This document shows positions 1-64,000 of a stretch of 64,000 nt of DNA, one piece after another. Within the stretch, counting starts at the first letter, position 1. Every line of letters starts with the position of its first letter. The position numbers were made by a program, and so were the translations under genes. Under the pieces are notes generated by a model, which searched no databases, was not told the DNA's origin, and worked only from the letters and a program-made list of their open reading frames with translations. The stretch is from contig JAHJKL010000070.1 of assembly GCA_018822365.1 (NCBI GenBank), positions 1,941 to 65,940 of the forward strand. Reading direction: 5' to 3'. This DNA comes from Candidatus Margulisiibacteriota bacterium. Its GTDB lineage: Bacteria > Margulisbacteria > WOR-1 > O2-12-FULL-45-9 > XYB2-FULL-48-7.

Positions 1-85
1 ATTTTCCGGTCATACCAGGCGGCCAACAAGCTTATAGTCAGAACAAATAACAACCCAGGAGCAACAAATATGTAGAATAGCCCGG

Positions 86-568
86 TCATCTTCTTCTCCC
101 TAAATTATTCGACAGGATCCTGGTCGACCCGAGGTTCTTTTTAACGTCTGAGATCTGCTCGTCGACTTCTTCATATGTAAGAGCGCCCGAAGTACAGCTG
201 GCAACACAGCGCGGGATCTCGCCTTCTGTCAGCCGATCAAAACAGAGGTCGCATTTCGGAGCGATGTGCTTGAAGAGGTCCGGCTGGATCACGCCAAATG
301 GGCAAGCCAATTGGCAGGAATGGCACCCGACGCACTTGACCTGACTGCGCAAGACCAAGCCATCTTCGCTTTTCTTCATCGCCTCGTTCGGGCAAGCGGC
401 GGCGCAAGCCGGCTGATCACAATGCAAACAATGGAGCGGCACATTTGCTTCTCCAGACGGCCCGGCGTGACCGAGCAGAGAGTGCAAGTGATGACCGTAC
501 GCGCAAGCAGCCGCACAGCTGCGGCAGCCGCAACACAGATCCAGGTTCAAATAAATTCTTTTGCCCAT
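86..568 (-). CDS. Polyferredoxin-type 4Fe-4S electron-transfer subunit
   Basis: There are four or more CxxCxxCxxxC(P) motifs (CCGCRSCAAAC, CLHCDQPACAAACP, CVGCHSCQLACP, CDLC...C). It is the last gene of a tightly packed minus-strand oxidoreductase operon. Confidence 0.75.
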   Translation of the reverse strand: MGKRIYLNLDLCCGCRSCAAACAYGHHLHSLLGHAGPSGEANVPLHCLHCDQPACAAACPNEAMKKSEDGLVLRSQVKCVGCHSCQLACPFGVIQPDLFKHIAPKCDLCFDRLTEGEIPRCVASCTSGALTYEEVDEQISDVKKNLGSTRILSNNLGRRR

Positions 569-571
569 GCT

Positions 572-1993
572 TTATCCTTTATTGTTCGCCCGGTACCAGA
601 AAAAGTTTTTCGCCAGGTCGTTCCCCGCAAAATGAGTGATCTCTTCCGGCAAGATCTCTCCTGCCGGTCCGATCTTCCCAACCTCAGCGATAACTTTCTC
701 CAGATCAAAAAGCTCCCTGTTCTGGCCAGGCTTAACTTCATTAACCCGGGAAACAAGCGCCTCAACCTCCAGATCGAACAATTCCCCCAACATAACGAGA
801 TTGCTCTTTCCGCCGGCCGGCTCAACTACCGCTCCGGCCTCAACCAGCCTGCTCCCTGAAAAAATATATCTGCCCTGGGTTTCCAGATGGCTGGCCAGTG
901 GAAAAATCACTTCCTCCGCATTGTTTTTTTTAGCCGGGAAATAACGCGTCCTAACCACCAGTTTCGCCCCCCCAACCAATGGCTCCAGGTCAGAAAGGTC
1001 CTCCCCGAGCAGAAAGATCCCCTGGATCGCTCCCTGATCAAGCTTTTTCTTTAACTCATGATATGGCGCATGCCCCGGACAAAAAGCGTCGATAGCCGCA
1101 TTAACGCCGATCGTGTCGCCGCCGCTGTAAAAAACAAGCCATTTTTTATTGGCCGCTAAACCGGCCAACACCCTGGCAAAATAAACAACCAGATCATTCC
1201 GCTTTTTATTTACCCCTGGAGAAACAATGACCGTCCCTGCCGTTGCGGCGGCAAGTTCTTCGGAGACCCTCTTTAATACATCAATAGGCACACCTATCTT
1301 TTCGATCAACGGCAATATTTCCGCCTCATCTTTGCGCTTTAGCAACCCGATAAGCGCGGCCAGCAAAATTGCTTCGCTCCCCGGTTTATTCTTCAGGTGC
1401 TCGGTCGCGAACCAGGCGGCGTGAGAACGGTTAGGATCAATAACTACGATCCTGGCCCCTTTTTTGCCGTACTTAACATTATTGATCCTTTTTGAAAGTA
1501 CCGGCGAGCGGGTTAAAATGTCGCCAATGATCAATATATATTCGCTGGCTTCAACATCGGCCAATTCACCGGGCCGATCTTCTGAAACCTGCCAGGTCGA
1601 ACCAAGATAAGCGTCTTGATCGGCAGGATCTCCTCCGGCGCAGATCTGTTTGGTCCCAAGTGACACCGCTAAGGCGGCCGCCCCGCTCGCCTCTTCCAGG
1701 CTGGCCAGGGGAGAAACGACGATCCCGATCGAACCGGGGTCGATCCCTTGAAGCTCCCGGCGCACCCTGGAAAAAGCCTCTCCCCAGGAAACCCCTATCC
1801 CGCCTATGCTGGGCTGGGTAAGCCGCCCCGGATGGTTAAGCAATTCATAGTTGTAATACCCGCGAGGACATAGCGCCCCTTTATTGACCTGGCATTCCCG
1901 GTCATAATCGATCGCCTCCGCTTCACGTCCGCTGACCCGATAGGCCAGCCCGCAACCCAGCGAACAAAATAAACAAACTGATCTTTTCACCAT
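572..1993 (-). CDS. Short molybdopterin oxidoreductase catalytic subunit (FwdB/formate-dehydrogenase-like)
   Basis: The N-terminal CLFCSLGCGL motif (Cx2Cx3C) is typical of MGD oxidoreductases, and there is a candidate Mo/W-ligand Cys in 'KQICAGG'. The length of about 470 aa lacks a cap domain, as in FwdB. It is 3 nt from the downstream ferredoxin gene. Confidence 0.6.
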   Translation of the reverse strand: MVKRSVCLFCSLGCGLAYRVSGREAEAIDYDRECQVNKGALCPRGYYNYELLNHPGRLTQPSIGGIGVSWGEAFSRVRRELQGIDPGSIGIVVSPLASLEEASGAAALAVSLGTKQICAGGDPADQDAYLGSTWQVSEDRPGELADVEASEYILIIGDILTRSPVLSKRINNVKYGKKGARIVVIDPNRSHAAWFATEHLKNKPGSEAILLAALIGLLKRKDEAEILPLIEKIGVPIDVLKRVSEELAAATAGTVIVSPGVNKKRNDLVVYFARVLAGLAANKKWLVFYSGGDTIGVNAAIDAFCPGHAPYHELKKKLDQGAIQGIFLLGEDLSDLEPLVGGAKLVVRTRYFPAKKNNAEEVIFPLASHLETQGRYIFSGSRLVEAGAVVEPAGGKSNLVMLGELFDLEVEALVSRVNEVKPGQNRELFDLEKVIAEVGKIGPAGEILPEEITHFAGNDLAKNFFWYRANNKG

Positions 1994-2799
1994 GGATCAG
2001 GTATCTCCTTGACCTGCTCCCAGGTAAAGACCGGGCCATCCTTGCAGCAAAGATGGCTGCCCAGGTTGCAGTGGAAACATTTGCCGATCCCACAGCTCAT
2101 GTTCTTTTCCATCGACAGGTAAATATTTTTATCCCCGATCCCCAGGTCGAGGAGCTTTTTAGTGGCAAATTTCATCATGACCGGCGGCCCACAGACAATA
2201 GCGACCGCCAAGTCTGGTTTAACGTCGCCCGGCTGCATGATCCCGGTCACTACCCCCACCTTCCCCGTCCACGATTCGCTGCCGCGGTCAACGGTTAACA
2301 CCAGGCTGGTCTTTTCTCTTTTACCCCAGTCGGCCATTTCTTTTTTAAACGGGAGATCGTCTGGAGAGCGCGCTCCCAGGCGAAGCTCGATCTTGTTCAA
2401 TTGGTCTAGCTCATGAAAAAGGGCAAGCAGCAGGGCCCGCAAAGGAGCGATCCCCACTCCCCCTCCAATAATATAAATATCCTTCCCATGAAAATCAGGC
2501 AATGGATAAGGGCGACCGAACGGCCCGCGCAGGCCGACCATTTCACCCGGCTTAAGCTCATGCATCGCGCCGGTCGCCTGGCCGGTCTTCATCACCGTGA
2601 ATTCGATCGTTTCACTGTTTTTAGGATCGGAAGATGGAGTAAAGGGACACTCTCCCACTCCCGGCACGGTAACCTGCATAAACTGACCGGATAAAAACGG
2701 GAGACCTTTTTCCGGCTCCAGGACAAAGGTCTTGATCTGCGGCGTTTCCACGATCACTTTTTTGATCTCCGCTTTTATCGGCTGATAAGGATTGCTCAT
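1987..2799 (-). CDS. FAD/NAD(P)-binding [2Fe-2S] oxidoreductase subunit (HydG/AsrB/PyrK family)
   Basis: The N-terminal region resembles a ferredoxin-reductase FAD-binding barrel, there is a GGGVGIAP nucleotide-binding loop, and the C-terminus carries CGIGKCFHCN 2Fe-2S cysteines. It overlaps the next gene by 7 nt. Confidence 0.7.
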   Translation of the reverse strand: MSNPYQPIKAEIKKVIVETPQIKTFVLEPEKGLPFLSGQFMQVTVPGVGECPFTPSSDPKNSETIEFTVMKTGQATGAMHELKPGEMVGLRGPFGRPYPLPDFHGKDIYIIGGGVGIAPLRALLLALFHELDQLNKIELRLGARSPDDLPFKKEMADWGKREKTSLVLTVDRGSESWTGKVGVVTGIMQPGDVKPDLAVAIVCGPPVMMKFATKKLLDLGIGDKNIYLSMEKNMSCGIGKCFHCNLGSHLCCKDGPVFTWEQVKEIPDPW

Positions 2800-3845
2800 T
2801 TGTTAGGCCCACCTCTCTTTGTCAGCTCCTGATCAAGGGCGCAGAAGACCTGGCGCATATCGATGTTCCCGGCGCACCCATCGATACATCGGCCGCACCC
2901 GACACAGGTATAACGGGCTAAACGATCAAAAGAATAGTCAAATTTACAGTGATAGCGGTTTTGCAGCCGCTGGGCAAGCCTGGGCCGGGAGTTCCCCCCT
3001 CCCGCCACCTTGGCATAGCCCGCTTTCAAACAGGCATCCCAGAGTTTATGGCGTTTTCCCCCCAGGCCAACCGCCTCATCAACCAATAAAAAACAGGAAC
3101 AGGTCGGACAGATAAAATTACAAGAACTGCATTCAACGCAATCCTTGGTCAGCTCGCGCCAAACCCCGCTCTCCAGATTTCCCTTATGAAGCTCATGGAG
3201 CTCGTGATCAAAAGAAAATTGCCGGTTCGCCTGTTTTAGTTTTTCTTTAACTTTTTCGCGGGTCTCGCTTTTGATCGCTTCCGCCTGCGGCAGGACCCTG
3301 GCAAAAATATTCCGCTGGTCGTCAACGATCCTTTTCCCCCTGTCACTCCCTACCTCCACGACATATCCGTTAGGAACAACCGCTAGGCTTAGGTCAAAAC
3401 ACCTCGTTGGGAAAGGGGTCCCGCCAACCAAAGGGCAAAAACAGCTGTTGCCGCAATCGGTGCAGTCGGCTCCGATTAAAATCGTTTTTTCGCGGTTGAC
3501 CTGGTAAAAGGGGTCCTGAAACTCTCCTTCGCCGAAAACGCGGTCCAAGACGCTCACGCCCTCCAGGTCGCAGGCGCGCAAACCAAGCAAAACAAGCGGA
3601 CCGGCCGAAATATGGGCTTCCCCCGAAAAATAACGGGCCACCAACTCGGTCGTTTTAAAAAAGTACCCTTTGCCTGGTTCAACCGTTCGATATCCTGAGA
3701 GGTCTATTTTGTCTATATTGCTGCCGTCAACATCAAACCAATATTTGCGGCCATATTCCCTGGCCGGAGCAACAACGTGAGCTTTTTCCATCAGCTGTCT
3801 GATCAATTTTTCAAAGTCTTTATTGTTAACAAAATACTCACTCAT
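2796..3845 (-). CDS. 4Fe-4S dicluster subunit (sulfhydrogenase beta / AsrA-like)
   Basis: The cysteine clusters are CTDCGNSCFCP, CVECSSCNFICPTCSCF and CVGCGRCIDGC. It is the first gene of the operon and overlaps the downstream gene by 4 nt. Confidence 0.65.
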   Translation of the reverse strand: MSEYFVNNKDFEKLIRQLMEKAHVVAPAREYGRKYWFDVDGSNIDKIDLSGYRTVEPGKGYFFKTTELVARYFSGEAHISAGPLVLLGLRACDLEGVSVLDRVFGEGEFQDPFYQVNREKTILIGADCTDCGNSCFCPLVGGTPFPTRCFDLSLAVVPNGYVVEVGSDRGKRIVDDQRNIFARVLPQAEAIKSETREKVKEKLKQANRQFSFDHELHELHKGNLESGVWRELTKDCVECSSCNFICPTCSCFLLVDEAVGLGGKRHKLWDACLKAGYAKVAGGGNSRPRLAQRLQNRYHCKFDYSFDRLARYTCVGCGRCIDGCAGNIDMRQVFCALDQELTKRGGPNK

Positions 3846-3858
3846 GTCGGTATTTCCG

Positions 3859-3906
3859 ATTCTAACAAATAAGCCCCCCGTGTCAAGGTAAAGAAAATGT
3901 TATAAT
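3859..3906. promoter_or_regulatory. Divergent promoter region between the oxidoreductase operon and the DUF192 gene
   Basis: Minus strand: -35 TTGACA (plus 3881-3886), a 16-nt spacer, -10 TAGAAT (plus 3859-3864), then 13 nt to the ATG at 3845. Plus strand: extended -10 TGtTATAAT at 3898-3906, 12 nt before the ATG at 3918. Confidence 0.35.
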
Positions 3907-3917
3907 CTTCCCTTTCT

Positions 3918-4379
3918 ATGCCAATTAACTTATTGATCTTACTGCTAGGCCTGACTTTTTGGACGGTGCTCACGCCTCCCCACATGTCCAACACCGAAGC
4001 GGTCTTTCAGGCCCGGCCGGTCATCAGCGCGACCATCGGCGAGAAAACATATGAACTGGAGATCGCGGACGACCTGGCCAAACGGGGTCGCGGTCTCTCA
4101 TGGCGTAAATCACTGGCCAAAAACCGGGGAATGCTCTTCCTTTTTGAAAAACCGGACCAATATGTTTTTGTTATGGACGGCATGCTTTTTCCCCTGGATT
4201 TTATCTGGCTAAAACAAGGGGTTGTTGTTGCCCTTAAAGAAGATGTCCAGCCGTCCAAACCGGACCATTCCTCGACCAATATCGTTACCAATACACATTT
4301 TGATCAGACGATCGAACTCAACGCCGGAGAAATAAAAACAACCCATATAAAGATCGGCGATCGTGTTTCTTATTTTTGA
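3918..4379 (+). CDS. DUF192 (COG1430) family protein with N-terminal TM/signal segment
   Basis: The DUF192-like core 'GMLFLFEKPDQYVFVMDGMLFPLDFIW' is present, and there is an N-terminal hydrophobic segment. Confidence 0.55.
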   Translation: MPINLLILLLGLTFWTVLTPPHMSNTEAVFQARPVISATIGEKTYELEIADDLAKRGRGLSWRKSLAKNRGMLFLFEKPDQYVFVMDGMLFPLDFIWLKQGVVVALKEDVQPSKPDHSSTNIVTNTHFDQTIELNAGEIKTTHIKIGDRVSYF

Positions 4380-4410
4380 CTATTGTCGTGAATAATGATA
4401 TAAATTAGCC

Positions 4411-7400
4411 ATGAACAAGCCCAAATACTCGATCTCCAAACAGAATGAATTTGTGATCGGGAACTACAATCAGGCCCCGACTTTTTCCAGTTTTTTTCCC
4501 GGAATAGCGGGTATTTTTGGCTGTCCAATGTGGGTTTTTTACGCCAATCGGGGGCAGTGTATCGCCTCTGCCGGCGTCCAGGACAAGAACGGGGCGATCA
4601 TTGAGTTCCACGCCGCTAACAAAGCCTACCGAAATGCCCATCTGCAGGGGTTCAGGACTTTCCTGAAGGTCGACGGCCAATTCTACGAACCATTTGCCGA
4701 AACCTCCCCCTGCCAGAACGAGCTCCGGATCAATCCTTACGATATCAAGCTTATCGAAGAAAACCCCGATCTTAAGATCAGGGTCGAAGTTCATTTTTTC
4801 AATATTCCCGATGAGCATTTCCCGGCCCTGGCCCGGACGGTCAAGATCGTTAATCTGGGTAAAAAAGCCCGCCAGGTAGAAGTTGTCGACGGCCTGCCGA
4901 TCATCATCCCCTTTGGCTTTGAAGATTTCCTCCTCAAGAAAATGAGCCAAACGATCGAGGCCTGGTGCATTGTTGAAAATCTTGATCAGGGGGTCCCCTT
5001 CTACAAGCTAAAGGTCCTGCCGGCCGACAACGCCGAAACCAAACTGCTTAAAAAAGGGAACTTCTACCTCCCTTTCTGCCAGGATGGCCAGCCGGTCGCG
5101 ACCATCGTCGACCCAACGGTCGTCTTTGGCGAAAACAGCAGCCTGGAGAGGCCGGACAATTTTTTGGGTAAAAGTTTTAAAGTACCCGGAAAGCAAATGA
5201 CCGATGGATTTACTCCGGCCGCCTTTGCCCACAAGAAATTCACCCTGACCGGTGATTTTGAGCTCTCCTCGATCATTGGCCAGATCGACAGCCTCGACCT
5301 GCTAAATAACGACAAACCCCGACTGATGAGCCGAAGCTACCTGGAGGCAAAAGCTGCCGCCAACCAGAACCTGATCAATGGGATCGGCGATTCAATGGAC
5401 ATCCGGAGCGCCAGCCGGAGCTTTGATCTTTATTCCCGCTACACCTTTCTGGACAACGTCATGCGGGGAGGGCTCCCGCTCATGATCGGCGGCAAACCGA
5501 TCTATCTCTACTATCGCAAGCATGGCGACATGGAACGCGATTACAACGACTTCAAACTTATGCCAACCTATTTTTCCCAGGGGAACGGCAACTACCGCGA
5601 CATTAATCAAAATCGGAGGAACGACCTGTTTTTTAACCCGGAGATCAAAGAGAGCAACATTGTCCGCTTCTTTAACCTGATCCAGCTTGACGGCTTCAAC
5701 CCGCTGGTCGTGCTGGGGAGCAAATATTTCATCGAGTCGTACCACACCGCGGAAACGCTGGCCAAGAAACACCTGCGGGAACCGGAAAAGCAGGCGATCG
5801 AAAAGATCGCCCGGCCGTTCATTCTGGGCGAGCTGCTCAAAGAATTTGAGCTCGAAGGGGTCCAATACCAGACCACACGCGAGGCCTTTGCCTCCGACCT
5901 GCTGCAGAGCAGCGAGGTCGAGGAAGGGGCGGTCCATGGCGAAGGGTTCTGGATCGACCATCCCTTTTACAACACCGATTTACTGGAAAGTTTTGAGGCG
6001 GTCTATCCCGACCGGATCACCGACGTTCTCTTTAACCAAAAAAACCTGACCTTTTTCGACAATGATCATGTCGTCGTCCCGCGCCAGGAAAAATACAAGC
6101 TCTGTGACGGCAAGGTCCGCCAGTATGAAAGCGTAAAACTTGATCCCGAAAAAGCGGCCCTGATCAACCACCGGGCTGTCAACAAAAACGCCGTCCGGGT
6201 CGACCACGGCAAAGGGAAGATCTACCATACCACCCTGGCGGCCAAGCTCCTCTGCCTGATCGCCAATAAAGCGGCCACCTTTGATGCCGCCGGGATCGGC
6301 CTGGAGATGGAGGCCGACAAGCCCGACTGGTATGATGCTCTTAACGGACTGCCGGGGCTTTTAGGCTCCTCCTTGTCCGAAACCCTGGAGCTAAAAAGAG
6401 TAGCCGCCTACCTGCTCTTGCGCCTGGAAAACGGGAAGGAGCTCGTCTTGCCGGCCGAAGTCAAAGAATTTATCGACCACCTGCTCCCCATCCTGGCCGA
6501 AACAGACAGCCACAAATATTGGGAGACAACCTACCAGCTGAAAGAAAAGTACCGCCAGAAAATCAAACTTGGGATCGCTGGGAGCGAAAGCGCCATTGGA
6601 CCACAGGAAACGGAGCGGCTGCTCGGGCTGGTTATTGCCCGCTGCGACCAGGCAGTGGAAAAGGTCTTGTCCAAATACGGCAATTACTACACCTATTTCG
6701 TCAACGAGGTCAGCTCGTACGAAGAGCTAGGCCAGGAGATCAGGGTCAAAGGGTTTTGCCAGAGCCCCCTGCCTCTCTTCCTGGAGGGGTTTGTCCACGC
6801 GCTCAAGGTCGAACGGGACGCGAGCATTTACCAGCGGGTCAAAGAGAGCCCGCTCTTTGACAAAAAACTGAAGATGTACAAGGTCAATGCCCCGCTGACC
6901 GAAATGCCGGTCGAGATCGGCCGGACCCGGATCTTTGCCCCAGGCTGGCTGGAGAACGAATCGGTCTTTGTTCACATGGAATACAAATATTTGTTGGAAT
7001 TATTAAAGGCCGGATTATACAAGGAGTTCTTTACCGACTTCAAAAACGTGCTGGTCCCTTTTATGGACCCCAGGGTTTACAAGCGGAGCATCCTGGAGAA
7101 TTCTTCGTTCATCGTCAGCTCCGCCCACCCCAACGCCAAAAATCACGGACGGGGTTTCATTGCCCGGCTCTCGGGCGGGGCAGCCGAATTCATCGACATG
7201 TGGCTGACCATGACTACCGGGAAAAGGCTCTTCTTCCTCGATCAGACGGGAAAGCTCTGTTTCCAGCTCAAGCCGGTCCTCCCCGCCTGGCTTTTTAAAC
7301 AGGGGGAATTAAGCTTCAGGCTTTTTGGCAAGATCGAGGTCGTTTACCTCAACTCCAAAAGAAAAGATTCCTTTGACAAGCTCCCTCTCTCCTATAAATT

Positions 7401-7509
7401 ATTTTTTGACGACAAAGAAATCGAGATCGCCCACCCCATTATCCAAGAACCTTACGCGTCAATGATCAGGGAGCGGAAGGTCAAAAAGATCGTGGCGCGC
7501 CTCTCTTAG
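4411..7509 (+). CDS. Large (1032 aa) GH94-clan-like glycoside phosphorylase (candidate GH149/GH161-type)
   Basis: The motifs 'NGNYRDINQNRRND' and 'DKPDWYDALNG' parallel the GH94 'GFRDSNQDTLG' and 'ADWNDCLNLDQG' catalytic-region motifs found in the neighbouring GH94 gene. It is co-oriented with the GH42 and GH94 genes. Confidence 0.5.
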   Translation: MNKPKYSISKQNEFVIGNYNQAPTFSSFFPGIAGIFGCPMWVFYANRGQCIASAGVQDKNGAIIEFHAANKAYRNAHLQGFRTFLKVDGQFYEPFAETSPCQNELRINPYDIKLIEENPDLKIRVEVHFFNIPDEHFPALARTVKIVNLGKKARQVEVVDGLPIIIPFGFEDFLLKKMSQTIEAWCIVENLDQGVPFYKLKVLPADNAETKLLKKGNFYLPFCQDGQPVATIVDPTVVFGENSSLERPDNFLGKSFKVPGKQMTDGFTPAAFAHKKFTLTGDFELSSIIGQIDSLDLLNNDKPRLMSRSYLEAKAAANQNLINGIGDSMDIRSASRSFDLYSRYTFLDNVMRGGLPLMIGGKPIYLYYRKHGDMERDYNDFKLMPTYFSQGNGNYRDINQNRRNDLFFNPEIKESNIVRFFNLIQLDGFNPLVVLGSKYFIESYHTAETLAKKHLREPEKQAIEKIARPFILGELLKEFELEGVQYQTTREAFASDLLQSSEVEEGAVHGEGFWIDHPFYNTDLLESFEAVYPDRITDVLFNQKNLTFFDNDHVVVPRQEKYKLCDGKVRQYESVKLDPEKAALINHRAVNKNAVRVDHGKGKIYHTTLAAKLLCLIANKAATFDAAGIGLEMEADKPDWYDALNGLPGLLGSSLSETLELKRVAAYLLLRLENGKELVLPAEVKEFIDHLLPILAETDSHKYWETTYQLKEKYRQKIKLGIAGSESAIGPQETERLLGLVIARCDQAVEKVLSKYGNYYTYFVNEVSSYEELGQEIRVKGFCQSPLPLFLEGFVHALKVERDASIYQRVKESPLFDKKLKMYKVNAPLTEMPVEIGRTRIFAPGWLENESVFVHMEYKYLLELLKAGLYKEFFTDFKNVLVPFMDPRVYKRSILENSSFIVSSAHPNAKNHGRGFIARLSGGAAEFIDMWLTMTTGKRLFFLDQTGKLCFQLKPVLPAWLFKQGELSFRLFGKIEVVYLNSKRKDSFDKLPLSYKLFFDDKEIEIAHPIIQEPYASMIRERKVKKIVARLS

Positions 7510-7530
7510 TTTTGCTACAATGTGTGAACT

Positions 7531-9300
7531 ATGTACCCTTTTGGCGTAACTTTTTACCCCGACCAGTGGCCGCTCGGCACCTGGGAGGAGACCTTTAAAA
7601 AGATCAAAGAGAGCGGTTTAAATACTATTCGTTTTGGTGAGATGGCCTGGGACTGGGTCGAGCCGGAACCGGGGAAGTACCGCTTCTACGACCTTGACCG
7701 GGCGCTCGACCTTTGCGAAAAGATCGGCCTGCAAGTTCTGCTGGGCCTCCCTACCTCCCAGGTCCCAAGCTGGTTTTATCGAAAATACCCGAACAGCCGG
7801 CCGGTCGCCCAGGACGGGACCCTCTATCCGGAATACGGTCCCCGACCCAATATCTGCAAAGACAATCCCCATTACCGGATGCACGCCGAAAAACTGGTCC
7901 GAACTATGGTCAAGCGCTACAGCAAGCATCTGGCGGTCGCTATGTGGCAGGTCGACAACGAACCGGTCTATCCACCCCTTGACCACACCACCTCCAACGA
8001 CTTTTGCCACTGCGAACATTCCCGCCAGGCCTTTATTAAATGGGCCAGGGAAAAATACGGAACGATCAAAAAACTGAACGATGCCTGGGGGACCAGGTTC
8101 TGGACGACTACCTTCTTCTCTTTTAACGATATCCTGACCCCCAAAGCGGGGATCTGGGAAGCGGTTTCTCCGCATATTTTCCTCGACTGGTTCCGTTTCA
8201 AGACCGACAGCTTGAGCCAGTGGATCAACCACCTGGCCGACGTTGTCCGGGAATACGATAAATTCCACAAGGTTGGGACCAACGGCTTTGTCGGGATCTG
8301 CACCCGGGTTCCCGACCACAGCAAAATGGTCGGCAACCTCGACTGGTACGGGCTCGACATTTACCCCAAAGGGGGACGGATGGACCCGCAGGGGCTCGCC
8401 TTCCACTATGACCTGTGGCGGAGTTTTGTGAGGGGGACCAAAGCAGAATTCCACATCACCGAACTCCAGGGGGGACAGAATGTCCGCTGGGGCGCCCCGG
8501 AATATGTCGAGGGGCCGGAGATCCGCGGCTGGACGACCGCCGCGCTCGAGCATGGAGCCGAAGCGATCCTCTACCACGCCTGGCGGCCGCCGCTGTTTGG
8601 CGCCGAGACCGGCGGGTTTGGCATTTGCAATGTTGACGGATCATCCAGCAAGCGGCTGGAAGTAATCAAGAAGCTTGCCGGAGACATTCGCTCCGGCAAA
8701 CTTAAAAAAGCCAATTGCAAAGCTAAGCTCGCGATCGCTTATTTGCGAAGCAGTGAGATCCAGTCGTATCAGGAGCAAGGCCCGCCGCGCGGCATTGCCG
8801 GACAATGGGAAGCGGTCAGGGGCGATATCGGGATAATGTATTCGATCCTGTCGCTGGGAGGAGCTTATTCGGTCCTTTTCCAAAAAAGCGAACCGGCCGA
8901 TTTTATTTTTGAGCGCGAACTTGATAGCGGCGACCTTCCTTATAAAGTTATTTTAATGCCAAACCCCTACCTGCTTTCTCAAAAGCAATACGATAATCTG
9001 AAAAAATGGATCAGCGCCGGCGGCAAGCTGATCACCGAAGCCCGCTTTGGCCTGAAAAATGAAATGGGGCATCTGCTTGAACACCCCTTTCTGGAAGACC
9101 TGATCGGTGAAAAGTACGAATTCACCGCCCCCACTCCAACCGGCTTTATTGACGGACTGCAAGGTCGCCCGCGCAAAGAACAAGTTTTCACCAAGAAGAT
9201 CGGCAAGGGAAAAGCGGTTTACGCCAACTTCAGTCTCTTTTTGCAGATCAAGAACGGCAATAAAAAGTTGGCCAACCTGGTCAACAAAGAGCTGGCCTAA
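7531..9300 (+). CDS. GH42-family beta-galactosidase-like glycoside hydrolase (short, 589 aa)
   Basis: The N-terminus 'FGVTFYPDQWPLGTWEETFKKIKESGLNTIRFGEMAWDWVEPEPGKYRF' matches the GH42 TIM-barrel start. An 'VDNEPVY' acid/base-type motif and 'HITELQGG' are present. Confidence 0.7.
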   Translation: MYPFGVTFYPDQWPLGTWEETFKKIKESGLNTIRFGEMAWDWVEPEPGKYRFYDLDRALDLCEKIGLQVLLGLPTSQVPSWFYRKYPNSRPVAQDGTLYPEYGPRPNICKDNPHYRMHAEKLVRTMVKRYSKHLAVAMWQVDNEPVYPPLDHTTSNDFCHCEHSRQAFIKWAREKYGTIKKLNDAWGTRFWTTTFFSFNDILTPKAGIWEAVSPHIFLDWFRFKTDSLSQWINHLADVVREYDKFHKVGTNGFVGICTRVPDHSKMVGNLDWYGLDIYPKGGRMDPQGLAFHYDLWRSFVRGTKAEFHITELQGGQNVRWGAPEYVEGPEIRGWTTAALEHGAEAILYHAWRPPLFGAETGGFGICNVDGSSSKRLEVIKKLAGDIRSGKLKKANCKAKLAIAYLRSSEIQSYQEQGPPRGIAGQWEAVRGDIGIMYSILSLGGAYSVLFQKSEPADFIFERELDSGDLPYKVILMPNPYLLSQKQYDNLKKWISAGGKLITEARFGLKNEMGHLLEHPFLEDLIGEKYEFTAPTPTGFIDGLQGRPRKEQVFTKKIGKGKAVYANFSLFLQIKNGNKKLANLVNKELA

Positions 9301-9380
9301 ATTTTTTTCCTCTTTTCTCCTCGCTAGTTTTATGCTAAAATAACTGATAATCCCCACAAATAGTAGAAAGGAAAAGCATC

Positions 9381-11723
9381 ATGTCTAAGTACGGTCATTT
9401 CGACAAAAAGAATAAAGAGTTTGTGATCACCCGCCCCGACACCCCGCTCCCCTGGATCAATTATTTAGGAGCCGACGAATATTGCGCCCTGATGTCAAAC
9501 ACTGCGGGAGGCTACAGTTTTCATAAAGACCCGAAAGAGCGGCGGCTGACCCGCTACCGCTACAATAACGTCCCAATGGACCGCGGTGGTCGTTATATTT
9601 ACATTCGCGACAACAAAACCGAAAAGTTTTTCTCCCCCTCCTGGCAGCCGACCATGAAACTCGACAAATACGAATGCCGCCACGGGATCGGCTACACTGT
9701 CATTAACTCTGAGTACGCCGGGGTCAAGACCAAGACAACCTATTTTGTCCCGCTTGGTGAAAACCTGGAGATCTGGATGCTCGAGATCAGCTCCAATAAA
9801 GATCGCGATCTCTCGGTCTTCCCGTTTGTTGAGTTCTGTCTCTGGGATGCCTTAAACGACATGACCGACTATCAATACAACCTGAATATCGGCCAGACCG
9901 AATACAAAGACGGGATCATCTATCACCTCTCCCGCCACCGGGTCAATCCTGATCTCGTCGGTTTCCTCGCCTGCGCCAACGCTCTGCCAAAAGGTTTTGA
10001 CACCCAGCGCCGCGACTTTATGGGAACTTACGGCGATTTCTCCGCCCCGCGCGGGGTCGTCGAGGGAAAGATGAAAAACTCGATCGCCTGCGGCTGGTCG
10101 CCGGTCGGCGCGCTTAAGATCCCGGTCAAGCTGAAAAAAGGGGAAACAAAAACCCTGATCTTTGTCCTCGGCTTTGAAGACAATCTCGAAGGTCCGGCAA
10201 AGAAAGTGAAACAGTTCAGCAAGAAAGAAGTCATTGAAAAAGAGCTCAAGAAGCTGGCCGAATACTGGGAAGGGAACCTCAATAAGTTTGCCGTCGAAAC
10301 CCCTGATGAAGAACTGAACCTGATGGCCAACGTCTGGAACCAGTACCAGTGCCGGACCACCTTTAATTGGTCCCGCTCCGCTTCTTATTATGAATCAGGG
10401 ATCGGCCGCGGCATGGGGTTCCGCGACTCCAACCAGGACACCCTCGGTTTCGTTCACATGATCCCGGGTAAAGTTAAAGAACGGATCAAAGACCTGGCCG
10501 CCACCCAGCTAAAAGATGGGAGCGCCTACCACCAATATTCACCGCTCTACAAGAAGGCCAATCCTTCCGACCACAAATACGGCGACGACCACCTCTGGCT
10601 GATCTTTTCAACCGCCGGTTATGTTAAAGAGAGCGGCGATCTTAACTTCCTCAAAGAAGAAGTGACCTTCGCGGGCGAAGATTCCGGGACAATGTACGAA
10701 CATCTCGCCCGGGCGATAGGCTTCTCGACCTCCAACATCGGCGAGCACGGGATACCGCGGATCCTTTTTGCCGACTGGAACGACTGCCTCAACCTGGACC
10801 AGGGAAAAGGAAAAGCGGAATCGGTCATGGTGGCACAGATGCTGGTTGGGGCCGCGTATGAAATGGCCAAGCTAGCCGAACTCCTCGGTAAAAAAGAAGA
10901 CGTCAAAAAATACACGACTATTGCCGATGAGATGAAAGCGGTGATCAACGAAAGGTGCTGGGATGGCCAATGGTACACCCGCGCTTATACCGATGAGCTG
11001 GAACCTGTTGGCTCCAAGAGCTGCAAGGAAGGGAAGATCTATCTGGAAAGCCAGGCCTGGGCGGTCCTCTCGGGCACTGCCGATGAAGAACGGGCCAAGC
11101 AGTGCATGGATTCAGTAAAGAAAAACCTCTCGACCGAACACGGGATCATGGTCATGACCCCGCCTTACTCCAAGTTTTACTGGCAGCTTGGTTCGATCGG
11201 CGTTTATCCGCCGGGACTCAAGGAGAACGGCGCGATCTTCTGCCACCCTAACCCGTGGGCAATGATCGCCGAGTGCCTGATCGGCCGCGGCGACCAGGCT
11301 TACGCTTATTACCGGGCGATCCTCCCTTCGGCCCGCCTCAAGATCGCCGACCTGCACAAGACCGAACCGTACGTCTACTGCCAGATGATCGCCGGCCGCG
11401 ACCACAAGGATTTTGGCGAAGGGAAAAACTCCTGGCTGACCGGCTCCGCCTGCTGGAACTTTGTCGCCATGTCGCAATATATCATCGGGGTCCGCGCTGA
11501 CTATAAAGGGTTGATGATCGACCCGTGCATTCCCAAGGCTTGGAAAAGCTTTACCGCCCACCGGGAATTCCGCGGAGCGATTTACAATATCTCAGTTAAA
11601 AATCCTAACGGGGTCAGCAAAGGGATCAAACAAATCTCGATAGACGGCAAAGAATTAAAATCCAATGTTTTGCCGGTCGGCAAAGCGGGACAAGAATATA
11701 ACATTGAAGTTGTAATGGGGTAG
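9381..11723 (+). CDS. GH94 disaccharide phosphorylase (cellobiose/laminaribiose phosphorylase family)
   Basis: The N-terminus 'FDKKNKEFVITRPDTPLPWINYLG...NTAGGYSF' is a classic GH94 start. The motifs 'GFRDSNQDTLG' and 'ADWNDCLN' are present, and there is an RBS AGGAA upstream. Confidence 0.8.
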   Translation: MSKYGHFDKKNKEFVITRPDTPLPWINYLGADEYCALMSNTAGGYSFHKDPKERRLTRYRYNNVPMDRGGRYIYIRDNKTEKFFSPSWQPTMKLDKYECRHGIGYTVINSEYAGVKTKTTYFVPLGENLEIWMLEISSNKDRDLSVFPFVEFCLWDALNDMTDYQYNLNIGQTEYKDGIIYHLSRHRVNPDLVGFLACANALPKGFDTQRRDFMGTYGDFSAPRGVVEGKMKNSIACGWSPVGALKIPVKLKKGETKTLIFVLGFEDNLEGPAKKVKQFSKKEVIEKELKKLAEYWEGNLNKFAVETPDEELNLMANVWNQYQCRTTFNWSRSASYYESGIGRGMGFRDSNQDTLGFVHMIPGKVKERIKDLAATQLKDGSAYHQYSPLYKKANPSDHKYGDDHLWLIFSTAGYVKESGDLNFLKEEVTFAGEDSGTMYEHLARAIGFSTSNIGEHGIPRILFADWNDCLNLDQGKGKAESVMVAQMLVGAAYEMAKLAELLGKKEDVKKYTTIADEMKAVINERCWDGQWYTRAYTDELEPVGSKSCKEGKIYLESQAWAVLSGTADEERAKQCMDSVKKNLSTEHGIMVMTPPYSKFYWQLGSIGVYPPGLKENGAIFCHPNPWAMIAECLIGRGDQAYAYYRAILPSARLKIADLHKTEPYVYCQMIAGRDHKDFGEGKNSWLTGSACWNFVAMSQYIIGVRADYKGLMIDPCIPKAWKSFTAHREFRGAIYNISVKNPNGVSKGIKQISIDGKELKSNVLPVGKAGQEYNIEVVMG

Positions 11724-11744
11724 CGACTGCCCGACAATTTAAAC

Positions 11745-11766
11745 AGGAAATCGATTTCCTATTTTA
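11745..11766. terminator. Bidirectional hairpin terminator between convergent genes
   Basis: A perfect 16-bp palindrome AGGAAATCGATTTCCT is followed by ATTTTAT, lying between the GH94 stop (11723) and the stop of the minus-strand gene (11759). Confidence 0.4.
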
Positions 11767-12310
11767 TGGCAACTACCTTCGTCTTGGCGATCGTTCGACC
11801 GTCAACCACGACCCTGACAAAGTAGACCCCGTTGTCTACGGCTTCGCCAAAGACAGATCTGCCGTCCCAGACGACCCGGCTATAGCCGTCACTGCCGCGA
11901 TTGGCGCTGGTATCCGAGATCAGCCTGATCAAACTCCCCGACAGATCAAAAATATAGGCTTTTACCGGGGCATCGGTCGCATATTTATAGGCAATGGTCA
12001 CCGGCTGGCTTTCCGGAATAAATGGGTTGGGGTAAACCAGGGTCTCTCCTTCGCCGCTCGGGATTATCGCGACTGCTCCTCCCGCTTGGGGAAAAAGCGG
12101 CGTATAGACCATTGACGCCAATCCGACGCTTCCTCCGTAGCTGCCGCTGCAGATCAATCCGGCGATGCTTTCCCCCGCTACTCCATAATTAATAAAATTT
12201 GTTCCGGTAGAAGTGGCCGGACCCATGGTTAACGCCTCCGGGCTGGTGCTATAAGCAAACCCGGGGGATAAAAACAAAACCAGGCACACAATGACCAGGA
12301 GTAATCTCAT
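11759..12310 (-). CDS. Secreted protein with FlgD-Ig-like / T9SS-type C-terminal sorting domain
   Basis: There is an N-terminal signal peptide (MRLLLVIVCLVLFLSPGFA). The C-terminal 'YPNPF...YIFDLSG...WDG...NGVYFVRV...K' pattern matches Por_Secre_tail / FlgD Ig-like domains. Confidence 0.55.
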   Translation of the reverse strand: MRLLLVIVCLVLFLSPGFAYSTSPEALTMGPATSTGTNFINYGVAGESIAGLICSGSYGGSVGLASMVYTPLFPQAGGAVAIIPSGEGETLVYPNPFIPESQPVTIAYKYATDAPVKAYIFDLSGSLIRLISDTSANRGSDGYSRVVWDGRSVFGEAVDNGVYFVRVVVDGRTIAKTKVVAIK

Positions 12311-12379
12311 ATTTAAATCCTATAGTTTTTCACCCGGGGTGTCAAGAAATGCTATAATTACCAAGCAAGAGGTGGTTTT
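12311..12379. promoter_or_regulatory. Divergent promoter region
   Basis: Plus strand: extended -10 TGcTATAAT at 12350-12358, then RBS AGAGGTGG before the ATG at 12380. Minus strand: -35 TTGACA (plus 12340-12345) with a weak -10. Confidence 0.35.
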
Positions 12380-13273
12380 ATGAAAACGATTAATTGCGCG
12401 GTTACGTTGCTATTGTTTTTTTGCTTGGCCGTTCCCGCGCTGGCCGTGCCGCAATATTTAAATTATCAGGGGGTCTTGCGTGACGACCAGGGACGCCTGG
12501 TTGCCGGGACCAAGTCGCTGACCTTTAAGCTCTATGATGTTTCAACATCCGGGACCTCTCTCTGGGAAATGACCTCCCCCGAAGTCGCGGTCAATAACGG
12601 CCTCTATAATGTTCAGCTTGGCCCACTTGGTTACGCCGAGCTTGCCTCCGGCCGCCGCTGGCTCGAAATTGCCATTGGGACAGAAACTCTTTCTCCCCGG
12701 CTCGAGATCCTCTCCGTCGCCTACGCGGTAACGGCGGGCCAGGCCGAATCGGCGACCACTCTTGGGGGATACTCTCCAGCCATAACCGGGAGCGGGAGCT
12801 TTATTCCGGTCACAACTAGCGGAAAACTTGATGCGTCAGTCATTCCAACTTCCAGCGGCGGAAATGCCGATACGGTCGACAGCTTTCACGCCAACTCAAC
12901 CGCTACCGCCGGGCAGATCTTGCCCCTTGACAGCAATAAACAGCTCAAAGGGATGTCGGTTTCAGCGGAGGCTAGCGGGAACAATTACGCTTTGTTTGTT
13001 AATGGAGGGAAATTTGGGGTTAAAACCGGATCGAACATGAGCGTGGGGACCGGAACGATTACAACAGCTAGCGGGGTCTCCTTTGTCGATGTTACCAACA
13101 CAAGTATTACACCAAATAGTTTAGTGTTTCTAACAGTTGGATCTGCTGGCGCAAACAGTCATGGGGGAATAAAAGTTACAACCATTACTAATGGAGTAAA
13201 GTTTAGAGTTGCTACAATGGACAGTAGCCCTGCAACCGTTGATATCCCTTTTAATTATCTAGTTATTAATTAA
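12380..13273 (+). CDS. Secreted beta-rich protein with N-terminal 'INYQG' motif (tail-fibre-like module)
   Basis: There is a signal peptide. The stretch 'VPQYLNYQGVLRDDQGRLVAGTKSLTFKLYDVSTSGTSLWEMTSPEVAVNNGLYNVQLG' is a motif recurrent in large secreted proteins of uncultivated bacteria. The rest is Ser/Thr/Gly-rich. Confidence 0.5.
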   Translation: MKTINCAVTLLLFFCLAVPALAVPQYLNYQGVLRDDQGRLVAGTKSLTFKLYDVSTSGTSLWEMTSPEVAVNNGLYNVQLGPLGYAELASGRRWLEIAIGTETLSPRLEILSVAYAVTAGQAESATTLGGYSPAITGSGSFIPVTTSGKLDASVIPTSSGGNADTVDSFHANSTATAGQILPLDSNKQLKGMSVSAEASGNNYALFVNGGKFGVKTGSNMSVGTGTITTASGVSFVDVTNTSITPNSLVFLTVGSAGANSHGGIKVTTITNGVKFRVATMDSSPATVDIPFNYLVIN

Positions 13274-14241
13274 TAGGAACAAGTATTAATCGAGAAGTCT
13301 AGCAATTGAGGTGTGTCAACTACATTTGGCGATGTAAAAACAAATCTAACGTTTGCACATTGTTTATCAAATCCGTTATCAGTTTGAATTAAATCTCCAT
13401 TTAATGGCAACCAGGCGGACCAATTTGATCCGCAGTCTCCATTTTGAGTTTCAACATAAATATTTGTCCCATTTTGGCTCAAAATATTCATAACAACATT
13501 GGCTCCGTTTCCAAGATTATTTGGCAATGGAACGTTAATTGCTACTAGATATGAACCATATGTCTGCCCATTTAATATTAATGCGCCAGCAACTGAAAAA
13601 GGGTCTAAACTCCCAGATGGATCAACAGTCCCTATGATCCAGTTGTCTGTCTCAGAATAATTCTGTGGCGCGCAAACCGGCCCATCGGCTACGTCCGCTT
13701 CTGCCTCAACAACATCCTGAATCACATCTTCGGTAATGTCCGGAATTATATCCTGCGCGATATCCTCAATAACATCGGGGATAATATCCGGTTTAATATC
13801 TTCCGCAACATCCTGGACCACATCTTCGGTAATGTCCGGGATAACATCAAGTAACGTGTCCAGAGGGGAATCTTGTTCCACGTCAGGTAATACATCCGGC
13901 AAGACATCAGGGGTGTCGTTGTCCACATCAATAATAGTATCCAGCGCGACATCGGCTAAAGCGTCGGCCTCTTTCCCCCCGTCTAAGACATCTTCAACCG
14001 TATCGGTTAAAACATCTTTACCGTCAACGTCGGTCAATGAGGCATCGGTTAATGTTTGCTCTTTTCCCGGCGCGAGCATCTCCGCGGCAAAAGAACAACC
14101 GATTGCCAGATGAGCGGCGGTTGCCATCGCCGCTAAGCCTGACAATTGGCCAAGCTTGGCGGCCCGTATATTTGGGGTTGCTTTTGGCATCGATGTTTGT
14201 GGACGAATCCTGGAAACCATTACCGACAATCTACTGATCAT
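13270..14241 (-). CDS. Secreted (lipo)protein with acidic 8-aa tandem repeats and a Cys-containing C-terminal domain
   Basis: The ATG at 14241 is preceded by a GGAGGG RBS, and the signal peptide ends in a lipobox-like AIGC. About 15 repeats of the type 'PDI(T/I)EDV(V/I)Q' occupy residues ~60-190. The ORF-track TTG at 14253 is less likely to be the start. Confidence 0.55.
   Translation of the reverse strand: MISRLSVMVSRIRPQTSMPKATPNIRAAKLGQLSGLAAMATAAHLAIGCSFAAEMLAPGKEQTLTDASLTDVDGKDVLTDTVEDVLDGGKEADALADVALDTIIDVDNDTPDVLPDVLPDVEQDSPLDTLLDVIPDITEDVVQDVAEDIKPDIIPDVIEDIAQDIIPDITEDVIQDVVEAEADVADGPVCAPQNYSETDNWIIGTVDPSGSLDPFSVAGALILNGQTYGSYLVAINVPLPNNLGNGANVVMNILSQNGTNIYVETQNGDCGSNWSAWLPLNGDLIQTDNGFDKQCANVRFVFTSPNVVDTPQLLDFSINTCSY
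13690..13900 (-). repeat. In-frame 24-nt tandem repeat array (encodes the D/I/V-rich octapeptide repeats)
   Basis: A visible 24-nt periodicity (e.g. ggtaatgtccgggataacatc / ggtaatgtccggaattatatc variants) encodes 'DITEDVVQ/DVAEDIKP/DIIPDVIE...'. Confidence 0.6.
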
Positions 14242-15547
14242 TTTTCCCTCCAATATTCACCATTGACAGCGAAAAGTTGGTCTGGCCAAATTGCAATAAG
14301 TGGTTCCGCCTGATCTGCCTTAGCTCGTCAACAAAGACCCGGGCCGAAGGATGGCGGTTCTCAGCTTTTTTTTGAAATGCCTTGGTAAAAAAATCCGACA
14401 GCGGTTCGCCCAGAAAGGCAAAATCAGGAAGCGGGATGTTCTCGTCCATTACCCGCCGGCCGTAGGCCGAGGCATCATCGGTCGGCTTGATCGGATAAGG
14501 GGCTCGTCCCGTGATCAGCTCAAAAACAATGACCGCCAGGGCGTAATAATCGGCCCGCCAATCTGCCTCTTCCCCCCGCCAGACTTCCGGCGACATATAA
14601 AGAGGGGTACCAAATACTCCTTGTTTATAAGCTTGAGTAAGCTTGAGCGATTTTTTCCCCAGATCACGCCTAACATATTTGGCCAAACCCCAGTCACCGA
14701 TCTTGAAGCGATCGCGATCTTCCCCTTCGGTCCGGTAGACAAAAATGTTGTCAGGTTTAAGGTCGCGGTGGACTATCCCCTCCCTATGGACCGACAGCAA
14801 AGTCTCGCCGATCGAGATCGCCAGGTCCAGAACATAATCAACCGGGAAATGGTTGACCCCTTCCTGCTGTTGTTTTTTTTCAACAATGTTTTCCAACGTT
14901 CCTGAAGGCATAAATTCCATGGTAATGTATGGGATCGAACCATTAAAACTATGCAGTGGCCTGCCAGTGAGGGCGGTAAAGGTCTTCGGGCTAAGCCGAC
15001 CCAGGTCATAAAGATGGACCACCCCTTCGATCACCAGTCTCGCCTGGTTTCTCGCTTCCGCGCTTTCAAACCGGGCGATCGTCGCCGGGTCATTGAGCGA
15101 CCCTTCAAGCGGTATTTTTAACACGACATCCAGGTCAAGGCGCCGGTCATAGGCTAATATTGTTGACGCCATCCCTCCCTGGCCTAACGGTCTTTTGACC
15201 TCATAACGCTCCATAAATGACTGGTGAAGGTGGTCTTCTTTCATCGCCTGGAGAGCTGTCATTTCACCTTTTTGCAATTCCAGCTCTGCCGCATTGCCGG
15301 CTAACGTCAGTCGATCAGAAACCAAGACCTTATGCGCGCCATAACCCAACACCGCGCTCGCCAATGCCGCGACCAGGTGCGACCACGGCTTATAGAGCGG
15401 GTCGTTAAAAGAAGCTCTGACGCTCCCGTAGGCCCCGCCAACCGCACAAGCCGCGATCAATGCCCCCCTGGCTACATTGGAAGCAACTCGATGCCGGTTG
15501 GCCAACCCATCAACTCGAGCCAGCTGTTTAGTGATCGAACTGACCAT
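14231..15547 (-). CDS. Hanks-type Ser/Thr protein kinase, N-terminally membrane-anchored
   Basis: Kinase motifs are GQGGMASTI (Gly-rich loop), VVLKIP, HRDLKPDNIF, IGDWGLA and GTPLYMSPE. Two hydrophobic segments lie at the N-terminus. The start ATG overlaps the upstream stop (TAATG). Confidence 0.8.
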   Translation of the reverse strand: MVSSITKQLARVDGLANRHRVASNVARGALIAACAVGGAYGSVRASFNDPLYKPWSHLVAALASAVLGYGAHKVLVSDRLTLAGNAAELELQKGEMTALQAMKEDHLHQSFMERYEVKRPLGQGGMASTILAYDRRLDLDVVLKIPLEGSLNDPATIARFESAEARNQARLVIEGVVHLYDLGRLSPKTFTALTGRPLHSFNGSIPYITMEFMPSGTLENIVEKKQQQEGVNHFPVDYVLDLAISIGETLLSVHREGIVHRDLKPDNIFVYRTEGEDRDRFKIGDWGLAKYVRRDLGKKSLKLTQAYKQGVFGTPLYMSPEVWRGEEADWRADYYALAVIVFELITGRAPYPIKPTDDASAYGRRVMDENIPLPDFAFLGEPLSDFFTKAFQKKAENRHPSARVFVDELRQIRRNHLLQFGQTNFSLSMVNIGGKNDQ

Positions 15548-17079
15548 TAAAAAGCCCCCCGATATGTATCAATAGAAGACGCATTAATAGGAAGAAGTAT
15601 TGGCTGGAGGCTTCCATAGCCAAACATAACTAACGCAGAAATTGGGGTAATTGAACCGGCTTCATCCTTGATTCGAGACCCGCCAATTTCTGATTGGAGG
15701 TAGATCTGCCCAAATTTTATCCGACCTTGCAGGCCGGCATTGATCTGCTGATGGTTCTCCCTGCTAATTAGCCTGAAACTTGGCCCTGCCGCCAAATCGC
15801 CGCCAACAAAGGCAGCAGCCCGTGCCTGGCTTCCTCTTTGACTGTCATAATCAAAGCGGGCCGCGGCGTCAAGTTGTTCGCTAAGCCAGGCCAGTCCGGC
15901 ATAACCTCCCGCCCCAAATCCGCCAAGCTGACGGTCGCTTCCGGCTAATCCCCCGGCAAAGATATTGATCTGCTCACTAAGATGAAGCGAAAGTCCTGCA
16001 TCCCCAAATACCACTGTTTGCGGCTCTCCCCCGCTTTGCCCGATAAAAAACGAGTCGCCAAAATTAAGAGCGACCGTTTTTAAGAGCGGCAGGGTTGCCC
16101 GTCCATTTTGTCCAAAGCCAACCATGCTGGGAAGGAGTCGTCTTGAATTTTCGTCAAGCGTGGTAGCGCGAAATCTCTCTCCGCTAACCTGCAAATGAGC
16201 GGTTAACCCGGCCGATCTTAATTGCGCGGTCCCGCGCAAAGAATCTTCACCCGACCGGGATTCAGTAAAGCCTGGAGCAAGGACCAGTCCGCCGCGATAA
16301 TCAAGTTGCGTTCGCCAGGCATCGCTTCGAATAAATTGCCAGGAACCTCCGCCTATAGCAGCCAGCCCGCCAGCCTCACTAGTTACGTATCCTCCGCCAA
16401 AAACTAAACGATAATTTGTTCCAACTGAACCAGGTTTTGGCAAAGGAGCGGATCTGGTTGGTGCGGGCCTTACCTCGCTCCTTGTTTCAGCGACCGAAAT
16501 TGCGCCGCAGATCGAGGTTATTTTTGAGTTTATCCCATCAATCGAGATCGTTTCCCGGTTCAATCTGTTGTTAACCGGTAAACGGCTATTAAGTTGCACC
16601 AATAGGTCGCGAAGTGATGGAAGATACGCCAACGCCAATCCTCTTAAGCGGGTATTATCCCGGGAAAGAGCAAATTCCAGGTTTTGGGTCGCTTGTGATA
16701 GCTGCCCGCGCAGCGCCTGGTATCTCTGTTTGGCTTCCTGGATCTTATTGATGGCTACGTTTAAATTGCTAACATCTTCTTTTAAAACGTCCATCTTGTT
16801 TCGCCTGGAAATTTCGGCGATCATGTCATTTAATACTTTAAGCCTCTTTTCAAATGGATCGGTTTCCGTTGTTGATCTGGCCAGATCAATAAATATCCGG
16901 CTGGTTTCGTCGGTAAATACCAGCCCGCCGATCCCGTTGTTCAACTCCCCAACCACCTGTGCCATTGATTGAACCGCTCTCATCTCAACCAACACATTTA
17001 GTGTATCGGTGTTTTCTTTCGCTTTGGCCGGATCGATCGCCCGTCCTCTTTCAACCGTACAAATCGCGTTTATATCCAT
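15547..17079 (-). CDS. Coiled-coil plus Gly-rich beta-domain protein (no signal peptide seen)
   Basis: The ATG at 17079 is preceded by RBS AGGAG. The ORF-track start at 17169 would overlap the upstream gene. The N-terminal ~230 aa are heptad-rich, the C-terminal half is Gly/Ala/Ser-rich beta-like, and the protein ends in ...YRGAF. Confidence 0.5.
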   Translation of the reverse strand: MDINAICTVERGRAIDPAKAKENTDTLNVLVEMRAVQSMAQVVGELNNGIGGLVFTDETSRIFIDLARSTTETDPFEKRLKVLNDMIAEISRRNKMDVLKEDVSNLNVAINKIQEAKQRYQALRGQLSQATQNLEFALSRDNTRLRGLALAYLPSLRDLLVQLNSRLPVNNRLNRETISIDGINSKITSICGAISVAETRSEVRPAPTRSAPLPKPGSVGTNYRLVFGGGYVTSEAGGLAAIGGGSWQFIRSDAWRTQLDYRGGLVLAPGFTESRSGEDSLRGTAQLRSAGLTAHLQVSGERFRATTLDENSRRLLPSMVGFGQNGRATLPLLKTVALNFGDSFFIGQSGGEPQTVVFGDAGLSLHLSEQINIFAGGLAGSDRQLGGFGAGGYAGLAWLSEQLDAAARFDYDSQRGSQARAAAFVGGDLAAGPSFRLISRENHQQINAGLQGRIKFGQIYLQSEIGGSRIKDEAGSITPISALVMFGYGSLQPILLPINASSIDTYRGAF

Positions 17080-17089
17080 CTTTTTCTCC

Positions 17090-17653
17090 TCAATTGTCCT
17101 GGCACTTGCCGCCAACCACGATCTGGCCCAATGGACACCTGATCTCCTTTGGCGGCGTCTTGCTTCCATTTGTTGAAGGTGTTGACTTGACCGGCGGTGG
17201 AATGATCGATGGCGGGGAACTGGCCAACGGGGGAATAAAGCTTGCTATAGCCGGGGGAACCAGGCTCGCGCTCGGCGGAGCAGTCACAGTCGGGACCACT
17301 GTTGGGTTAATTTCTACAGGCGGACACACGGGAAGGTTTGGGGCATCAACTACAATGATCCCGGTCATTTCCTGAATACCATTCGCCCAGGCTCCACCCA
17401 GCCTTGACTCATTCTTTTTCAGATCAAGGACGGTTTTTATCCCCACCGATTCCAGGGCGGTCTTCATCGCTGGGGCTTGATCATCGTTTGGATGTCCGCA
17501 GTAATTTCGGATCAAGTAGTAGCTAACATGATCAAGCGAAGAAGTTTGATCAAGCGGGATAGTCACCCTCTCTTTTTTTGGCGCACCGCAGGCAACCGCC
17601 GCAGTTAAAGCCAAGGCAGGCATAATATTTCGAAAAGTTCGTGTTATCCTCAT
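17090..17653 (-). CDS. Lipoprotein with Pro-rich linker
   Basis: The ATG at 17653 gives 'MRITRTFRNIMPALALTAAVACG', a signal peptide with a lipobox-like Cys. A central PPxIPP-rich linker and a C-terminal CPLGQIVVGGKC follow. The stop sits within the RBS of the next gene. Confidence 0.5.
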   Translation of the reverse strand: MRITRTFRNIMPALALTAAVACGAPKKERVTIPLDQTSSLDHVSYYLIRNYCGHPNDDQAPAMKTALESVGIKTVLDLKKNESRLGGAWANGIQEMTGIIVVDAPNLPVCPPVEINPTVVPTVTAPPSASLVPPAIASFIPPLASSPPSIIPPPVKSTPSTNGSKTPPKEIRCPLGQIVVGGKCQDN

Positions 17654-17696
17654 ACACCACAATTTCGTTACAATTTAGGGAGAATTTCACTTAAAC

Positions 17697-17728
17697 AAAA
17701 AAATAACCGCGGTGATGGCCGCGGTTAT
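17697..17728 (-). terminator. Rho-independent terminator
   Basis: On the minus strand, AACCGCGGccatcaCCGCGGTT forms an 8-bp perfect stem followed by ATTTTTTTT. It lies directly downstream of the gene at 17754-18593. Confidence 0.65.
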
Positions 17729-17753
17729 TAGTCAAGGTCAGCCTAATTAAAGC

Positions 17754-18593
17754 TTATTTCGTGCCGTATTTGGTTAGATAAACCGCTCCCAAGCCACATA
17801 GTGTGGCAAAGAATTTTACAAAAAACCCAACTATTGGGACCAGTCCGACCAGGAAAAGAATGGTGACCCCGGTCAGGGTTTCAACCATCATTGGTTTATT
17901 GTAGATTTTAAACGCGTTTAATGTTTTCTTCCCTAATAGATGGGCTATCCCAAAGTAACCAAAGAAAGCGGCCAAGCCGACCAGCAAGACCCAAAGAGGA
18001 ATGATCATGATCCCGATCAGACTTATCATTAATATAAATATAACCGGCAAAAAGAGAAGGAAAACAAGGGTCCCGATCAGGAAAGAGCGCAAAAGGTTGG
18101 TCTCGACCATGCCGGAAACCTTGCCAAGCGGTTCGATAAACAGAACAACCATGATCATTGCCAAGACAATAAAACCAATAAAGGTCAGCAGCTTAAAGAA
18201 GAACAGCCCCTTAGCCATCCCGCCGTTGGTAAAGAAGACCATCGCCTGACCAAGCCCCGGAGCGGCCACTTCAACCACGCTCCCTTTAACGACTGCCCCA
18301 GGCTCCTTGATCAGCATCCCACCAACAGCAACCGCGTCTCCCTCAACTTTGGCGCTTTCCTTTAATAAAACATTTCCTCCAACAGAGACGGCCGATCCGG
18401 TGACCTTGCCAAAAACGGTGACATTGCCGCCAATCGAAACCGCGTCCTGGACCTCTGCCCCGATCGGCACAACTACTCCATCGCCAACCTTAACCAAAGA
18501 TGAATCAGCGCTTACAAGTTCTTTAATAACAGCAAAAGCAGAAGTAGAAATTAGAATAACAACCAGCAGAGCCAAAATCCTCGTTTTCATCAA
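17754..18593 (-). CDS. Membrane protein with exported beta-helix repeat (bactofilin/DUF583-like 'GxVxVxG') domain
   Basis: A signal peptide is followed by repeats 'VSIGGNVTVFGKVTGSAVSVGGNVLLKESAKVEGDAVAVGG', then 4-5 hydrophobic TM segments. It is monocistronic and has its own terminator. Confidence 0.5.
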   Translation of the reverse strand: MMKTRILALLVVILISTSAFAVIKELVSADSSLVKVGDGVVVPIGAEVQDAVSIGGNVTVFGKVTGSAVSVGGNVLLKESAKVEGDAVAVGGMLIKEPGAVVKGSVVEVAAPGLGQAMVFFTNGGMAKGLFFFKLLTFIGFIVLAMIMVVLFIEPLGKVSGMVETNLLRSFLIGTLVFLLFLPVIFILMISLIGIMIIPLWVLLVGLAAFFGYFGIAHLLGKKTLNAFKIYNKPMMVETLTGVTILFLVGLVPIVGFFVKFFATLCGLGAVYLTKYGTK

Positions 18594-18820
18594 ACACCCT
18601 CCTTGGGCAAATTGGGATTTTCCGAGTAAATTATAGGCTCGGTACCATAAAAAGTCAACCTCGCCTGGTTTTGCGTCTGCAGAGAGAATATTTAATAATC
18701 CTCTCTCTTAGCCACGACCAGCGGAGCCAGGTTTTAAGTTCCCTGGCGCTCATCGTAATTTCTCTAACTTGATTGACCGGCAACTGATAAACCACTTTAT
18801 ACATATATTTTCCCTTCCTA

Positions 18821-20347
18821 CTACTTATGACTTTTTCTATCGAGCGCCCGATACTGGGTCGCTTCCGCCACATGTTCGGCTAAGATCTCTGTTTCCCCTT
18901 GCAGATCGGCGATCGTTCTGGAAACTTTTAACACCCGATCATAAGAACGGGCGCTTAAACCAAGATGCACAACCGCCGCTTTTAACAGGTTTTCCGCTTC
19001 CTTCCCCAGTCGGCAATATTCCCGGAGCTGTTTTGAAGTCATTCGGGAATTGCAAAAAGTCTTGCTCCCGCTAAAACGCTCTTTTTGCTTTTTCCGGGCG
19101 GCCACAACCCTCTCTCTAATATTTATCGAAGGTTCGCCATCCGGCTGAGCGGTTAATTCTTCGCGGTTCAATCTGGGGATCTCAACCTGCAGGTCGATCC
19201 GGTCCAGAAGAGGACCAGACAATTTAGCCCAGTAATTCTGAGCTTTTAACGGGGAACAGACACATGGCCTGACCGGGTCAAGATAGTTGCCGCAGGGACA
19301 GGGATTCATCGCCGCTACCAGCATAAATTCGGCCGGATAGGTCAGTGTGGCTTGCGCCCGCGAGATGGTTACTTTCCCATCTTCCAGCGGTTGGCGCAAA
19401 ACTTCTAAAACCCGCCGGTCAAACTCCGGAAACTCGTCAAGAAAAAGAACCCCCAAATGCGAAAGAGAGACCTCTCCCGGCTTTGGAATGCGGCCCCCTC
19501 CAATTATCCCAACATCGGAAGTAGTATGATGCGGCGAGCGAAAGGGGCGCCGCTTCACTAGCGGCGTTTTACTGTCGAGCAGGCCGGCAACCGAATAGAG
19601 GGTCGCGACTTCCAGCGCTTCTTCAATAGAAAGGGGAGGAAGTATCCCGGGGAGCCTCCGGGCTAGCATCGTTTTGCCAGAGCCGGGAGAACCGACCAGC
19701 AAAATGTTGTGTCCACCGGCCGCCGCTACCTCAAGGGCTCTTTTGCCATGCCCCTGCCCTTTGATATCGTTAAAGTCGAGCTCGCTTTCGATCGCTCCTT
19801 CCAACAGTTTCGCACTATCAATTATATGCGGAGAAAGGATGCTTTCTCCGTTAATATGTTCGATCGCCTGGCGCAGAGTTCCAACCCCAATTACCTCCAG
19901 CCCTTCCACTAGCGCCGCTTCTTCCGCGTTCTCCATTGAGACCAGGATCTTCTTCCGTCCCTCTTTTCTCGCCGCCAGACAGACCGGCAGAATGCCGTTG
20001 ATCCGACGGACCGTGCCGTCGAGCGAGAGCTCTCCCAGGACAACTTCGTGCAACTCCCCTTTGACCGTCCCGGCCTGAGCCAGCATCCCGAGCGCGATCG
20101 GCAAATCGTACATTGGCCCTTCTTTCCTGATATCGGCCGGGGCGAGATTGATCGTAAAATATCCCGGCGGAAATTCGTAGCCGCAGTTCAAGATCGCCGA
20201 ACGGACCCGATCGCGGGACTCACGGACCGAGGCGTCCGGCAAGCCAACAATGGTTTGGCCTGGAAGCCCTTTCTGCGAATTTATCTCTACTTCTACAAAG
20301 ATCGCCTCAAGCCCATTAACCGCCGCAGAAACAACTTTGGTCAACAT
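18821..20347 (-). CDS. yifB: YifB/ComM family Mg-chelatase-like AAA+ ATPase
   Basis: The N-terminus 'AVNGLEAIFVEVEINSQKGLPGQTIVGLPDASVRESRDRV' is followed by Walker A GSPGSGKT and C-terminal ComM motifs. Confidence 0.85.
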   Translation of the reverse strand: MLTKVVSAAVNGLEAIFVEVEINSQKGLPGQTIVGLPDASVRESRDRVRSAILNCGYEFPPGYFTINLAPADIRKEGPMYDLPIALGMLAQAGTVKGELHEVVLGELSLDGTVRRINGILPVCLAARKEGRKKILVSMENAEEAALVEGLEVIGVGTLRQAIEHINGESILSPHIIDSAKLLEGAIESELDFNDIKGQGHGKRALEVAAAGGHNILLVGSPGSGKTMLARRLPGILPPLSIEEALEVATLYSVAGLLDSKTPLVKRRPFRSPHHTTSDVGIIGGGRIPKPGEVSLSHLGVLFLDEFPEFDRRVLEVLRQPLEDGKVTISRAQATLTYPAEFMLVAAMNPCPCGNYLDPVRPCVCSPLKAQNYWAKLSGPLLDRIDLQVEIPRLNREELTAQPDGEPSINIRERVVAARKKQKERFSGSKTFCNSRMTSKQLREYCRLGKEAENLLKAAVVHLGLSARSYDRVLKVSRTIADLQGETEILAEHVAEATQYRALDRKSHK

Positions 20348-20715
20348 CCGGTCACCTCAAACGCATTTTCATATTGCTCAATGACCGGCTCTTCCCCAGT
20401 ACGGCGAATTATCGTCAAAACGTCAAAACGACAGTTGGTCTCTTTGATCTTATTAATATAGAGGTAATAGCGGGCGGTTCGAATGAGGTTCTCTTTTTTA
20501 TTTTTGCTGATCGCCGCCGCCGGGTGGCGCAAGTTTTTGTAGGAATAATTTTTTACTTCGACAAATACCAGCAGGGAATCGCGGCGGACTACAATATCAA
20601 TCTCTCCCTGGTGGGAACGGAAGTTTTTCGCCAGGATTTCATACCCCTGGTTCATATAATATTCTTCTGCTATCGACTCTCCATTCACCCCAAGTAAATA
20701 ACTAGCCATTGTCAT
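20341..20715 (-). CDS. yraN: YraN family (UPF0102) endonuclease
   Basis: 'GESIAEEYYMNQGYEILAKNFRSHQGEIDIVV...LVFVEVK' matches UPF0102. It is adjacent to yifB, as is conserved. Confidence 0.75.
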   Translation of the reverse strand: MTMASYLLGVNGESIAEEYYMNQGYEILAKNFRSHQGEIDIVVRRDSLLVFVEVKNYSYKNLRHPAAAISKNKKENLIRTARYYLYINKIKETNCRFDVLTIIRRTGEEPVIEQYENAFEVTGC

Positions 20716-20792
20716 GCGGCCTAACCAGCAATTTTATTGCCAAAAAAATCCCCCCATCTTCTATGGCTGATCTAGATGATGAGGGGATGCGG

Positions 20793-21065
20793 TTAATTTA
20801 CTGCATCGTAAAGATGCTGGCCCATGGAGAATCGGATGACATTGCGAGCCGGGATGGTCAGTTTTTTCCCGGTTTGCGGATTTCGTCCGGGGCGAGCTTT
20901 GCGGCGAAGCTTCTTCCAAGTTCCGAAACCGACGAGGCGAACATTCTGCCCTTTCTTCAGCGACCCTTCGATCGCGGTAAAAGTAGTATCAAGGATGTTC
21001 ATTATCTTGGCTTTCGGCATTTTTGTTTGTTTGGAAACAAAAGCACAGAGATCTTGTTTATTCAT
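20793..21065 (-). CDS. hup: HU family DNA-binding protein
   Basis: It is 90 aa, starting 'MNKQDLCAFVS...GFGTWKKLRRKARPGRNPQTGKKLTIPARNVIRFSMG', which matches the HU/IHF fold signature. Confidence 0.85.
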   Translation of the reverse strand: MNKQDLCAFVSKQTKMPKAKIMNILDTTFTAIEGSLKKGQNVRLVGFGTWKKLRRKARPGRNPQTGKKLTIPARNVIRFSMGQHLYDAVN

Positions 21066-21125
21066 TCACTTCACCTCCTCTCTTCGTTGATTGACACGGA
21101 TTATATCAACGTCCTCGTTTGTATG

Positions 21126-21740
21126 TCAAGCAGAACATAGGGTTTTGGCAACCGGGCTGAATGATCGTCTGTGGATCGGGCAAGGGCCCCATTGTTTGAG
21201 GAGCAGAAGATGCTCCCTGGTCCCGTACCCTTTGTGGGCAAAAAAGTTGTACTCCGGGTATTTCTCGTGATATTTTCCCATCAAGCGGTCGCGGGTCACC
21301 TTGGCAAGGATCGAGGCGGCGGCGATCGACGGGCTCTTGGCATCCCCGCCATTTATCCCCCGGGCCGGAACATTGCTTTTAATTCGGTATCGTTCCCCAT
21401 CGATCAACAAATAATCCGGCCTGACCGCAAGCTTCCGCACCGCTCTCTCCATTGCCAGGAAGTTCGCCCTGCCAATATTGATCCGGTCGATCTCCAGGTG
21501 GCTAATGGTCGAGATCCCGACACTGATCGCACATTTGCTGATCTCCTTAAAAAGCTTTTCCCTCTGGCGTGCGGTCAATTGTTTTGAATCGTTAAGTCCG
21601 GGGAGAAAATATTTATTTGGCAGGATAACCGCGGCCGCGACCAGCGGCCCTGCCAGCGGGCCTCGTCCCGCTTCGTCAACTCCCGCAATTAGTTTAAAGC
21701 CTTGGCGGGCAAGACGGTTTTCGTAAACTGCGGAAAGCAT
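21126..21740 (-). CDS. rnhB: Ribonuclease HII
   Basis: The motifs 'GVDEAGRGPLAGPLVAAAVIL' and 'DSKQLTARQRE' are present. Confidence 0.85.
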   Translation of the reverse strand: MLSAVYENRLARQGFKLIAGVDEAGRGPLAGPLVAAAVILPNKYFLPGLNDSKQLTARQREKLFKEISKCAISVGISTISHLEIDRINIGRANFLAMERAVRKLAVRPDYLLIDGERYRIKSNVPARGINGGDAKSPSIAAASILAKVTRDRLMGKYHEKYPEYNFFAHKGYGTREHLLLLKQWGPCPIHRRSFSPVAKTLCSA

Positions 21741-21743
21741 TGA

Positions 21744-22310
21744 TTATAGAATTAAGCCGATTTTATTAAGGGGCCAGATCAGGCAGATCGCCTGGCCGAT
21801 CAGGTTCTTCATCGGCAGGAATTTCAGCGTTCCGGATGAGTCTTTCCAGTAGCGGCTGTCAAACGAGGCCGCCCGGTTATCTCCCATAACAAAGCAATGT
21901 TCCTGGGGTATGTTGACCGGCCCGAAATTAGCAAAATCCTCATTCTTGGGATGCTTTTCGGCTACCGGCTGGTCATTGATATAAATGACCCCATTTTTGA
22001 TCTGCAGTTTTTCTCCCGGCAGACCAACCAGCCGTTTGATCAGGTCCTTTTTTCCGGGGCCGACTTCCGGTGTCTGCCGGAAAACTACCACCTCAAAACG
22101 GCGGGGTTGGCGAAAATGGTAAATAACTTTGTTGACAACGATCCGGTCGCCAATATCAAGGCTTGGGACCATCGATTCGGAAGGGATCCAAAATACTTGA
22201 AGAAAAAAGGCCCTGATAACCAGGGCCAATAAAAGCGCTACTACTATCGTTTCTAGCCAGTCAAACGCCCAGTGATTAAGCCTGGGCACTTTCCGCGACT
22301 CCTTCTTCAA
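21744..22310 (-). CDS. lepB: Signal peptidase I
   Basis: There is an N-terminal TM segment, the 'IPSESMVPSL' catalytic-Ser box and a 'GDNRAASFDSRYW' box. Confidence 0.8.
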   Translation of the reverse strand: MKKESRKVPRLNHWAFDWLETIVVALLLALVIRAFFLQVFWIPSESMVPSLDIGDRIVVNKVIYHFRQPRRFEVVVFRQTPEVGPGKKDLIKRLVGLPGEKLQIKNGVIYINDQPVAEKHPKNEDFANFGPVNIPQEHCFVMGDNRAASFDSRYWKDSSGTLKFLPMKNLIGQAICLIWPLNKIGLIL

Positions 22311-22635
22311 CCCTGATGGCGCGGCTTCCGATCCTCTTTCTTAAATAGTAAAGCTTCGCCCGGCGGGTCTTCCCGATCCTAACCAGGTCGACATGGTCGA
22401 TCTTTGGTGAATTGATCGGAAAGGTCCTCTCTACGCCGACACCCTGAACGATCCTGCGGACAGTAAAGTTCTTTCTGGCGCCGACACCGGAAAGCTTGAG
22501 GACGATCCCTTCAAACCCCTGAACCCGTTCTTTTCCGCCTTCGATGATCTTGGAGAAAACCTTGACGGTGTCCCCCACTTTGAAATTCTGGATTTTCCTT
22601 ATTGTGCCGTTCTCAATTTCCTGGATCACTGACAT
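22276..22635 (-). CDS. rplS: 50S ribosomal protein L19
   Basis: 'FKVGDTVKV...ERVQGFEGIVLK...GARKNFTVRRI' matches L19. Confidence 0.85.
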   Translation of the reverse strand: MSVIQEIENGTIRKIQNFKVGDTVKVFSKIIEGGKERVQGFEGIVLKLSGVGARKNFTVRRIVQGVGVERTFPINSPKIDHVDLVRIGKTRRAKLYYLRKRIGSRAIRVEEGVAESAQA

Positions 22636-22664
22636 GACATTGCTCCTTTTTCTCCGGCTGCCGG

Positions 22665-23219
22665 CTACGCGCCAAGCAACCTGTCTAATATTATAGCAAC
22701 CGCGGACCGAACTGACAAATGATTGTACTCGGTCGGTCCAACGATTGGGTCAAGAACTTCATCTACCCTGTCAAACACTTCGTCCGCCATCCCCCAGCCT
22801 GTCCCAAATAAAAGCAAATAAACATCGTCTTTTTCTTTCAATGCCCTGCGGAGCGCCTCAAATTTTATTGTCCCTCGCGGTTTGGCCGAGGTCGCTATGA
22901 CTTTTGGCTTGCGTCCCTCGCTCTTCGTCACTTCGTCTATCGCTTCGTCCAGGGTCGCCTTTATGGAGATCAGCTTAAAAGCTTCTGCCCTGGTCCAGTT
23001 GAACTCCTGACTTCCCTCGTCCATCCAAAACTCAAATATTCTCTGGGCAAAACTTCTTTGCGTCGGCAAAGGATTGACCACAAAATATTTTTTCACACCG
23101 AACGTCACGGCCGACCTGGCGATATCGTGCAGATCAAACCCGGTGATACAGGTCGTTACGATCTCTCGCTTTTTGTTGTAGATCGGATGATGCAGCAAAG
23201 CCAAATACAATTTGCTCAT
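22665..23219 (-). CDS. TM1570-like SPOUT-fold putative RNA methyltransferase (uncharacterised)
   Basis: It sits between trmD and rplS, as TM1570 does in Thermotoga. The C-terminus 'LLLFGTGWGMADEVF' resembles a SPOUT AdoMet-binding knot region. The assignment is tentative. Confidence 0.35.
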   Translation of the reverse strand: MSKLYLALLHHPIYNKKREIVTTCITGFDLHDIARSAVTFGVKKYFVVNPLPTQRSFAQRIFEFWMDEGSQEFNWTRAEAFKLISIKATLDEAIDEVTKSEGRKPKVIATSAKPRGTIKFEALRRALKEKDDVYLLLFGTGWGMADEVFDRVDEVLDPIVGPTEYNHLSVRSAVAIILDRLLGA

Positions 23220-23947
23220 TGGCCTTCTTCCCTGAACAGTTCGGTCATTAACGCCCTGTCGCCCTCGTTAAACTCGATCTCGGCCAACAGATCGGGACGC
23301 TGGAACAAGGTTTTCTGCAGGGCAGCCTTTTTACGCCATCGTTTGATCTGCGCATGATGCCCGGAAAGCAATACTTCAGGGACCTTTGCCCCCTCAAACG
23401 TTTCCGGCTTGGTGAAGCTGGGAAAATCAAGCCATCCGGCAAAGAACGAATCACCTTCAACAGAAGAAACTTCCTTCACTACGCCGGGAATTTGCCTGGC
23501 AACCGCGTCGATCACGATCATCGCCGGAAGCTCGCCTCCGGTCACGACAAAGTCGCCGATCGAAACCTTTTCGTCGATCATTGGGGCGACCCGCTCGTCG
23601 ATCCCTTCATAATGGCCACAGACAAAGACCAACTGTTCAAACCTGGCAAGTTGATTAACCTTTGCCTGGGTCAGTTTTTCCCCGGTCGGGCAAAGCAAGA
23701 TCACCTTTTTATTTGCTTCCATTTTCAAAGATCTTATGGCCTGCGCCACAATATCAGCTTTCATGACCATCCCAGGCCCGCCGCCGTAAGGAGTGTCATC
23801 GGCTGTTTTATGCTTGTCGAGGGCAAAGTCGCGGATATTGATAACCCGTAAATTCAAAAGGCCCTTTTCCCGGGCCTTTTGGATCAGACTTTCACTCATC
23901 GGTCCCTGAAACATTTCAGGGAAAAGAGTTAATACGTCAACGCGCAT
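23216..23947 (-). CDS. trmD: tRNA (guanine37-N1)-methyltransferase
   Basis: 'MRVDVLTLFPEMF...' is the TrmD N-terminus, followed by 'YGGGPGMVMKADIV'. Confidence 0.85.
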   Translation of the reverse strand: MRVDVLTLFPEMFQGPMSESLIQKAREKGLLNLRVINIRDFALDKHKTADDTPYGGGPGMVMKADIVAQAIRSLKMEANKKVILLCPTGEKLTQAKVNQLARFEQLVFVCGHYEGIDERVAPMIDEKVSIGDFVVTGGELPAMIVIDAVARQIPGVVKEVSSVEGDSFFAGWLDFPSFTKPETFEGAKVPEVLLSGHHAQIKRWRKKAALQKTLFQRPDLLAEIEFNEGDRALMTELFREEGQ

Positions 23948-24367
23948 TTAAGCGCCGCGGATCTCCTGGACGATCCCGTCTTTAACGAGGATCTCAGCTC
24001 CGCCAACCTTCTTATAGAGATTGTCGCCAATGCCAACCGAAACCGGCCCTTCCAATGGGCCCTGAACAAATTCAGAGCCGATCTGCAGGCGCTTGGCTTC
24101 TTCGATCTTCATCGTCAGGTCGGACTTTGAAGCCGCCTGACGGTTCCGTTCTTCATCAAGCTGATGTTTGAAAGCGGCCGCTTTCTGCATCAACCCTTTT
24201 TTCTTCAGGTCTTCTAAATAATTTTTGCTCTGGCTTTCCATCTGCCCCAACTGGCCGTCCAGATTGGCGATCGCTCTTTCTAATTCCTTGATCAAGTTCT
24301 GCTTGAAAGCTTCGGTCACGATCGCTTTTACCATAACTACTCTTTTTAATTCTATTGCGCCTGACAT
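23948..24367 (-). CDS. YlqD-like coiled-coil protein of the rpsP operon
   Basis: It is a 139-aa coiled-coil protein in the position that ylqD occupies in the Firmicute-type rpsP-KH-ylqD-(rimM)-trmD-rplS arrangement. It is not RimM, because the PRC-barrel motifs are absent. Confidence 0.35.
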   Translation of the reverse strand: MSGAIELKRVVMVKAIVTEAFKQNLIKELERAIANLDGQLGQMESQSKNYLEDLKKKGLMQKAAAFKHQLDEERNRQAASKSDLTMKIEEAKRLQIGSEFVQGPLEGPVSVGIGDNLYKKVGGAEILVKDGIVQEIRGA

Positions 24368-24368
24368 A

Positions 24369-24623
24369 TTAAATTCCTCCCCGCTGTTTGTCTTCGGTAA
24401 TTATTTCAACGTTAACCTTTTTTTGCTGTTTAGCCGCCGCCGCTTTGACGATCGTCCTGATCGCGTTGGCGATCCGGCCTTCGCGGCCGATCACTTTCCC
24501 CGAATCTTCCGGCGCGGTCTTGACTTCGATCACATTAAGAGTGGCGCCATCGATCTCTTTAACATCAACCTGTTCCGGCTTGTCTACTAGAAATTTAGTG
24601 ATGTATTCAACCAGCTCTTTCAT
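24369..24623 (-). CDS. KH-domain RNA-binding protein (YlqC/UPF0109)
   Basis: It is 84 aa and contains the KH GXXG loop 'VIGREGRIANAIRTI'. Confidence 0.75.
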   Translation of the reverse strand: MKELVEYITKFLVDKPEQVDVKEIDGATLNVIEVKTAPEDSGKVIGREGRIANAIRTIVKAAAAKQQKKVNVEIITEDKQRGGI

Positions 24624-24626
24624 TGA

Positions 24627-24992
24627 CTAGCCTCCTTGGGCTTTTTCTTCGGCCGCAGGGGGTTTCACCGGCGCGGCAGCCGGTGCCGCAGCTTCTGCCG
24701 GAGTTTCCTGCTTTGATTTACGTTTTGGCAGGCTGGCCAGATCGATCGGCGGCATCACGCCCGCCTTGCCGAGTAAGATCCTGACTTTTTCTGTTGGCTG
24801 GGCCCCTTTTTTCAGCCATTCCTTTATCTGTTCATCTTTTAAATTAAAAAGCGGGGTCTCGATCCCGGGCTGATAATTGCCCAAAACACAGATAACGGCG
24901 CTCGCCGGCGAACGACTTTCGTCTTGCACGACCAACCGGTATACCGGTCTGTTTTTGGTCCCAACTCTCTGTAGCTTAATTTTTGCTGCCAT
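24627..24992 (-). CDS. rpsP: 30S ribosomal protein S16
   Basis: The N-terminus is 'MAAKIKLQRVGTKNRPVYRLVV'. Confidence 0.85.
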   Translation of the reverse strand: MAAKIKLQRVGTKNRPVYRLVVQDESRSPASAVICVLGNYQPGIETPLFNLKDEQIKEWLKKGAQPTEKVRILLGKAGVMPPIDLASLPKRKSKQETPAEAAAPAAAPVKPPAAEEKAQGG

Positions 24993-25045
24993 GTTTTAAC
25001 CTCATTCTAAAAATATTCAGCTTGTCTGACGCAAAGCCTTTGTTA

Positions 25046-26089
25046 TTATAGCATAGAGAGGCGTTTTTTGTAAGAGGAAAAATTGTCTCTGATCTCTTCC
25101 AGGCTGTCTCCGCCAAATTTTTCCAGAAAAGCATTGGCAATTTCCAGCGCGACCACCGCCTCTCCAACCACCCCCGCAGCCTCCACCGCACTGACATCTG
25201 ATCTTTCCACATGAGCCTTGGTTGGTTTTTTTGTTGTTAGATCAACGGAATTCAACGGATTAAGCAGGGTTGAGATCGGCTTCATGGCGGCCTTCAAAAC
25301 GATCGCCTCACCGTTGGTAACCCCACCTTCTAACCCTCCTGCATGGTTGGTTTTATGATAAAAGCCCCGATCCTGGTCATGGAATATTTCATCATGGACC
25401 TTTGATCCATGTAAAGAGGCGGCGGCAAAGCCAAGCCCGATCTCGACCCCTTTAATGGCCGGGATCGCCATAACCGCCTGAGCCAATTTTCCATCCAAAC
25501 GCCGATCCCATTGCGTGTAGCTTCCTAACCCGGCAGGAAGACCAGAAGCAACGACCTCAAATATCCCGCCTAAGGTATCCCCCTCTTCCCGGGCCTTGTC
25601 GATCGCCGAGTCAATTGCTGCTTTCCCTTCTACTCCCCCCTCTTGAACAACCCGGCTGTTTATTTCAATGGCAAATTCCCCCAACAATTTTTTGGCAATT
25701 GCTCCGGCCGCCACCCGACCGGCCGTCTCCCTGGCGGAAGCCCGCTCTAAAACATTGCGGATATCTTTTTGGCTGTATTTGATCGCCCCAGCCAGGTCGG
25801 CATGACCCGGGCGTATCCTGGAGATCGGCTGACCAAAAAACTCGGTACTCTTGTTCTTTATTAGTAAAGAGATCGGACTCCCAATGGTCAGTCCCTGCCT
25901 CACGCCGGATAATAATTCAGCAATATCCTGTTCGATCTTCATCCGTGCGCCGCGGCCCGCTCCGCCTTGCCTGCGCGCCAGATCTTTGGCCAGGTCATCG
26001 GCCGATAAAGGCAAATTTGCCGGACACCCGTCTAAAATAACGGTTAAGGCCGGGCCATGAGATTCTCCAGCAGTCAAATAACGCAACAT
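25046..26089 (-). CDS. aroC: Chorismate synthase
   Basis: The N-terminus is '[25 protein letters not shown]', with canonical motifs throughout. Confidence 0.9.
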
Positions 26090-26115
26090 GCTTATGATTA
26101 TATCATGCTGTTTTA

Positions 26116-26147
26116 TAATTGAATATATTCAATTAATGTTGTACTAT
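26116..26147. promoter_or_regulatory. 20-bp perfect palindrome overlapping a sigma70-like promoter (candidate operator)
   Basis: TAATTGAATATATTCAATTA (26116-26135) lies in the aroC/PAS divergent intergenic region. Within it sit -35 TTGAAT (26119-26124) and, 17 nt on, -10 TACTAT (26142-26147) reading toward the PAS-ilv operon. An aroC-side TATAAT (minus, plus coordinates 26097-26102) lies 7 nt from the aroC ATG. Confidence 0.4.
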
Positions 26148-26163
26148 TTGGCTGGTCATAGTA

Positions 26164-27708
26164 GTGGTTTTCTATTCTAGATCATTGGGGTGCGCCATAA
26201 ATAACAAACTTATTGCCCCTGCCTTCCGAGTTACCCTCATCTACGCCATTCTTGGCGTTATCTGGATCATTTCGACCGATCTGATAATTGAAGCGCTCGT
26301 CACCTCCCCCAAGCAAATGACGATAATGCAAACTTATAAAGGAATTGCTTTTGTCCTTATTAGCACCTTGACGGTTTTCCTGGTTGCCTACCGGGAAATG
26401 GTCTTAAAGTTAAAGGCCGAGGGACTCCAGTTGCATGCCGAAAAATATTTCGACAATTTGTTCAGCCATTCAGCCACCCCGTCATTATTGTTAAAACAAG
26501 GGAAGATCGCCAGCGCCAACCAGGCCTTTCTCGTAATGTTTGGCCTTCCTAGTTTTAGCGAGCTGGCCGGCAAGGATCTGGCCTCGCTCTCTCCCGAAAA
26601 ACAGCCGGGCGGCCTTATGTCAAAAGAAAAGGCGAAAAGCGAAATCGAGACCGCGCTGGCAAAAGGGGCCAATCGTTTGGAGTGGCTCTTTGCCCGCAAA
26701 GACGGCTCCATTTTCTTGGGCGACATCGCGATAACCTCGATAGGTTCGCCGGAAGAGAACGCTTTGTACGTGACCGCAAACGATATCACCGAAAGAAAAA
26801 AACGCGAAGACCATTTAAAGAAAAGCGAAGAAGCTTACCGGACCCTGGCGGAAAACCTGCCGGGACTTGTTTTTCGCTGTCATCTGGCAAACGGGCACCA
26901 AATGGAGTTTTTTAACAATATGCTCGGCCCGCTGACCGGTTTTACGCCCGATGAATTAAAAAAGGGGGAGTTCTGCTCGTTTGATCCGATCATTCATCCG
27001 GATGATAAGCAGTTTGTTTTTGATACGATCAAAGAAGTCACGCTAAACAACAAGCCGTTCCGTATTGAATTCCGCCTGTTGCACAAGACCGGTGATGTAA
27101 AATATGTTATCCAGCGCGGCCGCCCGGTCTATGATGAGTCGGGCAAGGCTATCTATATCGATGGGGTCTTTTTTGACCTGACCGAAAGCAAGCGGACCGA
27201 AAAGTCCCTGGCCGAAAGCGAAAAGAAATTTCAAACCCTCTTTGAGGTTTCCCCCAACCCGCTCTTCGTCGAGGCACTCGACGGCAAGGTCCTTGACTGC
27301 AATAGCGCGGCAGCCGCTATTTTTGGCTACGGCAAAGAGGAGTTCCTGAAGCTGAACACCAAAGACCTGGTCCCGCCGGATGTCGCCTCTTCGTTCCCGG
27401 AGCTGGTCAAAGCCGTCCTGGAAAAAGGAGAGTTTCAAGTCGAAGCGCTAAACAAAAAAAAGAACGGGACTTTTTTCCCTGCGGCCGTCCGGATTAAAGC
27501 GATCGAGATCAACGGACAAAAATGCGTCCTAACCTCTGTTCAGGATATAACCGAGCAAAAAGCCGCGGAAATAAAAACCAAAGATAAAATACAGACCCTG
27601 GCCCAGATCAGCGACGCCGCTACCGGCCGGGAATTGCGCCTGATCGAAATGGAAAAAGAGGTCAACCTGCTCCAAAAAGAGCTCGGCCGGGAACCAAAAT
27701 ATAAATAA
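26164..27708 (+). CDS. Membrane-anchored PAS-domain sensor protein without a recognisable output domain
   Basis: Two N-terminal TM helices are followed by three PAS-like S-boxes (for example 'AYRTLAENLPGLVFRCHL' and 'FQTLFEVSPNPLFVEALDGKVLDCNSAAAAIFGY') and a C-terminal coiled coil. No HisKA, HATPase or GGDEF domain is present. The start codon is uncertain; the ORF-track start is GTG. Confidence 0.7.
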   Translation: MVFYSRSLGCAINNKLIAPAFRVTLIYAILGVIWIISTDLIIEALVTSPKQMTIMQTYKGIAFVLISTLTVFLVAYREMVLKLKAEGLQLHAEKYFDNLFSHSATPSLLLKQGKIASANQAFLVMFGLPSFSELAGKDLASLSPEKQPGGLMSKEKAKSEIETALAKGANRLEWLFARKDGSIFLGDIAITSIGSPEENALYVTANDITERKKREDHLKKSEEAYRTLAENLPGLVFRCHLANGHQMEFFNNMLGPLTGFTPDELKKGEFCSFDPIIHPDDKQFVFDTIKEVTLNNKPFRIEFRLLHKTGDVKYVIQRGRPVYDESGKAIYIDGVFFDLTESKRTEKSLAESEKKFQTLFEVSPNPLFVEALDGKVLDCNSAAAAIFGYGKEEFLKLNTKDLVPPDVASSFPELVKAVLEKGEFQVEALNKKKNGTFFPAAVRIKAIEINGQKCVLTSVQDITEQKAAEIKTKDKIQTLAQISDAATGRELRLIEMEKEVNLLQKELGREPKYK

Positions 27709-27719
27709 AGGATCAATCC

Positions 27720-28052
27720 ATGGTTAAGATCACCGAATTTCTGGAAGGGGTCAGCACCCTCGACCAAAAATTCATCGGGACGGTCGCTTTTCGCAGTGAA
27801 GAGCTGACCCTTCCCGATGGAAGCAAAGTCGCCCTGGGCCTTGATGACGGGCACTGGGTCCTGGTTTATCAGGAAAGATCAGGGGCCCCGTTCGAGGTCT
27901 TTGATTACTCCGCTCACGACCGGAAAATATTCATCGACAAAAAGCCTGGCGGGGCCGGCGAACTGGCCCGCTTTAAAAAGATCATCCAATATTTTTTGTC
28001 GCACGGTCAAACGGCCGACCTGGTCACCATTCTTCCTCCGGAGGTCGCCTGA
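27720..28052 (+). CDS. Hypothetical protein (110 aa)
   Basis: An AAGGA RBS precedes it. Its stop overlaps the next ORF's ATG (TGATG), so it is co-transcribed with the ilv genes. Confidence 0.4.
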   Translation: MVKITEFLEGVSTLDQKFIGTVAFRSEELTLPDGSKVALGLDDGHWVLVYQERSGAPFEVFDYSAHDRKIFIDKKPGGAGELARFKKIIQYFLSHGQTADLVTILPPEVA

Positions 28053-28273
28053 TGAGCGAGCTTTACGGCCTCGGCTCGTTCGGGATCGTCCCGCATTTAA
28101 GCGATGACGCGCTCAAACAGGCAAAATATGCCGACATTAAAAGCCAGGCCGGGCGGATCGCATACCTTTCTGCCGCCGGAAGAAGAGGGGGCAAACCAAC
28201 GACCGAAGAAGGGATTAAGCCGGCCAAAGGGGCCTTGAAATGGATCGCTAAATTGCTCGAGGAGGAAAACTAA
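28052..28273 (+). CDS. Hypothetical small basic protein (73 aa)
   Basis: It is translationally coupled on both sides (TGATG upstream, TAATG into ilvD). Confidence 0.35.
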
Positions 28274-29922
28274 TGAGAAGCGACGCTTTAAAAAAACGGG
28301 CCCCGATCCGCTCACTGATCCACGCCACCGGCGTTTCATCCAAGGAAATGAAAAAACCGTTCATCGGTCTGGCCTCAAGCTTTACCGACCTGGTCCCCGG
28401 CCATGTTGATATGCGCTCCCTGGAAAGAGCAATTGAAAAAGGGATCCATGCCGGAGGCGGCGTCTCCTTCACTTTTGGCCTGCCGGCCATTTGTGACGGT
28501 ATCGCCATGGGACATAAAGGAATGCACTACTCCCTCCCCTCCCGCGAACTGATCGCCGACACTATTGAATCTGTTGCCGAAGCCCACCAGCTCGACGGGC
28601 TGGTCCTCCTGACCGCCTGCGACAAGATCACCCCGGGAATGCTGATGGCGGCCGCCCGGCTTGACATTCCAACGATCCTGGTCACCGCCGGCCCGATGCT
28701 GGCCGGTTGCTATAAAATGACCCGGCTTGACCTGGTCCACGACACGTTTGAGGCTGAAGCCGCTTATAAGCAGGGGAAGATCAGTAAAACAGACCTCGAG
28801 AACCTGACCCTCAACGCTTGTCCGGGAGCCGGCTCATGCTCCGGCATGTTCACCGCCAATACCATGGCTTGCGCTGGAGAAGCACTTGGCATGTCTCTCC
28901 CCTTCTGCGGCACCTCGCTGGCGGTCTCATCCAAGAAAAAGATGCTCGCTTACGAAAGCGGCCAAAAGATCGTCGAGCTGGTCGAGAAGAAGATCACGCC
29001 GCGCAAGATCATGAACCTGAAGGCTTTCACCAACGCCATTCGGATCGACATGGCGCTTGGCGGCTCGACCAACGCGGTCCTGCACCTGACCGCTATCGCC
29101 CGGGAAGCGGGGATCAAGCTCCCGCTCGAACTATTTGATGAGATCAGCAAAGCGACGCCGCATCTCACCAGCCTCCGTCCCGGCGGCAATCATTTTATGG
29201 AAGATTTTGAGCGCGCCGGCGGTGTCCCGGCCGCGATGCACGTCATGCAAAAAATGCTTCTCGACAACCCGACCGTCTCCGGCCTATCCATTAAACAGAT
29301 CGCCGCTGGCGGAGAGGTTTATGACAAGGACATTATTCGCGCAACAACCAATCCCTACCACAAAGAAGGAAGCCTGGCAGTTCTAAAAGGGAACATCGCG
29401 CCGGAAGGCGGCGTCGTCAAACAGACCGCGGTTTCAGCCAAGATGATGAAGTTTACCGGCAAAGCCAAAGTTTTCGACTCCGAAGATGCCGCCCAGAAGG
29501 CGATCCTTAGCGGCAAGATCAAAGCCGGAGATGTTGTCGTCATCCGCTATGAAGGGCCAAAAGGAGGCCCTGGGATGCGCGAAATGCTCTACCCGACTTC
29601 AGCGATCGCCGGGATGGGGCTGTCGGACTCGGTTGCCCTGATCACCGACGGGCGCTTTTCCGGCGGGACCCGCGGCCCCTGCATCGGCCATGTTTCCCCG
29701 GAAGCGGCAGCCGGCGGGCCGATCGCCATCGTCAAAGATGGGGATATAATTGAGATCGACATTCATAATAGAAAGCTTAACGTTAAATTAAGCGACGTGG
29801 AAATAAACCTGCGCCTGAGGCAATGGAAAGAACCTAAGCCGAAGTTCGATTCGGGCTGGCTGGCTCGTTACCAGAAGCTCGTGACTTCAGCCAGCACAGG
29901 AGCGGTCCTCAAAGCTTTTTGA
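28273..29922 (+). CDS. ilvD: Dihydroxy-acid dehydratase
   Basis: It contains '[17 protein letters not shown]' and 'CDKITPGM' and is full length. Confidence 0.9.
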
Positions 29923-29953
29923 AATCCCTCCTCTTCTATGGTAAAATTAGCGT

Positions 29954-31630
29954 ATGGAAATCTCCGGCGCGCAAGCATTACTTGAGTCGTTAAAGCACGA
30001 AGGGGTCGATATTATTTTCGGTTACCCCGGCGGGGTTCTACTGCCGCTTTATGACGCCATGTACGCCAATAAGGATATTAAACACATTTTAGTTCGGCAC
30101 GAACAAGGGGCGGCGCATGCCGCCGACGGCTACGCCAGGGCAACCGGCAAAGTTGGGGTCTGCCTCGCGACCTCTGGCCCCGGCGCCACGAACCTGATCA
30201 CCGGGATCGCGACCGCTTATATGGATTCAATTCCGATGGTTGCTATTACCGGACAGGTCGCGACCCCCCTCCTTGGGCGCGATTCCTTCCAGGAGGCTGA
30301 CCTGACCGGTATCACCATGCCGATCACCAAGCATAATTATCTAGTCAAAAAGACCGAAGACCTGCCGCGGATCATCAAAGAGGCCTTTTATATTGCCAGA
30401 ACCGGGCGCCCCGGTCCTGTCTTGATCGATATTCCTAAAGATGTCCTGGTAAATAAGATCAAATATAAATATCCTGATAAAGTGGAGCTGGAAAGTTATA
30501 AGCCGAATTTCGAGGGCCACCCGAAACAAATTAATATGGCGGTCAAGGCGATCGCCGCCGCCCAAAAAGCGGTCATTTACGCCGGTGGCGGAGTTATCGC
30601 CTCTGATGCCAATAAGGAACTTAAAGAGCTGGCTGAAAAGTGCAATTTCCCGGTCACCACCACCTTGATGGGGATCGGCGGTTTTCCCGGCACCCATGAA
30701 TTATCGCTCGGGATGCTCGGGATGCACGGAACAGCTTATGCCAACTACGCGGTGACCGAATGCGACCTGTTGATCTCTATCGGCGCCCGCTTTGACGACC
30801 GGGTCACCGGTCACATCGCCCGCTTTGCTCCCAATGCGAAAATCATCCACATTGATATTGATCCGGCGGAGATCGGCAAGAATGTCCGGGTTGATGTGCC
30901 TATAGTCGGTGATGTTAAAAAAGTGCTGCAAGCCCTGTTGGCCAAGCTCCCGGCCAAAGAGAAAAACCAGCCCTGGCTCGACCAGATCGGCGAATGGAAA
31001 AAGAAGTTCCCGCTCTCCTACAAAAAGGAAGGGGGGCTCAAGCCGCAATTTATCATTGAAGAGCTCTACGCCCTGACCAAAGACCGGGAAACAGTCATTG
31101 TCACCGAAGTCGGCCAGCACCAGATGTGGGCCGGCATGTTCTATCAATACGATAAACCGCGCAACTGGATCTCTTCCGGCGGTTTAGGGACCATGGGCTT
31201 TGGTCTGCCGGCCGCCAACGGAGCCCAGTTTGGGCGGCCTAACGCGCTGGTGGTCGATATTGCCGGTGACGGTTCGATCCAGATGAATATCCAGGAGTTG
31301 ACCACCGCGGTCAACAACCGCCTGCCGATCAAGATCTTTGTGCTCAACAACTGTTTTTTGGGGATGGTCCGGCAGTGGCAGGAGCTGATCTACGACCGGC
31401 ACTATTCCCATACCCAGCTCTGCAATAATCCCGACCTGGTGAAGATCGCCGAAGCTTACGGGGCGGTCGGCCTGCGGGTCACCAAAGAAGAAGAGGTCCG
31501 CCCGGCCATGGAAAAAGCGTTGGCGATCAACGATCGTCCGGTCCTGATCGATTTTGTAACAGCCAAAGAGGAGAACGTGTTCCCCTTTGTCCCACCCGGG
31601 CAGGCGATCAATGAAATGATCATTGATTAG
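29954..31630 (+). CDS. ilvB: Acetolactate synthase large subunit
   Basis: ThDP-enzyme motifs 'GYPGGVLLPLYDA' and 'GDGSIQMNIQEL' are present. Confidence 0.9.
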   Translation: MEISGAQALLESLKHEGVDIIFGYPGGVLLPLYDAMYANKDIKHILVRHEQGAAHAADGYARATGKVGVCLATSGPGATNLITGIATAYMDSIPMVAITGQVATPLLGRDSFQEADLTGITMPITKHNYLVKKTEDLPRIIKEAFYIARTGRPGPVLIDIPKDVLVNKIKYKYPDKVELESYKPNFEGHPKQINMAVKAIAAAQKAVIYAGGGVIASDANKELKELAEKCNFPVTTTLMGIGGFPGTHELSLGMLGMHGTAYANYAVTECDLLISIGARFDDRVTGHIARFAPNAKIIHIDIDPAEIGKNVRVDVPIVGDVKKVLQALLAKLPAKEKNQPWLDQIGEWKKKFPLSYKKEGGLKPQFIIEELYALTKDRETVIVTEVGQHQMWAGMFYQYDKPRNWISSGGLGTMGFGLPAANGAQFGRPNALVVDIAGDGSIQMNIQELTTAVNNRLPIKIFVLNNCFLGMVRQWQELIYDRHYSHTQLCNNPDLVKIAEAYGAVGLRVTKEEEVRPAMEKALAINDRPVLIDFVTAKEENVFPFVPPGQAINEMIID

Positions 31631-31641
31631 GAAGGATTAAC

Positions 31642-32124
31642 ATGAGACATATAATATCAGTTGTAGTCGAGAATAAGCCCGGGGTCCTGACCCGGGTAGC
31701 GGGGCTTTTTGCCCGCCGGGGCTTTAACATCGAGAGCCTGGCTGTCGGCACGACCGAAACCCCTGATATTTCCAGAATGACGATCGTCGCCGAGGGGGAC
31801 GAACAGGACCTGGAGCAGATCATCAAACAGCTTTATAAGCTGATCGACACTATGAAAGTCTTTGACCTGCCGGCCGACAAAGCGATCGAACGGGAACTTG
31901 TGCTGATCAAGGTTGCGGCTAATGACAAGACCCGGCAGGAGATCACCCAGATCGTCGATATTTTCCGGGGGAAGGTCGTCGACGTGGCGGAAACCTCGAT
32001 GACCATTGAGATCGTCGGGGACGAGAACAAGGTTTCAGGCGCGGAAAAGCTGCTTACAAAATTTGGCATCCGCGAGTTGGTCCGAACCGGCGTCATCGGC
32101 CTAATGCGCGGCAGCGCCGAGTAA
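31642..32124 (+). CDS. ilvN: Acetolactate synthase small (regulatory) subunit
   Basis: The ACT-domain start is 'HIISVVVENKPGVLTRVAGLFARRGFNIESL'. Confidence 0.85.
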   Translation: MRHIISVVVENKPGVLTRVAGLFARRGFNIESLAVGTTETPDISRMTIVAEGDEQDLEQIIKQLYKLIDTMKVFDLPADKAIERELVLIKVAANDKTRQEITQIVDIFRGKVVDVAETSMTIEIVGDENKVSGAEKLLTKFGIRELVRTGVIGLMRGSAE

Positions 32125-32151
32125 TTTATTCCACAAAAGGGAGAGATTCAA

Positions 32152-33156
32152 ATGGCAAAAGTTTATTATGACCAGGACGCTGATCTTAACGTATTAAAAG
32201 GGAAGATAATCGCCGTTGTCGGCTACGGCTCGCAGGGACGGGGTCAATCTCTCAACCTGAAGGATAGCGGATTGAACGTCGTAATCGCCCTGCGCGACGA
32301 TTCCCCCAGCCGTGAAAAGGCAAAAGCAGACGGCCAGAAGGTTGTTTCGATCTCTGAAGCGGCCAAGACCGCCGACATCCTCCAGATCCTGGTCCCCGAC
32401 GAGCTTCAGGGAGACGTTTACAAGGAAGAGATCGCTCCGCACATGAAGGCGGGGAAGACCTTAATGTTCTCTCATGGCTTTAACATCCACTTCGGCCAGA
32501 TCGTTCCGCCAAAAGACGTTGATGTTATTATGGTCGCCCCCAAAGGACCGGGCCCGATGGTTCGGATCATGTACGAACAGGGAGCGGGAGTTCCTTCACT
32601 GATCGCCATTCACCAGGACGCTTCCGGCAAAGCCAAGCAAACTGCCCTCGCCTATGCCAAAGGGATCGGCGGGACACGCGCCGGAGTTTTTGAAACGACT
32701 TTCAAGGAAGAAACTGAAACCGACCTCTTCGGTGAGCAGACCGTCCTGTGCGGCGGGACTTCGGCCCTGGTTAAAGCGGGCTTTGAAACCCTGGTCGAAG
32801 CCGGGTATCAGCCGGAAATGGCCTATTTTGAATGCTTGCACGAACTTAAGCTCATCGTTGACCTGATGTATGCCAAGGGAATTTGGGGGATGCGCCAGGC
32901 GATCAGCAACACCGCCAAATGGGGAGATGTCACGGTTGGGCCCAAGATCATCGACGCCGGGGTCAAAGCCCGGATGAAAGAGGCGCTAACCAACATTCAA
33001 AACGGCACCTTTGCAAAAGAGTGGATAGCGGAAAGCAAATCCGGCCGGAAAAACTTTAACGCCCTGCTGGAAAAAGACAAGGGTCACCTCATCGAAAAAG
33101 TCGGGGGCGAACTCCGCAAGATGATGAATTGGCTGGATCCCAAGAAAAAGCAATAG
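32152..33156 (+). CDS. ilvC: Ketol-acid reductoisomerase
   Basis: '[18 protein letters not shown]' is the Rossmann motif, and KARI motifs are present throughout. Confidence 0.9.
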
Positions 33157-33158
33157 CT

Positions 33159-34439
33159 TTAGCTGAGCTCTTTTCGAGAATTGGGAATAAAGATGGTAAA
33201 AGTTGTTCCCGTCCCGGGTTTGGTCGTTACTTTGATCTCTCCCCCTATCTCATCGATAAGCTTTTTCACGATATAAAGGCCAAGGCCGGTCCCTTCCGCC
33301 TCTGATTTTGTCGTATAAAATGCGTTAAAGATCGTCGGAAGAGCAGATTCGGCAATGCCGGGCCCATTGTCACTGACCGCCAAACGAACACCTTCCGGCT
33401 CATTTTTCGTCATCACGACAATTTTCCCTCTTTCTCCGACAGCCTGGCAGGCGTTCTTGACCAGGTTCATGACGATCTGGATCAGTTTTTGTTTATTGCC
33501 GACCATCATGGGCTCTGCGGGGTCGGGAATAAACTCGAACTCTATCCCCTTCCGGCGAATATCAGAGGCGTTTAAAGACTTTACGCCAAAGACCGCTTCG
33601 TTAACCGAAAACACTGAATTGCCGGCATTCCCCCGTCCCAGGTCCTGGGTTGTTTGCACGATCGTCTTGATCTGCTCCAAAGAATTCTGTGCCCCCTCAA
33701 GATAATATTTGATCTTACCAAAACCAGCCGGCAGGGACCCTTTGCGCTCAACAAGCTCGGCTATCAGATAGATCGCCCCATACAATCCGGTCAGATAATT
33801 GTTGAGCTCGTGGGCGACCCCGGACAGAACAAGCCCGATCTCGGCCAACCGTGACTGTTCCCGGGCGATCTCTTCAGCTTTGTTCCGTTCAATCTCGATC
33901 CGCTGTTGGTTTAGTAATAACTCGATCATCGAAGGGAGCAATGCTTCGGCCTCGTTTTTTTCCAGATAACAATCGACCGTCTGGCTTACCGAAACCCCTG
34001 ACCGACTGTGCTCTTCGACCGGATCGTATTCGGTCAGCACGATGATCTTGGCATGTTTTTGCTGGCTCCGGATCTTTGCCGCCAATTCGTCAGCAGAGGT
34101 CGTTTCCTTAACGTCAATTATCGCTAAATTAGGAGAGTGCCCCATTAGCAGCGGAATGGTCTCCTGTCCGGCCGGCAACTTAACAAGCTCATGCCCCATG
34201 TTCGGGACCATCTTGTCCATTTTGCCGATCAACGATTTGTCGTTGCTGACCAACAAAACAACCCTCTTGCCAAAGAGGGGCCCATCAGAACTGTGCCCTA
34301 CCCTCCCGCGGCTCGAAAACAATAATGTATACGTCCCGGATTCACTCCTGGTCGCGGCCGCTCGCCATCTCGCCTTAACTTGATTGTGTAATAGAGGTGC
34401 GCTCCAAATCGTTCTTCGTATTGAGGATATATGGACCAT
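33159..34439 (-). CDS. Hybrid sensor histidine kinase with N-terminal receiver-like domain
   Basis: A receiver-like block (KRVVLLV...LAIIDV) is followed by an H-box 'HELNNYLTGL' and HATPase N/G boxes (DNGPGI, GTGLGL). The exact start is uncertain. Confidence 0.75.
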   Translation of the reverse strand: MVHISSIRRTIWSAPLLHNQVKARWRAAATRSESGTYTLLFSSRGRVGHSSDGPLFGKRVVLLVSNDKSLIGKMDKMVPNMGHELVKLPAGQETIPLLMGHSPNLAIIDVKETTSADELAAKIRSQQKHAKIIVLTEYDPVEEHSRSGVSVSQTVDCYLEKNEAEALLPSMIELLLNQQRIEIERNKAEEIAREQSRLAEIGLVLSGVAHELNNYLTGLYGAIYLIAELVERKGSLPAGFGKIKYYLEGAQNSLEQIKTIVQTTQDLGRGNAGNSVFSVNEAVFGVKSLNASDIRRKGIEFEFIPDPAEPMMVGNKQKLIQIVMNLVKNACQAVGERGKIVVMTKNEPEGVRLAVSDNGPGIAESALPTIFNAFYTTKSEAEGTGLGLYIVKKLIDEIGGEIKVTTKPGTGTTFTIFIPNSRKELS

Positions 34440-34494
34440 ATTACTCTTTGTCGCCGGGCAACAATATTAATTTCATAATATTTTGCCTGGGTGG

Positions 34495-35178
34495 TTAAAA
34501 TTGAAGTCTTAGTGAGTTTTTCCTTAACCAGGCCCTTCGCTGTTTATGGTCGGGGATGACCGAGGAAACCTTAGCCCAGAAATGACACGAATGGTCAAGA
34601 TGGCACAGATGGCTCAACTCGTGGACAACGACGTAATCGATCACTTCTATTGGGGCCATGATCAGCTTCCAGTTGAAATTAATGCTTCCTCGCCTGCTGC
34701 AGCTTCCCCATTGCCGCCGGTGCTCTTTTATGGCAACCTTGCCTGGGAATAGCCGCATCCGGGCCGCGTAAAGCTCAAGTCTTGCGACGATCAAACGTTT
34801 AGCTTCATTAATATACCATTCTCTGATCAGCCTTTTCCGGTTAATGATGCCGGTCTCCTGCCCGCCAGTCGCGACAAGTATCTCTTCAGCCCGCAAGTAA
34901 ACGCCTTTCGGCAGATGGCCCCCTTGTGACAAGGTATGCTCTTTCCCTAAAAAGAGAAGCTTCTCTCCAGGCTTGAACTCCTTAGGCTTCGGCCATTCCC
35001 GGCTGGCAAAATAAGCCAGCTTGGACTCGATCCAGCCCTGTTTGTCTCTCAATACCTTAACGATCTCCGATTTTCCAACCCATTTGGGAGCGGCAACCAC
35101 GACCCCTTTATGAGGGTCGATCGTTATCCCAATACTTCGCCGCCGGCCGCTTCTTTTTAATTGATAAGAAAAAGCCAT
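34495..35178 (-). CDS. YgjP-like (DUF45) metal-dependent hydrolase
   Basis: It has the 'VVVHELSHLCHLDHS' HExxH motif. The ATG at 35178 (MAFSYQ...) is preferred over the upstream ORF-track start. Confidence 0.65.
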   Translation of the reverse strand: MAFSYQLKRSGRRRSIGITIDPHKGVVVAAPKWVGKSEIVKVLRDKQGWIESKLAYFASREWPKPKEFKPGEKLLFLGKEHTLSQGGHLPKGVYLRAEEILVATGGQETGIINRKRLIREWYINEAKRLIVARLELYAARMRLFPGKVAIKEHRRQWGSCSRRGSINFNWKLIMAPIEVIDYVVVHELSHLCHLDHSCHFWAKVSSVIPDHKQRRAWLRKNSLRLQF

Positions 35179-35218
35179 GACCAGATGATAACATATCAAT
35201 ATGTTATAATTCATTATT

Positions 35219-35815
35219 ATGAAAAACAAAATATTATTGGTTTTCTTATTGCTAATTTTCGCGGCGACCCTGACCGCGGCAGGAAGGACAAAAAAAATGG
35301 AAAAAACTTACGCGATCCTGGAGACCTCGATGGGAAAGATCGTTGTCGAACTGCTCGATAAAGAGGCGCCGCAAACGGTCAAGAACTTTGTCGGCCTGGC
35401 CAAAGGAGAGATCGGCTGGATGGACCCTAAGACCGGCGAGATCGAAAAGAAGCCCCTTTATAATGGAACGATTTTTCATCGGGTAATTCCCGAGTTCATG
35501 ATCCAAGGGGGAGACCCTTTGGGGAATGGCATGGGGGGACCCGGCTATCGGTTTGAAGACGAAACCCCGCAAGAGACCAGCTTTGATGAGCCCGGGAGAC
35601 TTGCCATGGCCAATTCGGGGCCCAATACCAATGGAAGCCAGTTCTTCATTACGGTCGCCGAGACCCCATGGCTTGACGGAAAACACACGATCTTTGGCAA
35701 GGTGGTCAAGGGGTACGATATCGCAGAAAAGATCTCCACGGTTGGCCGCGATGAGCGCGACCGGCCGCTCAAAGAAGTTGTTTTAAAAAAAGTGACGATC
35801 ACCAACAAACCATGA
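35219..35815 (+). CDS. ppiB: Cyclophilin-type peptidyl-prolyl cis-trans isomerase, secreted
   Basis: A signal peptide is followed by 'FHRVIPEFMIQGGDP' and 'MANSGPNTNGSQFFIT'. Confidence 0.85.
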   Translation: MKNKILLVFLLLIFAATLTAAGRTKKMEKTYAILETSMGKIVVELLDKEAPQTVKNFVGLAKGEIGWMDPKTGEIEKKPLYNGTIFHRVIPEFMIQGGDPLGNGMGGPGYRFEDETPQETSFDEPGRLAMANSGPNTNGSQFFITVAETPWLDGKHTIFGKVVKGYDIAEKISTVGRDERDRPLKEVVLKKVTITNKP

Positions 35816-36264
35816 ACGAATTAGCCGTTTTTCTCCTGGCGGCTATCCCGGTCTTTGAGGTCAGAGGAGCGGTTCCGCTGGGAATTGCGGTTTACAAGCT
35901 GGCGCCGCCTACCGTTGTTCTGCTTAGCATTTTAGGCAGCATTCTGCCGATCTTCCCGCTGCTCTGGTTCCTGGAAAACATTACCGAACACCTGGAAAAG
36001 ATCCCCGTATTTAATAATTTTCTCCAATGGTTATTCACCCGAACCCGTTCGAAAAGCGGTCTGATCAAAGAGATGGAATTGATCGGCTTAACCATTTTTA
36101 TCGCCATCCCCTTCCCCGGAACCGGGGTCTGGACCGGAACGATCGCCGCCTATCTCCTCGGCCTGCGCTGGGGTCCGACCTTTTTTGCCGGATTTATCGG
36201 AACAACTATCGCATCCATTTTGGTTGCCGCCGCGACCTTAGGCGTGATAAACTTTATCCTATGA
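35812..36264 (+). CDS. Small multidrug-export-like membrane protein (COG2426 family)
   Basis: It is a 150-aa protein with four TM segments. It overlaps the PPIase stop and the dxr start. Confidence 0.5.
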   Translation: MNELAVFLLAAIPVFEVRGAVPLGIAVYKLAPPTVVLLSILGSILPIFPLLWFLENITEHLEKIPVFNNFLQWLFTRTRSKSGLIKEMELIGLTIFIAIPFPGTGVWTGTIAAYLLGLRWGPTFFAGFIGTTIASILVAAATLGVINFIL

Positions 36265-37394
36265 AAAAAGGGATCGTCATCCTTGGCTCCACCGGCTCCA
36301 TCGGGAAGCAGGCGCTGGAGATCGTCTCCATCTATCCCAGCCGGCTGAATGTTGTTGCCCTGGCCGCCAAGAACGATATCCCGGTCCTGGTCGAACAGAT
36401 CAATAAGTTCCAGCCCCAACTTGTCGCGCTGGCAACCGAAGAAGGAAAACAGAAACTACTTGCCGCTTTGCCGGAGATCAAAGCGGAGGTTGTTGTTGGC
36501 CCGGATGGTTTAGTCAAAGCAGCCACCATGACGACCGCCAAACTGGTCGTGGTCGCGATTCCCGGCGCCGCCCCGCTCTCAGCCGCTTTTGCTGCTGTTC
36601 ATGCCAAGAAAGATATCGCCCTCGCCACCAAAGAGGTCCTGGTTGCCGCCGGGGAACTGTTTATTAAAGAGGTTGTTGCTAACAAAGTTAAATTATTTCC
36701 GATCGACAGCGAACACAGCGCCATCGCCCAGTGTTTAAAAGGGGAAGACCGTAAAACCATTAAAAAGGTCATCCTAACCGCTTCAGGCGGTCCGTTCCTG
36801 AAAACCCCTGCTGAAAAGTTCGCTTCATTAACCGCCAAAGAAGCATTAAAACACCCGACCTGGAAGATGGGGCCCAAGGTCACCATCGATTCCGCGACCT
36901 TAATGAATAAGGGACTGGAAGTGATCGAAGCGCACCACCTTTTTGGGCTGGATTATTCCCAGATCGAAGTTATTATCCACCCGGAAAGCACCATTCACTC
37001 TATGGTTGAGTTTATTGACGGATCGGTCATCGCCCAGTTAGGCGCCCCTGACATGCGGATCCCGATCCAGTATGCGCTCCTGGAAGAAGAACGACAACAA
37101 AATATGTGGGGTCGGCTCGATTTTACCAAAGTCGCGCAACTGACGTTCCAAAAACCTGACTTTGTTAAGTTCCCCTGTCTGAAATACGCCTATGACGCGG
37201 GAAAAAAAGGGGGGACGACAACCGCGGTGCTTAACGCCGCCAGTGAAGTGGCGGTCCGCCAGTTCCTTGACGGCAAGATCAACTTCGCCCAGATCCCCCA
37301 GCGGATTAAAGCGGTCCTTGATAAACACGAGAGCCAACCGATCGCCTCGCTGGAGACCATCCTGGCTGCCGATACCTGGGCCAGATCAAATTAA
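36262..37394 (+). CDS. dxr: 1-deoxy-D-xylulose 5-phosphate reductoisomerase
   Basis: The true start is 'MKKGIVILGSTGSIGKQALEIV' at 36262. The longer ORF-track N-terminus is an artefact. DXR motifs are present throughout. Confidence 0.9.
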
Positions 37395-37481
37395 ATATTT
37401 TTTATTCTCCTGAATTTTCTTCATCTTTTTAACGATATATCAGTAAGCGACTGTTTAAGTCAAGCAAAAAGAGGCGTTTTT

Positions 37482-38111
37482 TTGGGAATAATTTCAGCTG
37501 TTATAAGAAATATTGGGGGGCAAATTAAACCAAGATCACCATGCCTTGTTAATAGAGGACCATATCGCCTCCCCGGCAATACGGCTCCCGTTCAACCACA
37601 AGAAGCCTTTATCAGAGAAAAGCTCGCGAGAAGCATTTCAACGATGAGGACTGATAAAGCCGGCAGGATTACGTATCTTTCGTTGAAAAATATAACCGAT
37701 AGCGACATTCCCCCATTGCAAGCCTTGTCTAATTTGCAGCGGTTGTACTTATGGGGAAGTCAAGTTTCAGATGCCGGTTTGTCTCACCTCTCATCTCTCT
37801 CTAACCTGCAAGAATTGTATCTTTTTAGCAGTCTTGTCACTGATGCCGGCCTCCCCTCTCTTTCATCCTTATTAAATCTGCAAATATTGTATCTGCGTAA
37901 CGCTCAAATTACTGATGCCGGCCTCCCACAACTCTCTCACCTGTCAAATTTATATTGGTTGGATCTAACAGGCGCCAGAGTCTCTGACCTAGGTTTAGCG
38001 CATCTTTTATCCTTAACTAATTTGCAGCGGCTGGAACTAAGGCACACCCAGGTTACGGAAGCCGGGATCACTAATTTTAACAAAACAATGCCAACCTGTA
38101 ATATTTATTAA
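37482..38111 (+). CDS. Leucine-rich repeat protein (24-aa RI/Cys-containing-type LRRs)
   Basis: There are six repeats of the form 'LSxLSNLQxLYLxxxxVTDAGLxxLSxL'. No signal peptide is present. The start is TTG or a downstream ATG (MRTDK). Confidence 0.65.
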   Translation: MGIISAVIRNIGGQIKPRSPCLVNRGPYRLPGNTAPVQPQEAFIREKLARSISTMRTDKAGRITYLSLKNITDSDIPPLQALSNLQRLYLWGSQVSDAGLSHLSSLSNLQELYLFSSLVTDAGLPSLSSLLNLQILYLRNAQITDAGLPQLSHLSNLYWLDLTGARVSDLGLAHLLSLTNLQRLELRHTQVTEAGITNFNKTMPTCNIY

Positions 38112-38120
38112 CGCCCTAAC

Positions 38121-38156
38121 GTCCTGGCCACCGATACCTGGGCAAGGACCGCCTAA
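38121..38156 (+). repeat. Degenerate duplicate of the dxr 3' end (12 codons plus stop)
   Basis: 'gtcctggccaccgatacctgggcaaggaccgcctaa' encodes VLATDTWARTA*, compared with the dxr terminus 'atcctggctgccgatacctgggccagatcaaattaa' (ILAADTWARSN*). The downstream 'cctgaaattcc' also echoes 'cctgaattttc' found after dxr. Confidence 0.55.
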
Positions 38157-38195
38157 CAACCTGAAATTCCCGCCGATAGTTGACGACGTTTTTTT

Positions 38196-39080
38196 ATGAT
38201 ACCAAAAGTGAAGTTTTACGATCTCACTGCCGCTGGAAGACGGTTCCTCAACGATAACGAGGTCTGTACTTTTTATTTCGATCGCACCAATTTAAGGGCT
38301 CGAGGAGGGATGTCACATATCCATGAACAAACCTTGCTCAGCGGCAAAAAGGTCGCCACCAAGGGGCTCCCGGACGATAAGCCGATCAACCCCGAAAACG
38401 TGTTCTATCTAGCCAATGAAGCCAGGGGGCTGGCCACCCTTCTTCAAGACAAACCGCACCCAAATATTATTGATTATTTCGGCCTCGTCCGCATCGGCGA
38501 ACGCCCCTTTATCATAATGGAACTGTTAGAGGAGCAGGACCAATCAAATCGCTCTCTCGGCTCCCCCCTCCCGGTGGATGAAGTTTTAACGATCGGCCTG
38601 GGGATCGCGAAAGGATTGCATCACGTCCACAAGCACGGCTTGACCCACCGGGACGTAAAACCAAGCAATTTTGTCGGCACGAAACTGATCGATTTCGCCT
38701 TTTGCTGGAAAAACGGCCTCCCCATCGTCATTGACGGTCACCAGCATAGCAGCGGCACCTCCGGCTACTTTTCCCCGGCGATCGTTAGCGGCTCCGAACC
38801 GACCATTCAAGACGATATATATTCCCTTGGTGTCTCTCTCTTTGAGATGCTCACCGGCAAATTAGCCCTCCCCCCCGGGATCGATCCCCATATTTCCAGG
38901 AATCTCCTGGGGAGCAGGATCGCTGATCTTGCTGTTTGCCGGGGTTTAACGCCAGGTATTGCTGAACTCCTATTTACCGCGACCAAAACTACGCCTGAAG
39001 TCGGGGTCATGAGGGAAAGTGGTTTTTCCAGTTGCCGCGACGTCATCCGCTTTATCAAATCCTTAATTAACGTCGATTGA
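38196..39080 (+). CDS. Atypical protein-kinase-like protein (possible pseudokinase)
   Basis: It has the catalytic loop 'HRDVKPSNF' and 'DFA' in place of DFG. There is no canonical GxGxxG loop, and an APE-like motif is absent. Confidence 0.6.
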   Translation: MIPKVKFYDLTAAGRRFLNDNEVCTFYFDRTNLRARGGMSHIHEQTLLSGKKVATKGLPDDKPINPENVFYLANEARGLATLLQDKPHPNIIDYFGLVRIGERPFIIMELLEEQDQSNRSLGSPLPVDEVLTIGLGIAKGLHHVHKHGLTHRDVKPSNFVGTKLIDFAFCWKNGLPIVIDGHQHSSGTSGYFSPAIVSGSEPTIQDDIYSLGVSLFEMLTGKLALPPGIDPHISRNLLGSRIADLAVCRGLTPGIAELLFTATKTTPEVGVMRESGFSSCRDVIRFIKSLINVD

Positions 39081-39118
39081 TCGTGAAAGCCTCGTCTTTT
39101 TTATGATATAATTATTTA

Positions 39119-40837
39119 ATGAGTAAATTTGATTTGGAAACCCTGCGCCACTCAACTTCCCACGTCCTGGCCCAAGCGGTCATGGAAATCTTTCCCGGAG
39201 TAAAACTGGGGATTGGGCCTTCGACCGACGACGGATTTTACTACGACTTCGACCTGCCGCAAGCAATCACCCCGGAAGACCTCCCCAAGATAGAAAAAGC
39301 GATGAAAGATATCTGTAAAAAGAACCAGAAATTCGAACGGCGGGAAGTCAGCAAGGACGAAGCAATTAAATTATTCGAGGAAAGAGGAGAAAAATACAAG
39401 GCCGAAATCATCAAAGAAATAGAGGCCGACAAGGTTTCGCTCTATCATAACGGCGATTTTTTCGATCTTTGCCGCGGCCCTCACGTTGATTTTACCGGCC
39501 GGATCAAGGCCTTCAAGCTCCTCTCCATTGCTGGCGCCTACTGGCGCGGCCTTGAAACTAATCCGATGATGCAACGGATCTATGGGACCGTTTTCCCAAC
39601 TAAAGAGGAGCTTGATGCTTACTTAAAGAACCTAGAAGAGGCTAAGAAACGAGACCACCGCAAACTTGGTAAGGAGCTCGACCTCTTTTCGCTCCACGAA
39701 GAAGCCGGGGCCGGGCTGGTTTATTACCATCCAAAAGGAGCCATGCTCCGGAGTTTGATCGAAGATTTCATGAAGAAGGAAAATCTTAAGCGCGGGTATG
39801 AACAGGTTTACATTCCCCACATCGCCAAGATCGACCTTTGGAATACTTCCGGCCACACCAATTATTACCGCGAAAATATGTATTTTATGAAGATCGATGA
39901 ACAGGAATACGTGGTCAAACCAATGAACTGCCCCGGTCACATCCTGATCTACAGCCGGAAGACCAGAAGTTATCGCGACCTGCCGATCCGCTACTTTGAG
40001 TTTGGCACGGTTTATCGCTATGAAAAATCCGGGGTCTTGCATGGCCTTCTCCGTGTCCGGGGTTTTACCCAAGATGACGCTCATATCTTCTGCCGTGAGG
40101 ACCAGCTCGAAGGGGAGATCGTTCAAACCTTAGATTTTATCGCGTTTGTCATGAAAACCTTTGGTTTTGACTTCAAGATCAACCTTTCCACCCGCCCGGA
40201 AAGCTTTGCCGGGACGGCTGATAATTGGGACAGAGCAACCGCTATTCTGGAAAAAGCGCTTCAGGATCGGGGGCTTCCGTTTGAGATCGACCCAGGAGCA
40301 GGGGTTTTTTACGGTCCAAAGATCGATGTTAAACTGAAAGACTCCCTCGGCCGCGCCTGGCAGGGACCAACAGTCCAGGTCGACTTCAATCTCCCCCAGC
40401 GCTTTAACCTTAATTATATTGGCGAAGATGGCAAGCAACAGACCCCGGTTATGGTTCATCGCGCTATTCTGGGCAGCCTGGAGCGATTTATTGGCGCTCT
40501 AATTGAACATTACGGGGGGGCATTCCCATTCTGGCTCGCCCCCACCCAAGTCTCTATCTTGCCTGTTTCCGACCGTCATAATGATTACTCGGAAAAAGTC
40601 GCCGCCCAGCTCCGGGAGATCGGCGTCCGGGTCGAGGTTGACGCCAGGCGGGAAACGATCGGGGCCAAGATCAGGAACGCCCAGTTGGCCAAGGTCCCCT
40701 ATATGCTGATTCTTGGCGATAAAGAAGAACAAGCCGGCACGGTCGCCATCCGCTCCAGGGAAAAGGGTGAGCTTGGCGTTAAGACCATCCAGGATTTTTC
40801 CTTTGACCTCCGCCCTGAAATGCGCTATAATACATAG
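39119..40837 (+). CDS. thrS: Threonine--tRNA ligase (lacks N-terminal TGS domain)
   Basis: It begins at the N2/editing region 'LRHSTSHVLAQAV'. Class II motifs and the anticodon-binding domain are present. It is 572 aa against about 640 aa typical. Confidence 0.9.
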   Translation: MSKFDLETLRHSTSHVLAQAVMEIFPGVKLGIGPSTDDGFYYDFDLPQAITPEDLPKIEKAMKDICKKNQKFERREVSKDEAIKLFEERGEKYKAEIIKEIEADKVSLYHNGDFFDLCRGPHVDFTGRIKAFKLLSIAGAYWRGLETNPMMQRIYGTVFPTKEELDAYLKNLEEAKKRDHRKLGKELDLFSLHEEAGAGLVYYHPKGAMLRSLIEDFMKKENLKRGYEQVYIPHIAKIDLWNTSGHTNYYRENMYFMKIDEQEYVVKPMNCPGHILIYSRKTRSYRDLPIRYFEFGTVYRYEKSGVLHGLLRVRGFTQDDAHIFCREDQLEGEIVQTLDFIAFVMKTFGFDFKINLSTRPESFAGTADNWDRATAILEKALQDRGLPFEIDPGAGVFYGPKIDVKLKDSLGRAWQGPTVQVDFNLPQRFNLNYIGEDGKQQTPVMVHRAILGSLERFIGALIEHYGGAFPFWLAPTQVSILPVSDRHNDYSEKVAAQLREIGVRVEVDARRETIGAKIRNAQLAKVPYMLILGDKEEQAGTVAIRSREKGELGVKTIQDFSFDLRPEMRYNT

Positions 40838-40858
40838 GTTGTATGGGGGTTAAGAACT

Positions 40859-41368
40859 ATTAAACAGTACCAGGTTAACGAGCGCATTTGGGCAAAAGAA
40901 GTCAGACTGATTGACGAAAACGGACAACAGCTTGGCAATTGCCCAACCCCAGACGCACTTAAGCTTGCTCGCGAGCGGGGCTACGATCTTATCCTGATCG
41001 CGCCGACCGCGACTCCGCCCGTCGCCAAGATCGGCGATATTGGCAAGCTCAAGTATGAACTTTCAAAAAAAGAAAAAGAGGCACGCAAGTCCTCTAAATC
41101 AGGGGTTATAAAAGAGGTTAAGCTCTCCCCCAAGATCGCCCAGCATGATTTTGACGTGCGGGTTAATAAGACCAAAGAATTCCTCGCGAAGGGTTACAAG
41201 GTCAAGATCAATATTTTCTTCCGGGGGCGGGAAATGGCCCATAAAGAACTGGGACACCGGGTCCTGGGCAGGATGATCGAAGCGATTACGGAGGCGGGCA
41301 AGCCAGAGGCTCCTCCAAAAATGGAAGGTAAGAACCTAAATTTAATGCTTGCGCCGGTGAAACACTAA
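40859..41368 (+). CDS. infC: Translation initiation factor IF-3 (non-AUG start)
   Basis: The IF-3 sequence 'IKQYQVNERIWAKEVRLIDENGQQLG...' has no in-frame ATG. The frame is open from the thrS stop TAG (40835-40837), and the candidate start is AUU at 40859. The ORF track shows only the C-terminal 70 aa. Confidence 0.7.
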   Translation: MKQYQVNERIWAKEVRLIDENGQQLGNCPTPDALKLARERGYDLILIAPTATPPVAKIGDIGKLKYELSKKEKEARKSSKSGVIKEVKLSPKIAQHDFDVRVNKTKEFLAKGYKVKINIFFRGREMAHKELGHRVLGRMIEAITEAGKPEAPPKMEGKNLNLMLAPVKH

Positions 41369-41565
41369 TGCCAAAAGCAAAAACAAGACGAGCGGCCGCA
41401 AAAAGGTTTGAAATTAAAAAGTCGGGAAAGATCTTAAGACGGTCTTCCGGATTACGCCACCTTTTGGAATGGAAATCTGCGTCCAAAAGACGGCGTCTGA
41501 AAGCGAAAAAAGAAGTTTCGCCTTCGGATGTCAGGCGGATCCACGATATGCTCCCAGGAGGCTAA
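41368..41565 (+). CDS. rpmI: 50S ribosomal protein L35
   Basis: 'MPKAKTRRAAAKRFEIKKSGKILRR' matches L35. Confidence 0.85.
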   Translation: MPKAKTRRAAAKRFEIKKSGKILRRSSGLRHLLEWKSASKRRRLKAKKEVSPSDVRRIHDMLPGG

Positions 41566-41568
41566 GAA

Positions 41569-41919
41569 ATGGTTAGGGTTAAAAGAGGTTTTGTCGCTCG
41601 TCGCCGCAGAAAAAAGGTTTTCGCCAGGGCTAAAGGTTTCCGGCAAACAGTCCGGACCCAGTTCAGGCGGGCCAAGACCGCCGTTTTCAAGGCTATGACC
41701 CATGCGACCCGCGGTCGTCGCCAAAAAAAGCGGGACATGAGGGCCCTCTGGATCGGACGAATCAACGCCGCAGCGGTTGCCGCCGGTCTTAAATACAACA
41801 CCTTTATTGCCGGCCTTAAAAAAGCCGGGGTCCTGCTCGACCGTAAAATGCTGGCCGATCTGGCCATGAACGATCCGGCTACATTTGCCCAGATCGTTGA
41901 AGTCGCCCGCAAGCCATGA
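41569..41919 (+). CDS. rplT: 50S ribosomal protein L20
   Basis: '[24 protein letters not shown]' matches L20. Confidence 0.9.
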
Positions 41920-42407
41920 TCGAAATGATTGTCGGCGGGTTAGGTTTTGACCCGCGCAATCTCTCCCCTTTGGTTCTACTGCGCGATCAGGATGAGCTGA
42001 ATTTCCTTCCTATCTGGATCGGCGTTTTTGAAGCGGCCGCCGTTGCCATGGAACTCCAGGGGGTCAAACCTCCCCGCCCCATGACCCACGATCTCCTACA
42101 AAACACCATCGATGCGCTGGGAGGAAAGATCAAGCAGGTCGCCATCAACGACGTTAAAGATGGGACCTTCTTTGCCGTTATCAACGTGGAGAATAAAGAA
42201 GGGAAGGTTTTGGGGATCGATGCCCGGCCATCGGACGCGATCGCCCTGGCGGTCCGCTGTCACGCCCCGATCTTTGTCGCGGAAACGGTCATGGTGCAAG
42301 CCAAACTGGTCAACTCCGAAAAAGATGCCGAAGAGACCAAGAAGTTCAACGATTTCGTCCAGAACATCCGCCCCGAAGATTTTACCAAATACTACAACAA
42401 GGATTAA
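41916..42407 (+). CDS. Bifunctional nuclease family protein (DUF151/BFN)
   Basis: '[20 protein letters not shown]' is the DUF151 core. Confidence 0.7.
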
Positions 42408-42763
42408 CTGCGGGAGATCAGGATCACCCCGAGTATAATAACTGAAATTCCTATCCACCGGACCAGGCTGACCGGCTCACGAAAAAAGAGCATTGAGGCC
42501 AGGGCGACCAGAACATAGGCAACGCTGACCATGGGATAAACCAGGCTAAGCGGCAGGCGGGAAAGGACAACAAGCCAGAAGATCGAAGAAAGCCCAAAAC
42601 AAACAAAGCCAAAAAAGACCCAGGGGTTCATAAATATCGGAATAAGTTTGACCAGAATCTGGCTGAACGGGAACGCGCCAAACACGACCATCCCCTTTTT
42701 CATCATCAGTTGGCCGGTTACCGCGAGTAAAACGGAGACGATCAAAATTAAATAATTTCCCAT
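42404..42763 (-). CDS. Small 4-TM transporter (SMR/EamA-like, ArnE-like)
   Basis: It is 119 aa with four hydrophobic helices. Confidence 0.5.
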   Translation of the reverse strand: MGNYLILIVSVLLAVTGQLMMKKGMVVFGAFPFSQILVKLIPIFMNPWVFFGFVCFGLSSIFWLVVLSRLPLSLVYPMVSVAYVLVALASMLFFREPVSLVRWIGISVIILGVILISRS

Positions 42764-43180
42764 TTAAAGTTCCTTCCTGTTTTCAAGATTTCCGTCTATT
42801 AATTCACCGCAGATAAAAGCCCTGGCTTGCGAAAAACAGCCTATCGAATAAACCCGGCCCCCCTCCCTCTCCCTGACTACTTTAACCTCTCCCCGACCTA
42901 AAACAAACCGTTCGCCGATCGCGCTTCCCGCCAACCAGGCTTTTATATTCCCCGAAGGGGGTGGCATATCGGTGAACCAGGCATGGTTTTTATCGATCCT
43001 TGCGCTGGCTAATTCCAATCCACCGGATGCCAGCCAATACGCCCTTTCCTTGTCAAACAAAGCCCTTGTCGTCCAGAGGGTATTATAAACTATTCTGGCG
43101 GTAATTACACCCAAGGCCAGCAACGTTCCTCCAATTATTATTACCAACAAAAGAGCGACACCATGTCTCATTTTTTGCAT
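42764..43180 (-). CDS. Pseudopilin-like protein (minor, GspK/J-like)
   Basis: It has an N-terminal hydrophobic helix and is the last gene of the prepilin operon. Confidence 0.45.
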   Translation of the reverse strand: MQKMRHGVALLLVIIIGGTLLALGVITARIVYNTLWTTRALFDKERAYWLASGGLELASARIDKNHAWFTDMPPPSGNIKAWLAGSAIGERFVLGRGEVKVVREREGGRVYSIGCFSQARAFICGELIDGNLENRKEL

Positions 43181-43578
43181 ACAATTATTTCCCTTTTATT
43201 GATTTCTATCGCCAGCTCTCTGCTGCTGATCAATTTGCAAACGAACCGGTCAATCTCTCCAGCGTTGGTCAACGGTTGCTTGACCGCGGTTTTCCTTTTT
43301 ACTATCCCTTCTTCATAAACATAGCCGCTCCCAACCCCATCAATAACCAAAGAGATCTCCTTTGACGAGACAATCGTCTGGCTTGCAGCCGATCTAAGCT
43401 CTCTGGTTAATCGAGCGGCCAAGATACTTTCGGCCTGGCGCTTTAAGCTGGTTTTTATTATCTTGTCGGCGCTCCGGACCTCTGCTGAAAACAAGAGAAT
43501 GATCGTCGGAATTATAGCCGCCAGCAAACTTATCGCCAACAGCGCTTCGATCAATGTAAAGCCTTTACGTCCGCTCAT
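43168..43578 (-). CDS. Prepilin-type N-terminal cleavage/methylation domain protein (minor pseudopilin)
   Basis: 'KGFTLIEALLAISLLA' is a class III signal. Confidence 0.65.
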   Translation of the reverse strand: MSGRKGFTLIEALLAISLLAAIIPTIILLFSAEVRSADKIIKTSLKRQAESILAARLTRELRSAASQTIVSSKEISLVIDGVGSGYVYEEGIVKRKTAVKQPLTNAGEIDRFVCKLISSRELAIEINKREIIVCKK

Positions 43579-43892
43579 TTTGCCCTCCGCAAGGTTGAAA
43601 GAAGAAGCGGCTTATGGCCCAAACTGTTAATTATCAAGTCAATTTTGACAATATTTTCGGCATATAGTGTAACAATAAAATGATGATCCGGGCCATCAAC
43701 GAGTTTTGTATAATCATCCGCCAGCTCGATCTCGGCCAGTGCTTTTTGGGCGACAGCTATGGAATTGGCATAATATTGTTCCTGGTCGGTTATTTTCCCT
43801 GTCTGCTTAAAGATCGACAGCGAGCCAAATGAGAAAAGAAAAAGCAAAGCGGCAGCGACCAGGACTTCTATCAAAGTGTATCCTTTATTCAC
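43575..43892 (-). CDS. Prepilin-type minor pseudopilin (GspI-like)
   Basis: 'KGYTLIEVLVAAALL' is a class III signal. Confidence 0.65.
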   Translation of the reverse strand: MNKGYTLIEVLVAAALLFLFSFGSLSIFKQTGKITDQEQYYANSIAVAQKALAEIELADDYTKLVDGPDHHFIVTLYAENIVKIDLIINSLGHKPLLLSTLRRAK

Positions 43893-44250
43893 CCCTGACC
43901 CTCCCGGCGGAAGAAATTATCACCTTTCGAGGTTTGCCGGATCTAATGTTCAAAACAAGGGTCCCTGAGCCTCCCGGCAGAGTATATCCATCTGCGGTAA
44001 AAATAATTGATTTTGCCGAAGGGGCGGTCACGCCAGGCAGGATCGGACTAATTGTTTTGCATTCCGCCTGGCCAGAAGTGGCCAAAGCCAAAGCCTGCCC
44101 TCGTCTTAGATTGGAAACCGACAGACTGGCGGCAGTTTTGACCAACAACCGGTCTTTTAGCCGGTTCACCGACGGCAGCATAATAATGGTTAATAAGCTG
44201 AAAATAGCCAGCACGGCTAAAAGCTCGACCAGCGTGAACCCCCGCCTCAT
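43885..44250 (-). CDS. Prepilin-type minor pseudopilin (GspH-like)
   Basis: 'RRGFTLVELLAVLAIFSLL' is a class III signal. Confidence 0.65.
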   Translation of the reverse strand: MRRGFTLVELLAVLAIFSLLTIIMLPSVNRLKDRLLVKTAASLSVSNLRRGQALALATSGQAECKTISPILPGVTAPSAKSIIFTADGYTLPGGSGTLVLNIRSGKPRKVIISSAGRVRGE

Positions 44251-44265
44251 CCCCGCACCCTCCCT

Positions 44266-45111
44266 TTACTTCTTCTCGACTACCAAATTATCTATCAGCC
44301 TTGTCTGCCCGATCCAAATCGCCAGGGCGACCAGGACTTTTTTTGCATCAAATCCAGCTTCGGCCAATGTTTCCGGGTCTGCCAACTCAATATAATCGAT
44401 CTTTGCCAGCGGCTCTTTTTCAACGAGTTCTCTTAGCTGTTGCTTGATCGCATTTATTGGCTCTTTGCTGATTTTCTCCTTGGCCAATTGCAGCGCCCGG
44501 AAAATAACCCCGGCCGCCTCCCTTTCGTCCAACTTTAGATAATCGTTACGTGAACTTTTTGCCAGGCCATTCGCCTCTCTAATCGTCGGCATCGTCACGA
44601 TCTCGATCGGAAAATTCAGGTCTTTCGTCATTTTCCTGATGATCAGCTGCTGCTGATAGTCCTTTTCCCCAAAAAAAGCGAGATCCGGCCGGGTTAAATT
44701 AAACAGCTTAGCGACAACCGTCAATACTCCGGAAAAATGGCCGGGCCGGCTCTTGCCGCAAAGCGCCTCAACCAACCCCCCGTTAATTTCGACATTTGCA
44801 GAAAAGCCGGCCGGGAACATCGCCTCCGCCTCTGGTGTAAAAACCACGTCAATTTCATAAGGGGTGAGCAAGGCCAGGTCTTTGTTAAGATCCCGGGGAT
44901 AATTTTTAAAATCTTCGTTTGGGCCAAACTGCTTTGGATTAACAAATATTGAAACTACCAGAAAATCGCATTTTTTTCTGGCCGCTTCAACCAGCGACAG
45001 GTGCCCTTCATGGAGTGCTCCCATGGTCGGGACCAGTCCGACCCTCTTTCCGGCCCGCCGGACCTCGCCGGTAAGCCGCTGCAGCTCCAGCGGATCGGCT
45101 ATCGCTTTCAC
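44266..45111 (-). CDS. panC: Pantoate--beta-alanine ligase
   Basis: It contains 'VGLVPTMGALHEGHLSL'. Confidence 0.9.
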   Translation of the reverse strand: MKAIADPLELQRLTGEVRRAGKRVGLVPTMGALHEGHLSLVEAARKKCDFLVVSIFVNPKQFGPNEDFKNYPRDLNKDLALLTPYEIDVVFTPEAEAMFPAGFSANVEINGGLVEALCGKSRPGHFSGVLTVVAKLFNLTRPDLAFFGEKDYQQQLIIRKMTKDLNFPIEIVTMPTIREANGLAKSSRNDYLKLDEREAAGVIFRALQLAKEKISKEPINAIKQQLRELVEKEPLAKIDYIELADPETLAEAGFDAKKVLVALAIWIGQTRLIDNLVVEKK

Positions 45112-45206
45112 CCTATTTTACCGCCCAGAATCTCGCGATCGACCAAAGGACTATCGCCAAAACCAGAGCAAGCAGCTTAAGCCCGGCGTTTTTGGTGAAA
45201 AATTCC

Positions 45207-47390
45207 TTAAGCATTGCCCCCCTCCTTTGGAGTTTCTTCCTTGTTTTCAGCTGTGGGGCGCTGCCAAGCGGCGTAATCGCATTTCGGGTAATTGCTGCAG
45301 CAGTAAAATATCCGCCCTTTCCTGGTCTTTTTCATCACGACATCCCCGTCGTCTTTGGGGCACTTGACCCCGATCTTGCGGAGCAATGGCTTGGTCGTTT
45401 TACAGGTGGGGTAATCTGAGCAGGCCAGGAACGAGCCAAAGCGTCCATGCTTGATAACCATCGGCTTGCCGCATTTCGGGCAATTTTCCTGGACCTCCGG
45501 GGCCGCTCCTTCCCCTTCCGGTTTTTCTACGTCCTTGGTATAAGTGCATTTTGGATAGTCGGAACAGGCATAAAAATCACCATACCGGCCCTGGCGGATA
45601 ACCAGCTTGTTGCCGCATTTCGGGCAGAGTTCGTCGGTCATGATCTCTTTTTTAACCTTTTCCATTTTGATATCCGCTTCGGCCAGCGCCGCCGCGAATG
45701 GCTTATAAAACTTTTTCAAGACGTCAACCCATTCGATCTTGTTGTCAATAATGTCGTCAAGCTGGTCTTCCATGTCGGCGGTAAAGGTAATGTCCATGAT
45801 CTCCGGAAAGTGCTTGACCAACAGCCCGTTGGTCACGACCCCGATCTCGGTCGGTTTGAGCGCCCGTCCCTCTTTCTCAACATACCCGCGGTCCTGGATC
45901 GTTGAAAGAATTGGGGCATAGGTCGACGGCCGGCCGATCCCCTTGTGCTCCAGCTCCTTGACCAAAGAAGCCTCGGTATAGCGGGCGGGGGGTTGGGTAA
46001 AGTGCTGCTCGGGCCGGACCTCTTGTTTTTTCAGCTCTTCTTTTTCCGTTAAAGCCGGGAGCCGCCCTTCTTTCTCTTCTTCTTCGTCAAAGCTTTCTTC
46101 ATACAGCTTTAAAAACCCGTCAAATTTAATGACCGATCCGGTCGACCGGAAAACATATTCTCCTGCGGCAATATCAACCGAGGTCTGGTCAAAGATCGCG
46201 CTCTCCATCTGACAGGCGACAAAGCGCTTCCAGATGAGTTCGTAAAGCCTGAACTCGTCCGGCGGCAATGCCTCTTTTATCTTTTCCGGTGTTCTGGCGA
46301 TCGAGGTCGGCCGGATCGCTTCGTGGGCATCCTGGGCCGACTTTTTGGTTTTATAGTGGTTAGCGTCCTTCGGCATATATTTACCGCCAAATTTGTCTTC
46401 AACAAAGAGACGAACTTCCTTTAAGGCCTCGTCGGAGATCCGAACAGAGTCGGTGCGCATATAAGTAATAAGACCAACCCGGCCTTCTCCTTCGACTTCC
46501 TCGCCCTCATAAAGCTTTTGCGCTAAAAGCATCGTCTTCTTGGGAGAAAACCCTAGCTTTCTGGCCGCTTCCTGCTGGAGCGAGCTGGTGATAAAAGGAG
46601 GGGCAGGATGGCGGTTCTGTTCTTTTTTGCGGACCTCCTTGACGATATACGAAGCATTTTCCAGCTCCTTCATGATCTGGTCAACCGCTTCTTTTGACGG
46701 GATTATATTATCCTTCTTTTCCGGTGATGTGGGACGACCGCCAACCGCGTGGGTCCCCTTGGCGACCAAACGGGCCGAGAACTCCTCTTCCTTCTCTGTT
46801 GCCAATTGAGCAATAACGTCCCAATACTCGATCGCCTGGAACTTCTTGATCTCCGCTTCCCGCTCGCAGATCAACCGGACAGCAACCGACTGGACACGGC
46901 CGGCCGATAAACCTTTGCGGACCTTTTTCCAAAGGAGAGGGCTAAGCTTATAGCCGACCAACCGGTCCAACACCCTCCTGGCTTGTTGAGCATTTACCCG
47001 TGCTTCATCTATCTCTCTGGGTGTTTTGATCGCCTTGGCAACCGCCACTTTAGTAATTTCGTGAAATTCTATCCGCTTCGTTTTTTTGGCTACGTCTAAA
47101 ATAGCATTAAGATGCCAAGCGATCGCTTCACCTTCCCGGTCCGGATCTGGGGCCAGATAAACCATTTTCGCCTTGGCCGCATCTTTTTTTAGTTCTTTGA
47201 CAATATTCTCTTTTCCTTTAATGATCTTATAGTTTGGCTCAAAATCATGGTCAACTTTAACCCCAAGCGATTTGGGGGGGAGGTCGCGAATATGTCCGCC
47301 GCTCGCTTTAACTTCATATTCCTTCCCTAAAAACTTTCCCAAAGTCCTGGCTTTTGCCGGGGACTCTACAATAACTAAATTTTTCGCCAT
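45207..47390 (-). CDS. topA: DNA topoisomerase I
   Basis: The N-terminus 'LVIVESPAKARTL' is followed by TOPRIM/toprim-fold motifs and C-terminal C4 zinc ribbons (CPKCG...C..C, three times). Confidence 0.9.
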   Translation of the reverse strand: MAKNLVIVESPAKARTLGKFLGKEYEVKASGGHIRDLPPKSLGVKVDHDFEPNYKIIKGKENIVKELKKDAAKAKMVYLAPDPDREGEAIAWHLNAILDVAKKTKRIEFHEITKVAVAKAIKTPREIDEARVNAQQARRVLDRLVGYKLSPLLWKKVRKGLSAGRVQSVAVRLICEREAEIKKFQAIEYWDVIAQLATEKEEEFSARLVAKGTHAVGGRPTSPEKKDNIIPSKEAVDQIMKELENASYIVKEVRKKEQNRHPAPPFITSSLQQEAARKLGFSPKKTMLLAQKLYEGEEVEGEGRVGLITYMRTDSVRISDEALKEVRLFVEDKFGGKYMPKDANHYKTKKSAQDAHEAIRPTSIARTPEKIKEALPPDEFRLYELIWKRFVACQMESAIFDQTSVDIAAGEYVFRSTGSVIKFDGFLKLYEESFDEEEEKEGRLPALTEKEELKKQEVRPEQHFTQPPARYTEASLVKELEHKGIGRPSTYAPILSTIQDRGYVEKEGRALKPTEIGVVTNGLLVKHFPEIMDITFTADMEDQLDDIIDNKIEWVDVLKKFYKPFAAALAEADIKMEKVKKEIMTDELCPKCGNKLVIRQGRYGDFYACSDYPKCTYTKDVEKPEGEGAAPEVQENCPKCGKPMVIKHGRFGSFLACSDYPTCKTTKPLLRKIGVKCPKDDGDVVMKKTRKGRIFYCCSNYPKCDYAAWQRPTAENKEETPKEGGNA

Positions 47391-47409
47391 TTGAATCTCC
47401 TTTTAAGTC

Positions 47410-47439
47410 ATGTTAACAGACCGCCCCCCACACTGTCAA
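47410..47439 (-). promoter_or_regulatory. Candidate sigma70 promoter of topA
   Basis: On the minus strand, -35 TTGACA (plus 47434-47439), an 18-nt spacer, -10 TAACAT (plus 47410-47415), then RBS GGAG nine nt before the ATG. Confidence 0.35.
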
Positions 47440-47554
47440 ACAAAGCAACTTTATTGCCATTTGGCGGGGATCACATCATTATATTAGTATCGTCAAGCAA
47501 TATAAATAATTTCGGCTTATATGTTCAACCGCATTTTTTGGCGTATTCGGGGGA

Positions 47555-49186
47555 TTAACGGTGAAATTTTTTCTCTATTTCTATCTCAGTTAAACCAAAT
47601 ATTAATGGCCGCCCGTGCGGGCAGGTAGTTGGATTTTCGGTTAAAAACAGGTTGCGGATCAATGTCGTCATTTCGACAGTAGTCATCGGTTCACCAGCCT
47701 TGACCGCTCCATGACAGGCAACCGATTTCCGTAGATTCTCCTTTTTAGCTTCTACCTGGTCGCTTTTTCCGGTTGCTAATAAATCATTGGCAATATCAAC
47801 AAACAACCCTACCCCTCCATTTTTCCCGCTGATCGCGGGTATCCCCCTTAAAATAAAACTATTTCGCCCAAATTCCTCGACCTCAAAACCAAAGGACTGA
47901 ATTAGGCTCAGGTTTTCTTTCACGACTACGGCAGCTGGCAGTTCCAATTCGATAGTTTCCGGCAGCAATAATGCTTGAACATTTACTTTTTCACCCTGGC
48001 GGCTTAACTGGTCATAAATGATCCTCTCATGCGCCGCGTGCTGATCAATAACCGACAATCCGCTTCCGTCAGTTGCCACAATATAAGCCTGTTTTAGCTG
48101 ATAAAGAGGAATAAGCGGCTGTTCCGGGCCGATCACCGCATCCGATGGGGCCTGGACCGCGGGAGTATTTTCACCCGCAAAAAAACCATCAAGCGTTTGC
48201 GGCTCCCAAACATTTTGATTATAGTTTTGAGGCTGGCGGCTAAAGTCCTGGCTACCGGATGAGACAGGGGTGATCGTTTTTAAGGCGCTCCTGGATGCGC
48301 TCCGGACAGCCTCCATCACCTCCTGATTCTTCATAAATTTTACTTCTATCTTGGTCGGGTGAACATTGACGTCTACTTCTCCGGGATCGATCGTAACCGA
48401 GAGGATCGCGATCGGATAGCGGTTGTTCGGTATATATGTCCTGTAAGTTTCTTCAAGCGCCCGATTTAAAAGAAAGCTCCTAACGTATCGGGAATTAACA
48501 AAAAAGTTCTCGTACCCCTTATCAACGCGGGAGATCGTCGGCCGACTGATCATTCCAGCTACCTTTCCGGAGCCAAAGCTATGGTTTACCGGCAGCAGCT
48601 CCCTGGCGACCGCCGCGCCGTAAACAGCGATGACCGCGGCCAAAAGATCGCCAACCCCGCTGGAAAAAAGGAGCGTTTTACCATCGGACACATATTTGAA
48701 CGATATTCCCGGATAAGCCAGGACATACTTGGCGATAATATCTCCGCACCGGCCGATCTCGGTCGCGTTTGATTTTAGGAATTTCCTGCGGACCGGGGTG
48801 TTGTGGAAAAGATCCTTTACTTCAATGGTCAGGCCGGCAGACGGGTTCTTTTCGATCTTAAGATGCGAAATGCTGGCGATCGACGGCAAAGCTTCCCCGC
48901 GAAAGCCAAGCGTCCTAATGTTAAAAAGGTCATCGACAGACCTGATCTTTGAGGTCGAATGACGCTCCAGGGAAAGAGAGATCTCTTTTTCGGTCATGCC
49001 GCAGCCATTGTCCGAGACCCTGATCAGTTTTTTTCCGCCATCCTCAATTTCAACAACGATCCGATCGGCACCGGCATCGATCGAGTTTTCAACCAATTCT
49101 TTAACAACCGAAGCGGGACGTTCAACCACCTCGCCGGCGGCGATCTTGTTGATCAAATCCTCGGGCAATAGTTTTATCTCTGGCAT
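47555..49186 (-). CDS. mutL: DNA mismatch repair protein MutL
   Basis: The start 'MPEIKLLPEDLINKIAAGEVVERPASVVKELVENSIDAGA' is at 49186. The ORF-track N-terminal extension is unlikely to be translated. Confidence 0.85.
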   Translation of the reverse strand: MPEIKLLPEDLINKIAAGEVVERPASVVKELVENSIDAGADRIVVEIEDGGKKLIRVSDNGCGMTEKEISLSLERHSTSKIRSVDDLFNIRTLGFRGEALPSIASISHLKIEKNPSAGLTIEVKDLFHNTPVRRKFLKSNATEIGRCGDIIAKYVLAYPGISFKYVSDGKTLLFSSGVGDLLAAVIAVYGAAVARELLPVNHSFGSGKVAGMISRPTISRVDKGYENFFVNSRYVRSFLLNRALEETYRTYIPNNRYPIAILSVTIDPGEVDVNVHPTKIEVKFMKNQEVMEAVRSASRSALKTITPVSSGSQDFSRQPQNYNQNVWEPQTLDGFFAGENTPAVQAPSDAVIGPEQPLIPLYQLKQAYIVATDGSGLSVIDQHAAHERIIYDQLSRQGEKVNVQALLLPETIELELPAAVVVKENLSLIQSFGFEVEEFGRNSFILRGIPAISGKNGGVGLFVDIANDLLATGKSDQVEAKKENLRKSVACHGAVKAGEPMTTVEMTTLIRNLFLTENPTTCPHGRPLIFGLTEIEIEKKFHR

Positions 49187-49193
49187 AACTGTT

Positions 49194-50489
49194 TTAAATA
49201 AATTGCCGGACCATTTCGGCAAATCCCGGGAACGAGGTTTCGATGCAATCGGTATCTTCAATTACTGTCCGGCCAGTCGCGCAAAGCCCGGCGATCGCCA
49301 TCGCCATGGCGATCCGGTGGTCGCCGGAACTTTCAATCGTTCCCCCTTTTAGCTTTACCGGCCCTGATATCCGCAAGCCATCATCAAGCTCCTCGACTGC
49401 CACCCCAAACTTACGAAGCTCCGTCGCGATCGTTTTGATCCGGTCGCTCTCTTTAACTCTTAACTCCCGGGCATCCCGGATCTCAGTAACCCCTTCCGCT
49501 TGCGACGCCAGCACGGCAATGATCGGGATCTCGTCAATAATTCTCGGGATTATCTCCCCGTCAATTTTAATGCCGTGGAGCCGGGCTGATCGGGCAACGA
49601 TCTCGCCTCGCGGTTCGCCCGATATAATAATTTCATTTTCAACCTCAACCGAGCCCCCCATGCGATGAATGATCTCTAAAATACCGGTCCTGGTCGGATT
49701 AAGTCCAACATTCCTGATCCTTAGCTCCGAGCCCGTAACCATGGTCGCCGCCGCCAAAATAAACGCGGCCGAAGAAATATCCCCCGGAACATCAACCTCT
49801 CTGGCGTTTAGTTCCTGGGTTGGCTTCAAAGTGACCAATCCACCCCGTTCGATCGTTCCCCCAAAATGTTCAATCATGCGCTCGGTATGGTCCCTTGAAA
49901 AGTTTTTCTCTCGAACGGTGGTTTCCCCCTCCGCGTATAATCCGGCCAACAGGACCGCAGATTTGACCTGGGCGGACGCGACCGGCAGTTCATAGTTTAT
50001 CCCGTGTAATTTCCCGCCATTAATTATTAAGGGAGGAAAGAGTTCTCCCTCTTTGCCCGGCATTGCTCGCCCCTGAATATCGGCCCCCATTGACCTAAGC
50101 GGTTTAGCGATCCGCCCCATCGGCCGTCGCCCGATCGACTCGTCGCCACTGATCTCTGCCGTAAAGCTCTGTCCCGCTAAAATCCCGGCAAGCAAACGGA
50201 TGGTAGTTCCCGAATTGCCGGTGTAAAGTCGTTCTCTGGGCCGGACCAACCCCCTGAGCCCCTTCCCCTTAACTCTGATCTCAGTTTTGTTTTTCTTGAT
50301 CTCGATCCCCAGCTTCCGGAAGCAGTCGATCGTCGCCAGGCAATCGGCGCTGGCCAAAAATCCGGTTATTTTGGTCTCGCCATTAGCGATAGAACCAATC
50401 ATGATCGCCCGATGGGAGATGGACTTATCTCCCGGGACGGTTATTTCCCCCGTAATGGCTTTGGCTTGCTGGACAAGGAGTTGGCTCAT
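49194..50489 (-). CDS. aroA: 3-phosphoshikimate 1-carboxyvinyltransferase
   Basis: It contains 'ITVPGDKSISHRA' and 'LGNSGTTIRLLAG'. Confidence 0.9.
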   Translation of the reverse strand: MSQLLVQQAKAITGEITVPGDKSISHRAIMIGSIANGETKITGFLASADCLATIDCFRKLGIEIKKNKTEIRVKGKGLRGLVRPRERLYTGNSGTTIRLLAGILAGQSFTAEISGDESIGRRPMGRIAKPLRSMGADIQGRAMPGKEGELFPPLIINGGKLHGINYELPVASAQVKSAVLLAGLYAEGETTVREKNFSRDHTERMIEHFGGTIERGGLVTLKPTQELNAREVDVPGDISSAAFILAAATMVTGSELRIRNVGLNPTRTGILEIIHRMGGSVEVENEIIISGEPRGEIVARSARLHGIKIDGEIIPRIIDEIPIIAVLASQAEGVTEIRDARELRVKESDRIKTIATELRKFGVAVEELDDGLRISGPVKLKGGTIESSGDHRIAMAMAIAGLCATGRTVIEDTDCIETSFPGFAEMVRQFI

Positions 50490-50529
50490 GACGCTATAAG
50501 TATACCAAACTATTGGCGACTTTCACACA

Positions 50530-51228
50530 ATGTGCTACGATAGCTTTATGGACGATTTAGGGCAAAGAATTGAGTTTCACTCCCATTCGATCTTTAGTGA
50601 CGGGCTCCTTCTCCCCGCCGCCCTGGTCCGGGAAGCCGAGGTCAAAGGGCACATGGCGCTGGCGATCACCGATCATGTTGACGAGTCGAACCTTGAATCT
50701 GTAATCAAAGCGTTAACTCATTTCGAGCGGGAGACCAAGGGAAAGCTCCCGCTTATCTTCATTCCCGGGGTTGAGCTAAGTTATATCCAACCCAAATATA
50801 TCTCGAACTACGCAAAAAAGGCCCGTAAACTTGGGGCTCGCCTGATCATTGTCCACGGCGAATCGCCGGTTGAGGCGGTCTATCCGGGGACTAACCGGGC
50901 GGCGGTCGCGGCCAATGGAATCGCCGATATTTTAGCTCACCCGGGCAAGCTTACCGCGGAAGAAGCTTCGCTGGCGGCTAAGCATGGGGTTTACCTGGAA
51001 TTGACCGCCAAGCCTGGCCACAACTCGACTAACCGCCATGTTGCCGCTCAAGCAAAGCTAGCGGGGGCAAAGCTGATCGTTGACACCGATTGCCATGATG
51101 AAAAAGGACTGATCTCCCAGGAGCAGGCCTTGCAGATCTGCAGGGAGGCTGGGTTAAGCGACGAGGAAGCCCGGATCGTGGTACGGGATAACGCGCGAGA
51201 GCTGCTTAAGAGAATCGAACGTCCATAG
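50530..51228 (+). CDS. PHP-domain phosphoesterase (candidate histidinol phosphatase)
   Basis: PHP metal-binding residues 'HSHSIFSDG' and 'ITDH' are present. It is convergent with hisD. Confidence 0.55.
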   Translation: MCYDSFMDDLGQRIEFHSHSIFSDGLLLPAALVREAEVKGHMALAITDHVDESNLESVIKALTHFERETKGKLPLIFIPGVELSYIQPKYISNYAKKARKLGARLIIVHGESPVEAVYPGTNRAAVAANGIADILAHPGKLTAEEASLAAKHGVYLELTAKPGHNSTNRHVAAQAKLAGAKLIVDTDCHDEKGLISQEQALQICREAGLSDEEARIVVRDNARELLKRIERP

Positions 51229-52474
51229 AATGGCCATGAGCATCCAGCCCTTCTACTTCGCTTAATAATTTAACATCTTTCCAAACATTTTTCAGCGCCG
51301 GCTTGGTGTAGCCGATAATGCTTTGGTGTTTTATAAAATCATAGACCCCCAGGGGAGATGAGAAGCGGGCTGTCCCGCCCGTCGGCAGGACATGGTTTGG
51401 TCCGGCGATATAGTCGCCGACCGCGACCGGTGAGTGCGGGCCCAAAAATACCGCGCCGGCGTTTTTCACTTTTTCCAGGACCCTCTGCGGCGATCCGATC
51501 TCCAAGCCCAGATGTTCAGGGGCGATCTTGTTCGATAGTTCTACCGCTTTCCCCAGGCTTTCCACGTGGAACAAATAGATCTCCGATCCTTCAATTATCT
51601 CCTGTCGTTTCAGTTTGATCTTTTGTTCGGCCAGCTCTTTCTGGACCCCGTCGATCATTGGCTTTGAAGTGGTTATCAATATTGCGACCGAGCCGGGGCC
51701 GTGTTCCGCCTGGGCCAAAAGGTCGGCCGCAATAAATTCCGGAAAAGCGTCGTCATCGGCAATGATCAAGACATCTGATGGGCCGGCCAAACTCTCGATC
51801 CCAACTACGCCAAAGACCTGTTTCTTGGCCAGCATCACGTAAATATTTCCCGGGCCGACAATTTTATCAACTCGACGAATGCTTTCTGTCCCGTACGCCA
51901 GAGCGGCTATCGCTTGTGCGCCGCCAGCCTGGTAGACCTCGTTGACCCCTACTTCTTTGGCGGCAACCAGGACATATGGGCTGATCGGCGGCGGGGAGAC
52001 CAGGACGATCTCCTTAACCCCTGCAACCTTGGCCGGGATCACATTCATCACTACTGACGACGGGTAAGTCGCCCGTCCGCCAGGGACATAAACCCCCACT
52101 CTTTCCAGCGGAACCAACCGCTGCCCCATGATCACATCCAAAGGGAGGGTTTCAAACCACTCGTCGTTTTTTTGTTTTTTATGAAAGGCGGTAATATTCT
52201 GGATCGCCTTGGTCAATGCATCAAGAAACCCGATTTTCACCTTGTCGTATGCCGCATTTATCTCATCATCGCTTATCCTGATCTTGCCCGGTAGTATTTC
52301 CACCCCATCATATTTCCTTGAGTAATCGATCAGGGCGGCATCCCCTTCCCGCCTGGTCCGGGCCACGATCTCTTTCACGGTCTTTTCTTCAGGAAATTCA
52401 CCGCTCAAGCTTTTTTGCGCAACAAGCCTCGCTACTTCTTTTTCTACTTCCGCTCCGGTTACGATCTTAAGCAT
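51206..52474 (-). CDS. hisD: Histidinol dehydrogenase
   Basis: The start 'MLKIVTG' is at 52474, an 8-nt overlap with the upstream stop. HisD motifs are present throughout. Confidence 0.85.
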   Translation of the reverse strand: MLKIVTGAEVEKEVARLVAQKSLSGEFPEEKTVKEIVARTRREGDAALIDYSRKYDGVEILPGKIRISDDEINAAYDKVKIGFLDALTKAIQNITAFHKKQKNDEWFETLPLDVIMGQRLVPLERVGVYVPGGRATYPSSVVMNVIPAKVAGVKEIVLVSPPPISPYVLVAAKEVGVNEVYQAGGAQAIAALAYGTESIRRVDKIVGPGNIYVMLAKKQVFGVVGIESLAGPSDVLIIADDDAFPEFIAADLLAQAEHGPGSVAILITTSKPMIDGVQKELAEQKIKLKRQEIIEGSEIYLFHVESLGKAVELSNKIAPEHLGLEIGSPQRVLEKVKNAGAVFLGPHSPVAVGDYIAGPNHVLPTGGTARFSSPLGVYDFIKHQSIIGYTKPALKNVWKDVKLLSEVEGLDAHGHSMDVRFS

Positions 52475-53552
52475 TGATGATCGAGCCCCTCTCAATGATC
52501 GTGTTATCGGCCAGAATAACCCCCTCGCCGATCCTGACGTCATCTTTTATCGTGCAATTAAAACCAATGATACACCCGCTTAATGAAACGTGGTTGCCGA
52601 TCTTGCAACCGTGCCAGATGATCGCCCTTTCCAGCACGGATTCGGCCCCGATCTTCACGTCATGTCCGATTATCGAATGGCCGTTTATTCTTGTCTCGGG
52701 CCCGACGATCGACCGGTCGCCGACCAATGCCGGGCCATTGATCTTTGCTGTTTTGTCGACCGCTGTTCCTTCGCCCAGCCAAACATCCTTGCCAGCCTTG
52801 CTGCCGGATATTTTTATCTCAACTTCTTCTCTTAAGATCGCTTCGTGCGCCTGACGGTATTGGGCCGGCTTGCCGATGTCTATCCAGTAGCGGTCAGAAA
52901 AGAAAGCGAACATCGGCTCGCCGCCGGCCAACAATTCCGGAAAGAGCTGCCGTTCAAAAGAATGCTCCACCCCTTTGGGGACTTTTTTAAATACTTCCGG
53001 CTCAATAATATAAAACCCGGCGTTGATCCTGTCCGTTGCCCCGTAAGCCGCGTAGAGCGAGATTTTTTCCCAGCTCGGCTTTTCCACAAAATGGGTGATC
53101 TTCCCTTCATGATCGGCAATGACCAGCCCATACGCGGTCGGATCTTCAACCTTGGTCAATGAGAGGGTCACCCTGGCCTTTTTCCTTTTATGCAGGGCGA
53201 TCATTTCAGTGAGGTTGATATCGGTTAAAATATCGCCGTTAACGACCACCAGCGGATCACGATCAAAGAACTCTTCGGCATTTTTAACCGCGCCGGCCGT
53301 CCCCAGCGGATACTTTTCGATCGAGTAATAGATCTTTACGCCAAGCTTTTTCCCGTCGTCCAGAATCTCCTGGATGTTCCCCATTAAATAGTGGAGGTTA
53401 AGGATCACTTCTTTTATGCCATGCCGCCTTAGCAGTTCGATCTGGTGCATGACAAACGGCCGGTTCACTACAGGCACGATAGGTTTTGGGGTATTGTAGG
53501 TCAGGGGCCTTAGTCTTGTCCCATATCCTCCGGCAATGATCACTGCCTTCAT
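52467..53552 (-). CDS. NDP-sugar pyrophosphorylase (mannose-1-phosphate guanylyltransferase-like) with C-terminal left-handed beta-helix
   Basis: 'MKAVIIAGGYGTRLRPLT' is the nucleotidyltransferase start, and C-terminal hexapeptide repeats follow. Confidence 0.75.
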   Translation of the reverse strand: MKAVIIAGGYGTRLRPLTYNTPKPIVPVVNRPFVMHQIELLRRHGIKEVILNLHYLMGNIQEILDDGKKLGVKIYYSIEKYPLGTAGAVKNAEEFFDRDPLVVVNGDILTDINLTEMIALHKRKKARVTLSLTKVEDPTAYGLVIADHEGKITHFVEKPSWEKISLYAAYGATDRINAGFYIIEPEVFKKVPKGVEHSFERQLFPELLAGGEPMFAFFSDRYWIDIGKPAQYRQAHEAILREEVEIKISGSKAGKDVWLGEGTAVDKTAKINGPALVGDRSIVGPETRINGHSIIGHDVKIGAESVLERAIIWHGCKIGNHVSLSGCIIGFNCTIKDDVRIGEGVILADNTIIERGSIINA

Positions 53553-54610
53553 CTGGACATTTCCTTTTTCAGCCTGGTTATCGCTTCGATCGTCGTCGGA
53601 TCGATCCCCTGAAGAATGGCGGCATAAACACTGGCAAAATCAGCCAAAAGGACCAGCGAAGCAAGGCGGGCGAACCGCGATTTCCCTTGCGAGAAAAACT
53701 CATTGATCCCGCCAAACTGCTGGCTCAAAAGAGACTTGGTTATTTCGATCCGTTTTTTTATCCGCTCATTGTCCGCCTCATCCCTTAAAATAATTAGGGC
53801 AAAGTTATATTTGTCCCTGGACATGGCAAAATAACTGGCGGTTTCGTTGTGGTTAACTTCTGGAAAAACGCTGGCAAAGGCGGGCAATTTTGTGTTTTCG
53901 TTAAACTGGTTTTTAAAGCGGTTGGCGACCGCGCCGGTCGTTCCGGCCGAGCCAATTATCACCGGGATCTTTCCGGCGATCTTTTTGGCCAACTGCTTGG
54001 CCGGGTTGCTCCGAACCGGGTTTGACGCCGAATACTCATCGCGCAGTTTTTTTATTAACGGCAAGCTCCTGAGTATCTCCGCTTCCTGCTCCTCAATCAC
54101 CCCAAGCCGGCCCAAAACCTGAAGCAAAGGAACAAAAAGGTACATCAGCGCCGCCCTCGGCTGAAAACCCGTCGGGATAAGGACCATCGGCCAATTCTTT
54201 TGCGAAGCCATCTCTTTTAGTTTCCCGCCTGAAGTAATGCAGACAACCCGCGCGCCGCGAGCCTCCGCCTGACGGACGACGGCAAGGGTCTCTTCTGTTT
54301 CTCCGGAATAAGAAACCGCAACAACGGTCGCTTCGCTATCAACGTAGTCTGGCAACGAATAATTCTTAACGATAGTCACCGGACAGGTCAGGGGAAAAGC
54401 ATCGGCCAGGATCTCCCCGGAAATACCCGACCCACCCATTCCGGAGATCACTACTAGTTTGGTCTTGAGCTTTTGTTCAATCGTGCCGATCAGCGGGAGC
54501 TTTAAGGCCGTTTCTATCATTGCCGGGACCTGTTCGACAGCAACCAGCATCTTCCCTTTGTCTATCTCGGCAACTTTTTCCTTTGTGTCTAAAAGTTCGA
54601 TCTCCGCCAT
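53549..54610 (-). CDS. Bifunctional phosphoglucose/phosphomannose isomerase (SIS domain)
   Basis: The SIS motif 'VVISGMGGSGISGE' is present. Its length and architecture match PGI/PMI. Confidence 0.7.
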   Translation of the reverse strand: MAEIELLDTKEKVAEIDKGKMLVAVEQVPAMIETALKLPLIGTIEQKLKTKLVVISGMGGSGISGEILADAFPLTCPVTIVKNYSLPDYVDSEATVVAVSYSGETEETLAVVRQAEARGARVVCITSGGKLKEMASQKNWPMVLIPTGFQPRAALMYLFVPLLQVLGRLGVIEEQEAEILRSLPLIKKLRDEYSASNPVRSNPAKQLAKKIAGKIPVIIGSAGTTGAVANRFKNQFNENTKLPAFASVFPEVNHNETASYFAMSRDKYNFALIILRDEADNERIKKRIEITKSLLSQQFGGINEFFSQGKSRFARLASLVLLADFASVYAAILQGIDPTTIEAITRLKKEMSR

Positions 54611-55803
54611 TATTCTTCAGCTTTGGCGATCTTTCCTTTCAATACCTCGATCGCCTTTTTTAATTGCGCGTCAATAAATCCTGATTTTGTTTTTAGCGCC
54701 GACTCGGCTGTTTCTTCGGCTTCGCTCGTCGGCAAGCTGACCACGACTTCCGCGGAGATCCCTTTCTTGTTAATATCTTCACCGTTGGGCGTTTGATATT
54801 TCGCGATCGTCAAAAGCAGCGCCGATCCATCCTGGAGCTGACGCACGTTCTGGACCGAAGCCTTGCCGAACGAGTGCTCCCCGACCAGGGTCGCGACCTT
54901 GTGGTCCCGCAGCGCACCAGCCAGGATCTCTGAGGCCGACGCGGACGATTCATTAATCAGCATCACGACCGGCTTTTTCCAGATCACCCTGCCGGTAGAT
55001 TCCAGCAGCTCCCTTTTCCCTTCGCGGTCAACGGTCTGGACGATCGTTCCGTTAGGAATGAACATGCTCCCGATCTCTATCGCCATTTGCAGCAGCCCTC
55101 CACCGTTCCCCCTGACGTCGATGATCAGCCCGTCGGCCTCTCGGTTCTCCCGCATCGCTTTTTCAACTTCCCGGGCGGTGTTCATGTTCTCAAAGGTGTT
55201 AAGTTTTATATAAAGAATGTTTGGCTCATATCTTTTTACGACGACGCTTTTGATCACGATCTTGTCCCTGCCTAAAATATAATCCCTGGTTTCCTTCCAG
55301 CCTTTCCGCCAAATCGCCAGCTTAACCTTGCTGCCGCGCGGGCCCCTGATCATGCTGACCGCTTCGTCCAGTGCCATATGCTTTGTTTCTTTTTCGTCGA
55401 TCTTTATGATCTTGTCTCCCGCCCGCAACCCGGCCTTATCCGCAGGAGTCCCATCGATCGGAGAAATGACCGCCAGCTGGTTGTCTTTCATCCCAATGTA
55501 AATACCTATGCCGAAATATTGCCCGCTCATCCTGATCTTCATTTCTTTGTAGGGCTGCGGCTCAAGAAAACGGGTATATGGATCATCAAGAGATTCCAGC
55601 ATCCCCCTGATCGAACCATATACCATTTTTTGGCTGTCGACTTTTTTATCCACATAATCATTCCTGACCAGGTCCAAAGCCTGCAGGTAAACTTCGAATT
55701 TTCTCTCAAACTCTCCCTGGGCGACCCCTTTACCGATAAAAAAAGCGGTTACCGAGATCATAACTATCGCAATCCCCACCTGGAACTTTTTATTGTTAAT
55801 CAT
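54610..55803 (-). CDS. ctpA: Carboxy-terminal processing (S41) protease with PDZ domain
   Basis: The S41 motifs are 'LIDVRGNGGG' and 'SASASEILAGAL'. The ATG at 55803 has a GGAGGG RBS. Confidence 0.8.
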   Translation of the reverse strand: MINNKKFQVGIAIVMISVTAFFIGKGVAQGEFERKFEVYLQALDLVRNDYVDKKVDSQKMVYGSIRGMLESLDDPYTRFLEPQPYKEMKIRMSGQYFGIGIYIGMKDNQLAVISPIDGTPADKAGLRAGDKIIKIDEKETKHMALDEAVSMIRGPRGSKVKLAIWRKGWKETRDYILGRDKIVIKSVVVKRYEPNILYIKLNTFENMNTAREVEKAMRENREADGLIIDVRGNGGGLLQMAIEIGSMFIPNGTIVQTVDREGKRELLESTGRVIWKKPVVMLINESSASASEILAGALRDHKVATLVGEHSFGKASVQNVRQLQDGSALLLTIAKYQTPNGEDINKKGISAEVVVSLPTSEAEETAESALKTKSGFIDAQLKKAIEVLKGKIAKAEE

Positions 55804-55813
55804 CGCTTCCCTC

Positions 55814-56938
55814 CTACATTTTTGGCAAATATTTCGCCGGGTTGACCGGTCTTCCATTTTTACGCACTTCAAAATGCAAATGCGGGCCGGTTGAATAACC
55901 GGTGCTCCCTTCCAGCCCGATCGTTTGTCCCTGTATTATTTTTGATCCGACGGTCGCGTAGATCCTGGACATGTGGGCATAGACCGTGGACATCCCTCGC
56001 CCATGATCAATAACAACTGCTTTGCCGTATCCGTCCCACCAGCCGGCAAAGATGATCTCTCCGGAATCGGCCGCAACTATCGGCGATCCGTATTTATCCG
56101 CGATATCGATCCCAGTGTGTCTTCCCTGGATCCTATGCCTGACACCGAATCTAAGAGTGATCCTGCCTTTTAACGGCCAGATAAATTTCCCTGTGCTCGT
56201 GACCTCAACCCCGGACCTCTCAGCCACTTTCTTCTGGATCAAGACCTCGAGTTCCCTGGAGCTTTGCTCCAGCTCGGCAACCTTCTTTTCGTAACCCTTT
56301 TCTCGTTCCTTTAGTTCGCTGGCTATCTTCTTTTTTTCTTCCAGCTGCTGCGCGATCTTGTCTTTTTCGCCCGCAACTACCACCACCAGGCTTTTTATCT
56401 CCTTGGTCCGGTCCTGAAGGATCGATCTCTTTGACTTGGAGGCTGACAAATAATTCTTTGTCTTTTTGATCAGGGTCGCATCGCTCTCGATCACCCGCTG
56501 AAAATAATAGAACCGGTTCAGAAAATCAGACATTGACCTTGAGCCCAAAAACAGATCAAGATAATTTATCCGTCCATTGACGTAAGCTTCTCGAACTCTT
56601 TTCCTCAATATATCGGCTGATTTGCCGATCTCACTCTCTGCCTTGCGCAGTTCAACCGAGAGCTGGCCGATCTCTTTTTCGTTGGTTTGGATCTTTTCCT
56701 TGGCCATGCTGATCTTGCGATTGGCGCTTTTCAGCTGCCGCGTGACTACAACAAGCTTACCCAGGGCCTCTTGTCTTTGCTCCCGGGTCTGCTTTAGTTT
56801 TTCCTTGTTCTCTTCCAGGGCCTGGCGGATCGTCTCCAACTTTGTCTGCTCATCGGGCGGGGCCGCTTCTTCCGCTCTAGCCTGACATGCCAACCCAGCA
56901 ATGAACAGGATAATAATTATCTTGACCAGAAGCTTCAT
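55814..56938 (-). CDS. M23 peptidase with N-terminal coiled coil (EnvC-like)
   Basis: A signal peptide and a long coiled coil are followed by the C-terminal 'HTGIDIA...GYGKAVVIDHGRGMSTVYAH' LytM domain. Confidence 0.8.
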   Translation of the reverse strand: MKLLVKIIIILFIAGLACQARAEEAAPPDEQTKLETIRQALEENKEKLKQTREQRQEALGKLVVVTRQLKSANRKISMAKEKIQTNEKEIGQLSVELRKAESEIGKSADILRKRVREAYVNGRINYLDLFLGSRSMSDFLNRFYYFQRVIESDATLIKKTKNYLSASKSKRSILQDRTKEIKSLVVVVAGEKDKIAQQLEEKKKIASELKEREKGYEKKVAELEQSSRELEVLIQKKVAERSGVEVTSTGKFIWPLKGRITLRFGVRHRIQGRHTGIDIADKYGSPIVAADSGEIIFAGWWDGYGKAVVIDHGRGMSTVYAHMSRIYATVGSKIIQGQTIGLEGSTGYSTGPHLHFEVRKNGRPVNPAKYLPKM

Positions 56939-56978
56939 GAACTATAAATACTATCACAATTGAACAGCTCTCTCAAGA

Positions 56979-58241
56979 TTAGCGAAAAAGCCCCCGGGCC
57001 CTCTTTAATCGATGGTATTTTACCGCGAAACGGTGGGCCTCGTCGCGGACCCTTTGCAGCAGCTGCAACGCGGCTGACTCCCGCCCTAATTCAAGCGGTT
57101 TCCCTTGGTCCGGTAAAATTATTCTTTCCTCTTTTTTAGCCAAACCGATCATCGGAACCCCCTCCCCAGCCGTCCCTTTTATCCCGGCTAATGCTCCTCC
57201 CAGCTGCGGCAGACCACCATCGATCAGGATCAAGTCGGGGAGCGGCAGCTGCCTTGATAGTCCTCCGCCGTAGCGCCTTTTAACAACTTCGTTCATTGAG
57301 CGGACATCGTTCGGCTCCCCTTTGACCGAGCGTATCATAAATCTACGGTAATGCGGCTTGAACGGCGATCCGTCGGTAAAAACGACCATTGATGCCACAA
57401 TATATGACCCGGAAGTATTGGAAATATCGAACGCCTCTATCCTGGACGGCAAAGTCGGCAAACCCAGCGCATCCCGCAGTTTAATTAACGCTTTGGGCTC
57501 TTCCGGCCCGGTGCTTTCCGGCTGTTTTCTTTTTTCAACTATCTTTGTCAAATAACTGATCCGGTCGCGCAAGCTTGCGGCTGTTTCGAATTCCTTTGCT
57601 CCGGAGGCTTTCTCCATTTCCAGCCGCAACTTGCCGATAAGCCTGCTTAATTTCCCCTTTAATAGCTCTTTAATGCTGGTAACGATTGAACGATATTCCG
57701 CCTGGCTGATCCTGTCAATGCAAGGGCCGGGACAAACACCTATCCTAAAGTACAGGCAGGGTTGAGGCTTTTTTTTCAGAGGAGAATCCTTGCACCAGCG
57801 AAAAGGAAATATTTTTTTTATCATCCTTAACAGCTCTTTAGCCATAACCCCGGTGTATGGGCCGAAGTAAAGGGCGCCGTCTCTTTGCTTGCGGCGCGCC
57901 ATTATAAGCCGCGGCCACTCTTCTTTTACGGTAAGCTTGAGATATGGATATGATTTGTCGTCTTTTAAGTTGATGTTGTACCTGGGGCGGTACTTTTTAA
58001 CAAACTGGTCCTCGAGCAGCAAGGCATCCATCTCCGACCCGGTGATCTGGTAGTCCAGGTCGCAAGCCCTGCGCAGCAAAAGGTTTGTCTTAATATCTGG
58101 CTCGCGGTTAAAATAGGAAAGTACGCGTCGTTTCAGCGCTTTTGCTTTGCCGACATAAATGATCGAGCCTGTCCGATCCTTGAAGATATATACCCCGGGG
58201 GAATTCGGCAGCTGCGAAGCTTTTTCCCGGAGAGAAGGCAT
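56979..58241 (-). CDS. uvrC: Excinuclease ABC subunit C, short form lacking the C-terminal (HhH)2
   Basis: The GIY-YIG start 'PGVYIFKDRTGSIIYVGKAKALKRR' is present, then the UvrB-interaction and RNase H-like endonuclease regions. It ends before the HhH domain (420 aa). Confidence 0.75.
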   Translation of the reverse strand: MPSLREKASQLPNSPGVYIFKDRTGSIIYVGKAKALKRRVLSYFNREPDIKTNLLLRRACDLDYQITGSEMDALLLEDQFVKKYRPRYNINLKDDKSYPYLKLTVKEEWPRLIMARRKQRDGALYFGPYTGVMAKELLRMIKKIFPFRWCKDSPLKKKPQPCLYFRIGVCPGPCIDRISQAEYRSIVTSIKELLKGKLSRLIGKLRLEMEKASGAKEFETAASLRDRISYLTKIVEKRKQPESTGPEEPKALIKLRDALGLPTLPSRIEAFDISNTSGSYIVASMVVFTDGSPFKPHYRRFMIRSVKGEPNDVRSMNEVVKRRYGGGLSRQLPLPDLILIDGGLPQLGGALAGIKGTAGEGVPMIGLAKKEERIILPDQGKPLELGRESAALQLLQRVRDEAHRFAVKYHRLKRARGLFR

Positions 58242-58247
58242 CTCCCG

Positions 58248-58673
58248 TTACTTGGCGGCGACGATTACTTTCGGCGCGGCTACAATGTCGTGAAACAGCT
58301 TGATCTTAACCTGGTATTCACCGATCATTTTGATCGGGGCGGCCAATTCTATTTTTCTCTTGTCAATTTCATGGCCAGCCGTTTTCTTGATCTCTTCCGC
58401 GATATCGGCGGTAGTAATCGTTCCGAAAAGCCGGCCTTCTTCTCCCGCGTTCGCGCTCAGGTTAACCTCAAGGGCTGTCAATTGTGCCGCTAATTCCTGC
58501 AACTCGGCCCTGCGCTTATCCAGCTTCCCTTTTCGCTTTTCCCGCCTTTTTCCGGCAGCGATCACCGCTGCAGGAGTGGCCAGTATGGCCAGTTTGTTTG
58601 GTATCAAATAATTACGGGCATAGCCGTTGGAAACCTCTTCGATCCTGTCGTCTTCAACAAAGATTACTTTCAT
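58248..58673 (-). CDS. rplI: 50S ribosomal protein L9
   Basis: 'MKVIFVEDDRIEEVSNGYARNYLIP' matches L9. Confidence 0.85.
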   Translation of the reverse strand: MKVIFVEDDRIEEVSNGYARNYLIPNKLAILATPAAVIAAGKRREKRKGKLDKRRAELQELAAQLTALEVNLSANAGEEGRLFGTITTADIAEEIKKTAGHEIDKRKIELAAPIKMIGEYQVKIKLFHDIVAAPKVIVAAK

Positions 58674-58674
58674 A

Positions 58675-58929
58675 TTAATCCACCATATACGGCACTAAGC
58701 CGACCTCTCTTGACCTTTTAACCGCTTTTGCTACCATCCGCTGATGCAGGGCGCAGCAACCGCTGAGCCGCCGCGGAGCGATCTTGCCGCGATCGGTCAT
58801 AAACCGCCTGACAAAAGCCACGTCTTTAAAGTCTATCTTTTTGTCGTCTATGCAAAAAATGCACGGCTTGCGCTTCCTTTTTTTAAATTGTGATGGTTTC
58901 CCTTTCCGTTCTCTTTCCTTGCCTTCCAT
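58675..58929 (-). CDS. rpsR: 30S ribosomal protein S18
   Basis: 'IDFKDVAFVRRFMTDRGKIAPRRLSG' matches S18. Confidence 0.9.
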   Translation of the reverse strand: MEGKERERKGKPSQFKKRKRKPCIFCIDDKKIDFKDVAFVRRFMTDRGKIAPRRLSGCCALHQRMVAKAVKRSREVGLVPYMVD

Positions 58930-58942
58930 TATTCACCTCTCC

Positions 58943-59356
58943 TTAAAATGGGGCCTCTTCAGTATCGATTTTTTCCGGCCCGGCTTCGCTCGCTACCGGC
59001 GCCTCAGCCGTGTCACCCTTTCTTCCCAGCATCTGCATATTGTCGGCCACAACCTCCGACATGGTTTTCTTTTGGCCGTCCTTTCCAACATAACCTCTGA
59101 TCTGCAGGCGCCCTTCGATCGCGACCGGACGCCCTTTTTTCAAAAATTCACCGCATACTTCAGCCAGCCTTCGCCAGGCAACGATATTGATAAAATCAAC
59201 ATCCTGTCCGCTCTTGCCGCCGTCTCCACCGTCGGCATCGCTTTTTTTGATCCGATTGACCGCAATGGTGAACCGGGCGACCGCTATCCCGCTTGGGGTG
59301 TAGCGCAATTCCGGGTCTCTGGTCAGGTTGCCGATCAAAAATGCTTTGTTATACAT
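58943..59356 (-). CDS. ssb: Single-stranded DNA-binding protein
   Basis: The start 'MYNKAFLIGNLTRDPELRYTPSG' is at 59356. An OB fold is present, and the acidic tip ends ...EEAPF. Confidence 0.85.
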   Translation of the reverse strand: MYNKAFLIGNLTRDPELRYTPSGIAVARFTIAVNRIKKSDADGGDGGKSGQDVDFINIVAWRRLAEVCGEFLKKGRPVAIEGRLQIRGYVGKDGQKKTMSEVVADNMQMLGRKGDTAEAPVASEAGPEKIDTEEAPF

Positions 59357-59357
59357 G

Positions 59358-59762
59358 TTAAAAAGGAAGGTCCTCCGCCGCTTCGAGGTCCGCCATTTCT
59401 GCGTCGCCAACGGCAGCAACCGCCTCTTCTTTCCTTGTCTTGGCGGCCTGACCTTTGTCAAGAGGAACAATGCTCCTGGCGACAACTTCCGTAACCCATT
59501 GGCGCTGACCGTTCTGACCGTCAAATGAACGGTTTTGGATCCGCCCTTCAACTAAAACCATTAACCCTTTTTTTAAACGGTCCTTGCTCTCCTCCGCTAA
59601 TTTGCGCCAGGCAACCACATCGATGTAATCAACCGCGTTCTCGCCAAAAGAGCGCTCGACTTCCAGTCTGAACTTAGCGACCGGCAGGCCATTTACTGTT
59701 ATTCTGCTGTCCAGTTCTTCAACAAGGCGGCCAACCAGTATTATTCGATTAAGATTCGCCAA
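59358..59762 (-). CDS. Second SSB-family paralogue
   Basis: 'NRIILVGRLVEELDSRITVNGLPVAKFRLEV...VAWRKLAE' matches the SSB fold, and the acidic tip ends ...EDLPF. It lies directly upstream of ssb. Confidence 0.7.
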   Translation of the reverse strand: MANLNRIILVGRLVEELDSRITVNGLPVAKFRLEVERSFGENAVDYIDVVAWRKLAEESKDRLKKGLMVLVEGRIQNRSFDGQNGQRQWVTEVVARSIVPLDKGQAAKTRKEEAVAAVGDAEMADLEAAEDLPF

Positions 59763-60141
59763 CCGCTTCCCCTTTTATTTCACCAACATTGACCGCCTCA
59801 AGCGGAGTCCCGATTATCTCTTTTTTCTCTACAGGAGCTTCTGTTTGGACAAAAGCGTTGGTTAAAAAATACCTCGTAACGTTTTCGGTCACTTTTAAGA
59901 GGGCCTTTACCTCGGCCGGCAGATTTGCCGGTCCCTTTAGCCTTACCAAAACATAAAAGCCGTTTGCCTGTCTTTTGGCCTTTTTAAACACCGAATTAAG
60001 CCGCCTTACTCCCCATTTTTCAACACTGTCAATCTCACCCTTTAAAGATTTGATTTTATCGCTGATTTTATCGATAATTAGCCCGATTTTCTCTTCTCCG
60101 AGTATCGGGTCCATGATCATGATCAATTCATATGCTTTCAA
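59749..60141 (-). CDS. rpsF: 30S ribosomal protein S6 (TTG start)
   Basis: 'MKAYELIMIMDP' has a TTG start preceded by RBS GGAGG. Confidence 0.85.
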   Translation of the reverse strand: MKAYELIMIMDPILGEEKIGLIIDKISDKIKSLKGEIDSVEKWGVRRLNSVFKKAKRQANGFYVLVRLKGPANLPAEVKALLKVTENVTRYFLTNAFVQTEAPVEKKEIIGTPLEAVNVGEIKGEAVGES

Positions 60142-60189
60142 TGAAATAACCTCCGTTTTTTAATATTATTTTTTTCTTAATGAGTAATT

Positions 60190-60218
60190 ATTGTAGCATA
60201 ATTAAAGGAAATAAGCAA
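60190..60218 (-). promoter_or_regulatory. Candidate promoter of the rpsF-ssb'-ssb-rpsR-rplI operon
   Basis: On the minus strand, -35 TTGCTT, a 17-nt spacer, then extended -10 TGcTACAAT. Confidence 0.35.
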
Positions 60219-60222
60219 TCTG

Positions 60223-61314
60223 TTAAACGTTGAACCTGATGACTATAATATCTCCATCTTCGACTATATACTCCTTCCCTTCGGTCTTTAAAACCCCTTT
60301 TTCCCTCGCTTTGGGATAAGAGCCGCAATCGATCATTTCCTGATATCGGATAACTTCGGCCGCAATAAAGCCTCTCTCCATGTCTGAGTGGATCTTCCCG
60401 GCCGCCTGAGGGGCTTTTGCCCCTTTTTGGATCGTCCAGGCATGCGTCTCTTTCTCTCCAGCTGTAAAAAAAGTGATCAAATTCAACAGTTCATAGCTTG
60501 ACCGGATCAACTGGGCAAGGGCCGACTCTTTGATCCCCATTCCTTCCATCAGGCTTAATGCTTCCTCAACCGGGAGCTCGGCAATTTCAGCCTCAAGCTT
60601 TGAGCAGATGGTGACAACTTTTGCTCCCTGTTCCCTGGCAATACCTTGAATCTGCTTGATCTGCTCCGGGCTCCCGTCTTCATCAACATTAGCAACATAT
60701 AACACCGGCTTCAGCGTGATCAGAGAAAACTCTCGCAGTAGTTTTAGGTCGTCCGAACTCATGGAAGAAACAAGCGATCTTGCCGGCTGGCCTTTGTCTA
60801 AAAGCTCTTTTATCTTTTCGAGCAGATGAAGCGTCCTTAAGATATCCTTATCCCCGCTCTTGATCGCTTTCCTGATCGATTCAAATCGCTTTTCAATGGT
60901 TGCCAGATCGGCTAAGATCAGTTCTGCCTCAATAATTTCGATGTCACGGCGCGGATCGACCGCTCCCTCAACGTGGACAACATCTTCGGCGGAAAAACAA
61001 CGGACAACATGGGCAATAGCATCAACCTCGCGAATATGGGCCAGGAATTTATTTCCTAACCCTTCTCCCTTGTGGGCCCCTTTGACCAGACCGGCAATAT
61101 CATAAAATTCAATGATCGCCGGGACAACCTTTTTAGAGCTGAAAAGCTTGACCAAAGCTTCAATTCTTGGGTCAGGGACTTCCACGACCCCGATGTTCGG
61201 ATCGATCGTACAAAATGGGTAATTAGATGCCTGCGCCTTTGCTCTGGACAAGGCATTAAAAAGCGTTGACTTCCCAACATTAGGGAGGCCAACGATCCCG
61301 ATCGATAGCCCCAT
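60223..61314 (-). CDS. ychF: Ribosome-binding ATPase YchF
   Basis: The motifs 'GIVGLPNVGKSTLFNAL', 'NYPFCTIDPNIG' and a TGS-like C-terminus are present. Confidence 0.9.
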   Translation of the reverse strand: MGLSIGIVGLPNVGKSTLFNALSRAKAQASNYPFCTIDPNIGVVEVPDPRIEALVKLFSSKKVVPAIIEFYDIAGLVKGAHKGEGLGNKFLAHIREVDAIAHVVRCFSAEDVVHVEGAVDPRRDIEIIEAELILADLATIEKRFESIRKAIKSGDKDILRTLHLLEKIKELLDKGQPARSLVSSMSSDDLKLLREFSLITLKPVLYVANVDEDGSPEQIKQIQGIAREQGAKVVTICSKLEAEIAELPVEEALSLMEGMGIKESALAQLIRSSYELLNLITFFTAGEKETHAWTIQKGAKAPQAAGKIHSDMERGFIAAEVIRYQEMIDCGSYPKAREKGVLKTEGKEYIVEDGDIIVIRFNV

Positions 61315-62519
61315 TATTTTTTAACCAATGTCAGGGCTTTTTTCTTCAGCTCCGCCGCTTTATCGGTCTTTTCCCACGGCAGATCCAGATCGTTGCGGCC
61401 AAAATGACCGTAAGCGGCCACCTGTTTGTAGATCGGCCGGCGCAGATCAAGATTTTTAATGATCAATCCCGGCCGCAGATCAAACACTTCATCAATGATT
61501 TTAGCGATCTCGCTGTCCGGGATTTTTCCTGTTCCAAATGTATCTACCATGATCGAAAGCGGATGAGCGATCCCGATCGCGTAGGCAAGCTGAACCTCGC
61601 AGCGCTTCGCTAGTTCTGCCGCAACAACATTCTTGGCGACCCAGCGGGCGGCATACGCGCCTGACCGATCGACTTTTGTCGGATCTTTGCCGCTAAATGC
61701 TCCGCCGCCGTGGCGCGAGTAGCCCCCATAAGTATCAACAATGATCTTTCGCCCGGTAACCCCGGAGTCTCCCTGCGGCCCACCGATCACAAAGCGCCCG
61801 GTTGGATTGACGTAATACTTGGTATCCTTGTCTACCATTTCCTTAGGCAAAACCTTGGCAACGACCTTTTCCAAAACATCTTTTTCCAGTTTTTTAGGAT
61901 CGATCTCGGGAGAATGCTGGGCGGCGACCAGCACGGTGTGGATCCTGACCGGCCGGTCATTTTTGTACTCGATCGTCACCTGGGATTTCCCGTCAGGGCG
62001 CAAGTAGGGCATCTCGCCGTTCTTGCGGACTTCGGCAAGCCTTTTGCTTAGCTTATGGGCCAAAACGATCGGCATCGGCATCAACTCGGCTGTTTCGTCA
62101 CAGGCAAAACCGAACATTAACCCCTGGTCGCCTGCGCCGATCGACTCCAGGTCTTCTTTGACCACTTCGCCCCCTCTGATCTCTAACGCGGTGTCAACCC
62201 CACGGGCGATATCCTTGCTCTGCTCCTTTAGGGAAACCAGCACGCCTGAGGTTTCCCAGTCAAAGCCATATTTTGCGTCGGTATAGCCGATCTCTTTTAT
62301 GGTCTCCCTAACAATTTGCGGGATCTCAACGTAACAGCCGGTGGTCACTTCGCCGGCAACAACACAAAGACCGTTGGTCACCAGGGTCTCAACCGCAACC
62401 CGGCCGACCGGGTCTTTGGCCAAGATCGCATCCAGGATCGCGTCAGAAATTTGATCGCATACCTTGTCTGGGTGCCCCTCGGTCACTGATTCTGAAGTAA
62501 ACAAATAGTTTTTATCCAT
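61314..62519 (-). CDS. metK: S-adenosylmethionine synthetase
   Basis: It contains '[25 protein letters not shown]' and '[16 protein letters not shown]'. Confidence 0.9.
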
Positions 62520-62562
62520 GGCGTATCCTCCCTAATGTATATGAATCTGCGACTGGAATGTC

Positions 62563-62593
62563 AGTCTACAATACTAATAAATGGACTGTCAAG
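62563..62593 (-). promoter_or_regulatory. Candidate metK promoter (short leader, no room for a SAM riboswitch)
   Basis: On the minus strand, -35 TTGACA, an 18-nt spacer, -10 TAGACT. The leader is about 35 nt and carries RBS GGGAGGA. Confidence 0.3.
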
Positions 62594-62606
62594 CTTACGC
62601 GGTCGT

Positions 62607-63803
62607 TTAATTGCTGGTCAGCGCCTGCTCCAGGACCAAGGCTTCCGTTGAGGCGATCCTTTTGATCGAATTAACAAAGGCGGCTATTCCTACTTTATCG
62701 TTCTCTGTTAAGCCTTCTTTTTCGGCCGCGATCCTGATCCTGGGAAGCATGGCTTCGGCTTTTATGGAGACATTTTTAAGCTGGCTCCGCTCCGTTAATA
62801 TCTTTTCCAACCAGACATTCCCCGGATCGTTTGGCTGTTCATACATGATTTTCATCGCCTCTTCCGCTTCATCGCGGCAACTTTCAGCCGCTAAGAATAA
62901 TGCTTTGCCAAACCCATCGTCATTCGCGGTTAAAATCTGTTTAACATTATTTCTGGCAAATATTTCTTTCCAGGTTGCGTCCGTCCCTTTTATGGTTTTT
63001 TCTCCCCATTTCCCCCAATTATAGGCTTCATAAACAGCTCCGCCCGGAACCAACAATGGGGTTGCCAGAAAGTCCAGCCCGGCAATCTCCAAAAACTGGT
63101 ACCCGTTCCCGGCCGCATATTCCTGCTGGGTGCTAAAGCCAAAGAGCATTTTAAGCGTCTCTTCGGTTTGCTTTCTTGCCTTGTCTAGGTCGGTTGTTCC
63201 TGAGCTATCGCTTCCCGGCCAAATTTCCCCTAACGTTCGCAGAAGAAGCCCTCTTTCCAGACGACCGGCGATCCACCTCGCAGCCGATAGTTTTATTTGT
63301 TGATTGCGCGGGTTTGCTTCCGGCAATGAGCCTGCGGCATAAAAGCTGCCGGATTCGGTTTTTTCCTTGGACCGGCTCTTCCCGGCCAAAAAACATGAAT
63401 AGCGGGCTACCGCCTTGGTTTGTTCAGTTATTATTGCCCAAGTGCCGGACTCATGGTATTTTTTCCAGGGGGAATCGTCGCCAACAATGATCTTTTCTTC
63501 ACCAACCGGCAGGAACTTCCAGTCGGTAAAATTATAGGCCATTAAATTGGCGGTTGCCTGCAATGGGAAACCTGCGGTCCGGGAGCCGTCCTTTATCTCC
63601 CAGTCGACTTCGAACGCTTTCCCGGCCGGCAGGGCAACGACATTCAAGGGAATAAATGGAAAAGAAAGCCCCACCTCCACCTCTGTTTCGCTGGGCGAAA
63701 ACATCAATGACTTTATTCCGCCTAATTTAATGCCATTTGAGTCGGCCAATGTAACCGTGGAAAACATCGACAAGAGGCAAACAAGAACCAATGCATTTTT
63801 CAT
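62607..63803 (-). CDS. Secreted hypothetical protein (about 398 aa)
   Basis: The ATG at 63803 gives the signal peptide 'MKNALVLVCLLSMFSTVTLA'. There is no recognisable domain. An extended -10 TGtATAAT lies immediately upstream. Confidence 0.5.
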   Translation of the reverse strand: MKNALVLVCLLSMFSTVTLADSNGIKLGGIKSLMFSPSETEVEVGLSFPFIPLNVVALPAGKAFEVDWEIKDGSRTAGFPLQATANLMAYNFTDWKFLPVGEEKIIVGDDSPWKKYHESGTWAIITEQTKAVARYSCFLAGKSRSKEKTESGSFYAAGSLPEANPRNQQIKLSAARWIAGRLERGLLLRTLGEIWPGSDSSGTTDLDKARKQTEETLKMLFGFSTQQEYAAGNGYQFLEIAGLDFLATPLLVPGGAVYEAYNWGKWGEKTIKGTDATWKEIFARNNVKQILTANDDGFGKALFLAAESCRDEAEEAMKIMYEQPNDPGNVWLEKILTERSQLKNVSIKAEAMLPRIRIAAEKEGLTENDKVGIAAFVNSIKRIASTEALVLEQALTSN

Positions 63804-63895
63804 ATTAATGAAATTATACACCTCCTGGCTTTTGACTCAAGTCAAAGACTGGCCGCTTCTTATGAAGTATCTTTTCTAAACAAGGAGGATTACAC

Positions 63896-64000
63896 ATGGC
63901 AACAAGAGAGATAATTGAGATCGACCGAACATTATGTAATGGTTGCGGGCTTTGTACATCAGCCTGCGCGGAAGGGGCGCTAAAAATTGACCAGGAAGGT
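63896..64000 (+). CDS. 4Fe-4S ferredoxin-domain protein, N-terminal fragment (runs off the window end)
   Basis: A strong RBS AAGGAGGA is followed by '[31 protein letters not shown]', which has a CxxCxxCxxxC motif. Confidence 0.5.

Follow-up and report, generated by a model that had tools for sequence, protein, structure and literature searches.

The window (the whole 64,000-nucleotide stretch that was analysed) carries at one edge four closely packed minus-strand genes, whose coordinates and domain content agree with the open reading frames and subunit order proposed in the initial annotation. These encode an iron–sulfur subunit resembling the β-subunit of sulfhydrogenase I (SHI) and AsrA (positions 2796–3845; 349 amino acids (aa)), an FAD/NAD(P)H/[2Fe–2S] subunit resembling SHI-γ and AsrB (1987–2799; 270 aa), a truncated molybdopterin-family subunit that we refer to as MoL (572–1993; 473 aa) and a four-cluster ferredoxin subunit of the HycB/CooF/DmsB type (86–568; 160 aa). 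The neighbouring frames overlap or abut by 4, 7 and 3 nt. Upstream of the first gene, a putative minus-strand promoter at 3859–3886 matches the consensus (TTGACA, a 16-nt spacer and TGnTAGAAT; 11 of 12 hexamer positions plus an extended −10 TG) and lies 14 nt 5′ of the ATG at 3845. The genes had been interpreted as a complete four-subunit enzyme; however, positions 3–89 of the minus strand already encode the first 29 residues of a NuoH/HycD/MbhM-like membrane subunit, the 5′ end of a gene (1–89) that is cut by the window edge and whose ATG overlaps the stop codon of the 160-aa gene (ATGA). Its translation within the window, MTGLFYIFVAPGLLFVLTISLLAAWYDRK, is identical to the start of a 308-aa NADHdh-family gene in L001, a near-identical Logan contig that reaches 5.4 kb beyond the window.

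In L001, the 160-aa gene is followed by genes for the NuoH-like, a small, a NuoC-like, a large, an antiporter-like and more membrane subunits, to which three loci with 58–59% identity (L002, L003 and L006) add NuoK-like, second antiporter-like and HycF/NuoI-like subunits and a HycI protease. The order AsrA–AsrB–MoL–HycB–NuoH–small–NuoC–large is common to all 20 genome loci found, within the reach of each contig; these come from metagenome-assembled genomes of Saganbacteria, Margulisiibacteriota, Omnitrophota, Krumholzibacteriota and Latescibacteria. The order of the four genes and the hydrogenase genes is likewise invariant in L028 and L029, and among these 20 loci, L028 and L029 we found no case of the four genes without hydrogenase genes. 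About 14 genes make up one operon, which the window edge cuts and of which the four form the promoter-proximal third. Beyond the operon, genes for a 57-aa 2×[4Fe–4S] ferredoxin, a glutaredoxin-like protein and a DUF1858 redox-disulfide protein occur in L002 and/or L006, with a small ferredoxin gene just 3′ of the operon in L002.

The large subunit retains RxCGxCxxxH and DPCxxC, the intact NiFe motifs, together with a processing tail of 34–46 aa, in all 19 loci with a full-length copy, and its best matches in the Protein Data Bank (PDB) are MbhL (4e-88) and HycE (5e-82). Because the motifs and tail are kept and the best matches are of this kind, we regard the complex as a real hydrogenase.

Homology and domain content also bear out the proposal of a HydB/HydG (AsrAB)-like NAD(P)H electron module beside a short molybdopterin-family subunit and a multi-cluster ferredoxin. 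The 349-aa protein contains Fer4_22 (1e-24), matches Pyrococcus sulfhydrogenase I β (9nez_B; E = 2e-47) and scores 184 bits against ShyB, 178 against HydB and 129 against AsrA, all below the equivalog cutoffs; across 18 loci, 15 of its cysteines are invariant and C131 and C300 are conserved in 83–89%. The 270-aa protein combines FAD_binding_6, NAD_binding_1 and DHODB_Fe-S_bind domains, matches Pyrococcus sulfhydrogenase I γ (9nez_C; E = 3e-48) and has an invariant GGGVGxAP motif and invariant C236, C241, C244 and C252 in 19 loci. The same β and γ homologues, in the same gene order, are found in P. furiosus sulfhydrogenase I (group 3b, HydBGDA; PDB 9NEZ) and in AsrABC, but there the partner is a cytoplasmic group 3b hydrogenase or the sirohaem protein AsrC, whereas here MoL and HycB would lead to a membrane-bound hydrogenase of group 4. 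The 160-aa protein contains Fer4_11 (5e-20), matches HycB3, HycB, NrfC/PsrB and FdnH chains, and has 16 invariant cysteines in four CxxCxxCxxxC-type groups in 20 loci.

MoL comprises Molybdop_Fe4S4 and Molybdopterin domains, that is, domains I–III only. The N-terminal CxxCxxxC motif noted previously is conserved and, with a fourth cysteine, forms a single [4Fe–4S] site (C7, C10, C14 and C42), and the 473-aa frame has no in-frame stop, including TGA, as had been noted. Domain searches found MoL to lack Molydop_binding (PF01568; the dinucleotide-binding domain IV); the initial annotation had named the lack of MGD-binding domains as grounds against its reading. With positive controls included, no free-standing or FwdD-like domain IV turned up anywhere in the window or the short-form loci. 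A cysteine had been placed at the Mo/W ligand position; instead, Ala124 occupies this column in each of three independent alignments, made with phmmer (to D. desulfuricans NapA), MAFFT (to E. coli FdhF) and L-INS-i (with FdhF, NapA and NuoG). Cys118 sits six residues upstream, at a position that is unconserved among 82 family members (Ser in 37, Ala in 13, Cys in 11). The Sec140 column holds Ala in 60, Ser in 15 and Phe in 4 of the 82, and no conserved Cys, Sec or Ser lies at or near the ligand column in this set. The columns of FdhH His141, Asp429, Thr433, Asp478 and Arg581 are unconserved, and the Gly334/Gln335 columns beside Arg333 are replaced.

Comparisons across the whole protein give a similar picture. 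Among the 145 columns of domains I–III that are identical in FdhF and NapA, MoL keeps 40 and the cofactor-free E. coli NuoG 39; against PF00384, MoL scores 56 bits, NuoG 64 and NapA 246. By sequence, the PDB entry closest to MoL is the ‘catalytically inactive’ FdhF-like domain of StnC; by structure, MoL comes closest to ElpA, a shortened FdhA for which experiments have shown that molybdopterin is not bound. Proteins proven to be cofactor-free head the structural and sequence neighbours that align over all of MoL. In Foldseek searches, true formate dehydrogenases and cofactor-free domains rank equally. Like MoL, the ElpA, NuoG and StnC domains have the molybdopterin-enzyme fold and a retained N-terminal [4Fe–4S] site with no metal ligand, and ElpA resembles it further in lacking the MopB/domain IV region and in pairing with a flavin/Fe–S hydride-carrier dehydrogenase subunit. 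MoL differs in being a separate polypeptide in a hydrogenase operon rather than fused (NuoG, StnC) or Hdr-associated (ElpA), in its length (473 aa versus 339 aa for ElpA) and in keeping a strongly conserved domain II segment; the absence of the cofactor in MoL is our inference. MoL looks like a cofactor-free iron–sulfur relic, and the NAD(P)H-linked formate or CO2 reductase activity suggested earlier is unlikely because domain IV and a Cys or Sec ligand are missing, the FwdB score is low and the closest likeness is to cofactor-free domains. The proposed kinship with FwdB/FmdB did not hold up in the model search (TIGR03129; 28.7 bits versus a cutoff of 327.8), in which only residues 174–286 match; compared with formylmethanofuran dehydrogenase, the operon has no FwdD-like partner or FwdA/C genes, and MoL lacks the conserved Cys ligand.

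An ‘enigmatic’ group 4 [NiFe]-hydrogenase has already been noted in Saganbacteria RX5A (Matheus Carnevali et al. 2019, Nat Commun, PMC6349859, main text and Supplementary Note 5), and this ‘Mbh-Mrp-oxidoreductase type’ cluster is also described by Meheust et al. (bioRxiv 10.1101/765248). Both reports allow that the molybdopterin protein, with its ‘molybdopterin-binding domain’, could be a catalytic subunit, and neither settles on a function. The RX5A cluster shares with the window operon the asrA-like, asrB-like, unclassifiable molybdopterin and cooF/hycB-like genes, homologues of NuoH, B, C, D and I, and two antiporter-like and small membrane subunits. L006 is the locus of the RX5A genome itself, with a MoL that is 59% identical; at 58–59% identity, the window operon belongs to a different species. 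The flanking DUF192, GH161 and GH42 genes recur in the RX5A-type loci L002 and L003 (for L006, the comparison covered DUF192 only). The present analysis differs in showing that MoL lacks PF01568 and the ligand and resembles cofactor-free relatives.

Taking the explanation as a whole, we think it reasonably likely that this is a Saganbacteria (WOR-1) operon for a membrane-bound [NiFe]-hydrogenase of group 4 linked to Mrp antiporters, a type that the literature calls Mbh-Mrp-oxidoreductase, and that the four proteins make up the soluble arm through which electrons enter this ion-translocating enzyme on the NAD(P)H side, with a formate-dehydrogenase relic as scaffold or wire. One rival takes as its model E. 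coli formate hydrogenlyase (FdhH–HycBCDEFG, group 4a; PDB 7Z0S/7Z0T), which likewise joins a molybdopterin-family subunit and a HycB-type four-cluster protein to a HycF/HycG/HycE-type arm on HycC/HycD-type membrane subunits and has a HycI protease. On that model MoL would still bind a pterin cofactor in an unconventional active Mo/W centre, with the metal either lacking a protein ligand, as in arsenite oxidase, which has Ala at this position, or held by Asp125, and with another subunit covering the site in place of domain IV; formate or an unidentified substrate would be oxidized and electrons passed to H+ through the hydrogenase and/or to NAD(P)+ through the β–γ pair. Asp125, beside the ligand column, is indeed kept by 80 of the 82 members and by the long relatives, and relatives in the same operon type retain domain IV, with PF00384 scores of up to 121 bits. 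The Rossmann-like segment 157–200, including Asp186–Pro187, is nearly invariant and aligns to E. coli FdhF 174–216, with the FdhF/NapA-identical N176, H181 and P182; we take it to be the first β–α–β unit of domain II, a dinucleotide-binding region in the true enzymes (FdhH and NapA structures). A pure relic model would account for this conservation only if the segment were a subunit interface. According to the supplementary text of PMC6349859, genes for Moco biosynthesis occur elsewhere in the RX5A genome. Against an active centre stand the absence of domain IV in cis and in trans, the ligand column and the other FdhH columns described above, a consensus retention equal to that of NuoG and the cofactor-free whole-length neighbours; moreover, a rough tree suggests at least two losses of domain IV in the MoL family with the operon retained. 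Relative to formate hydrogenlyase, MoL lacks Sec/Cys140 and domain IV and has unconserved His141 and Arg581 columns, the operon adds an SHI-type NAD(P)H module and two Mrp-type antiporter-like subunits, and the NuoC-like and large subunits are separate genes (the HycE match starts at HycE residue 190). We consider an active centre improbable.

About equally doubtful is a ferredoxin-dependent Mbh-type hydrogenase in which the β–γ/MoL/HycB arm would be a second entry or exit or, alternatively, a ferredoxin:NAD(P)+ oxidoreductase with H2 overflow. The core is closest to the ferredoxin-dependent MbhL, the RX5A cluster has been tentatively described in print as ‘Mbh-like’ and the redox proteins encoded after the operon in L002 and/or L006 would fit, but the downstream ferredoxin gene lies outside the conserved core in most loci and no ferredoxin docking site is identifiable from sequence. 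NAD(P)H on its own would have to drive H2 formation against about 90 mV (E0′ of −320 mV versus −414 mV for H2), which favours a ferredoxin; however, no bifurcating flavin site is recognizable, the sole flavin subunit being a simple FNR/PyrK-type protein. The earlier reading, a soluble NAD(P)H-linked Mo/W reductase for formate, CO2 or a related substrate that stands alone with four subunits, is very hard to sustain. Although the four genes are adjacent and co-oriented, encode the right kinds of domains and include a MoL whose length and domain I–III architecture resemble FwdB/FmdB, the stop–start overlap with the NuoH-like gene and the synteny with hydrogenase genes in every locus found contradict it, the whole case against a Mo/W centre applies, and the FwdB, Fdh-alpha, AsrA, AsrB, HydB and HydG equivalog cutoffs are missed by wide margins.

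In the preferred explanation, an NAD(P)H-side arm on an ion-translocating hydrogenase, NAD(P)(H) would bind and exchange hydride at the FAD of the SHI-γ/AsrB-like subunit, and electrons would pass from its [2Fe–2S] cluster to the Fe–S clusters of the SHI-β/AsrA-like subunit, then through the four [4Fe–4S] clusters of the HycB-like subunit and the HycF/NuoI-like and small subunits to the [NiFe] site for H+/H2 interconversion. This reaction would be coupled to ion movement by the NuoH-like and two antiporter-like membrane subunits. MoL would have lost the Mo/W-bisPGD centre of a formate dehydrogenase H while keeping only its [4Fe–4S] cluster, and would serve as scaffold or wire, much as the NuoG C-terminal domain does in complex I or ElpA in the Elp–Hdr complex. 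Homology of the β–γ pair suggests NAD(P)H as the physiological substrate, and the cluster order and direction given here are likewise our inference. The group 4 hydrogenases that we found in the literature are formate-, CO- or ferredoxin-linked, and we know of none shown to use NAD(P)H. Given the small ferredoxin gene just downstream of the operon in L002, ferredoxin could be a second or even the main partner. Because NAD(P)H-driven H2 production is uphill, the enzyme would either release NAD(P)H electrons as H2 at the expense of the ion gradient or run the other way, reducing NAD(P)+ with H2 and conserving energy.

Four co-oriented genes lie on the minus strand of the window at 86–3845, exactly where the initial annotation had placed them, and its domain calls for the four proteins were confirmed by Pfam and NCBIfam. 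The first gene (2796–3845) encodes a 349-amino-acid (aa) Fe-S protein that carries Fer4_22 and resembles ShyB, HydB and AsrA, and the second (1987–2799) a 270-aa protein with FAD_binding_6, NAD_binding_1 and DHODB_Fe-S_bind domains and likeness to AsrB and HydG. They are followed by the gene for a 473-aa protein with Molybdop_Fe4S4 and Molybdopterin domains, here called MoL (572–1993), and by that for a 160-aa HycB/DmsB/CooF-type protein with Fer4_11 (86–568). Successive genes overlap by 4 and then by 7 nucleotides (nt), the last two being 3 nt apart, and a strong sigma-70-like site (TTGACA, 16 nt, TGnTAGAAT; 11/12 matches) lies 14 nt 5′ of the first ATG.

Among solved structures in the PDB, the 349-aa and 270-aa proteins matched the beta and gamma subunits of Pyrococcus furiosus sulfhydrogenase I (SHI; 9nez_B, E 2e-47, and 9nez_C, E 3e-48, respectively), and the 160-aa protein matched four-cluster proteins of the HycB, NrfC/PsrB and FdnH types. 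Both subunits of the group 3b sulfhydrogenase beta-gamma diaphorase thus have homologues here, with the FAD, NAD(P) and [2Fe-2S] motifs kept. Across homologous loci, the GGGVGxAP motif and four [2Fe-2S] cysteines of the AsrB-like (SHI gamma-like) subunit are invariant, as are 15 cysteines of the AsrA-like (SHI beta-like) subunit, in which two more, C131 and C300, are kept in 83–89% of loci. The HycB-like protein has 16 invariant cysteines in four cluster motifs; at its C terminus is a basic tail (...N..S.R.LSN..GRRR) that is conserved in 20/20 loci and has no obvious Fe-S role.

None of the four proteins could be assigned to a named enzyme. The NCBIfam sulfhydrogenase equivalogs gave 184 bits against a cutoff of 690 for the beta-like subunit and 164 against 650 for the gamma-like one, and membership of AsrABC was rejected on similar grounds (TIGR02910, 129 versus 323; TIGR02911, 196 versus 289), with no sirohaem AsrC-like gene in any locus. 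The catalytic subunit had been likened to FwdB, a likeness that did not survive the profile search: TIGR03129 (FwdB/FmdB) scored 28.7 bits against 327.8 and aligned with residues 174–286 only. The setting is not that of FwdB/FmdB either, as there is no domain IV open reading frame (ORF) and MoL lies among SHI beta/gamma-like, HycB-like and hydrogenase genes rather than beside FwdD, FwdA or FwdC. MoL is likewise not FdhH/FdhA (TIGR01591, 95 bits against 666, residues 6–216 only), and it has Ala-Asp in the columns of the FdhH active-site residues Sec/Cys140 and His141. Because every curated equivalog cutoff is missed widely, we regard the four proteins as relatives of the named proteins and not as their orthologues.

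The gene set does not end with the HycB-like protein. At the very edge of the window, 3–89 on the minus strand translates to MTGLFYIFVAPGLLFVLTISLLAAWYDRK, and the ATG of this reading frame shares nucleotides with the stop codon of the gene for the 160-aa protein. In L001, a near-identical Logan contig (SRR2540949) that reaches 5.4 kb beyond the window start, this peptide is the start of a 308-aa NuoH/HycD-family membrane protein, followed by genes for small (NuoB-like) and NuoC-like subunits, a [NiFe] large subunit of 395 aa, an antiporter-like protein of 584 aa and small membrane subunits. The hydrogenase genes themselves are thus outside the window and were read from this contig and from homologous loci. 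Three of these, L002, L003 and the Saganbacteria RX5A genome (L006), with MoL proteins that are 58% (L002 and L003) and 59% (L006) identical to that of the window, further supply a NuoK-like subunit, a second antiporter-like protein, a HycF/NuoI-like 2x[4Fe-4S] subunit and a HycI maturation protease. The large subunit of L001 carries the NiFe motifs RICGICSTSH and DPCYCC and a 38-residue C-terminal processing tail, and among PDB entries it matches MbhL (4e-88) and HycE (5e-82) best. Both NiFe-binding motifs and the tail are present in 19/19 loci with a full-length large subunit, and the HycI protease gene was found in L002, L003, L006 and another operon-bearing locus, L029. Taken together, the gene overlap, the continuation in L001 and the NiFe large subunit indicate that the four genes are the promoter-proximal part of a group 4 membrane-bound hydrogenase operon. 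The 'four-subunit enzyme' of the initial annotation is therefore an artefact of the window edge, where the NuoH-like gene already begins. An SHI (group 3b) holoenzyme was also rejected, as the downstream hydrogenase belongs to group 4 and has NuoH-like and Mrp-like membrane subunits. Window and L001 are not base-for-base identical in their overlap: MoL differs at two residues, 33–34 (window 1894–1899), where the window has Glu-Cys and L001 has Asp-Asn, so that they represent closely related strains.

A scan of GTDB species representatives gave 20 loci, from metagenome-assembled genomes of Saganbacteria/WOR-1, Margulisiibacteriota, Omnitrophota, Krumholzibacteriota and Latescibacteria. Within contig reach, all 20 share the order AsrA-like, AsrB-like, MoL, HycB-like, NuoH-like, small, NuoC-like and large subunit, with antiporter-like and HycF-like genes next wherever the contig continues, and in none do the four genes occur without hydrogenase genes. 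The cluster of RX5A has been described as an 'enigmatic' group 4 hydrogenase, with an Mbh-like function as the guess (Matheus Carnevali et al. 2019, PMC6349859, main text and Supplementary Note 5). The first four genes of that order and the start of the NuoH-like gene are in the window, and the remainder is in L001 and in RX5A itself. The window therefore holds a new member, at 58–59% identity, of a gene cluster that is described but not characterized; we found no experimental work on RX5A-type clusters in the literature.

Several features accompany the operon. In most other members (L007, 4985–5659; L008, L015, L021 and L022), a gene for a TPR-repeat protein of about 225 aa, which might be an assembly factor, separates the HycB-like and NuoH-like genes; the window clade lacks it and has a 4-nt overlap between these two. 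Downstream of HycI, L002 encodes a DUF1858 'hybrid-cluster-protein-associated redox disulfide' protein, a YruB-type glutaredoxin-like protein and a 57-aa 2x[4Fe-4S] ferredoxin (19865–20497), and L006 the DUF1858 protein only (19727–19936); in L017 a DUF1858 gene lies upstream. The small redox proteins 3′ of HycI could be accessory redox partners. On the other side of the promoter region, a divergent DUF192 (COG1430) gene (3918–4379, plus strand) holds the same position in L001, L002, L003 and L006 and was not found beside the operon in more distant loci. A glycan-phosphorylase cluster adjoins it (4411–11723, plus strand), with a GH42-family protein (7531–9300), a GH94 cellobiose/chitobiose-phosphorylase-type protein (9381–11723) and a 1032-aa protein that has no Pfam match yet matches the GH161 beta-1,3-glucan phosphorylase structures 9qqk_A and 9h8v_A at E 1e-219. 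Genes for DUF192, a 1031–1032-aa protein, GH42 and GH94 flank the operon both in the window and in L002/L003; this shared setting, with the DUF192 gene of L006, assigns the window to a related Saganbacterium. Elsewhere in the window are two eukaryotic-type Ser/Thr kinase genes (14231–15547, minus strand; 38196–39080, plus strand), the second with a leucine-rich-repeat gene directly upstream (37482–38111, plus strand), and five ORFs of 183, 297, 327, 540 and 279 aa without a Pfam match at E <= 1e-5 (11759–14253, 15547–17169 and 17754–18593).

Several observations bear on whether MoL holds a Mo/W centre. Its N-terminal cluster motif is kept: PF04879 matches at 2.6e-10, and the FS0 [4Fe-4S] motif CxxCxxxC...C is present as C7, C10, C14 and C42, each at least 94% conserved among 82–88 homologues. 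The Molybdopterin domain (PF00384) scores 56 bits, above the gathering cutoff and close to the 64 bits of cofactor-free NuoG, against 246 for NapA. At the 145 columns of domains I–III where FdhF and NapA are identical, MoL keeps 40 residues and cofactor-free Escherichia coli NuoG 39; the changed columns include His141, Asn176, His181, Asp213, Asp429, Thr433, Asp478 and Arg581 (FdhH numbering), and the Gly334 and Gln335 columns beside Arg333 are also replaced. Three independent alignments place Ala124 of MoL in the column of FdhH Sec140 and NapA Cys140, where the 82 homologues have Ala in 60 cases, Ser in 15 and Phe in 4, next to an Asp125 that is kept in 80 of them. Cys118, the cysteine that the initial annotation had put at the ligand position, is rejected as ligand: it is six residues upstream in the same three alignments, in a column that holds Ser in 37, Ala in 13 and Cys in only 11 of the 82 homologues.

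The part of the fold that would bind the dinucleotide is missing as well. PF01568 (domain IV), as expected of an MGD-binding subunit, had no Pfam match in MoL, which ends just past the segment aligned to FdhH His585–Thr592, near FdhH residue 604. With an HMM of the domain IV of long relatives, which detected the E. coli controls FdhF, NapA and NuoG, we found no free-standing FwdD-like domain IV ORF across the 64-kb window and all short-form loci. The long relatives (about 590–610 aa) retain domain IV and occur in the same operon type; their ligand columns also lack Cys, reading Glu/Gln-Asp or Asp-Asp. None was found in a cultured organism, all close relatives being metagenomic. Short forms fall in two places of a rough neighbour-joining tree, a distance-based tree saturated at depth in which the node uniting all MoL has 24% bootstrap; it suggests, weakly, that the operon outlived more than one loss of domain IV.

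[quoted passage not shown] MoL is probably cofactor-free too, although in its case, unlike theirs, we infer the absence of cofactor and activity from sequence. Two segments are not explained by a simple 'dead relic': residues 157–200 (GDILTRSPVLSKRIN.VKYGKRGN.I.VIDPN.THTSWFATTHL) and the C-terminal residues 454–466 (HFGNN.L.KNFFWYR) are almost invariant among homologues of about 40% overall identity, and may form subunit interfaces or a residual nucleotide pocket. A Pfam search of the 40 largest other ORFs of the window, part of a genome of about 1.7 Mb, returned only housekeeping and glycan-utilization genes and no Moco, Mo/W-transport or hyp genes. This says nothing about the genome as a whole; in RX5A, a bona fide FdhA is encoded apart from the cluster, together with Moco genes (PMC6349859). 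What is new here is the evidence for reading the 'molybdopterin oxidoreductase' of this cluster as a relic like ElpA or NuoG rather than as a catalyst that could be classified.

With MoL as a relic, NAD(P)(H) is the only evident soluble substrate, the one recognizable substrate site in the four proteins lying in the gamma-like subunit, an FAD/NAD(P)H site of the FNR/PyrK type. We tentatively propose, with a little under even confidence, an NAD(P)H-coupled, ion-translocating group 4 [NiFe]-hydrogenase whose arm combines an SHI-type beta-gamma pair, a Mo-free formate dehydrogenase relic and a HycB wire. This arm would have arisen independently of the NuoEFG module of complex I, as another 'N-module' reached by convergence, and would include a NuoG-like FdhH fossil on a still-functional hydrogenase. 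By homology with sulfhydrogenase, the beta-like subunit would relay electrons, the number and wiring of its clusters being predicted from cysteine conservation. As in formate hydrogenlyase, MoL may dock through its FS0 cluster onto the HycB-like protein, with that cluster either on the electron path or off it like N7 of NuoG, and electrons would pass from the HycB-like through the HycF-like protein and the small subunit to the [NiFe] site. The complex would then act as an NAD(P)H:H+ or H2:NAD(P)+ oxidoreductase coupled to ion translocation, and the sequence fits either direction. At E0′ values of -320 mV (NAD(P)+/NAD(P)H) and -414 mV (H+/H2), evolving H2 from NAD(P)H costs about 18 kJ/mol and would require the ion gradient or very low H2 pressure; the reverse reaction could pump ions. 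We know of no demonstration that a group 4 hydrogenase uses NAD(P)H, and the literature searched contains none.

Other arrangements of the same parts deserve weighing. A formate hydrogenlyase-like enzyme with an unconventional but active Mo/W site would account for the near-invariance of Asp125 and of segment 157–200, and arsenite oxidase, too, has Ala at the ligand position. We nevertheless consider it unlikely, given the Ala in the ligand column, the poorly conserved Cys118, a retention of consensus columns no better than that of NuoG (40 versus 39 of 145) and the lack of domain IV in MoL or as a separate ORF; the long relatives, again without a ligand Cys, and the apparently repeated, weakly supported loss of domain IV speak the same way. 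The small ferredoxin, glutaredoxin-like and DUF1858 genes after the operon in L002/L006 would suit a ferredoxin-dependent Mbh in which the arm serves as an additional entry or exit and confurcation or Fd:NAD(P)+ exchange results, a reading to which we also assign a low probability. The soluble, NAD(P)H-linked four-subunit Mo/W reductase first proposed for these genes is contradicted by synteny and by the gene overlap with the NuoH-like gene, and appears very improbable.

The preferred reading, an NAD(P)H-coupled hydrogenase, draws all its functional claims from sequence; it is a specific hypothesis that experiments can address, and it is relevant to how complex I arose. Automated pipelines have labelled MoL 'formate dehydrogenase', 'FwdB', 'YjgC' or 'selenocysteine-containing dehydrogenase', and such labels can wrongly imply formate metabolism in these genomes. 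If our reading is right, a single enzyme would tie the NAD(P)H pool to H2 and a membrane ion gradient in Saganbacteria and other uncultured phyla (Margulisiibacteriota, Omnitrophota, Latescibacteria and Krumholzibacteriota), a coupling not described for group 4 hydrogenases in the literature we found and of which we know no other case. Models of fermentative redox balance and energy conservation in these lineages would change accordingly. Complex I has been proposed to originate from a hydrogenlyase-like enzyme whose formate dehydrogenase subunit decayed to an Fe-S scaffold and to which an NAD(P)H dehydrogenase was added. The operon would then offer a living parallel to that origin, with a convergent analogue of the complex I N-module and NuoG on a working hydrogenase.

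Follow-up and report, generated by a model that had tools for sequence, protein, structure and literature searches.

A GH161 family phosphorylase encoded with GH42 and cellobiose phosphorylase-like GH94 partners in Margulisiibacteriota

The 1032-aa protein described here, encoded in a 64,000-nucleotide stretch of DNA (hereafter the window), is clearly an ordinary, intact GH161 member in a Margulisbacteria genome. Its gene belongs to a GH161-GH42-GH94 triad that we found in all ten Margulisiibacteriota/WOR-1 loci, with GH42 as the middle member. It is quite probable that we are dealing with a cytoplasmic, catalytically competent GH161 enzyme in a lineage-conserved triad that breaks down imported beta-gluco-oligosaccharides. 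GH161 enzymes are inverting glycoside phosphorylases, and PapP and THA_1941 are beta-1,3-glucan phosphorylases; from these two and the ligand description of 9qqk, we infer that the protein would convert beta-1,3-gluco-oligosaccharides to alpha-Glc1P by phosphorolysis. The genes and the nearby features are as follows.

3918..4379, + strand: DUF192 gene (153 aa, Pfam DUF192), immediately upstream of the GH161 gene
4376..4404, + strand: putative promoter-like element TTGACT-17 nt-TATAAA, found by inspection of the sequence, with 6 nt between its end and the ATG at 4411
4411..7509, + strand: gene for a GH161 family glycoside phosphorylase, predicted to be a beta-1,3-gluco-oligosaccharide phosphorylase (ORF, phmmer, Foldseek and family-invariant residues)
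7531..9300, + strand: gene for a GH42-family glycosidase (589 aa; Pfam Glyco_hydro_42, E = 6.6e-85), 21 nt downstream of the GH161 gene
9381..11723, + strand: gene for a GH94 phosphorylase (780 aa; Pfam GH94 domains), catalytic Asp D468

Family assignment

The ATG-to-stop ORF of 1032 aa was confirmed on the plus strand, and both motifs quoted in the initial annotation, GNGNYRDINQNRRND and EADKPDWYDALNG, are present in it. CAZy families are defined by sequence, and we took significant full-length similarity to founding or characterised members as the criterion for GH161. Using phmmer, we obtained E ~1e-219 against PDB entries 9qqk and 9h8v, with 735 bits for the alignment of aa 10-987 to residues 4-990 of the 'GH161 phosphorylase' 9qqk. 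The AF2 model (pTM 0.80, with low confidence precisely where the active-site loops lie) had 9gy9 ('bacterial beta-1,3-glucan phosphorylase from family GH161') and 9qqk ('GH161 phosphorylase in complex with beta-1,3 glucooligosaccharide') as its top Foldseek matches, both with a TM of 0.83 and 36-37% identity. GH149 came second (6hq6, TM 0.72, 15% identity) and GH94 structures third (TM 0.46-0.66, 11-14% identity); the Foldseek probability of 1.00 to structures of both families places the protein in clan GH-Q. The initial annotation had proposed superposition on a GH94 barrel as a check, and here the model matches GH94 structures; the predicted catalytic Asp and phosphate-binding residues are conserved within the GH161 family.

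All 77 columns with at least 97% conservation among 131 family representatives are retained in the protein. R369, R376, R396, D397, Q400, E848, H855 and S899 are present and each at least 97% conserved in the same representatives, and S921, also present, is at least 90% conserved in a 20-sequence alignment. The catalytic and G1P-binding residues W623, D625, E840, S891 and S913 of THA_1941 correspond to W640, D642, E848, S899 and S921, and THA_1941 R345 and R373 would likewise have counterparts. The Margulisiibacteriota clade shares 36-41% identity with characterised or solved GH161 enzymes. Relatives form at least 588 clusters at the 50% identity level and occur in at least 581 GTDB species, uncultured phyla such as Margulisiibacteriota, Omnitrophota and Endomicrobia accounting for many of these.

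The initial annotation described a 'GH149/GH161-type' phosphorylase, a reading that the clear GH161 membership proves right as to family group; phmmer and Foldseek narrow it to GH161 rather than GH149. That the protein is a GH149 enzyme, an unusually long GH94 enzyme or a degenerate, non-catalytic relative is highly improbable. The single NCBIfam match is to a GH149 model (E = 9.5e-29), but its 99.7 bits fall short of the 1150-bit equivalog cutoff of GH149_beta_1_3, and GH149 membership is therefore rejected, in agreement with the low identity and TM to 6hq6. The motifs in common with GH94 could favour a long GH94 enzyme, but no Pfam match was obtained at E <=0.01, the GH94 domains PF17167 and PF06165 included, and kinship with GH94 is visible at the profile and structure level only. 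The Pfam result is empty because Pfam has no GH161 model, not because homology is missing. Finally, the family-invariant catalytic residues are all present, and the Pfam, NCBIfam, phmmer, Foldseek and conservation results together refute all three versions of this alternative.

Domain layout, catalytic motifs and the parallel with GH94

The protein has four parts, and all of its conserved catalytic motifs fall inside the (alpha/alpha)6-barrel region:

4411..5286, + strand: N-terminal beta-sandwich (~aa 1-292), strand-rich in the AF2 model, boundaries approximate
5293..5463, + strand: helical linker (~aa 295-351), model helices H295-305, H308-329 and H336-351
5464..7224, + strand: catalytic (alpha/alpha)6-barrel (~aa 352-938), helix-rich in the model, boundaries approximate
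5581..5625, + strand: motif GNGNYRDINQNRRND (aa 391-405), donor-subsite/phosphate region, equivalent of GH94 'GMGFRDSNQD' by profile alignment
6310..6348, + strand: catalytic loop EADKPDWYDALNG (aa 634-646), with the predicted catalytic acid D642 at nt 6334-6336
6946..6975, + strand: WLENESVFVH (aa 846-855), aligned with 'GLKENGAIFCH' of the neighbouring GH94 by BLASTP and hhalign
7096..7179, + strand: ENSSF ... ARLSGG segment, with S899 and S921 as predicted phosphate ligands from alignments
7225..7506, + strand: C-terminal beta jelly-roll (~aa 939-1032), strand-rich in the model with pLDDT >90

The N-terminal domain aligns with the GH94 N-terminal supersandwich (hhalign), and the linker agrees with the GH94/GH149/GH161 architecture reported for THA_1941. 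In the first motif, R396, D397, Q400, N401 and R403 show no variation in any of the three family alignments; R402 is invariant in one of them, with at least 90-97% conservation in the others. W640 and D642 of the W640-Y641-D642 loop are invariant in the 20-, 60- and 131-sequence GH161 alignments; the counterparts of this loop are W623/N624/D625 in THA_1941 and 'KPGWYDALNG' in 9qqk. The Asp of DW.D, which the initial annotation named as catalytic in GH94, is D642 here, the predicted catalytic acid and the equivalent of THA_1941 D625. E848 and H855 are invariant in the GH161 family alignments and correspond to the glucosyl-binding Glu (THA_1941 E840, CBP E659) and the phosphate-binding His (CBP H666), with CBP numbers assigned via alignment. 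S899 and S921 were matched to THA_1941 S891 and S913 by a constant +8 offset plus alignments, and at the position of S921 the GH94 neighbour has T687, equivalent to CBP T731.

The neighbouring GH94 carries GMGFRDSNQDTLG (aa 344-356) and FADWNDCLNLDQG (aa 463-475), which had been set in parallel with the two GH161 motifs. Pairwise BLASTP of the two proteins does not recover this parallel: the best HSP (E = 0.032) covers a segment other than the motif pairs, and the DW.D HSP alone has E = 8.6. A shallow profile compared with a single sequence gave E = 0.0093 and a probability of 4% for the C-terminal WLENES..H / ARLSG region. Because both comparisons are weak, a deeper GH161 profile was needed to establish motif homology; hhalign of a 60-sequence GH161 profile against a GH94 alignment gave E = 5.9e-5 and placed SQGNG--NYRDINQN opposite ESGIGRGMGFRDSNQD. 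By profile and structure comparison, the parallels are thus truly homologous positions.

The gene cluster and its proposed function

The GH94 gene starts 1.87 kb downstream of the GH161 stop. Its product scores 868 bits against the C. thermocellum cellobiose phosphorylase 3qde versus 99.9 bits against the laminaribiose phosphorylase PsLBP (6ggy, about 900 aa), and we rejected a laminaribiose phosphorylase identity on this basis. A contrasting case is the GH94 beside GH161 in an Anaerolineaceae locus, which is of the LBP type (1237 bits to 6ggy); that GH161-then-GH94 cluster fits the description of a complete laminarin pathway. In CBP (C. gilvus/C. uda numbering), mutation of N156, N163, loop N495-E509, E649 and N667 (the 'OCP2' positions) opens the enzyme to longer acceptors (PMC7471185), and the roles of the positions that make up the closed +1 site have been described (PMC7471185, PMC10572201). 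The adjacent GH94 lacks the N495-E509 loop, so that its catalytic loop is ~15 residues shorter, and has D156, D163, Y166, S605 and P623 versus N156, N163, R166, E649 and N667 in CBP; the short loop and these five residues are invariant in five syntenic GH94 orthologues. The closed +1 site of a strict cellobiose phosphorylase is not found in it. The sequence suggests a cellobiose phosphorylase derivative with an opened acceptor cleft, and since all five cleft-closing positions are changed, it probably acts on oligosaccharides. The initial annotation had made this neighbour a GH94 disaccharide phosphorylase, which its CBP origin and its changed cleft-closing loop and residues do not support.

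The GH42 protein has 1kwg as its best PDB match (E = 3.7e-57), and its acid/base N-E (QVDNEP) and nucleophile E (HITELQ) are both conserved. Typical GH42 enzymes are beta-galactosidases, for which there is no obvious role in beta-glucan breakdown. With a GH94 that is probably not of the disaccharide type and an unconsidered GH42 gene in between, the 'complete phosphorolytic laminarin pathway' of the initial annotation was an over-reading; a functional link between GH161 and GH94 remains plausible (PMC6484121), while the GH94 is not LBP-like.

Upstream, a lipoprotein substrate-binding protein (SBP) and GlmS precede the triad in 8 of the 10 Margulisiibacteriota/WOR-1 loci, and these neighbours have been lost from the window's own copy. 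The SBP of the relatives is most like the sugar-binding protein 7c63 and the cellodextrin/laminaribiose-binding CbpB, and also resembles betaGlyBP. DUF192 is possibly co-transcribed with GH161 but is probably not a functional member of the cluster; we set it aside because it is kept in the closest relative only (loci L001/L002), whereas the remaining loci have SBP-GlmS in its place. The TTGACT-17 nt-TATAAA element was not in the output of a consensus promoter scan, and terminator-like sites were no more numerous than in shuffled sequence. The triad is absent from more distant lineages, in most of which the GH161 gene has only housekeeping genes around it. A search of the rest of the window for transporters, endo-glucanases and phosphoglucomutase turned up none of these, just a sugar-1-phosphate nucleotidyltransferase and a PGI far from the cluster, at 52.5-54.6 kb.

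In the mechanism that we propose, the 1032-aa protein would use inorganic phosphate to release glucose from the non-reducing end of beta-1,3-gluco-oligosaccharides as alpha-glucose 1-phosphate. D642 in the W-Y-D loop would be the general acid, R396, D397, Q400 and E848 would bind the glucosyl residue at subsite -1, and H855, S899, S921 and conserved arginines would bind the phosphate. Within the operon-like triad, GH161 may clear beta-1,3 linkages and the open-cleft CBP-like GH94 beta-1,4 linkages, with GH42 as an accessory hydrolase. Family membership, fold, conservation of the catalytic residues and synteny are shown here; substrate linkage, chain length, direction of flux and how the three enzymes divide the work are all predicted. 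A beta-glucoside-type ABC binding lipoprotein lies before the triad in most relatives, which makes import followed by intracellular breakdown of beta-gluco-oligosaccharides its likeliest role. The synteny in all ten loci, the GH161/GH94 precedent and the lack of any visible signal peptide at the N-termini of the GH161, GH42 and GH94 proteins also count for this explanation. Against it stand the GH42 partner and the 64-kb window, in which we looked for a transporter, a secreted endo-glucanase and a phosphoglucomutase near the cluster and found none.

A CBP-like rather than LBP-like GH94 partner fits a pure laminarin pathway poorly, and the triad might instead process mixed-linkage beta-1,3/1,4-gluco-oligosaccharides or another hetero-oligosaccharide, not laminarin-type beta-1,3-glucan, which we regard as unlikely. 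GH161 would then take beta-1,3-linked glucose off cello-oligosaccharide acceptors (e.g. G3G4G to G1P and cellobiose) and the open-cleft GH94 would release beta-1,4-linked glucose from oligomers with DP >=3. PapP elongates beta-linked disaccharides whatever their linkage, cellobiose included, the GH94 is of CBP origin with R166 changed along with all five 'OCP2' positions, and BpGH94MLG, an open-pocket GH94 of CBP/ChBP size that cleaves G4G3G and cellotriose but not disaccharides, offers a precedent. The likeness of the relatives' SBP to CbpB and betaGlyBP points the same way, as does the pairing of GH161 with a true LBP in other phyla, which makes the Margulis pairing a different choice. Nevertheless, this proposal draws entirely on the residues of the neighbouring enzyme and leaves the role of GH42 unexplained, no mixed-linkage endoglucanase (GH16, GH5 or similar) is encoded in the cluster, and there is no report of phosphorolytic GH161 specificity for mixed-linkage substrates.

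Less probable still is that the enzyme chiefly serves the synthesis or turnover of a beta-1,3-glucan that the cell itself makes and keeps inside as a storage or osmoprotective polymer, by analogy with the Euglena and Ochromonas GH149/GH161 enzymes that mobilise paramylon and chrysolaminarin. GH161 was discovered through heterokont storage-glucan metabolism, and its reaction is reversible; the solitary GH161 genes of most distant lineages and the window's lack of a transporter or secreted glucanase near the cluster would also suit such a role. However, the secreted sugar-binding lipoprotein directly before the cluster in eight related loci argues for uptake, no beta-1,3-glucan synthase is linked, and intracellular Pi/G1P ratios normally favour phosphorolysis.

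Breakdown of imported beta-gluco-oligosaccharides, our preferred explanation, would give a hydrogen-metabolising sister lineage of Cyanobacteria an ATP-saving way of using beta-glucan. What is mildly unusual is limited to the partners, the GH42 glycosidase and the atypical CBP-like GH94. For enzymology, the GH94 is the more useful lead: with its loop deleted and N156D/N163D/E649S/N667P-type changes, it would, if our reading is true, naturally bear all five kinds of change engineered into CBP for longer acceptors, and could be a ready-made catalyst for the synthesis of defined cello- or mixed-linkage oligosaccharides. There is also a small chance that (SBP-GlmS-)GH161-GH42-GH94 is a phosphorolytic system not described before that acts on mixed-linkage or decorated beta-gluco-oligosaccharides, with a natural open-cleft CBP derivative and a GH161 acceptor specificity unlike that of the characterised laminari-oligosaccharide enzymes.

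Comparison with known systems

Homology to PapP (Paenibacillus polymyxa), THA_1941/TaCDP (Thermosipho africanus) and 9gy9/9qqk/9h8v is full-length and collinear (E ~1e-219). The protein has in common with GH161 enzymes the succession of beta-sandwich, helical linker, (alpha/alpha)6 barrel and jelly roll, the W-x-D loop, the Glu, His and Ser ligands of phosphate and glucosyl residue, the cytoplasmic location and the co-localised GH94 gene. Unlike the characterised GH161 enzymes of Firmicutes, Thermotogae and heterokonts, it belongs to a candidate phylum, Margulisiibacteriota, and its conserved partners are GH42 and a GH94 of CBP descent, not GH1/GH3/GH30 beta-glucosidases or an LBP-type GH94. 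Among the known enzymes, PapP requires DP >=3 and THA_1941 accepts glucose. We found no usable literature on 9qqk, 9h8v, 9sr2, 'GH161A', 7c63/7x0i or a Margulisbacteria cellobiose phosphorylase.

GH149 enzymes (Pro_7066, PDB 6hq6; Euglena EgP1) have the same clan GH-Q, fold and type of reaction on beta-1,3-glucans, and are ~100 residues longer. GH94 enzymes (CBP 3qde/2cqs, LBP 6ggy, cellodextrin phosphorylase 5nz7) belong to the same clan and use the same catalytic machinery, with FRD..NQD, DW(N)D and (K)EN....H as the equivalents of YRD..NQN, DW(Y)D and (L)EN....H in GH161. The protein was initially called much longer than GH94 enzymes, which is true of the adjacent GH94 (252 aa, 1032 versus 780) and of CBP- and LBP-type enzymes in general (120-250 residues, 780-913 aa) but hardly of cellodextrin phosphorylase (990-1009 aa), which is just ~20-40 residues shorter.

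Linkage of GH161 and GH94 genes was described in 2019, with sequential phosphorolysis proposed (Kuhaudomlarp et al. 2019, PMC6484121). As in those tandems, the GH161 and GH94 genes here share a strand within one cluster, relatives have an ABC binding protein nearby, and the proposed role is the sequential phosphorolysis of an imported beta-gluco-oligosaccharide. Unlike in those tandems, GH42 separates the two genes, the GH94 would be an open-cleft form derived from CBP in place of a presumed disaccharide enzyme, and GlmS is a conserved upstream neighbour in the Margulisiibacteriota relatives.

GH161 phosphorylase gene and its cluster

The 1032-aa protein, which the initial annotation had described as possibly a GH149/GH161-type beta-glucan phosphorylase, is a member of GH161, in the same clan as GH149 and GH94. 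Its reading frame and both peptide motifs claimed for it are present in the window sequence, in a cluster with two further carbohydrate-active genes:

4411..7509, + strand: GH161 ORF, ATG start, 1032 codons
5581-5625, + strand: motif GNGNYRDINQNRRND, aa 391-405 of the GH161 protein
6310-6348, + strand: motif EADKPDWYDALNG, aa 634-646 of the GH161 protein
7531-9300, + strand: GH42-family glycosidase, 589 aa (Pfam Glyco_hydro_42, E = 6.6e-85)
9381-11723, + strand: GH94 phosphorylase, 780 aa (Pfam catalytic domain, E = 6.9e-160; supersandwich domain, E = 1.3e-78)

The motifs GMGFRDSNQDTLG and FADWNDCLNLDQG are both found in the neighbouring GH94. Intergenic spacing is 21 nt (GH161/GH42) and 80 nt (GH42/GH94), the gene downstream of GH94 is convergent, and none of the three proteins has an evident signal peptide. 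The sequence TTGACT-17 nt-TATAAA (window 4376-4404) ends 6 nt short of the GH161 start codon, which is not preceded by a Shine-Dalgarno sequence, suggesting that the transcript may be leaderless or have a very short leader.

A sequence search against the PDB, which decides the family, aligned residues 10-987 with residues 4-990 of 9qqk (labelled "GH161 phosphorylase / GH161A"; E = 1e-219, 735 bits), and 9h8v aligns equally well. An AlphaFold2 model, for which 20 sequences were aligned as input (mean pLDDT 76.6, pTM 0.80), was compared with PDB using Foldseek, and the top structures were 9gy9 ([quoted passage not shown]) and 9qqk ([quoted passage not shown]), with a TM score of 0.83 and 36-37% identity. 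Membership of GH149 was rejected, as NCBIfam gave only a sub-threshold match to that family (99.7 bits, where the cutoff is 1150) and GH149 Pro_7066 (6hq6) reached TM 0.72 at 15% identity. The same holds for GH94: no Pfam model matches the protein, and TM scores were 0.66 to laminaribiose phosphorylase (LBP) and 0.46-0.55 to cellobiose, chitobiose and cellodextrin phosphorylases. The PDB sequence match and the Foldseek ranking (GH161, then GH149, then GH94) therefore sharpen the assignment to GH161. Model pLDDT falls below 50 at aa 24-79, 368-396, 505-518, 635-647, 831-852 and 894-921, the active-site loops most conserved in sequence, likely because of the shallow alignment and because the loops become ordered only upon dimerisation or ligand binding.

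HMMER, run exhaustively over 1.84 billion cluster representatives, detected at least 588 representatives of the family (E <1e-30), and at least 581 loci encode relatives in GTDB species genomes. The best 80 of these loci belong chiefly to Omnitrophota and Margulisiibacteriota, and also to Endomicrobia, Planctomycetota-labelled MAGs, Cloacimonadota and others. A partial protein identical to ours (100%) is annotated in a Candidatus Margulisbacteria MAG, and among full-length proteins the nearest relatives, at 57-82% identity, come from Margulisiibacteriota, Saganbacteria or WOR-1. One homologue (42% identity; locus L086, 9772-12978) comes from a contig that bears the label Candidatus Hodarchaeota (an Asgard archaeon), which could reflect horizontal transfer or a binning error. 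Another (P0121, 1345 aa) has about 330 additional residues at its N-terminus, its match beginning at residue 333.

Catalytic residues of GH161

We aligned the protein with 131 full-length family representatives (36-48% identical to it). Conservation reaches at least 97% in 77 columns of this alignment, and our protein keeps the family residue at all 77, including W640 and D642 of the W-x-D catalytic loop, R369, R376, R396, D397, Q400, N401, R402, R403, E848, H855, S899 and R919. Aligned pairwise and by profile with the neighbouring GH94, E848, H855 and S921 pair with E615, H622 and T687, which correspond to E659, H666 and T731 of C. gilvus cellobiose phosphorylase (CBP; numbering derived by alignment), residues with functional roles in CBP. 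The motifs were not significant in direct BLASTP against the neighbouring GH94 alone; profile-profile alignment of GH161 with GH94 (E = 5.9e-5 over 350 columns) set SQGNG--NYRDINQN opposite ESGIGRGMGFRDSNQD, bearing out the first of the two motif parallels initially noted.

The characterised GH161 enzyme THA_1941 (preprint) has its catalytic D625 within W623-N624-D625, a glucosyl ligand at E840 and phosphate ligands at R345, R373, S891 and S913. The catalytic segment corresponds to W640-Y641-D642 in our protein (offset +17), and E840, S891 and S913 to E848, S899 and S921 (constant offset +8); equivalents of R345 and R373 are inferred.

An open-cleft candidate among GH94 enzymes

The neighbouring GH94 scores 868 bits to Clostridium thermocellum CBP versus only 100 bits to the LBP structure 6ggy, and is probably not the disaccharide phosphorylase initially assumed. 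Compared with CBPs, it lacks about 15 residues right after the catalytic ADWNDCLNL (loop N495-E509 in C. gilvus/C. uda numbering) and has D for N156, D for N163, Y for R166, S605 for E649 and P623 for N667; the deletion and substitutions are invariant in five syntenic orthologues. This loop is found in CBPs, not in cellodextrin phosphorylases, and obstructs subsites +2/+3, and the changes N156D/N163D/T508I/E649G/N667A opened CBP to cellobiose as acceptor (PMC7471185). Each of the five positions mutated in the engineered variant OCP2 differs between our GH94 and CBPs (T508 lies within the deleted loop). BpGH94MLG, an open-pocket GH94 of CBP size, cleaves cellotriose and G4G3G, not disaccharides. 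The protein thus looks like a natural open-cleft CBP, and from the missing loop, the changes at OCP2 positions and the BpGH94MLG precedent we predict that it acts on oligosaccharides, not strictly on a disaccharide.

Conserved synteny and the proposed pathway

The order GH161-GH42-GH94 is present in all ten fetched Margulisiibacteriota/WOR-1 loci with GH161 at least 57% identical, and is missing in essentially all loci at 48% GH161 identity or less. Directly ahead of the three genes, eight of these ten loci (L003, 6760-9942; also L004, L005, L007-L010 and L012) encode an SBP_bac_1 sugar-binding lipoprotein and a GlmS-like protein (glutamine-fructose-6-phosphate aminotransferase), with no permease genes adjacent to the pair. 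The binding protein most resembles the PDB sugar-binding protein 7c63 (398 bits) and C. thermocellum CbpB (305 bits), the latter of which binds cellodextrins G2-G5 and laminaribiose and is homologous to a Thermus beta-glucoside-binding protein (PMC9601137). Both genes are absent within the 64-kb window. There, and likewise in its closest relative (L001), their place is taken by DUF192 and by an oxidoreductase/hydrogenase cluster transcribed divergently. The remainder of the window encodes housekeeping genes only, apart from the following:

572-3845, - strand: molybdopterin-oxidoreductase/NuoG-like, FAD/NAD-binding and 4Fe-4S proteins (sulfhydrogenase beta/gamma-like)
11759-12310, - strand: small protein with T9SS C-terminal sorting domain
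12380-13273, + strand: 297-aa protein adjoining the T9SS-domain gene
14231-15547, - strand, and 37482-39080, + strand: two eukaryote-type Ser/Thr protein kinases

In L001 the first of these runs on into a membrane-bound [NiFe]-hydrogenase/complex-I-like and antiporter-like module. The 297-aa protein weakly matches the N-terminus of a Bdellovibrio mosaic adhesive trimer fibre and a K1 capsule lyase C-terminal domain, and with the T9SS-domain gene is kept beside the cluster in L001 and L002. One kinase gene adjoins a leucine-rich-repeat protein.

Family, fold, catalytic residues and conserved synteny are established here; the scheme that follows is proposed. Imported beta-gluco-oligosaccharides would be shortened in the cytoplasm from the non-reducing end. 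GH161 would phosphorolyse beta-1,3 linkages, D642 serving as the general acid and the anomeric configuration inverting to give alpha-Glc1P, and GH94 would phosphorolyse beta-1,4 linkages in oligomers. GH42, with intact acid/base N-E and nucleophile E, may hydrolyse a residue or disaccharide handled by neither phosphorylase. It is short, and in all Margulisiibacteriota/WOR-1 loci it lies between the two phosphorylase genes; a "beta-galactosidase"-family enzyme is an unexplained partner for beta-glucan phosphorylases. Together with the naturally open-cleft CBP-like GH94 candidate, it is the most interesting lead.

The initial annotation had proposed a complete phosphorolytic laminarin pathway. 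This is only partly supported. A functional link between GH94 and GH161 is plausible, and the general idea is already known, since sequential action of GH94-GH161 tandems was proposed by Kuhaudomlarp et al. 2019 (PMC6484121); the disaccharide-phosphorylase part is not supported, as the partner is CBP-like, not LBP-like. That wording actually fits an Anaerolineaceae locus (L064, 8047-13477), where GH161 is followed at once by a 917-aa GH94 (1237 bits to 6ggy), a canonical pair with a true LBP-type enzyme. An Anaerolineae contig unusually rich in phosphorylases (L082, 1-16558) encodes, within 16 kb, GH161 together with three distinct GH94 paralogues: an 819-aa protein whose catalytic loop is short, an LBP-like protein of 909 aa and a canonical long-loop CBP of 861 aa. 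The GH161 gene described here adds a member to a family already known, and its cluster is a lineage-specific version of a known type.

What the first reader, a model, noticed from the sequence alone, without database searches (positions are those of the whole stretch)
13270..17653. Tightly coupled four-gene envelope operon centred on a membrane Ser/Thr kinase
- **Gene order (minus strand):** lipoprotein with a Pro-rich linker, then a coiled-coil plus Gly-rich beta-domain protein, then an N-terminally membrane-anchored Hanks kinase, then a secreted (lipo)protein made of acidic octapeptide repeats.
- **Junctions:** all four junctions indicate translational coupling:
  - The lipoprotein stop lies inside the next gene's AGGAG RBS.
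  - The coiled-coil protein's stop and the kinase start overlap as TAATG.
  - A 7-nt gap separates the kinase from the acidic-repeat gene, which has a GGAGGG RBS.
- **Upstream:** a strong terminator (17697-17728) insulates the operon.
- **Novelty:** I do not recognise this combination as a known system. Its composition suggests an envelope-associated signalling, assembly or secretion module.
Basis: partly seen in the sequence, partly recalled or inferred. Interest (0 to 1): 0.65.

Follow-up and report, generated by a model that had tools for sequence, protein, structure and literature searches.

The report
Margulisbacteria envelope kinase module, swappable tips
The four tightly packed genes are real and, with a fifth fibre gene on the other strand, form an undescribed cell-envelope gene set found only in Margulisbacteria: an outer-membrane-type barrel, a membrane-tethered protein kinase and two surface-type proteins whose tips are exchanged between near-identical strains.

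Summary
Four minus-strand genes (17653-13270) sit behind a strong terminator and are translationally coupled. One detail is wrong: kinase and g4 overlap by 11 nt; there is no 7-nt gap.

- **g1:** small novel-fold domain, Pro-rich spacer, Cys hairpin.
- **g3:** intact Hanks kinase behind a conserved hydrophobic hairpin.
- **g4:** Cys-anchored acidic-repeat stalk with interchangeable lectin-like heads.

The order g1-g2-g3(-g4) recurs in at least five lineages with different flanks. Every named member is Candidatus Margulisiibacteriota. The g2 family has only 8 clusters among 1.84 billion representatives.

A convergent MAT-like fibre gene (g5, 12380-13273) belongs too. A 0.40-GC cassette (13065-13762) carrying both the g4 and g5 tips is replaced between strains 99.9% identical on both sides.

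My best reading (about 0.4) is a trans-envelope surface-recognition and signalling apparatus. A surface-display or export role is the main rival.

One paradox remains: g2 never has a signal peptide, and g1 has one only in some lineages.

The parts
17702..17729 (-). Intrinsic-terminator-like hairpin (11-bp stem, 6 GC pairs, followed by TTTTTTTGTTT). It ends the upstream DUF8173 gene and insulates the operon.
   Evidence: sequence
17090..17653 (-). g1, 187 aa. It has a lipoprotein-type signal (res 1-22, Cys22), a confidently modelled beta-4alpha-beta N-domain (res 29-110, two invariant Cys), a Pro-rich spacer (res 111-170) and a C-terminal Cys-Cys beta-hairpin (CPxGQ...GxC).
15547..17079 (-). 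g2, 510 aa. It has no signal peptide and a conserved N-terminus, M..A/Q-I/V-C...IDPxK. A helical domain covers res 1-193 (window 16501-17079) and a disordered Pro linker covers res 198-217. A 16-strand antiparallel beta-barrel covers res 220-489 (window 15613-16422).
14231..15547 (-). g3, 438 aa, a Hanks-type Ser/Thr kinase. Two conserved moderately hydrophobic segments form a hairpin (res ~25-44 and 57-76; window 15320-15475) with a short conserved loop (ASF...P-E/W-S). A helical linker follows. The kinase domain covers res 115-399 (window 14351-15205) and retains the catalytic Lys144, Glu164, HRD, DWG and SPE.
13270..14241 (-). g4, 323 aa. It has a long n-region, a hydrophobic stretch and LAIG-C49 (G48 and C49 are invariant in the family). 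The acidic x-D-[IV]-x stalk covers res ~66-185 (window 13687-14046), with DNA tandem repeats at 13710-13848. The C-terminal Cys-containing head covers res ~186-323.
   Evidence: The head is replaced by a LamG-like domain in strain L002.
12380..13273 (+). g5, 297 aa, a convergent gene. It has a Sec signal peptide, a MAT-fibre-type N-terminal domain and a variable C-terminal knob (K1-lyase_C-like). Its stop codon overlaps the g4 stop (TTAATTAA).
   Evidence: It is conserved tail-to-tail with g4 in L002, L004, L013/L014 and L010/L015.
13065..13762 (.). Variable-tip cassette holding the 3' third of g4 and the last ~70 codons of g5. GC is 0.40 against a window average of 0.51. In an assembly that is 99.9% identical on both sides, it is replaced by an unrelated 991-bp segment.
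17754..18590 (-). DUF8173 gene (signal peptide, bactofilin-like repeat region, multi-TM C-terminus). It is a recurrent upstream neighbour and a possible but unproven associate.
   Evidence: It is 56% identical to the L018 copy, where g2 is only 25%.

Best explanation
This is a Margulisiibacteriota-specific, vertically inherited envelope apparatus for surface recognition coupled to phospho-signalling.

**Shown**
- Five genes (g1-g4 plus the convergent g5) form a conserved, translationally coupled unit.
- g2 has the fold and the lipid-facing surface of a 16-strand outer-membrane barrel, with a ~195-aa helical domain on its N-terminal side.
- g3 is a catalytically intact Hanks kinase whose only non-cytoplasmic feature is a conserved hydrophobic hairpin with a ~10-residue loop.
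- g4 is a Cys-anchored acidic stalk carrying interchangeable lectin-like heads.
- g5 is a short fibre with the N-terminal domain type of Bdellovibrio MAT fibres.
- The g4 head and the g5 knob are exchanged together as one low-GC cassette between otherwise identical strains.

**Inferred**
- g4 and g5 are displayed on the cell surface, held or passed through by the g2 barrel.
- Their polymorphic tips bind an external ligand, such as a glycan, a partner cell or a surface. They are under diversifying selection.
- Occupancy or load is relayed through the periplasmic helical domain of g2 and the Pro-rich, TonB-like spacer of g1 to the hairpin of g3.
- The cytoplasmic kinase domain of g3 then phosphorylates unknown targets.
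For: **Coupling and order.** Junction gaps or overlaps of -13 to +13 nt for g1/g2 and mostly a 1-nt overlap for g2/g3 recur in the window, L004, L006, L007, L008, L010, L011, L012, L013, L017 and L018.

**Different flanks.** The flanking genes are yifB/DUF8173 in the Saganbacteria-type loci, argCJB in L006, cbiM in L008 and L018, and M16 peptidases in L010/L015. Wherever a contig extends past g2, a hairpin-kinase gene follows.

**Barrel.** The outward-facing strand positions have mean hydropathy +1.27 against -0.90 for the inward ones in the window protein. In seven distant members the values are +1.12 against -0.88, with 6% against 21% charged residues.

**Kinase.** It is intact and is 86% identical to the L004 copy, while g1, g2 and g4 are 64-68% identical.

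**g4.** G-C is invariant and the heads are modular, being LamG-like and/or a beta-sandwich.

**g5.** All 5 of 5 members hit Bdello_MAT_N, with best E 4.6e-9. The MAT paper states that this N-domain 'would presumably tightly bind a surface element' that is still unidentified, and it discusses tip swapping (PMC10769870).

**Cassette.**

**Not mobile or viral.** There are no relatives in viral contigs and no PHROG hits except for the kinase domain, and the module sits in a core neighbourhood.
Against: - No member of the g2 family has a signal peptide.
- 13 of 15 g1 clusters lack a signal peptide.
- g4 of the L010 lineage lacks a hydrophobic h-region. Export of three of the five proteins is therefore unexplained.
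- The kinase hairpin is only moderately hydrophobic (KD19 1.2-1.8), and its loop is too short to be a sensor on its own.
- No physical contact between any two products has been shown.
- No phosphatase, FHA protein or obvious substrate is encoded in the unit.
- All synteny evidence comes from one phylum, so part of it could be inheritance by descent.
- The structural models rest on shallow alignments of 9 and 16 sequences.
Confidence: 0.4

Rival explanations
1. This is a surface-display or export machine rather than a sensor. The g2 barrel is a dedicated outer-membrane translocon or anchor, analogous to Slam/type XI secretion or to TPR-barrel exporters such as PelB, PgaA and BcsC. It would carry the g4 lipoprotein, and perhaps the g5 fibre, to the surface. 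g1 would be a periplasmic escort. The kinase would only regulate assembly from the cytoplasm.
Against: There are no DUF560, TPR or POTRA hits. There are 16 strands rather than the 14 of Slam. No polysaccharide synthase is conserved in the unit. The tight, conserved g2/g3 start-stop overlap and the strong conservation of the kinase argue that the kinase is a core subunit, not an accessory.
Confidence: 0.25
2. There is no single machine. g2 is a general porin or outer-membrane tether of the OmpM/DcaP type. The neighbouring genes are unrelated envelope and regulatory genes kept together only by descent within one phylum.
Against: The flanks are reshuffled four times while the block stays intact and the start-stop overlaps are preserved. 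There is no SLH domain. The family has only 8 clusters at 50% identity among 1.84 billion representatives, which is unlike a general porin.
Confidence: 0.12
3. g1 and g2 never leave the cytoplasm, because they have no signal peptides. They would form a complex with the kinase at the inner face of the membrane, and the 'barrel' prediction would be misleading or would represent a non-membrane assembly.
For: Signal peptides are absent in all g2 and most g1 sequences. The models come from shallow alignments.
Against: A hydrophobic outward face with 6-7% charged residues is conserved in distant members. All 50 listed structural neighbours are outer-membrane barrels. g1 carries a lipoprotein signal in two separate lineages. 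Conserved Cys pairs in g1 and g2 fit an oxidising compartment (inference).
Confidence: 0.1
4. This is a kinase-based anti-phage or decoy-receptor system. The variable g4 and g5 tips would be phage-receptor mimics or sensors, and the kinase would trigger a defence response.
For: The kinase domain hits PD-T4-6, MADS6 and PglW models. A hypervariable low-GC tip cassette is typical of phage-host arms races.
Against: Those hits cover only the generic kinase domain and fall far below the family cut-offs. The unit sits in a conserved housekeeping neighbourhood and is inherited vertically. There are no other defence-model hits and no viral relatives.
Confidence: 0.08

Closest known systems
DcaP (A. 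baumannii, PDB 6eus) and OmpM1 (Veillonella, PDB 8bym): 16-strand barrels with N-terminal helical periplasmic extensions
   Different: g2 has no signal peptide and no SLH domain. It has a ~195-aa multi-helix domain rather than a simple trimeric coiled coil. There is no sequence similarity. It is locked to a kinase gene.
Slam / type XI secretion with its surface lipoproteins (own knowledge)
   Same: An OM barrel with a helical periplasmic domain is encoded next to an antigenically variable lipoprotein.
   Different: There is no DUF560 or TPR hit. There are 16 strands, not 14. A kinase and a fibre gene are part of the unit.
TonB-dependent cell-surface signalling, FecA-FecR-FecI (own knowledge)
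   Same: The proposed logic is the same: an OM barrel relays an outside event to an inner-membrane transducer. g1 has a TonB-like Pro/Lys-rich spacer.
   Different: There is no plug, no TonB box and no anti-sigma/ECF pair. The transducer would be a Hanks kinase.
Bdellovibrio MAT (mosaic adhesive trimer) fibres (PMC10769870)
   Same: g5 shares the N-terminal domain type that follows the signal peptide (5/5 members). Its C-terminal tip is swapped between strains.
   Different: g5 is only ~300 aa. The score of 33.8 bits is below the 60-bit cut-off. There is no S74 domain. It is a single copy embedded in a kinase/barrel operon.
Myxococcus TraA/TraB kin-recognition pair (own knowledge)
   Same: A polymorphic surface receptor whose variable domain differs between close strains is encoded with an OM barrel partner.
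   Different: No homology was detected. TraAB has no kinase, and TraB has an OmpA domain.
PknB/Stk1-type bacterial Hanks kinases
   Same: The catalytic domain matches (NCBIfam 170 bits; Pfam 100.7 bits).
   Different: The topology is reversed, with an N-terminal hydrophobic hairpin and a C-terminal kinase. There is no PASTA or other extracellular sensor domain. The score is far below the equivalog cut-off of 450.

Membership tests
Hanks-type Ser/Thr protein kinase (Pfam PF00069) | Kinase domain scores above the Pfam gathering threshold | tested here: met
   100.7 bits against 31.7, res 115-399
Hanks-type Ser/Thr protein kinase (Pfam PF00069) | Catalytic residues are present: Gly-loop, VAIK Lys, alphaC Glu, HRD Asp, DFG Asp and APE | tested here: met
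   GQGGMAS, K144 (VLKI), E164, HRDLKPDN, DWG (Asp kept) and SPE are all present. K144, E164 and D285 are invariant in 7 family members.
PknB/Stk1 PASTA kinase (NCBIfam NF033483) | Score at equivalog level, with C-terminal TM and extracellular PASTA repeats | tested here: not met
   170 bits against a cut-off of 450. The match covers the kinase domain only. The hydrophobic segments are N-terminal.
Outer-membrane beta-barrel protein | Closed antiparallel barrel with an even strand number | tested here: met
Outer-membrane beta-barrel protein | Alternating lipid-facing hydrophobic and lumen-facing polar residues | tested here: met
   +1.27 against -0.90 in the window protein. +1.12 against -0.88 in seven distant members.
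Outer-membrane beta-barrel protein | N-terminal Sec signal peptide | tested here: not met
   All 8 full-length family N-termini are polar and conserved (M..QIC..IDPxK). No upstream in-frame extension is available.
Outer-membrane beta-barrel protein | C-terminal beta-signal ending in an aromatic residue | tested here: inconclusive
   The window clade ends ...RGAF, but other members end PLPEG[KRM]. The last strand carries a G-h-h-h-R-[FW] motif about 25 residues before the end.
OmpM-type OM tether | N-terminal SLH domain | tested here: not met
   No Pfam or NCBIfam hit on g2
Slam / type XI secretion | DUF560 14-strand barrel plus TPR domain | tested here: not met
   No hit. The model has 16 strands.
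Slam / type XI secretion | Adjacent surface-lipoprotein substrate gene | tested here: inconclusive
   g4, with its invariant G-C, lies two genes downstream in all lineages. Surface exposure was not tested.
Bacterial lipoprotein (g1) | Signal peptide with lipobox Cys, conserved in the family | tested here: inconclusive
   It is present in the window, L004 and L018 and absent in 13 of 15 family clusters. SignalP and LipoP were not available.
Bacterial lipoprotein (g4) | Signal peptide with lipobox Cys, conserved in the family | tested here: inconclusive
   G48-C49 are invariant and an h-region is present in 6 of 7 sequences. It is missing in the L010 lineage.
MAT fibre family (NCBIfam NF053851 Bdello_MAT_N) for g5 | N-terminal domain scores above the curated cut-off | tested here: inconclusive
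   33.8 bits against a cut-off of 60, but all 5 of 5 members match at E<=0.01, with best E 4.6e-9.
MAT fibre family (NCBIfam NF053851 Bdello_MAT_N) for g5 | Trimeric beta-prism shaft with a swappable C-terminal tip | tested here: inconclusive
   A tip swap between strains was observed. Trimer and shaft structure were not modelled.
SLATT 2-TM effector domain (kinase N-terminus) | Profile match shared by family members | tested here: not met
   14 bits against a cut-off of 41 in the window protein only. Only 1 of 7 members matches.
Kinase-based anti-phage systems (PD-T4-6, MADS, BREX PglW) | Family-level score and defence-island context | tested here: not met
   Hits cover only the kinase domain and are far below the cut-offs (92.9 against 460; 64.6 against 990). 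The partners have no PADLOC hits, and the context is housekeeping.

The most novel reading that the evidence does not exclude
The unit is a previously unknown kind of trans-envelope receptor. Polymorphic, cassette-swappable surface tips (g4 and g5) would be docked on a dedicated outer-membrane barrel that signals through a Pro-rich periplasmic connector to a hairpin-anchored Hanks kinase. The barrel (g2) and connector (g1) would reach the envelope by a route that does not use an N-terminal signal peptide. This would also identify a first candidate for the still-unknown cell-surface dock of MAT-type fibres.
Probability: 0.15. Interest if true: 0.85.

Novelty: new variant of a known kind. Interest (0 to 1): 0.6.

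Why it matters
- Bacterial Hanks kinases are almost always studied as single-pass receptors with their own extracellular domain. A kinase hard-wired to an outer-membrane barrel, a periplasm-spanning spacer and swappable surface tips would be a different way to carry outside information across a diderm envelope.
- The module gives a concrete, testable candidate for what anchors MAT-type fibres to a cell. That question is explicitly left open in PMC10769870.
- It offers a natural example of two convergent genes exchanging their receptor-binding ends as one cassette.
- An outer-membrane-type barrel family that never has a signal peptide, next to an orthologous family with patchy signal peptides, is a clean test case for how such proteins are targeted in Terrabacteria-side diderms. 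That gap is noted in PMC10629564.
- The practical value is limited because the organisms are uncultivated and the family is tiny.

Tried and rejected
- **SLATT domain in the kinase N-terminus.** The hit was weak (E 0.036) in the window protein only, in 1 of 7 members. Rejected.
- **C-terminal Phe of g2 as a classical beta-signal.** It is not conserved outside the window clade.
- **g1-g2 fusion by frameshift or read-through to lend g2 a signal peptide.** This is not tenable, because most g1 orthologues lack a signal peptide themselves.
- **Phage or mobile origin.** Two viral-contig scans and a PHROGs scan were negative.
- **Defence-system membership.** Only generic kinase-domain hits were found.
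- **Word-index homologue searches for g2.** They returned only 2 proteins even with a 9-sequence profile, so one search was wasted.
- **Genome-representative scan.** It found only the WOR-1 genome.
- **PDB sequence searches for g2, g4 and g5.** Nothing was found.
- **AFDB Foldseek library.** It was unavailable.
- **DUF8173 in the L010/L016 lineage.** The 326-aa neighbour there is unrelated.
- **Literature searches for the combination.** Nothing was found.

Full report
**Observation**

The minus strand between 17653 and 13270 carries four ORFs:
- g1: 17090-17653, 187 aa.
- g2: 15547-17079, 510 aa.
- g3: 14231-15547, 438 aa.
- g4: 13270-14241, 323 aa.

Gene callers used on three public assemblies of the same or related organisms chose the same boundaries.

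The g1 stop TGA overlaps a GAGGAG, and the g2 ATG lies 10 nt downstream. g2 and g3 overlap as TAATG. g4 starts at an ATG 4 nt after GGAGGG, and that ATG lies 11 nt inside the kinase gene (ATGATCAGTAG).

A hairpin with an 11-bp stem and a T-run at 17729-17702 follows the upstream gene. The window is from a Candidatus Margulisiibacteriota bacterium of the WOR-1/Saganbacteria type.

**The four products**

*g1.* It has a plausible lipoprotein signal (MRITRTFRNIMPALALTAAVA|C), a Pro-rich spacer and a C-terminal Cys-Cys hairpin.
- With a 16-sequence alignment, AlphaFold models the N-domain (res 29-110, beta-4alpha-beta) at pLDDT about 90.
- No profile library recognises it.

*g2.* It has no library hit and no relative by sequence in the PDB.
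- AlphaFold with 9 sequences gives mean pLDDT 80. The model has a seven-helix N-domain (1-193), a disordered Pro linker, and 16 long antiparallel strands (220-489).
- All 50 listed Foldseek hits are outer-membrane barrels, from 325 hits at E<=1e-3.
- Taking alternate residues of each strand, one face has mean hydropathy +1.27 (7 of 99 charged). The other has -0.90 (22 of 105 charged).
- Using the register from the window protein only, the same split holds in seven distant relatives. Values are +1.12 against -0.88, with 6% against 21% charged.

*g3.* It is a Hanks kinase (Pfam 100.7 bits) with all catalytic residues; DFG is DWG with the Asp kept.
- Ahead of the kinase lie two Ala/Gly-rich, moderately hydrophobic segments at conserved positions (KD19 1.2-1.8).
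- They are separated by a short conserved loop (A-S-F ... P-E/W-S) and followed by a helical linker.
- The N-terminus is basic, so both ends should be cytoplasmic (inference).

*g4.* It has a long n-region, a hydrophobic stretch and LAIG-C.
- The stalk is acidic (net charge -42), with a 4-residue x-D-[IV]-x period and 24/48-nt DNA repeats.
- A ~130-aa Cys-containing head follows.

**Rarity and conservation**

A full HMMER scan of 1.84 billion cluster representatives with a g2 profile found 8 proteins. One scan of 185,579 species genomes found only the WOR-1 genome. Every relative that carries a name is Candidatus Margulisiibacteriota.

Contexts were recovered for g2 or g1 relatives that are 21-33% identical in g2:

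| Locus | Upstream context | Genes recovered |
|---|---|---|
| L005, L013/L014 | Saganbacteria-type, same housekeeping flank | g1-g4 in L005 (contig ends within g4); g1-g5 in L013/L014 |
| L006 | argCJB | g1, g2 (contig ends) |
| L007 | not recovered | g2, then hairpin with a degenerate kinase |
| L008 | cbiM/nikR, DUF8173 further upstream | g1, g2, start of the hairpin gene |
| L018 | cbiM, DUF8173 | g1, g2 (contig ends) |
| L012 | not recovered | g1-g4 |
| L010/L011/L015/L016 | M16 peptidases | g1-g4, g5 and a FadL-like OMP (L010/L015/L016; L011 ends after g3); a 5,000-aa adhesin follows in L015/L016 |

Wherever the contig continues past g2, a hairpin-kinase gene follows. The g1/g2 junction is a 2-13-nt gap or a 4-nt overlap. 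The g2/g3 junction is usually a 1-nt overlap. Between the window and L004 the kinase is 86% identical, while g1, g2 and g4 are 64-68% identical.

**A fifth gene and a swappable cassette**

The convergent gene g5 (12380-13273, +) has a clear Sec signal and an N-terminal domain that matches the Bdellovibrio MAT-fibre N-domain model. All five orthologues match, with best E 4.6e-9, although the score is below the curated cut-off. Its C-terminal knob is K1-lyase_C-like. Its stop codon overlaps that of g4 (TTAATTAA). The same tail-to-tail arrangement occurs in L002, L004, L013/L014 and the distant L010/L015 lineage.

Comparing the window with assembly GCA_043812375.1 (L002) gives 99.9% DNA identity on both sides. 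Window 13065-13762, however, is replaced by an unrelated 991-bp segment.
- The replaced piece is exactly the head of g4 plus the last ~70 codons of g5. In L002 the 130-aa Cys head becomes a LamG-like domain.
- Both alleles have GC 0.40 against 0.51 for the genome.
- The same interval is the only part that fails to align with L004.
- The breakpoints lie in the acidic-repeat DNA of g4 and in the conserved GTGTIT end of the g5 shaft.
- Across the family, g4 heads are modular: LamG-like plus a beta-sandwich, LamG-like alone, or beta-sandwich alone.

**Interpretation**

Three things together make an envelope-spanning apparatus the best reading, at about 0.4:
- A barrel with an outer-membrane fold.
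- Two proteins with polymorphic tips that are exchanged together.
- An intact, strongly conserved kinase whose gene overlaps the barrel gene.

In this reading, g4 and g5 are displayed on or through g2. The g2 helical domain and the TonB-like Pro/Lys-rich spacer of g1 bridge the periplasm, and the g3 hairpin receives the signal. The MAT paper notes that the conserved fibre N-domain should bind an unidentified surface element and that tips are swapped (PMC10769870). Here a candidate dock is encoded next door.

None of the contacts, the localisation or the kinase's targets are shown. The main rival (0.25) is a display or export machine with the kinase as regulator. The remaining rivals are weaker, for the reasons given in their entries:
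- Mere synteny with a porin or tether.
- A cytoplasmic-face complex.
- A phage-defence role.

**The unresolved paradox**

- No g2 sequence has a signal peptide. All begin M-x(2-7)-[QA]-[IV]-C...IDPxK, with invariant Cys7 and Cys191.
- g1 has a lipoprotein signal in the window/L004 clade and, independently, in L018. Thirteen of 15 g1 clusters start directly at the folded domain.
- g4 of the L010 lineage lacks an h-region.
- Canonical secreted proteins in the same loci, namely g5 and the FadL-like OMP, do have signals.

Either these proteins use a route not recognisable from sequence, or the barrel is not where its fold suggests. A large survey of predicted transmembrane barrels noted lower signal-peptide detection in Terrabacteria-side phyla without resolving why (PMC10629564).

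**Novelty and score**

The parts are of known kinds: an OM barrel, a Hanks kinase, a lipoprotein-like stalk and a MAT-like fibre. The g1, g2 and g4 families, however, are unannotated. The combination matches no system in the libraries or papers I could search.

I rate it a new variant of a known kind, meaning an outer-membrane barrel linked to an inner-membrane transducer for surface sensing or display. A 0.15 chance remains that it is a new type of receptor with non-classical targeting. Interest is 0.6.

Noticed in passing
window 13065-13762 (and L002 4086-5076): A low-GC (0.40 against 0.51) cassette holds the 3' ends of two convergent genes, g4 and g5. It is replaced wholesale between assemblies that are 99.9% identical on both flanks.
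   Followed up: yes
window 13270-13273: g4 and g5 end in overlapping stop codons within the palindrome TTAATTAA, with no terminator between them. The tail-to-tail overlap (4-15 nt) recurs in L004, L010 and L013, which implies antisense transcript overlap.
   Followed up: partly
window 17754-18590: The DUF8173 protein has a signal peptide, bactofilin-like G-rich repeats and a multi-TM C-terminus. It is 56% identical to the copy in L018, where g2 is only 25% identical. It sits upstream of g1 in the Saganbacteria clade and L018, and 2.7 kb upstream in L008. It is absent near the unit in L010/L016.
   Followed up: partly
window 11759-12310 (-): A 183-aa secreted protein has a C-terminal FlgD-Ig / T9SS-type sorting-domain match (TIGR04183, 31.1 bits against a cut-off of 23). 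It is divergent from g5, with promoter-like sites in both directions at 12317-12358. It is conserved next to g5 in L002, L004 and L013/L014. In L015/L016 a 5,000-aa adhesin with the same domain lies nearby.
   Followed up: partly
window 37482-39080 (+): A second, short Hanks kinase (294 aa, Pkinase 84.8 bits) lies directly downstream of a 209-aa leucine-rich-repeat protein.
   Followed up: no
L007 1762-2649: The gene after g2 keeps the hydrophobic hairpin and the kinase N-lobe but lacks the HRD/DFG region. It is either a pseudokinase or an assembly artefact on a 2.7-kb contig.
   Followed up: no
window 4411-11723 (+): A 1032-aa protein without any Pfam hit is followed by GH42 and GH94 (cellobiose-phosphorylase-like) genes. 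This trio stays next to the unit in the Saganbacteria-type genomes (L003/L004, L013) but not in the other lineages.
   Followed up: no
g1 orthologues (P0010-P0024; L018 8302-8838): Within one orthologous family, a lipoprotein signal peptide is present in two separate lineages and absent in the rest. The C-terminal CPxGQ...C hairpin is also missing in the L008/L012 clade.
   Followed up: partly
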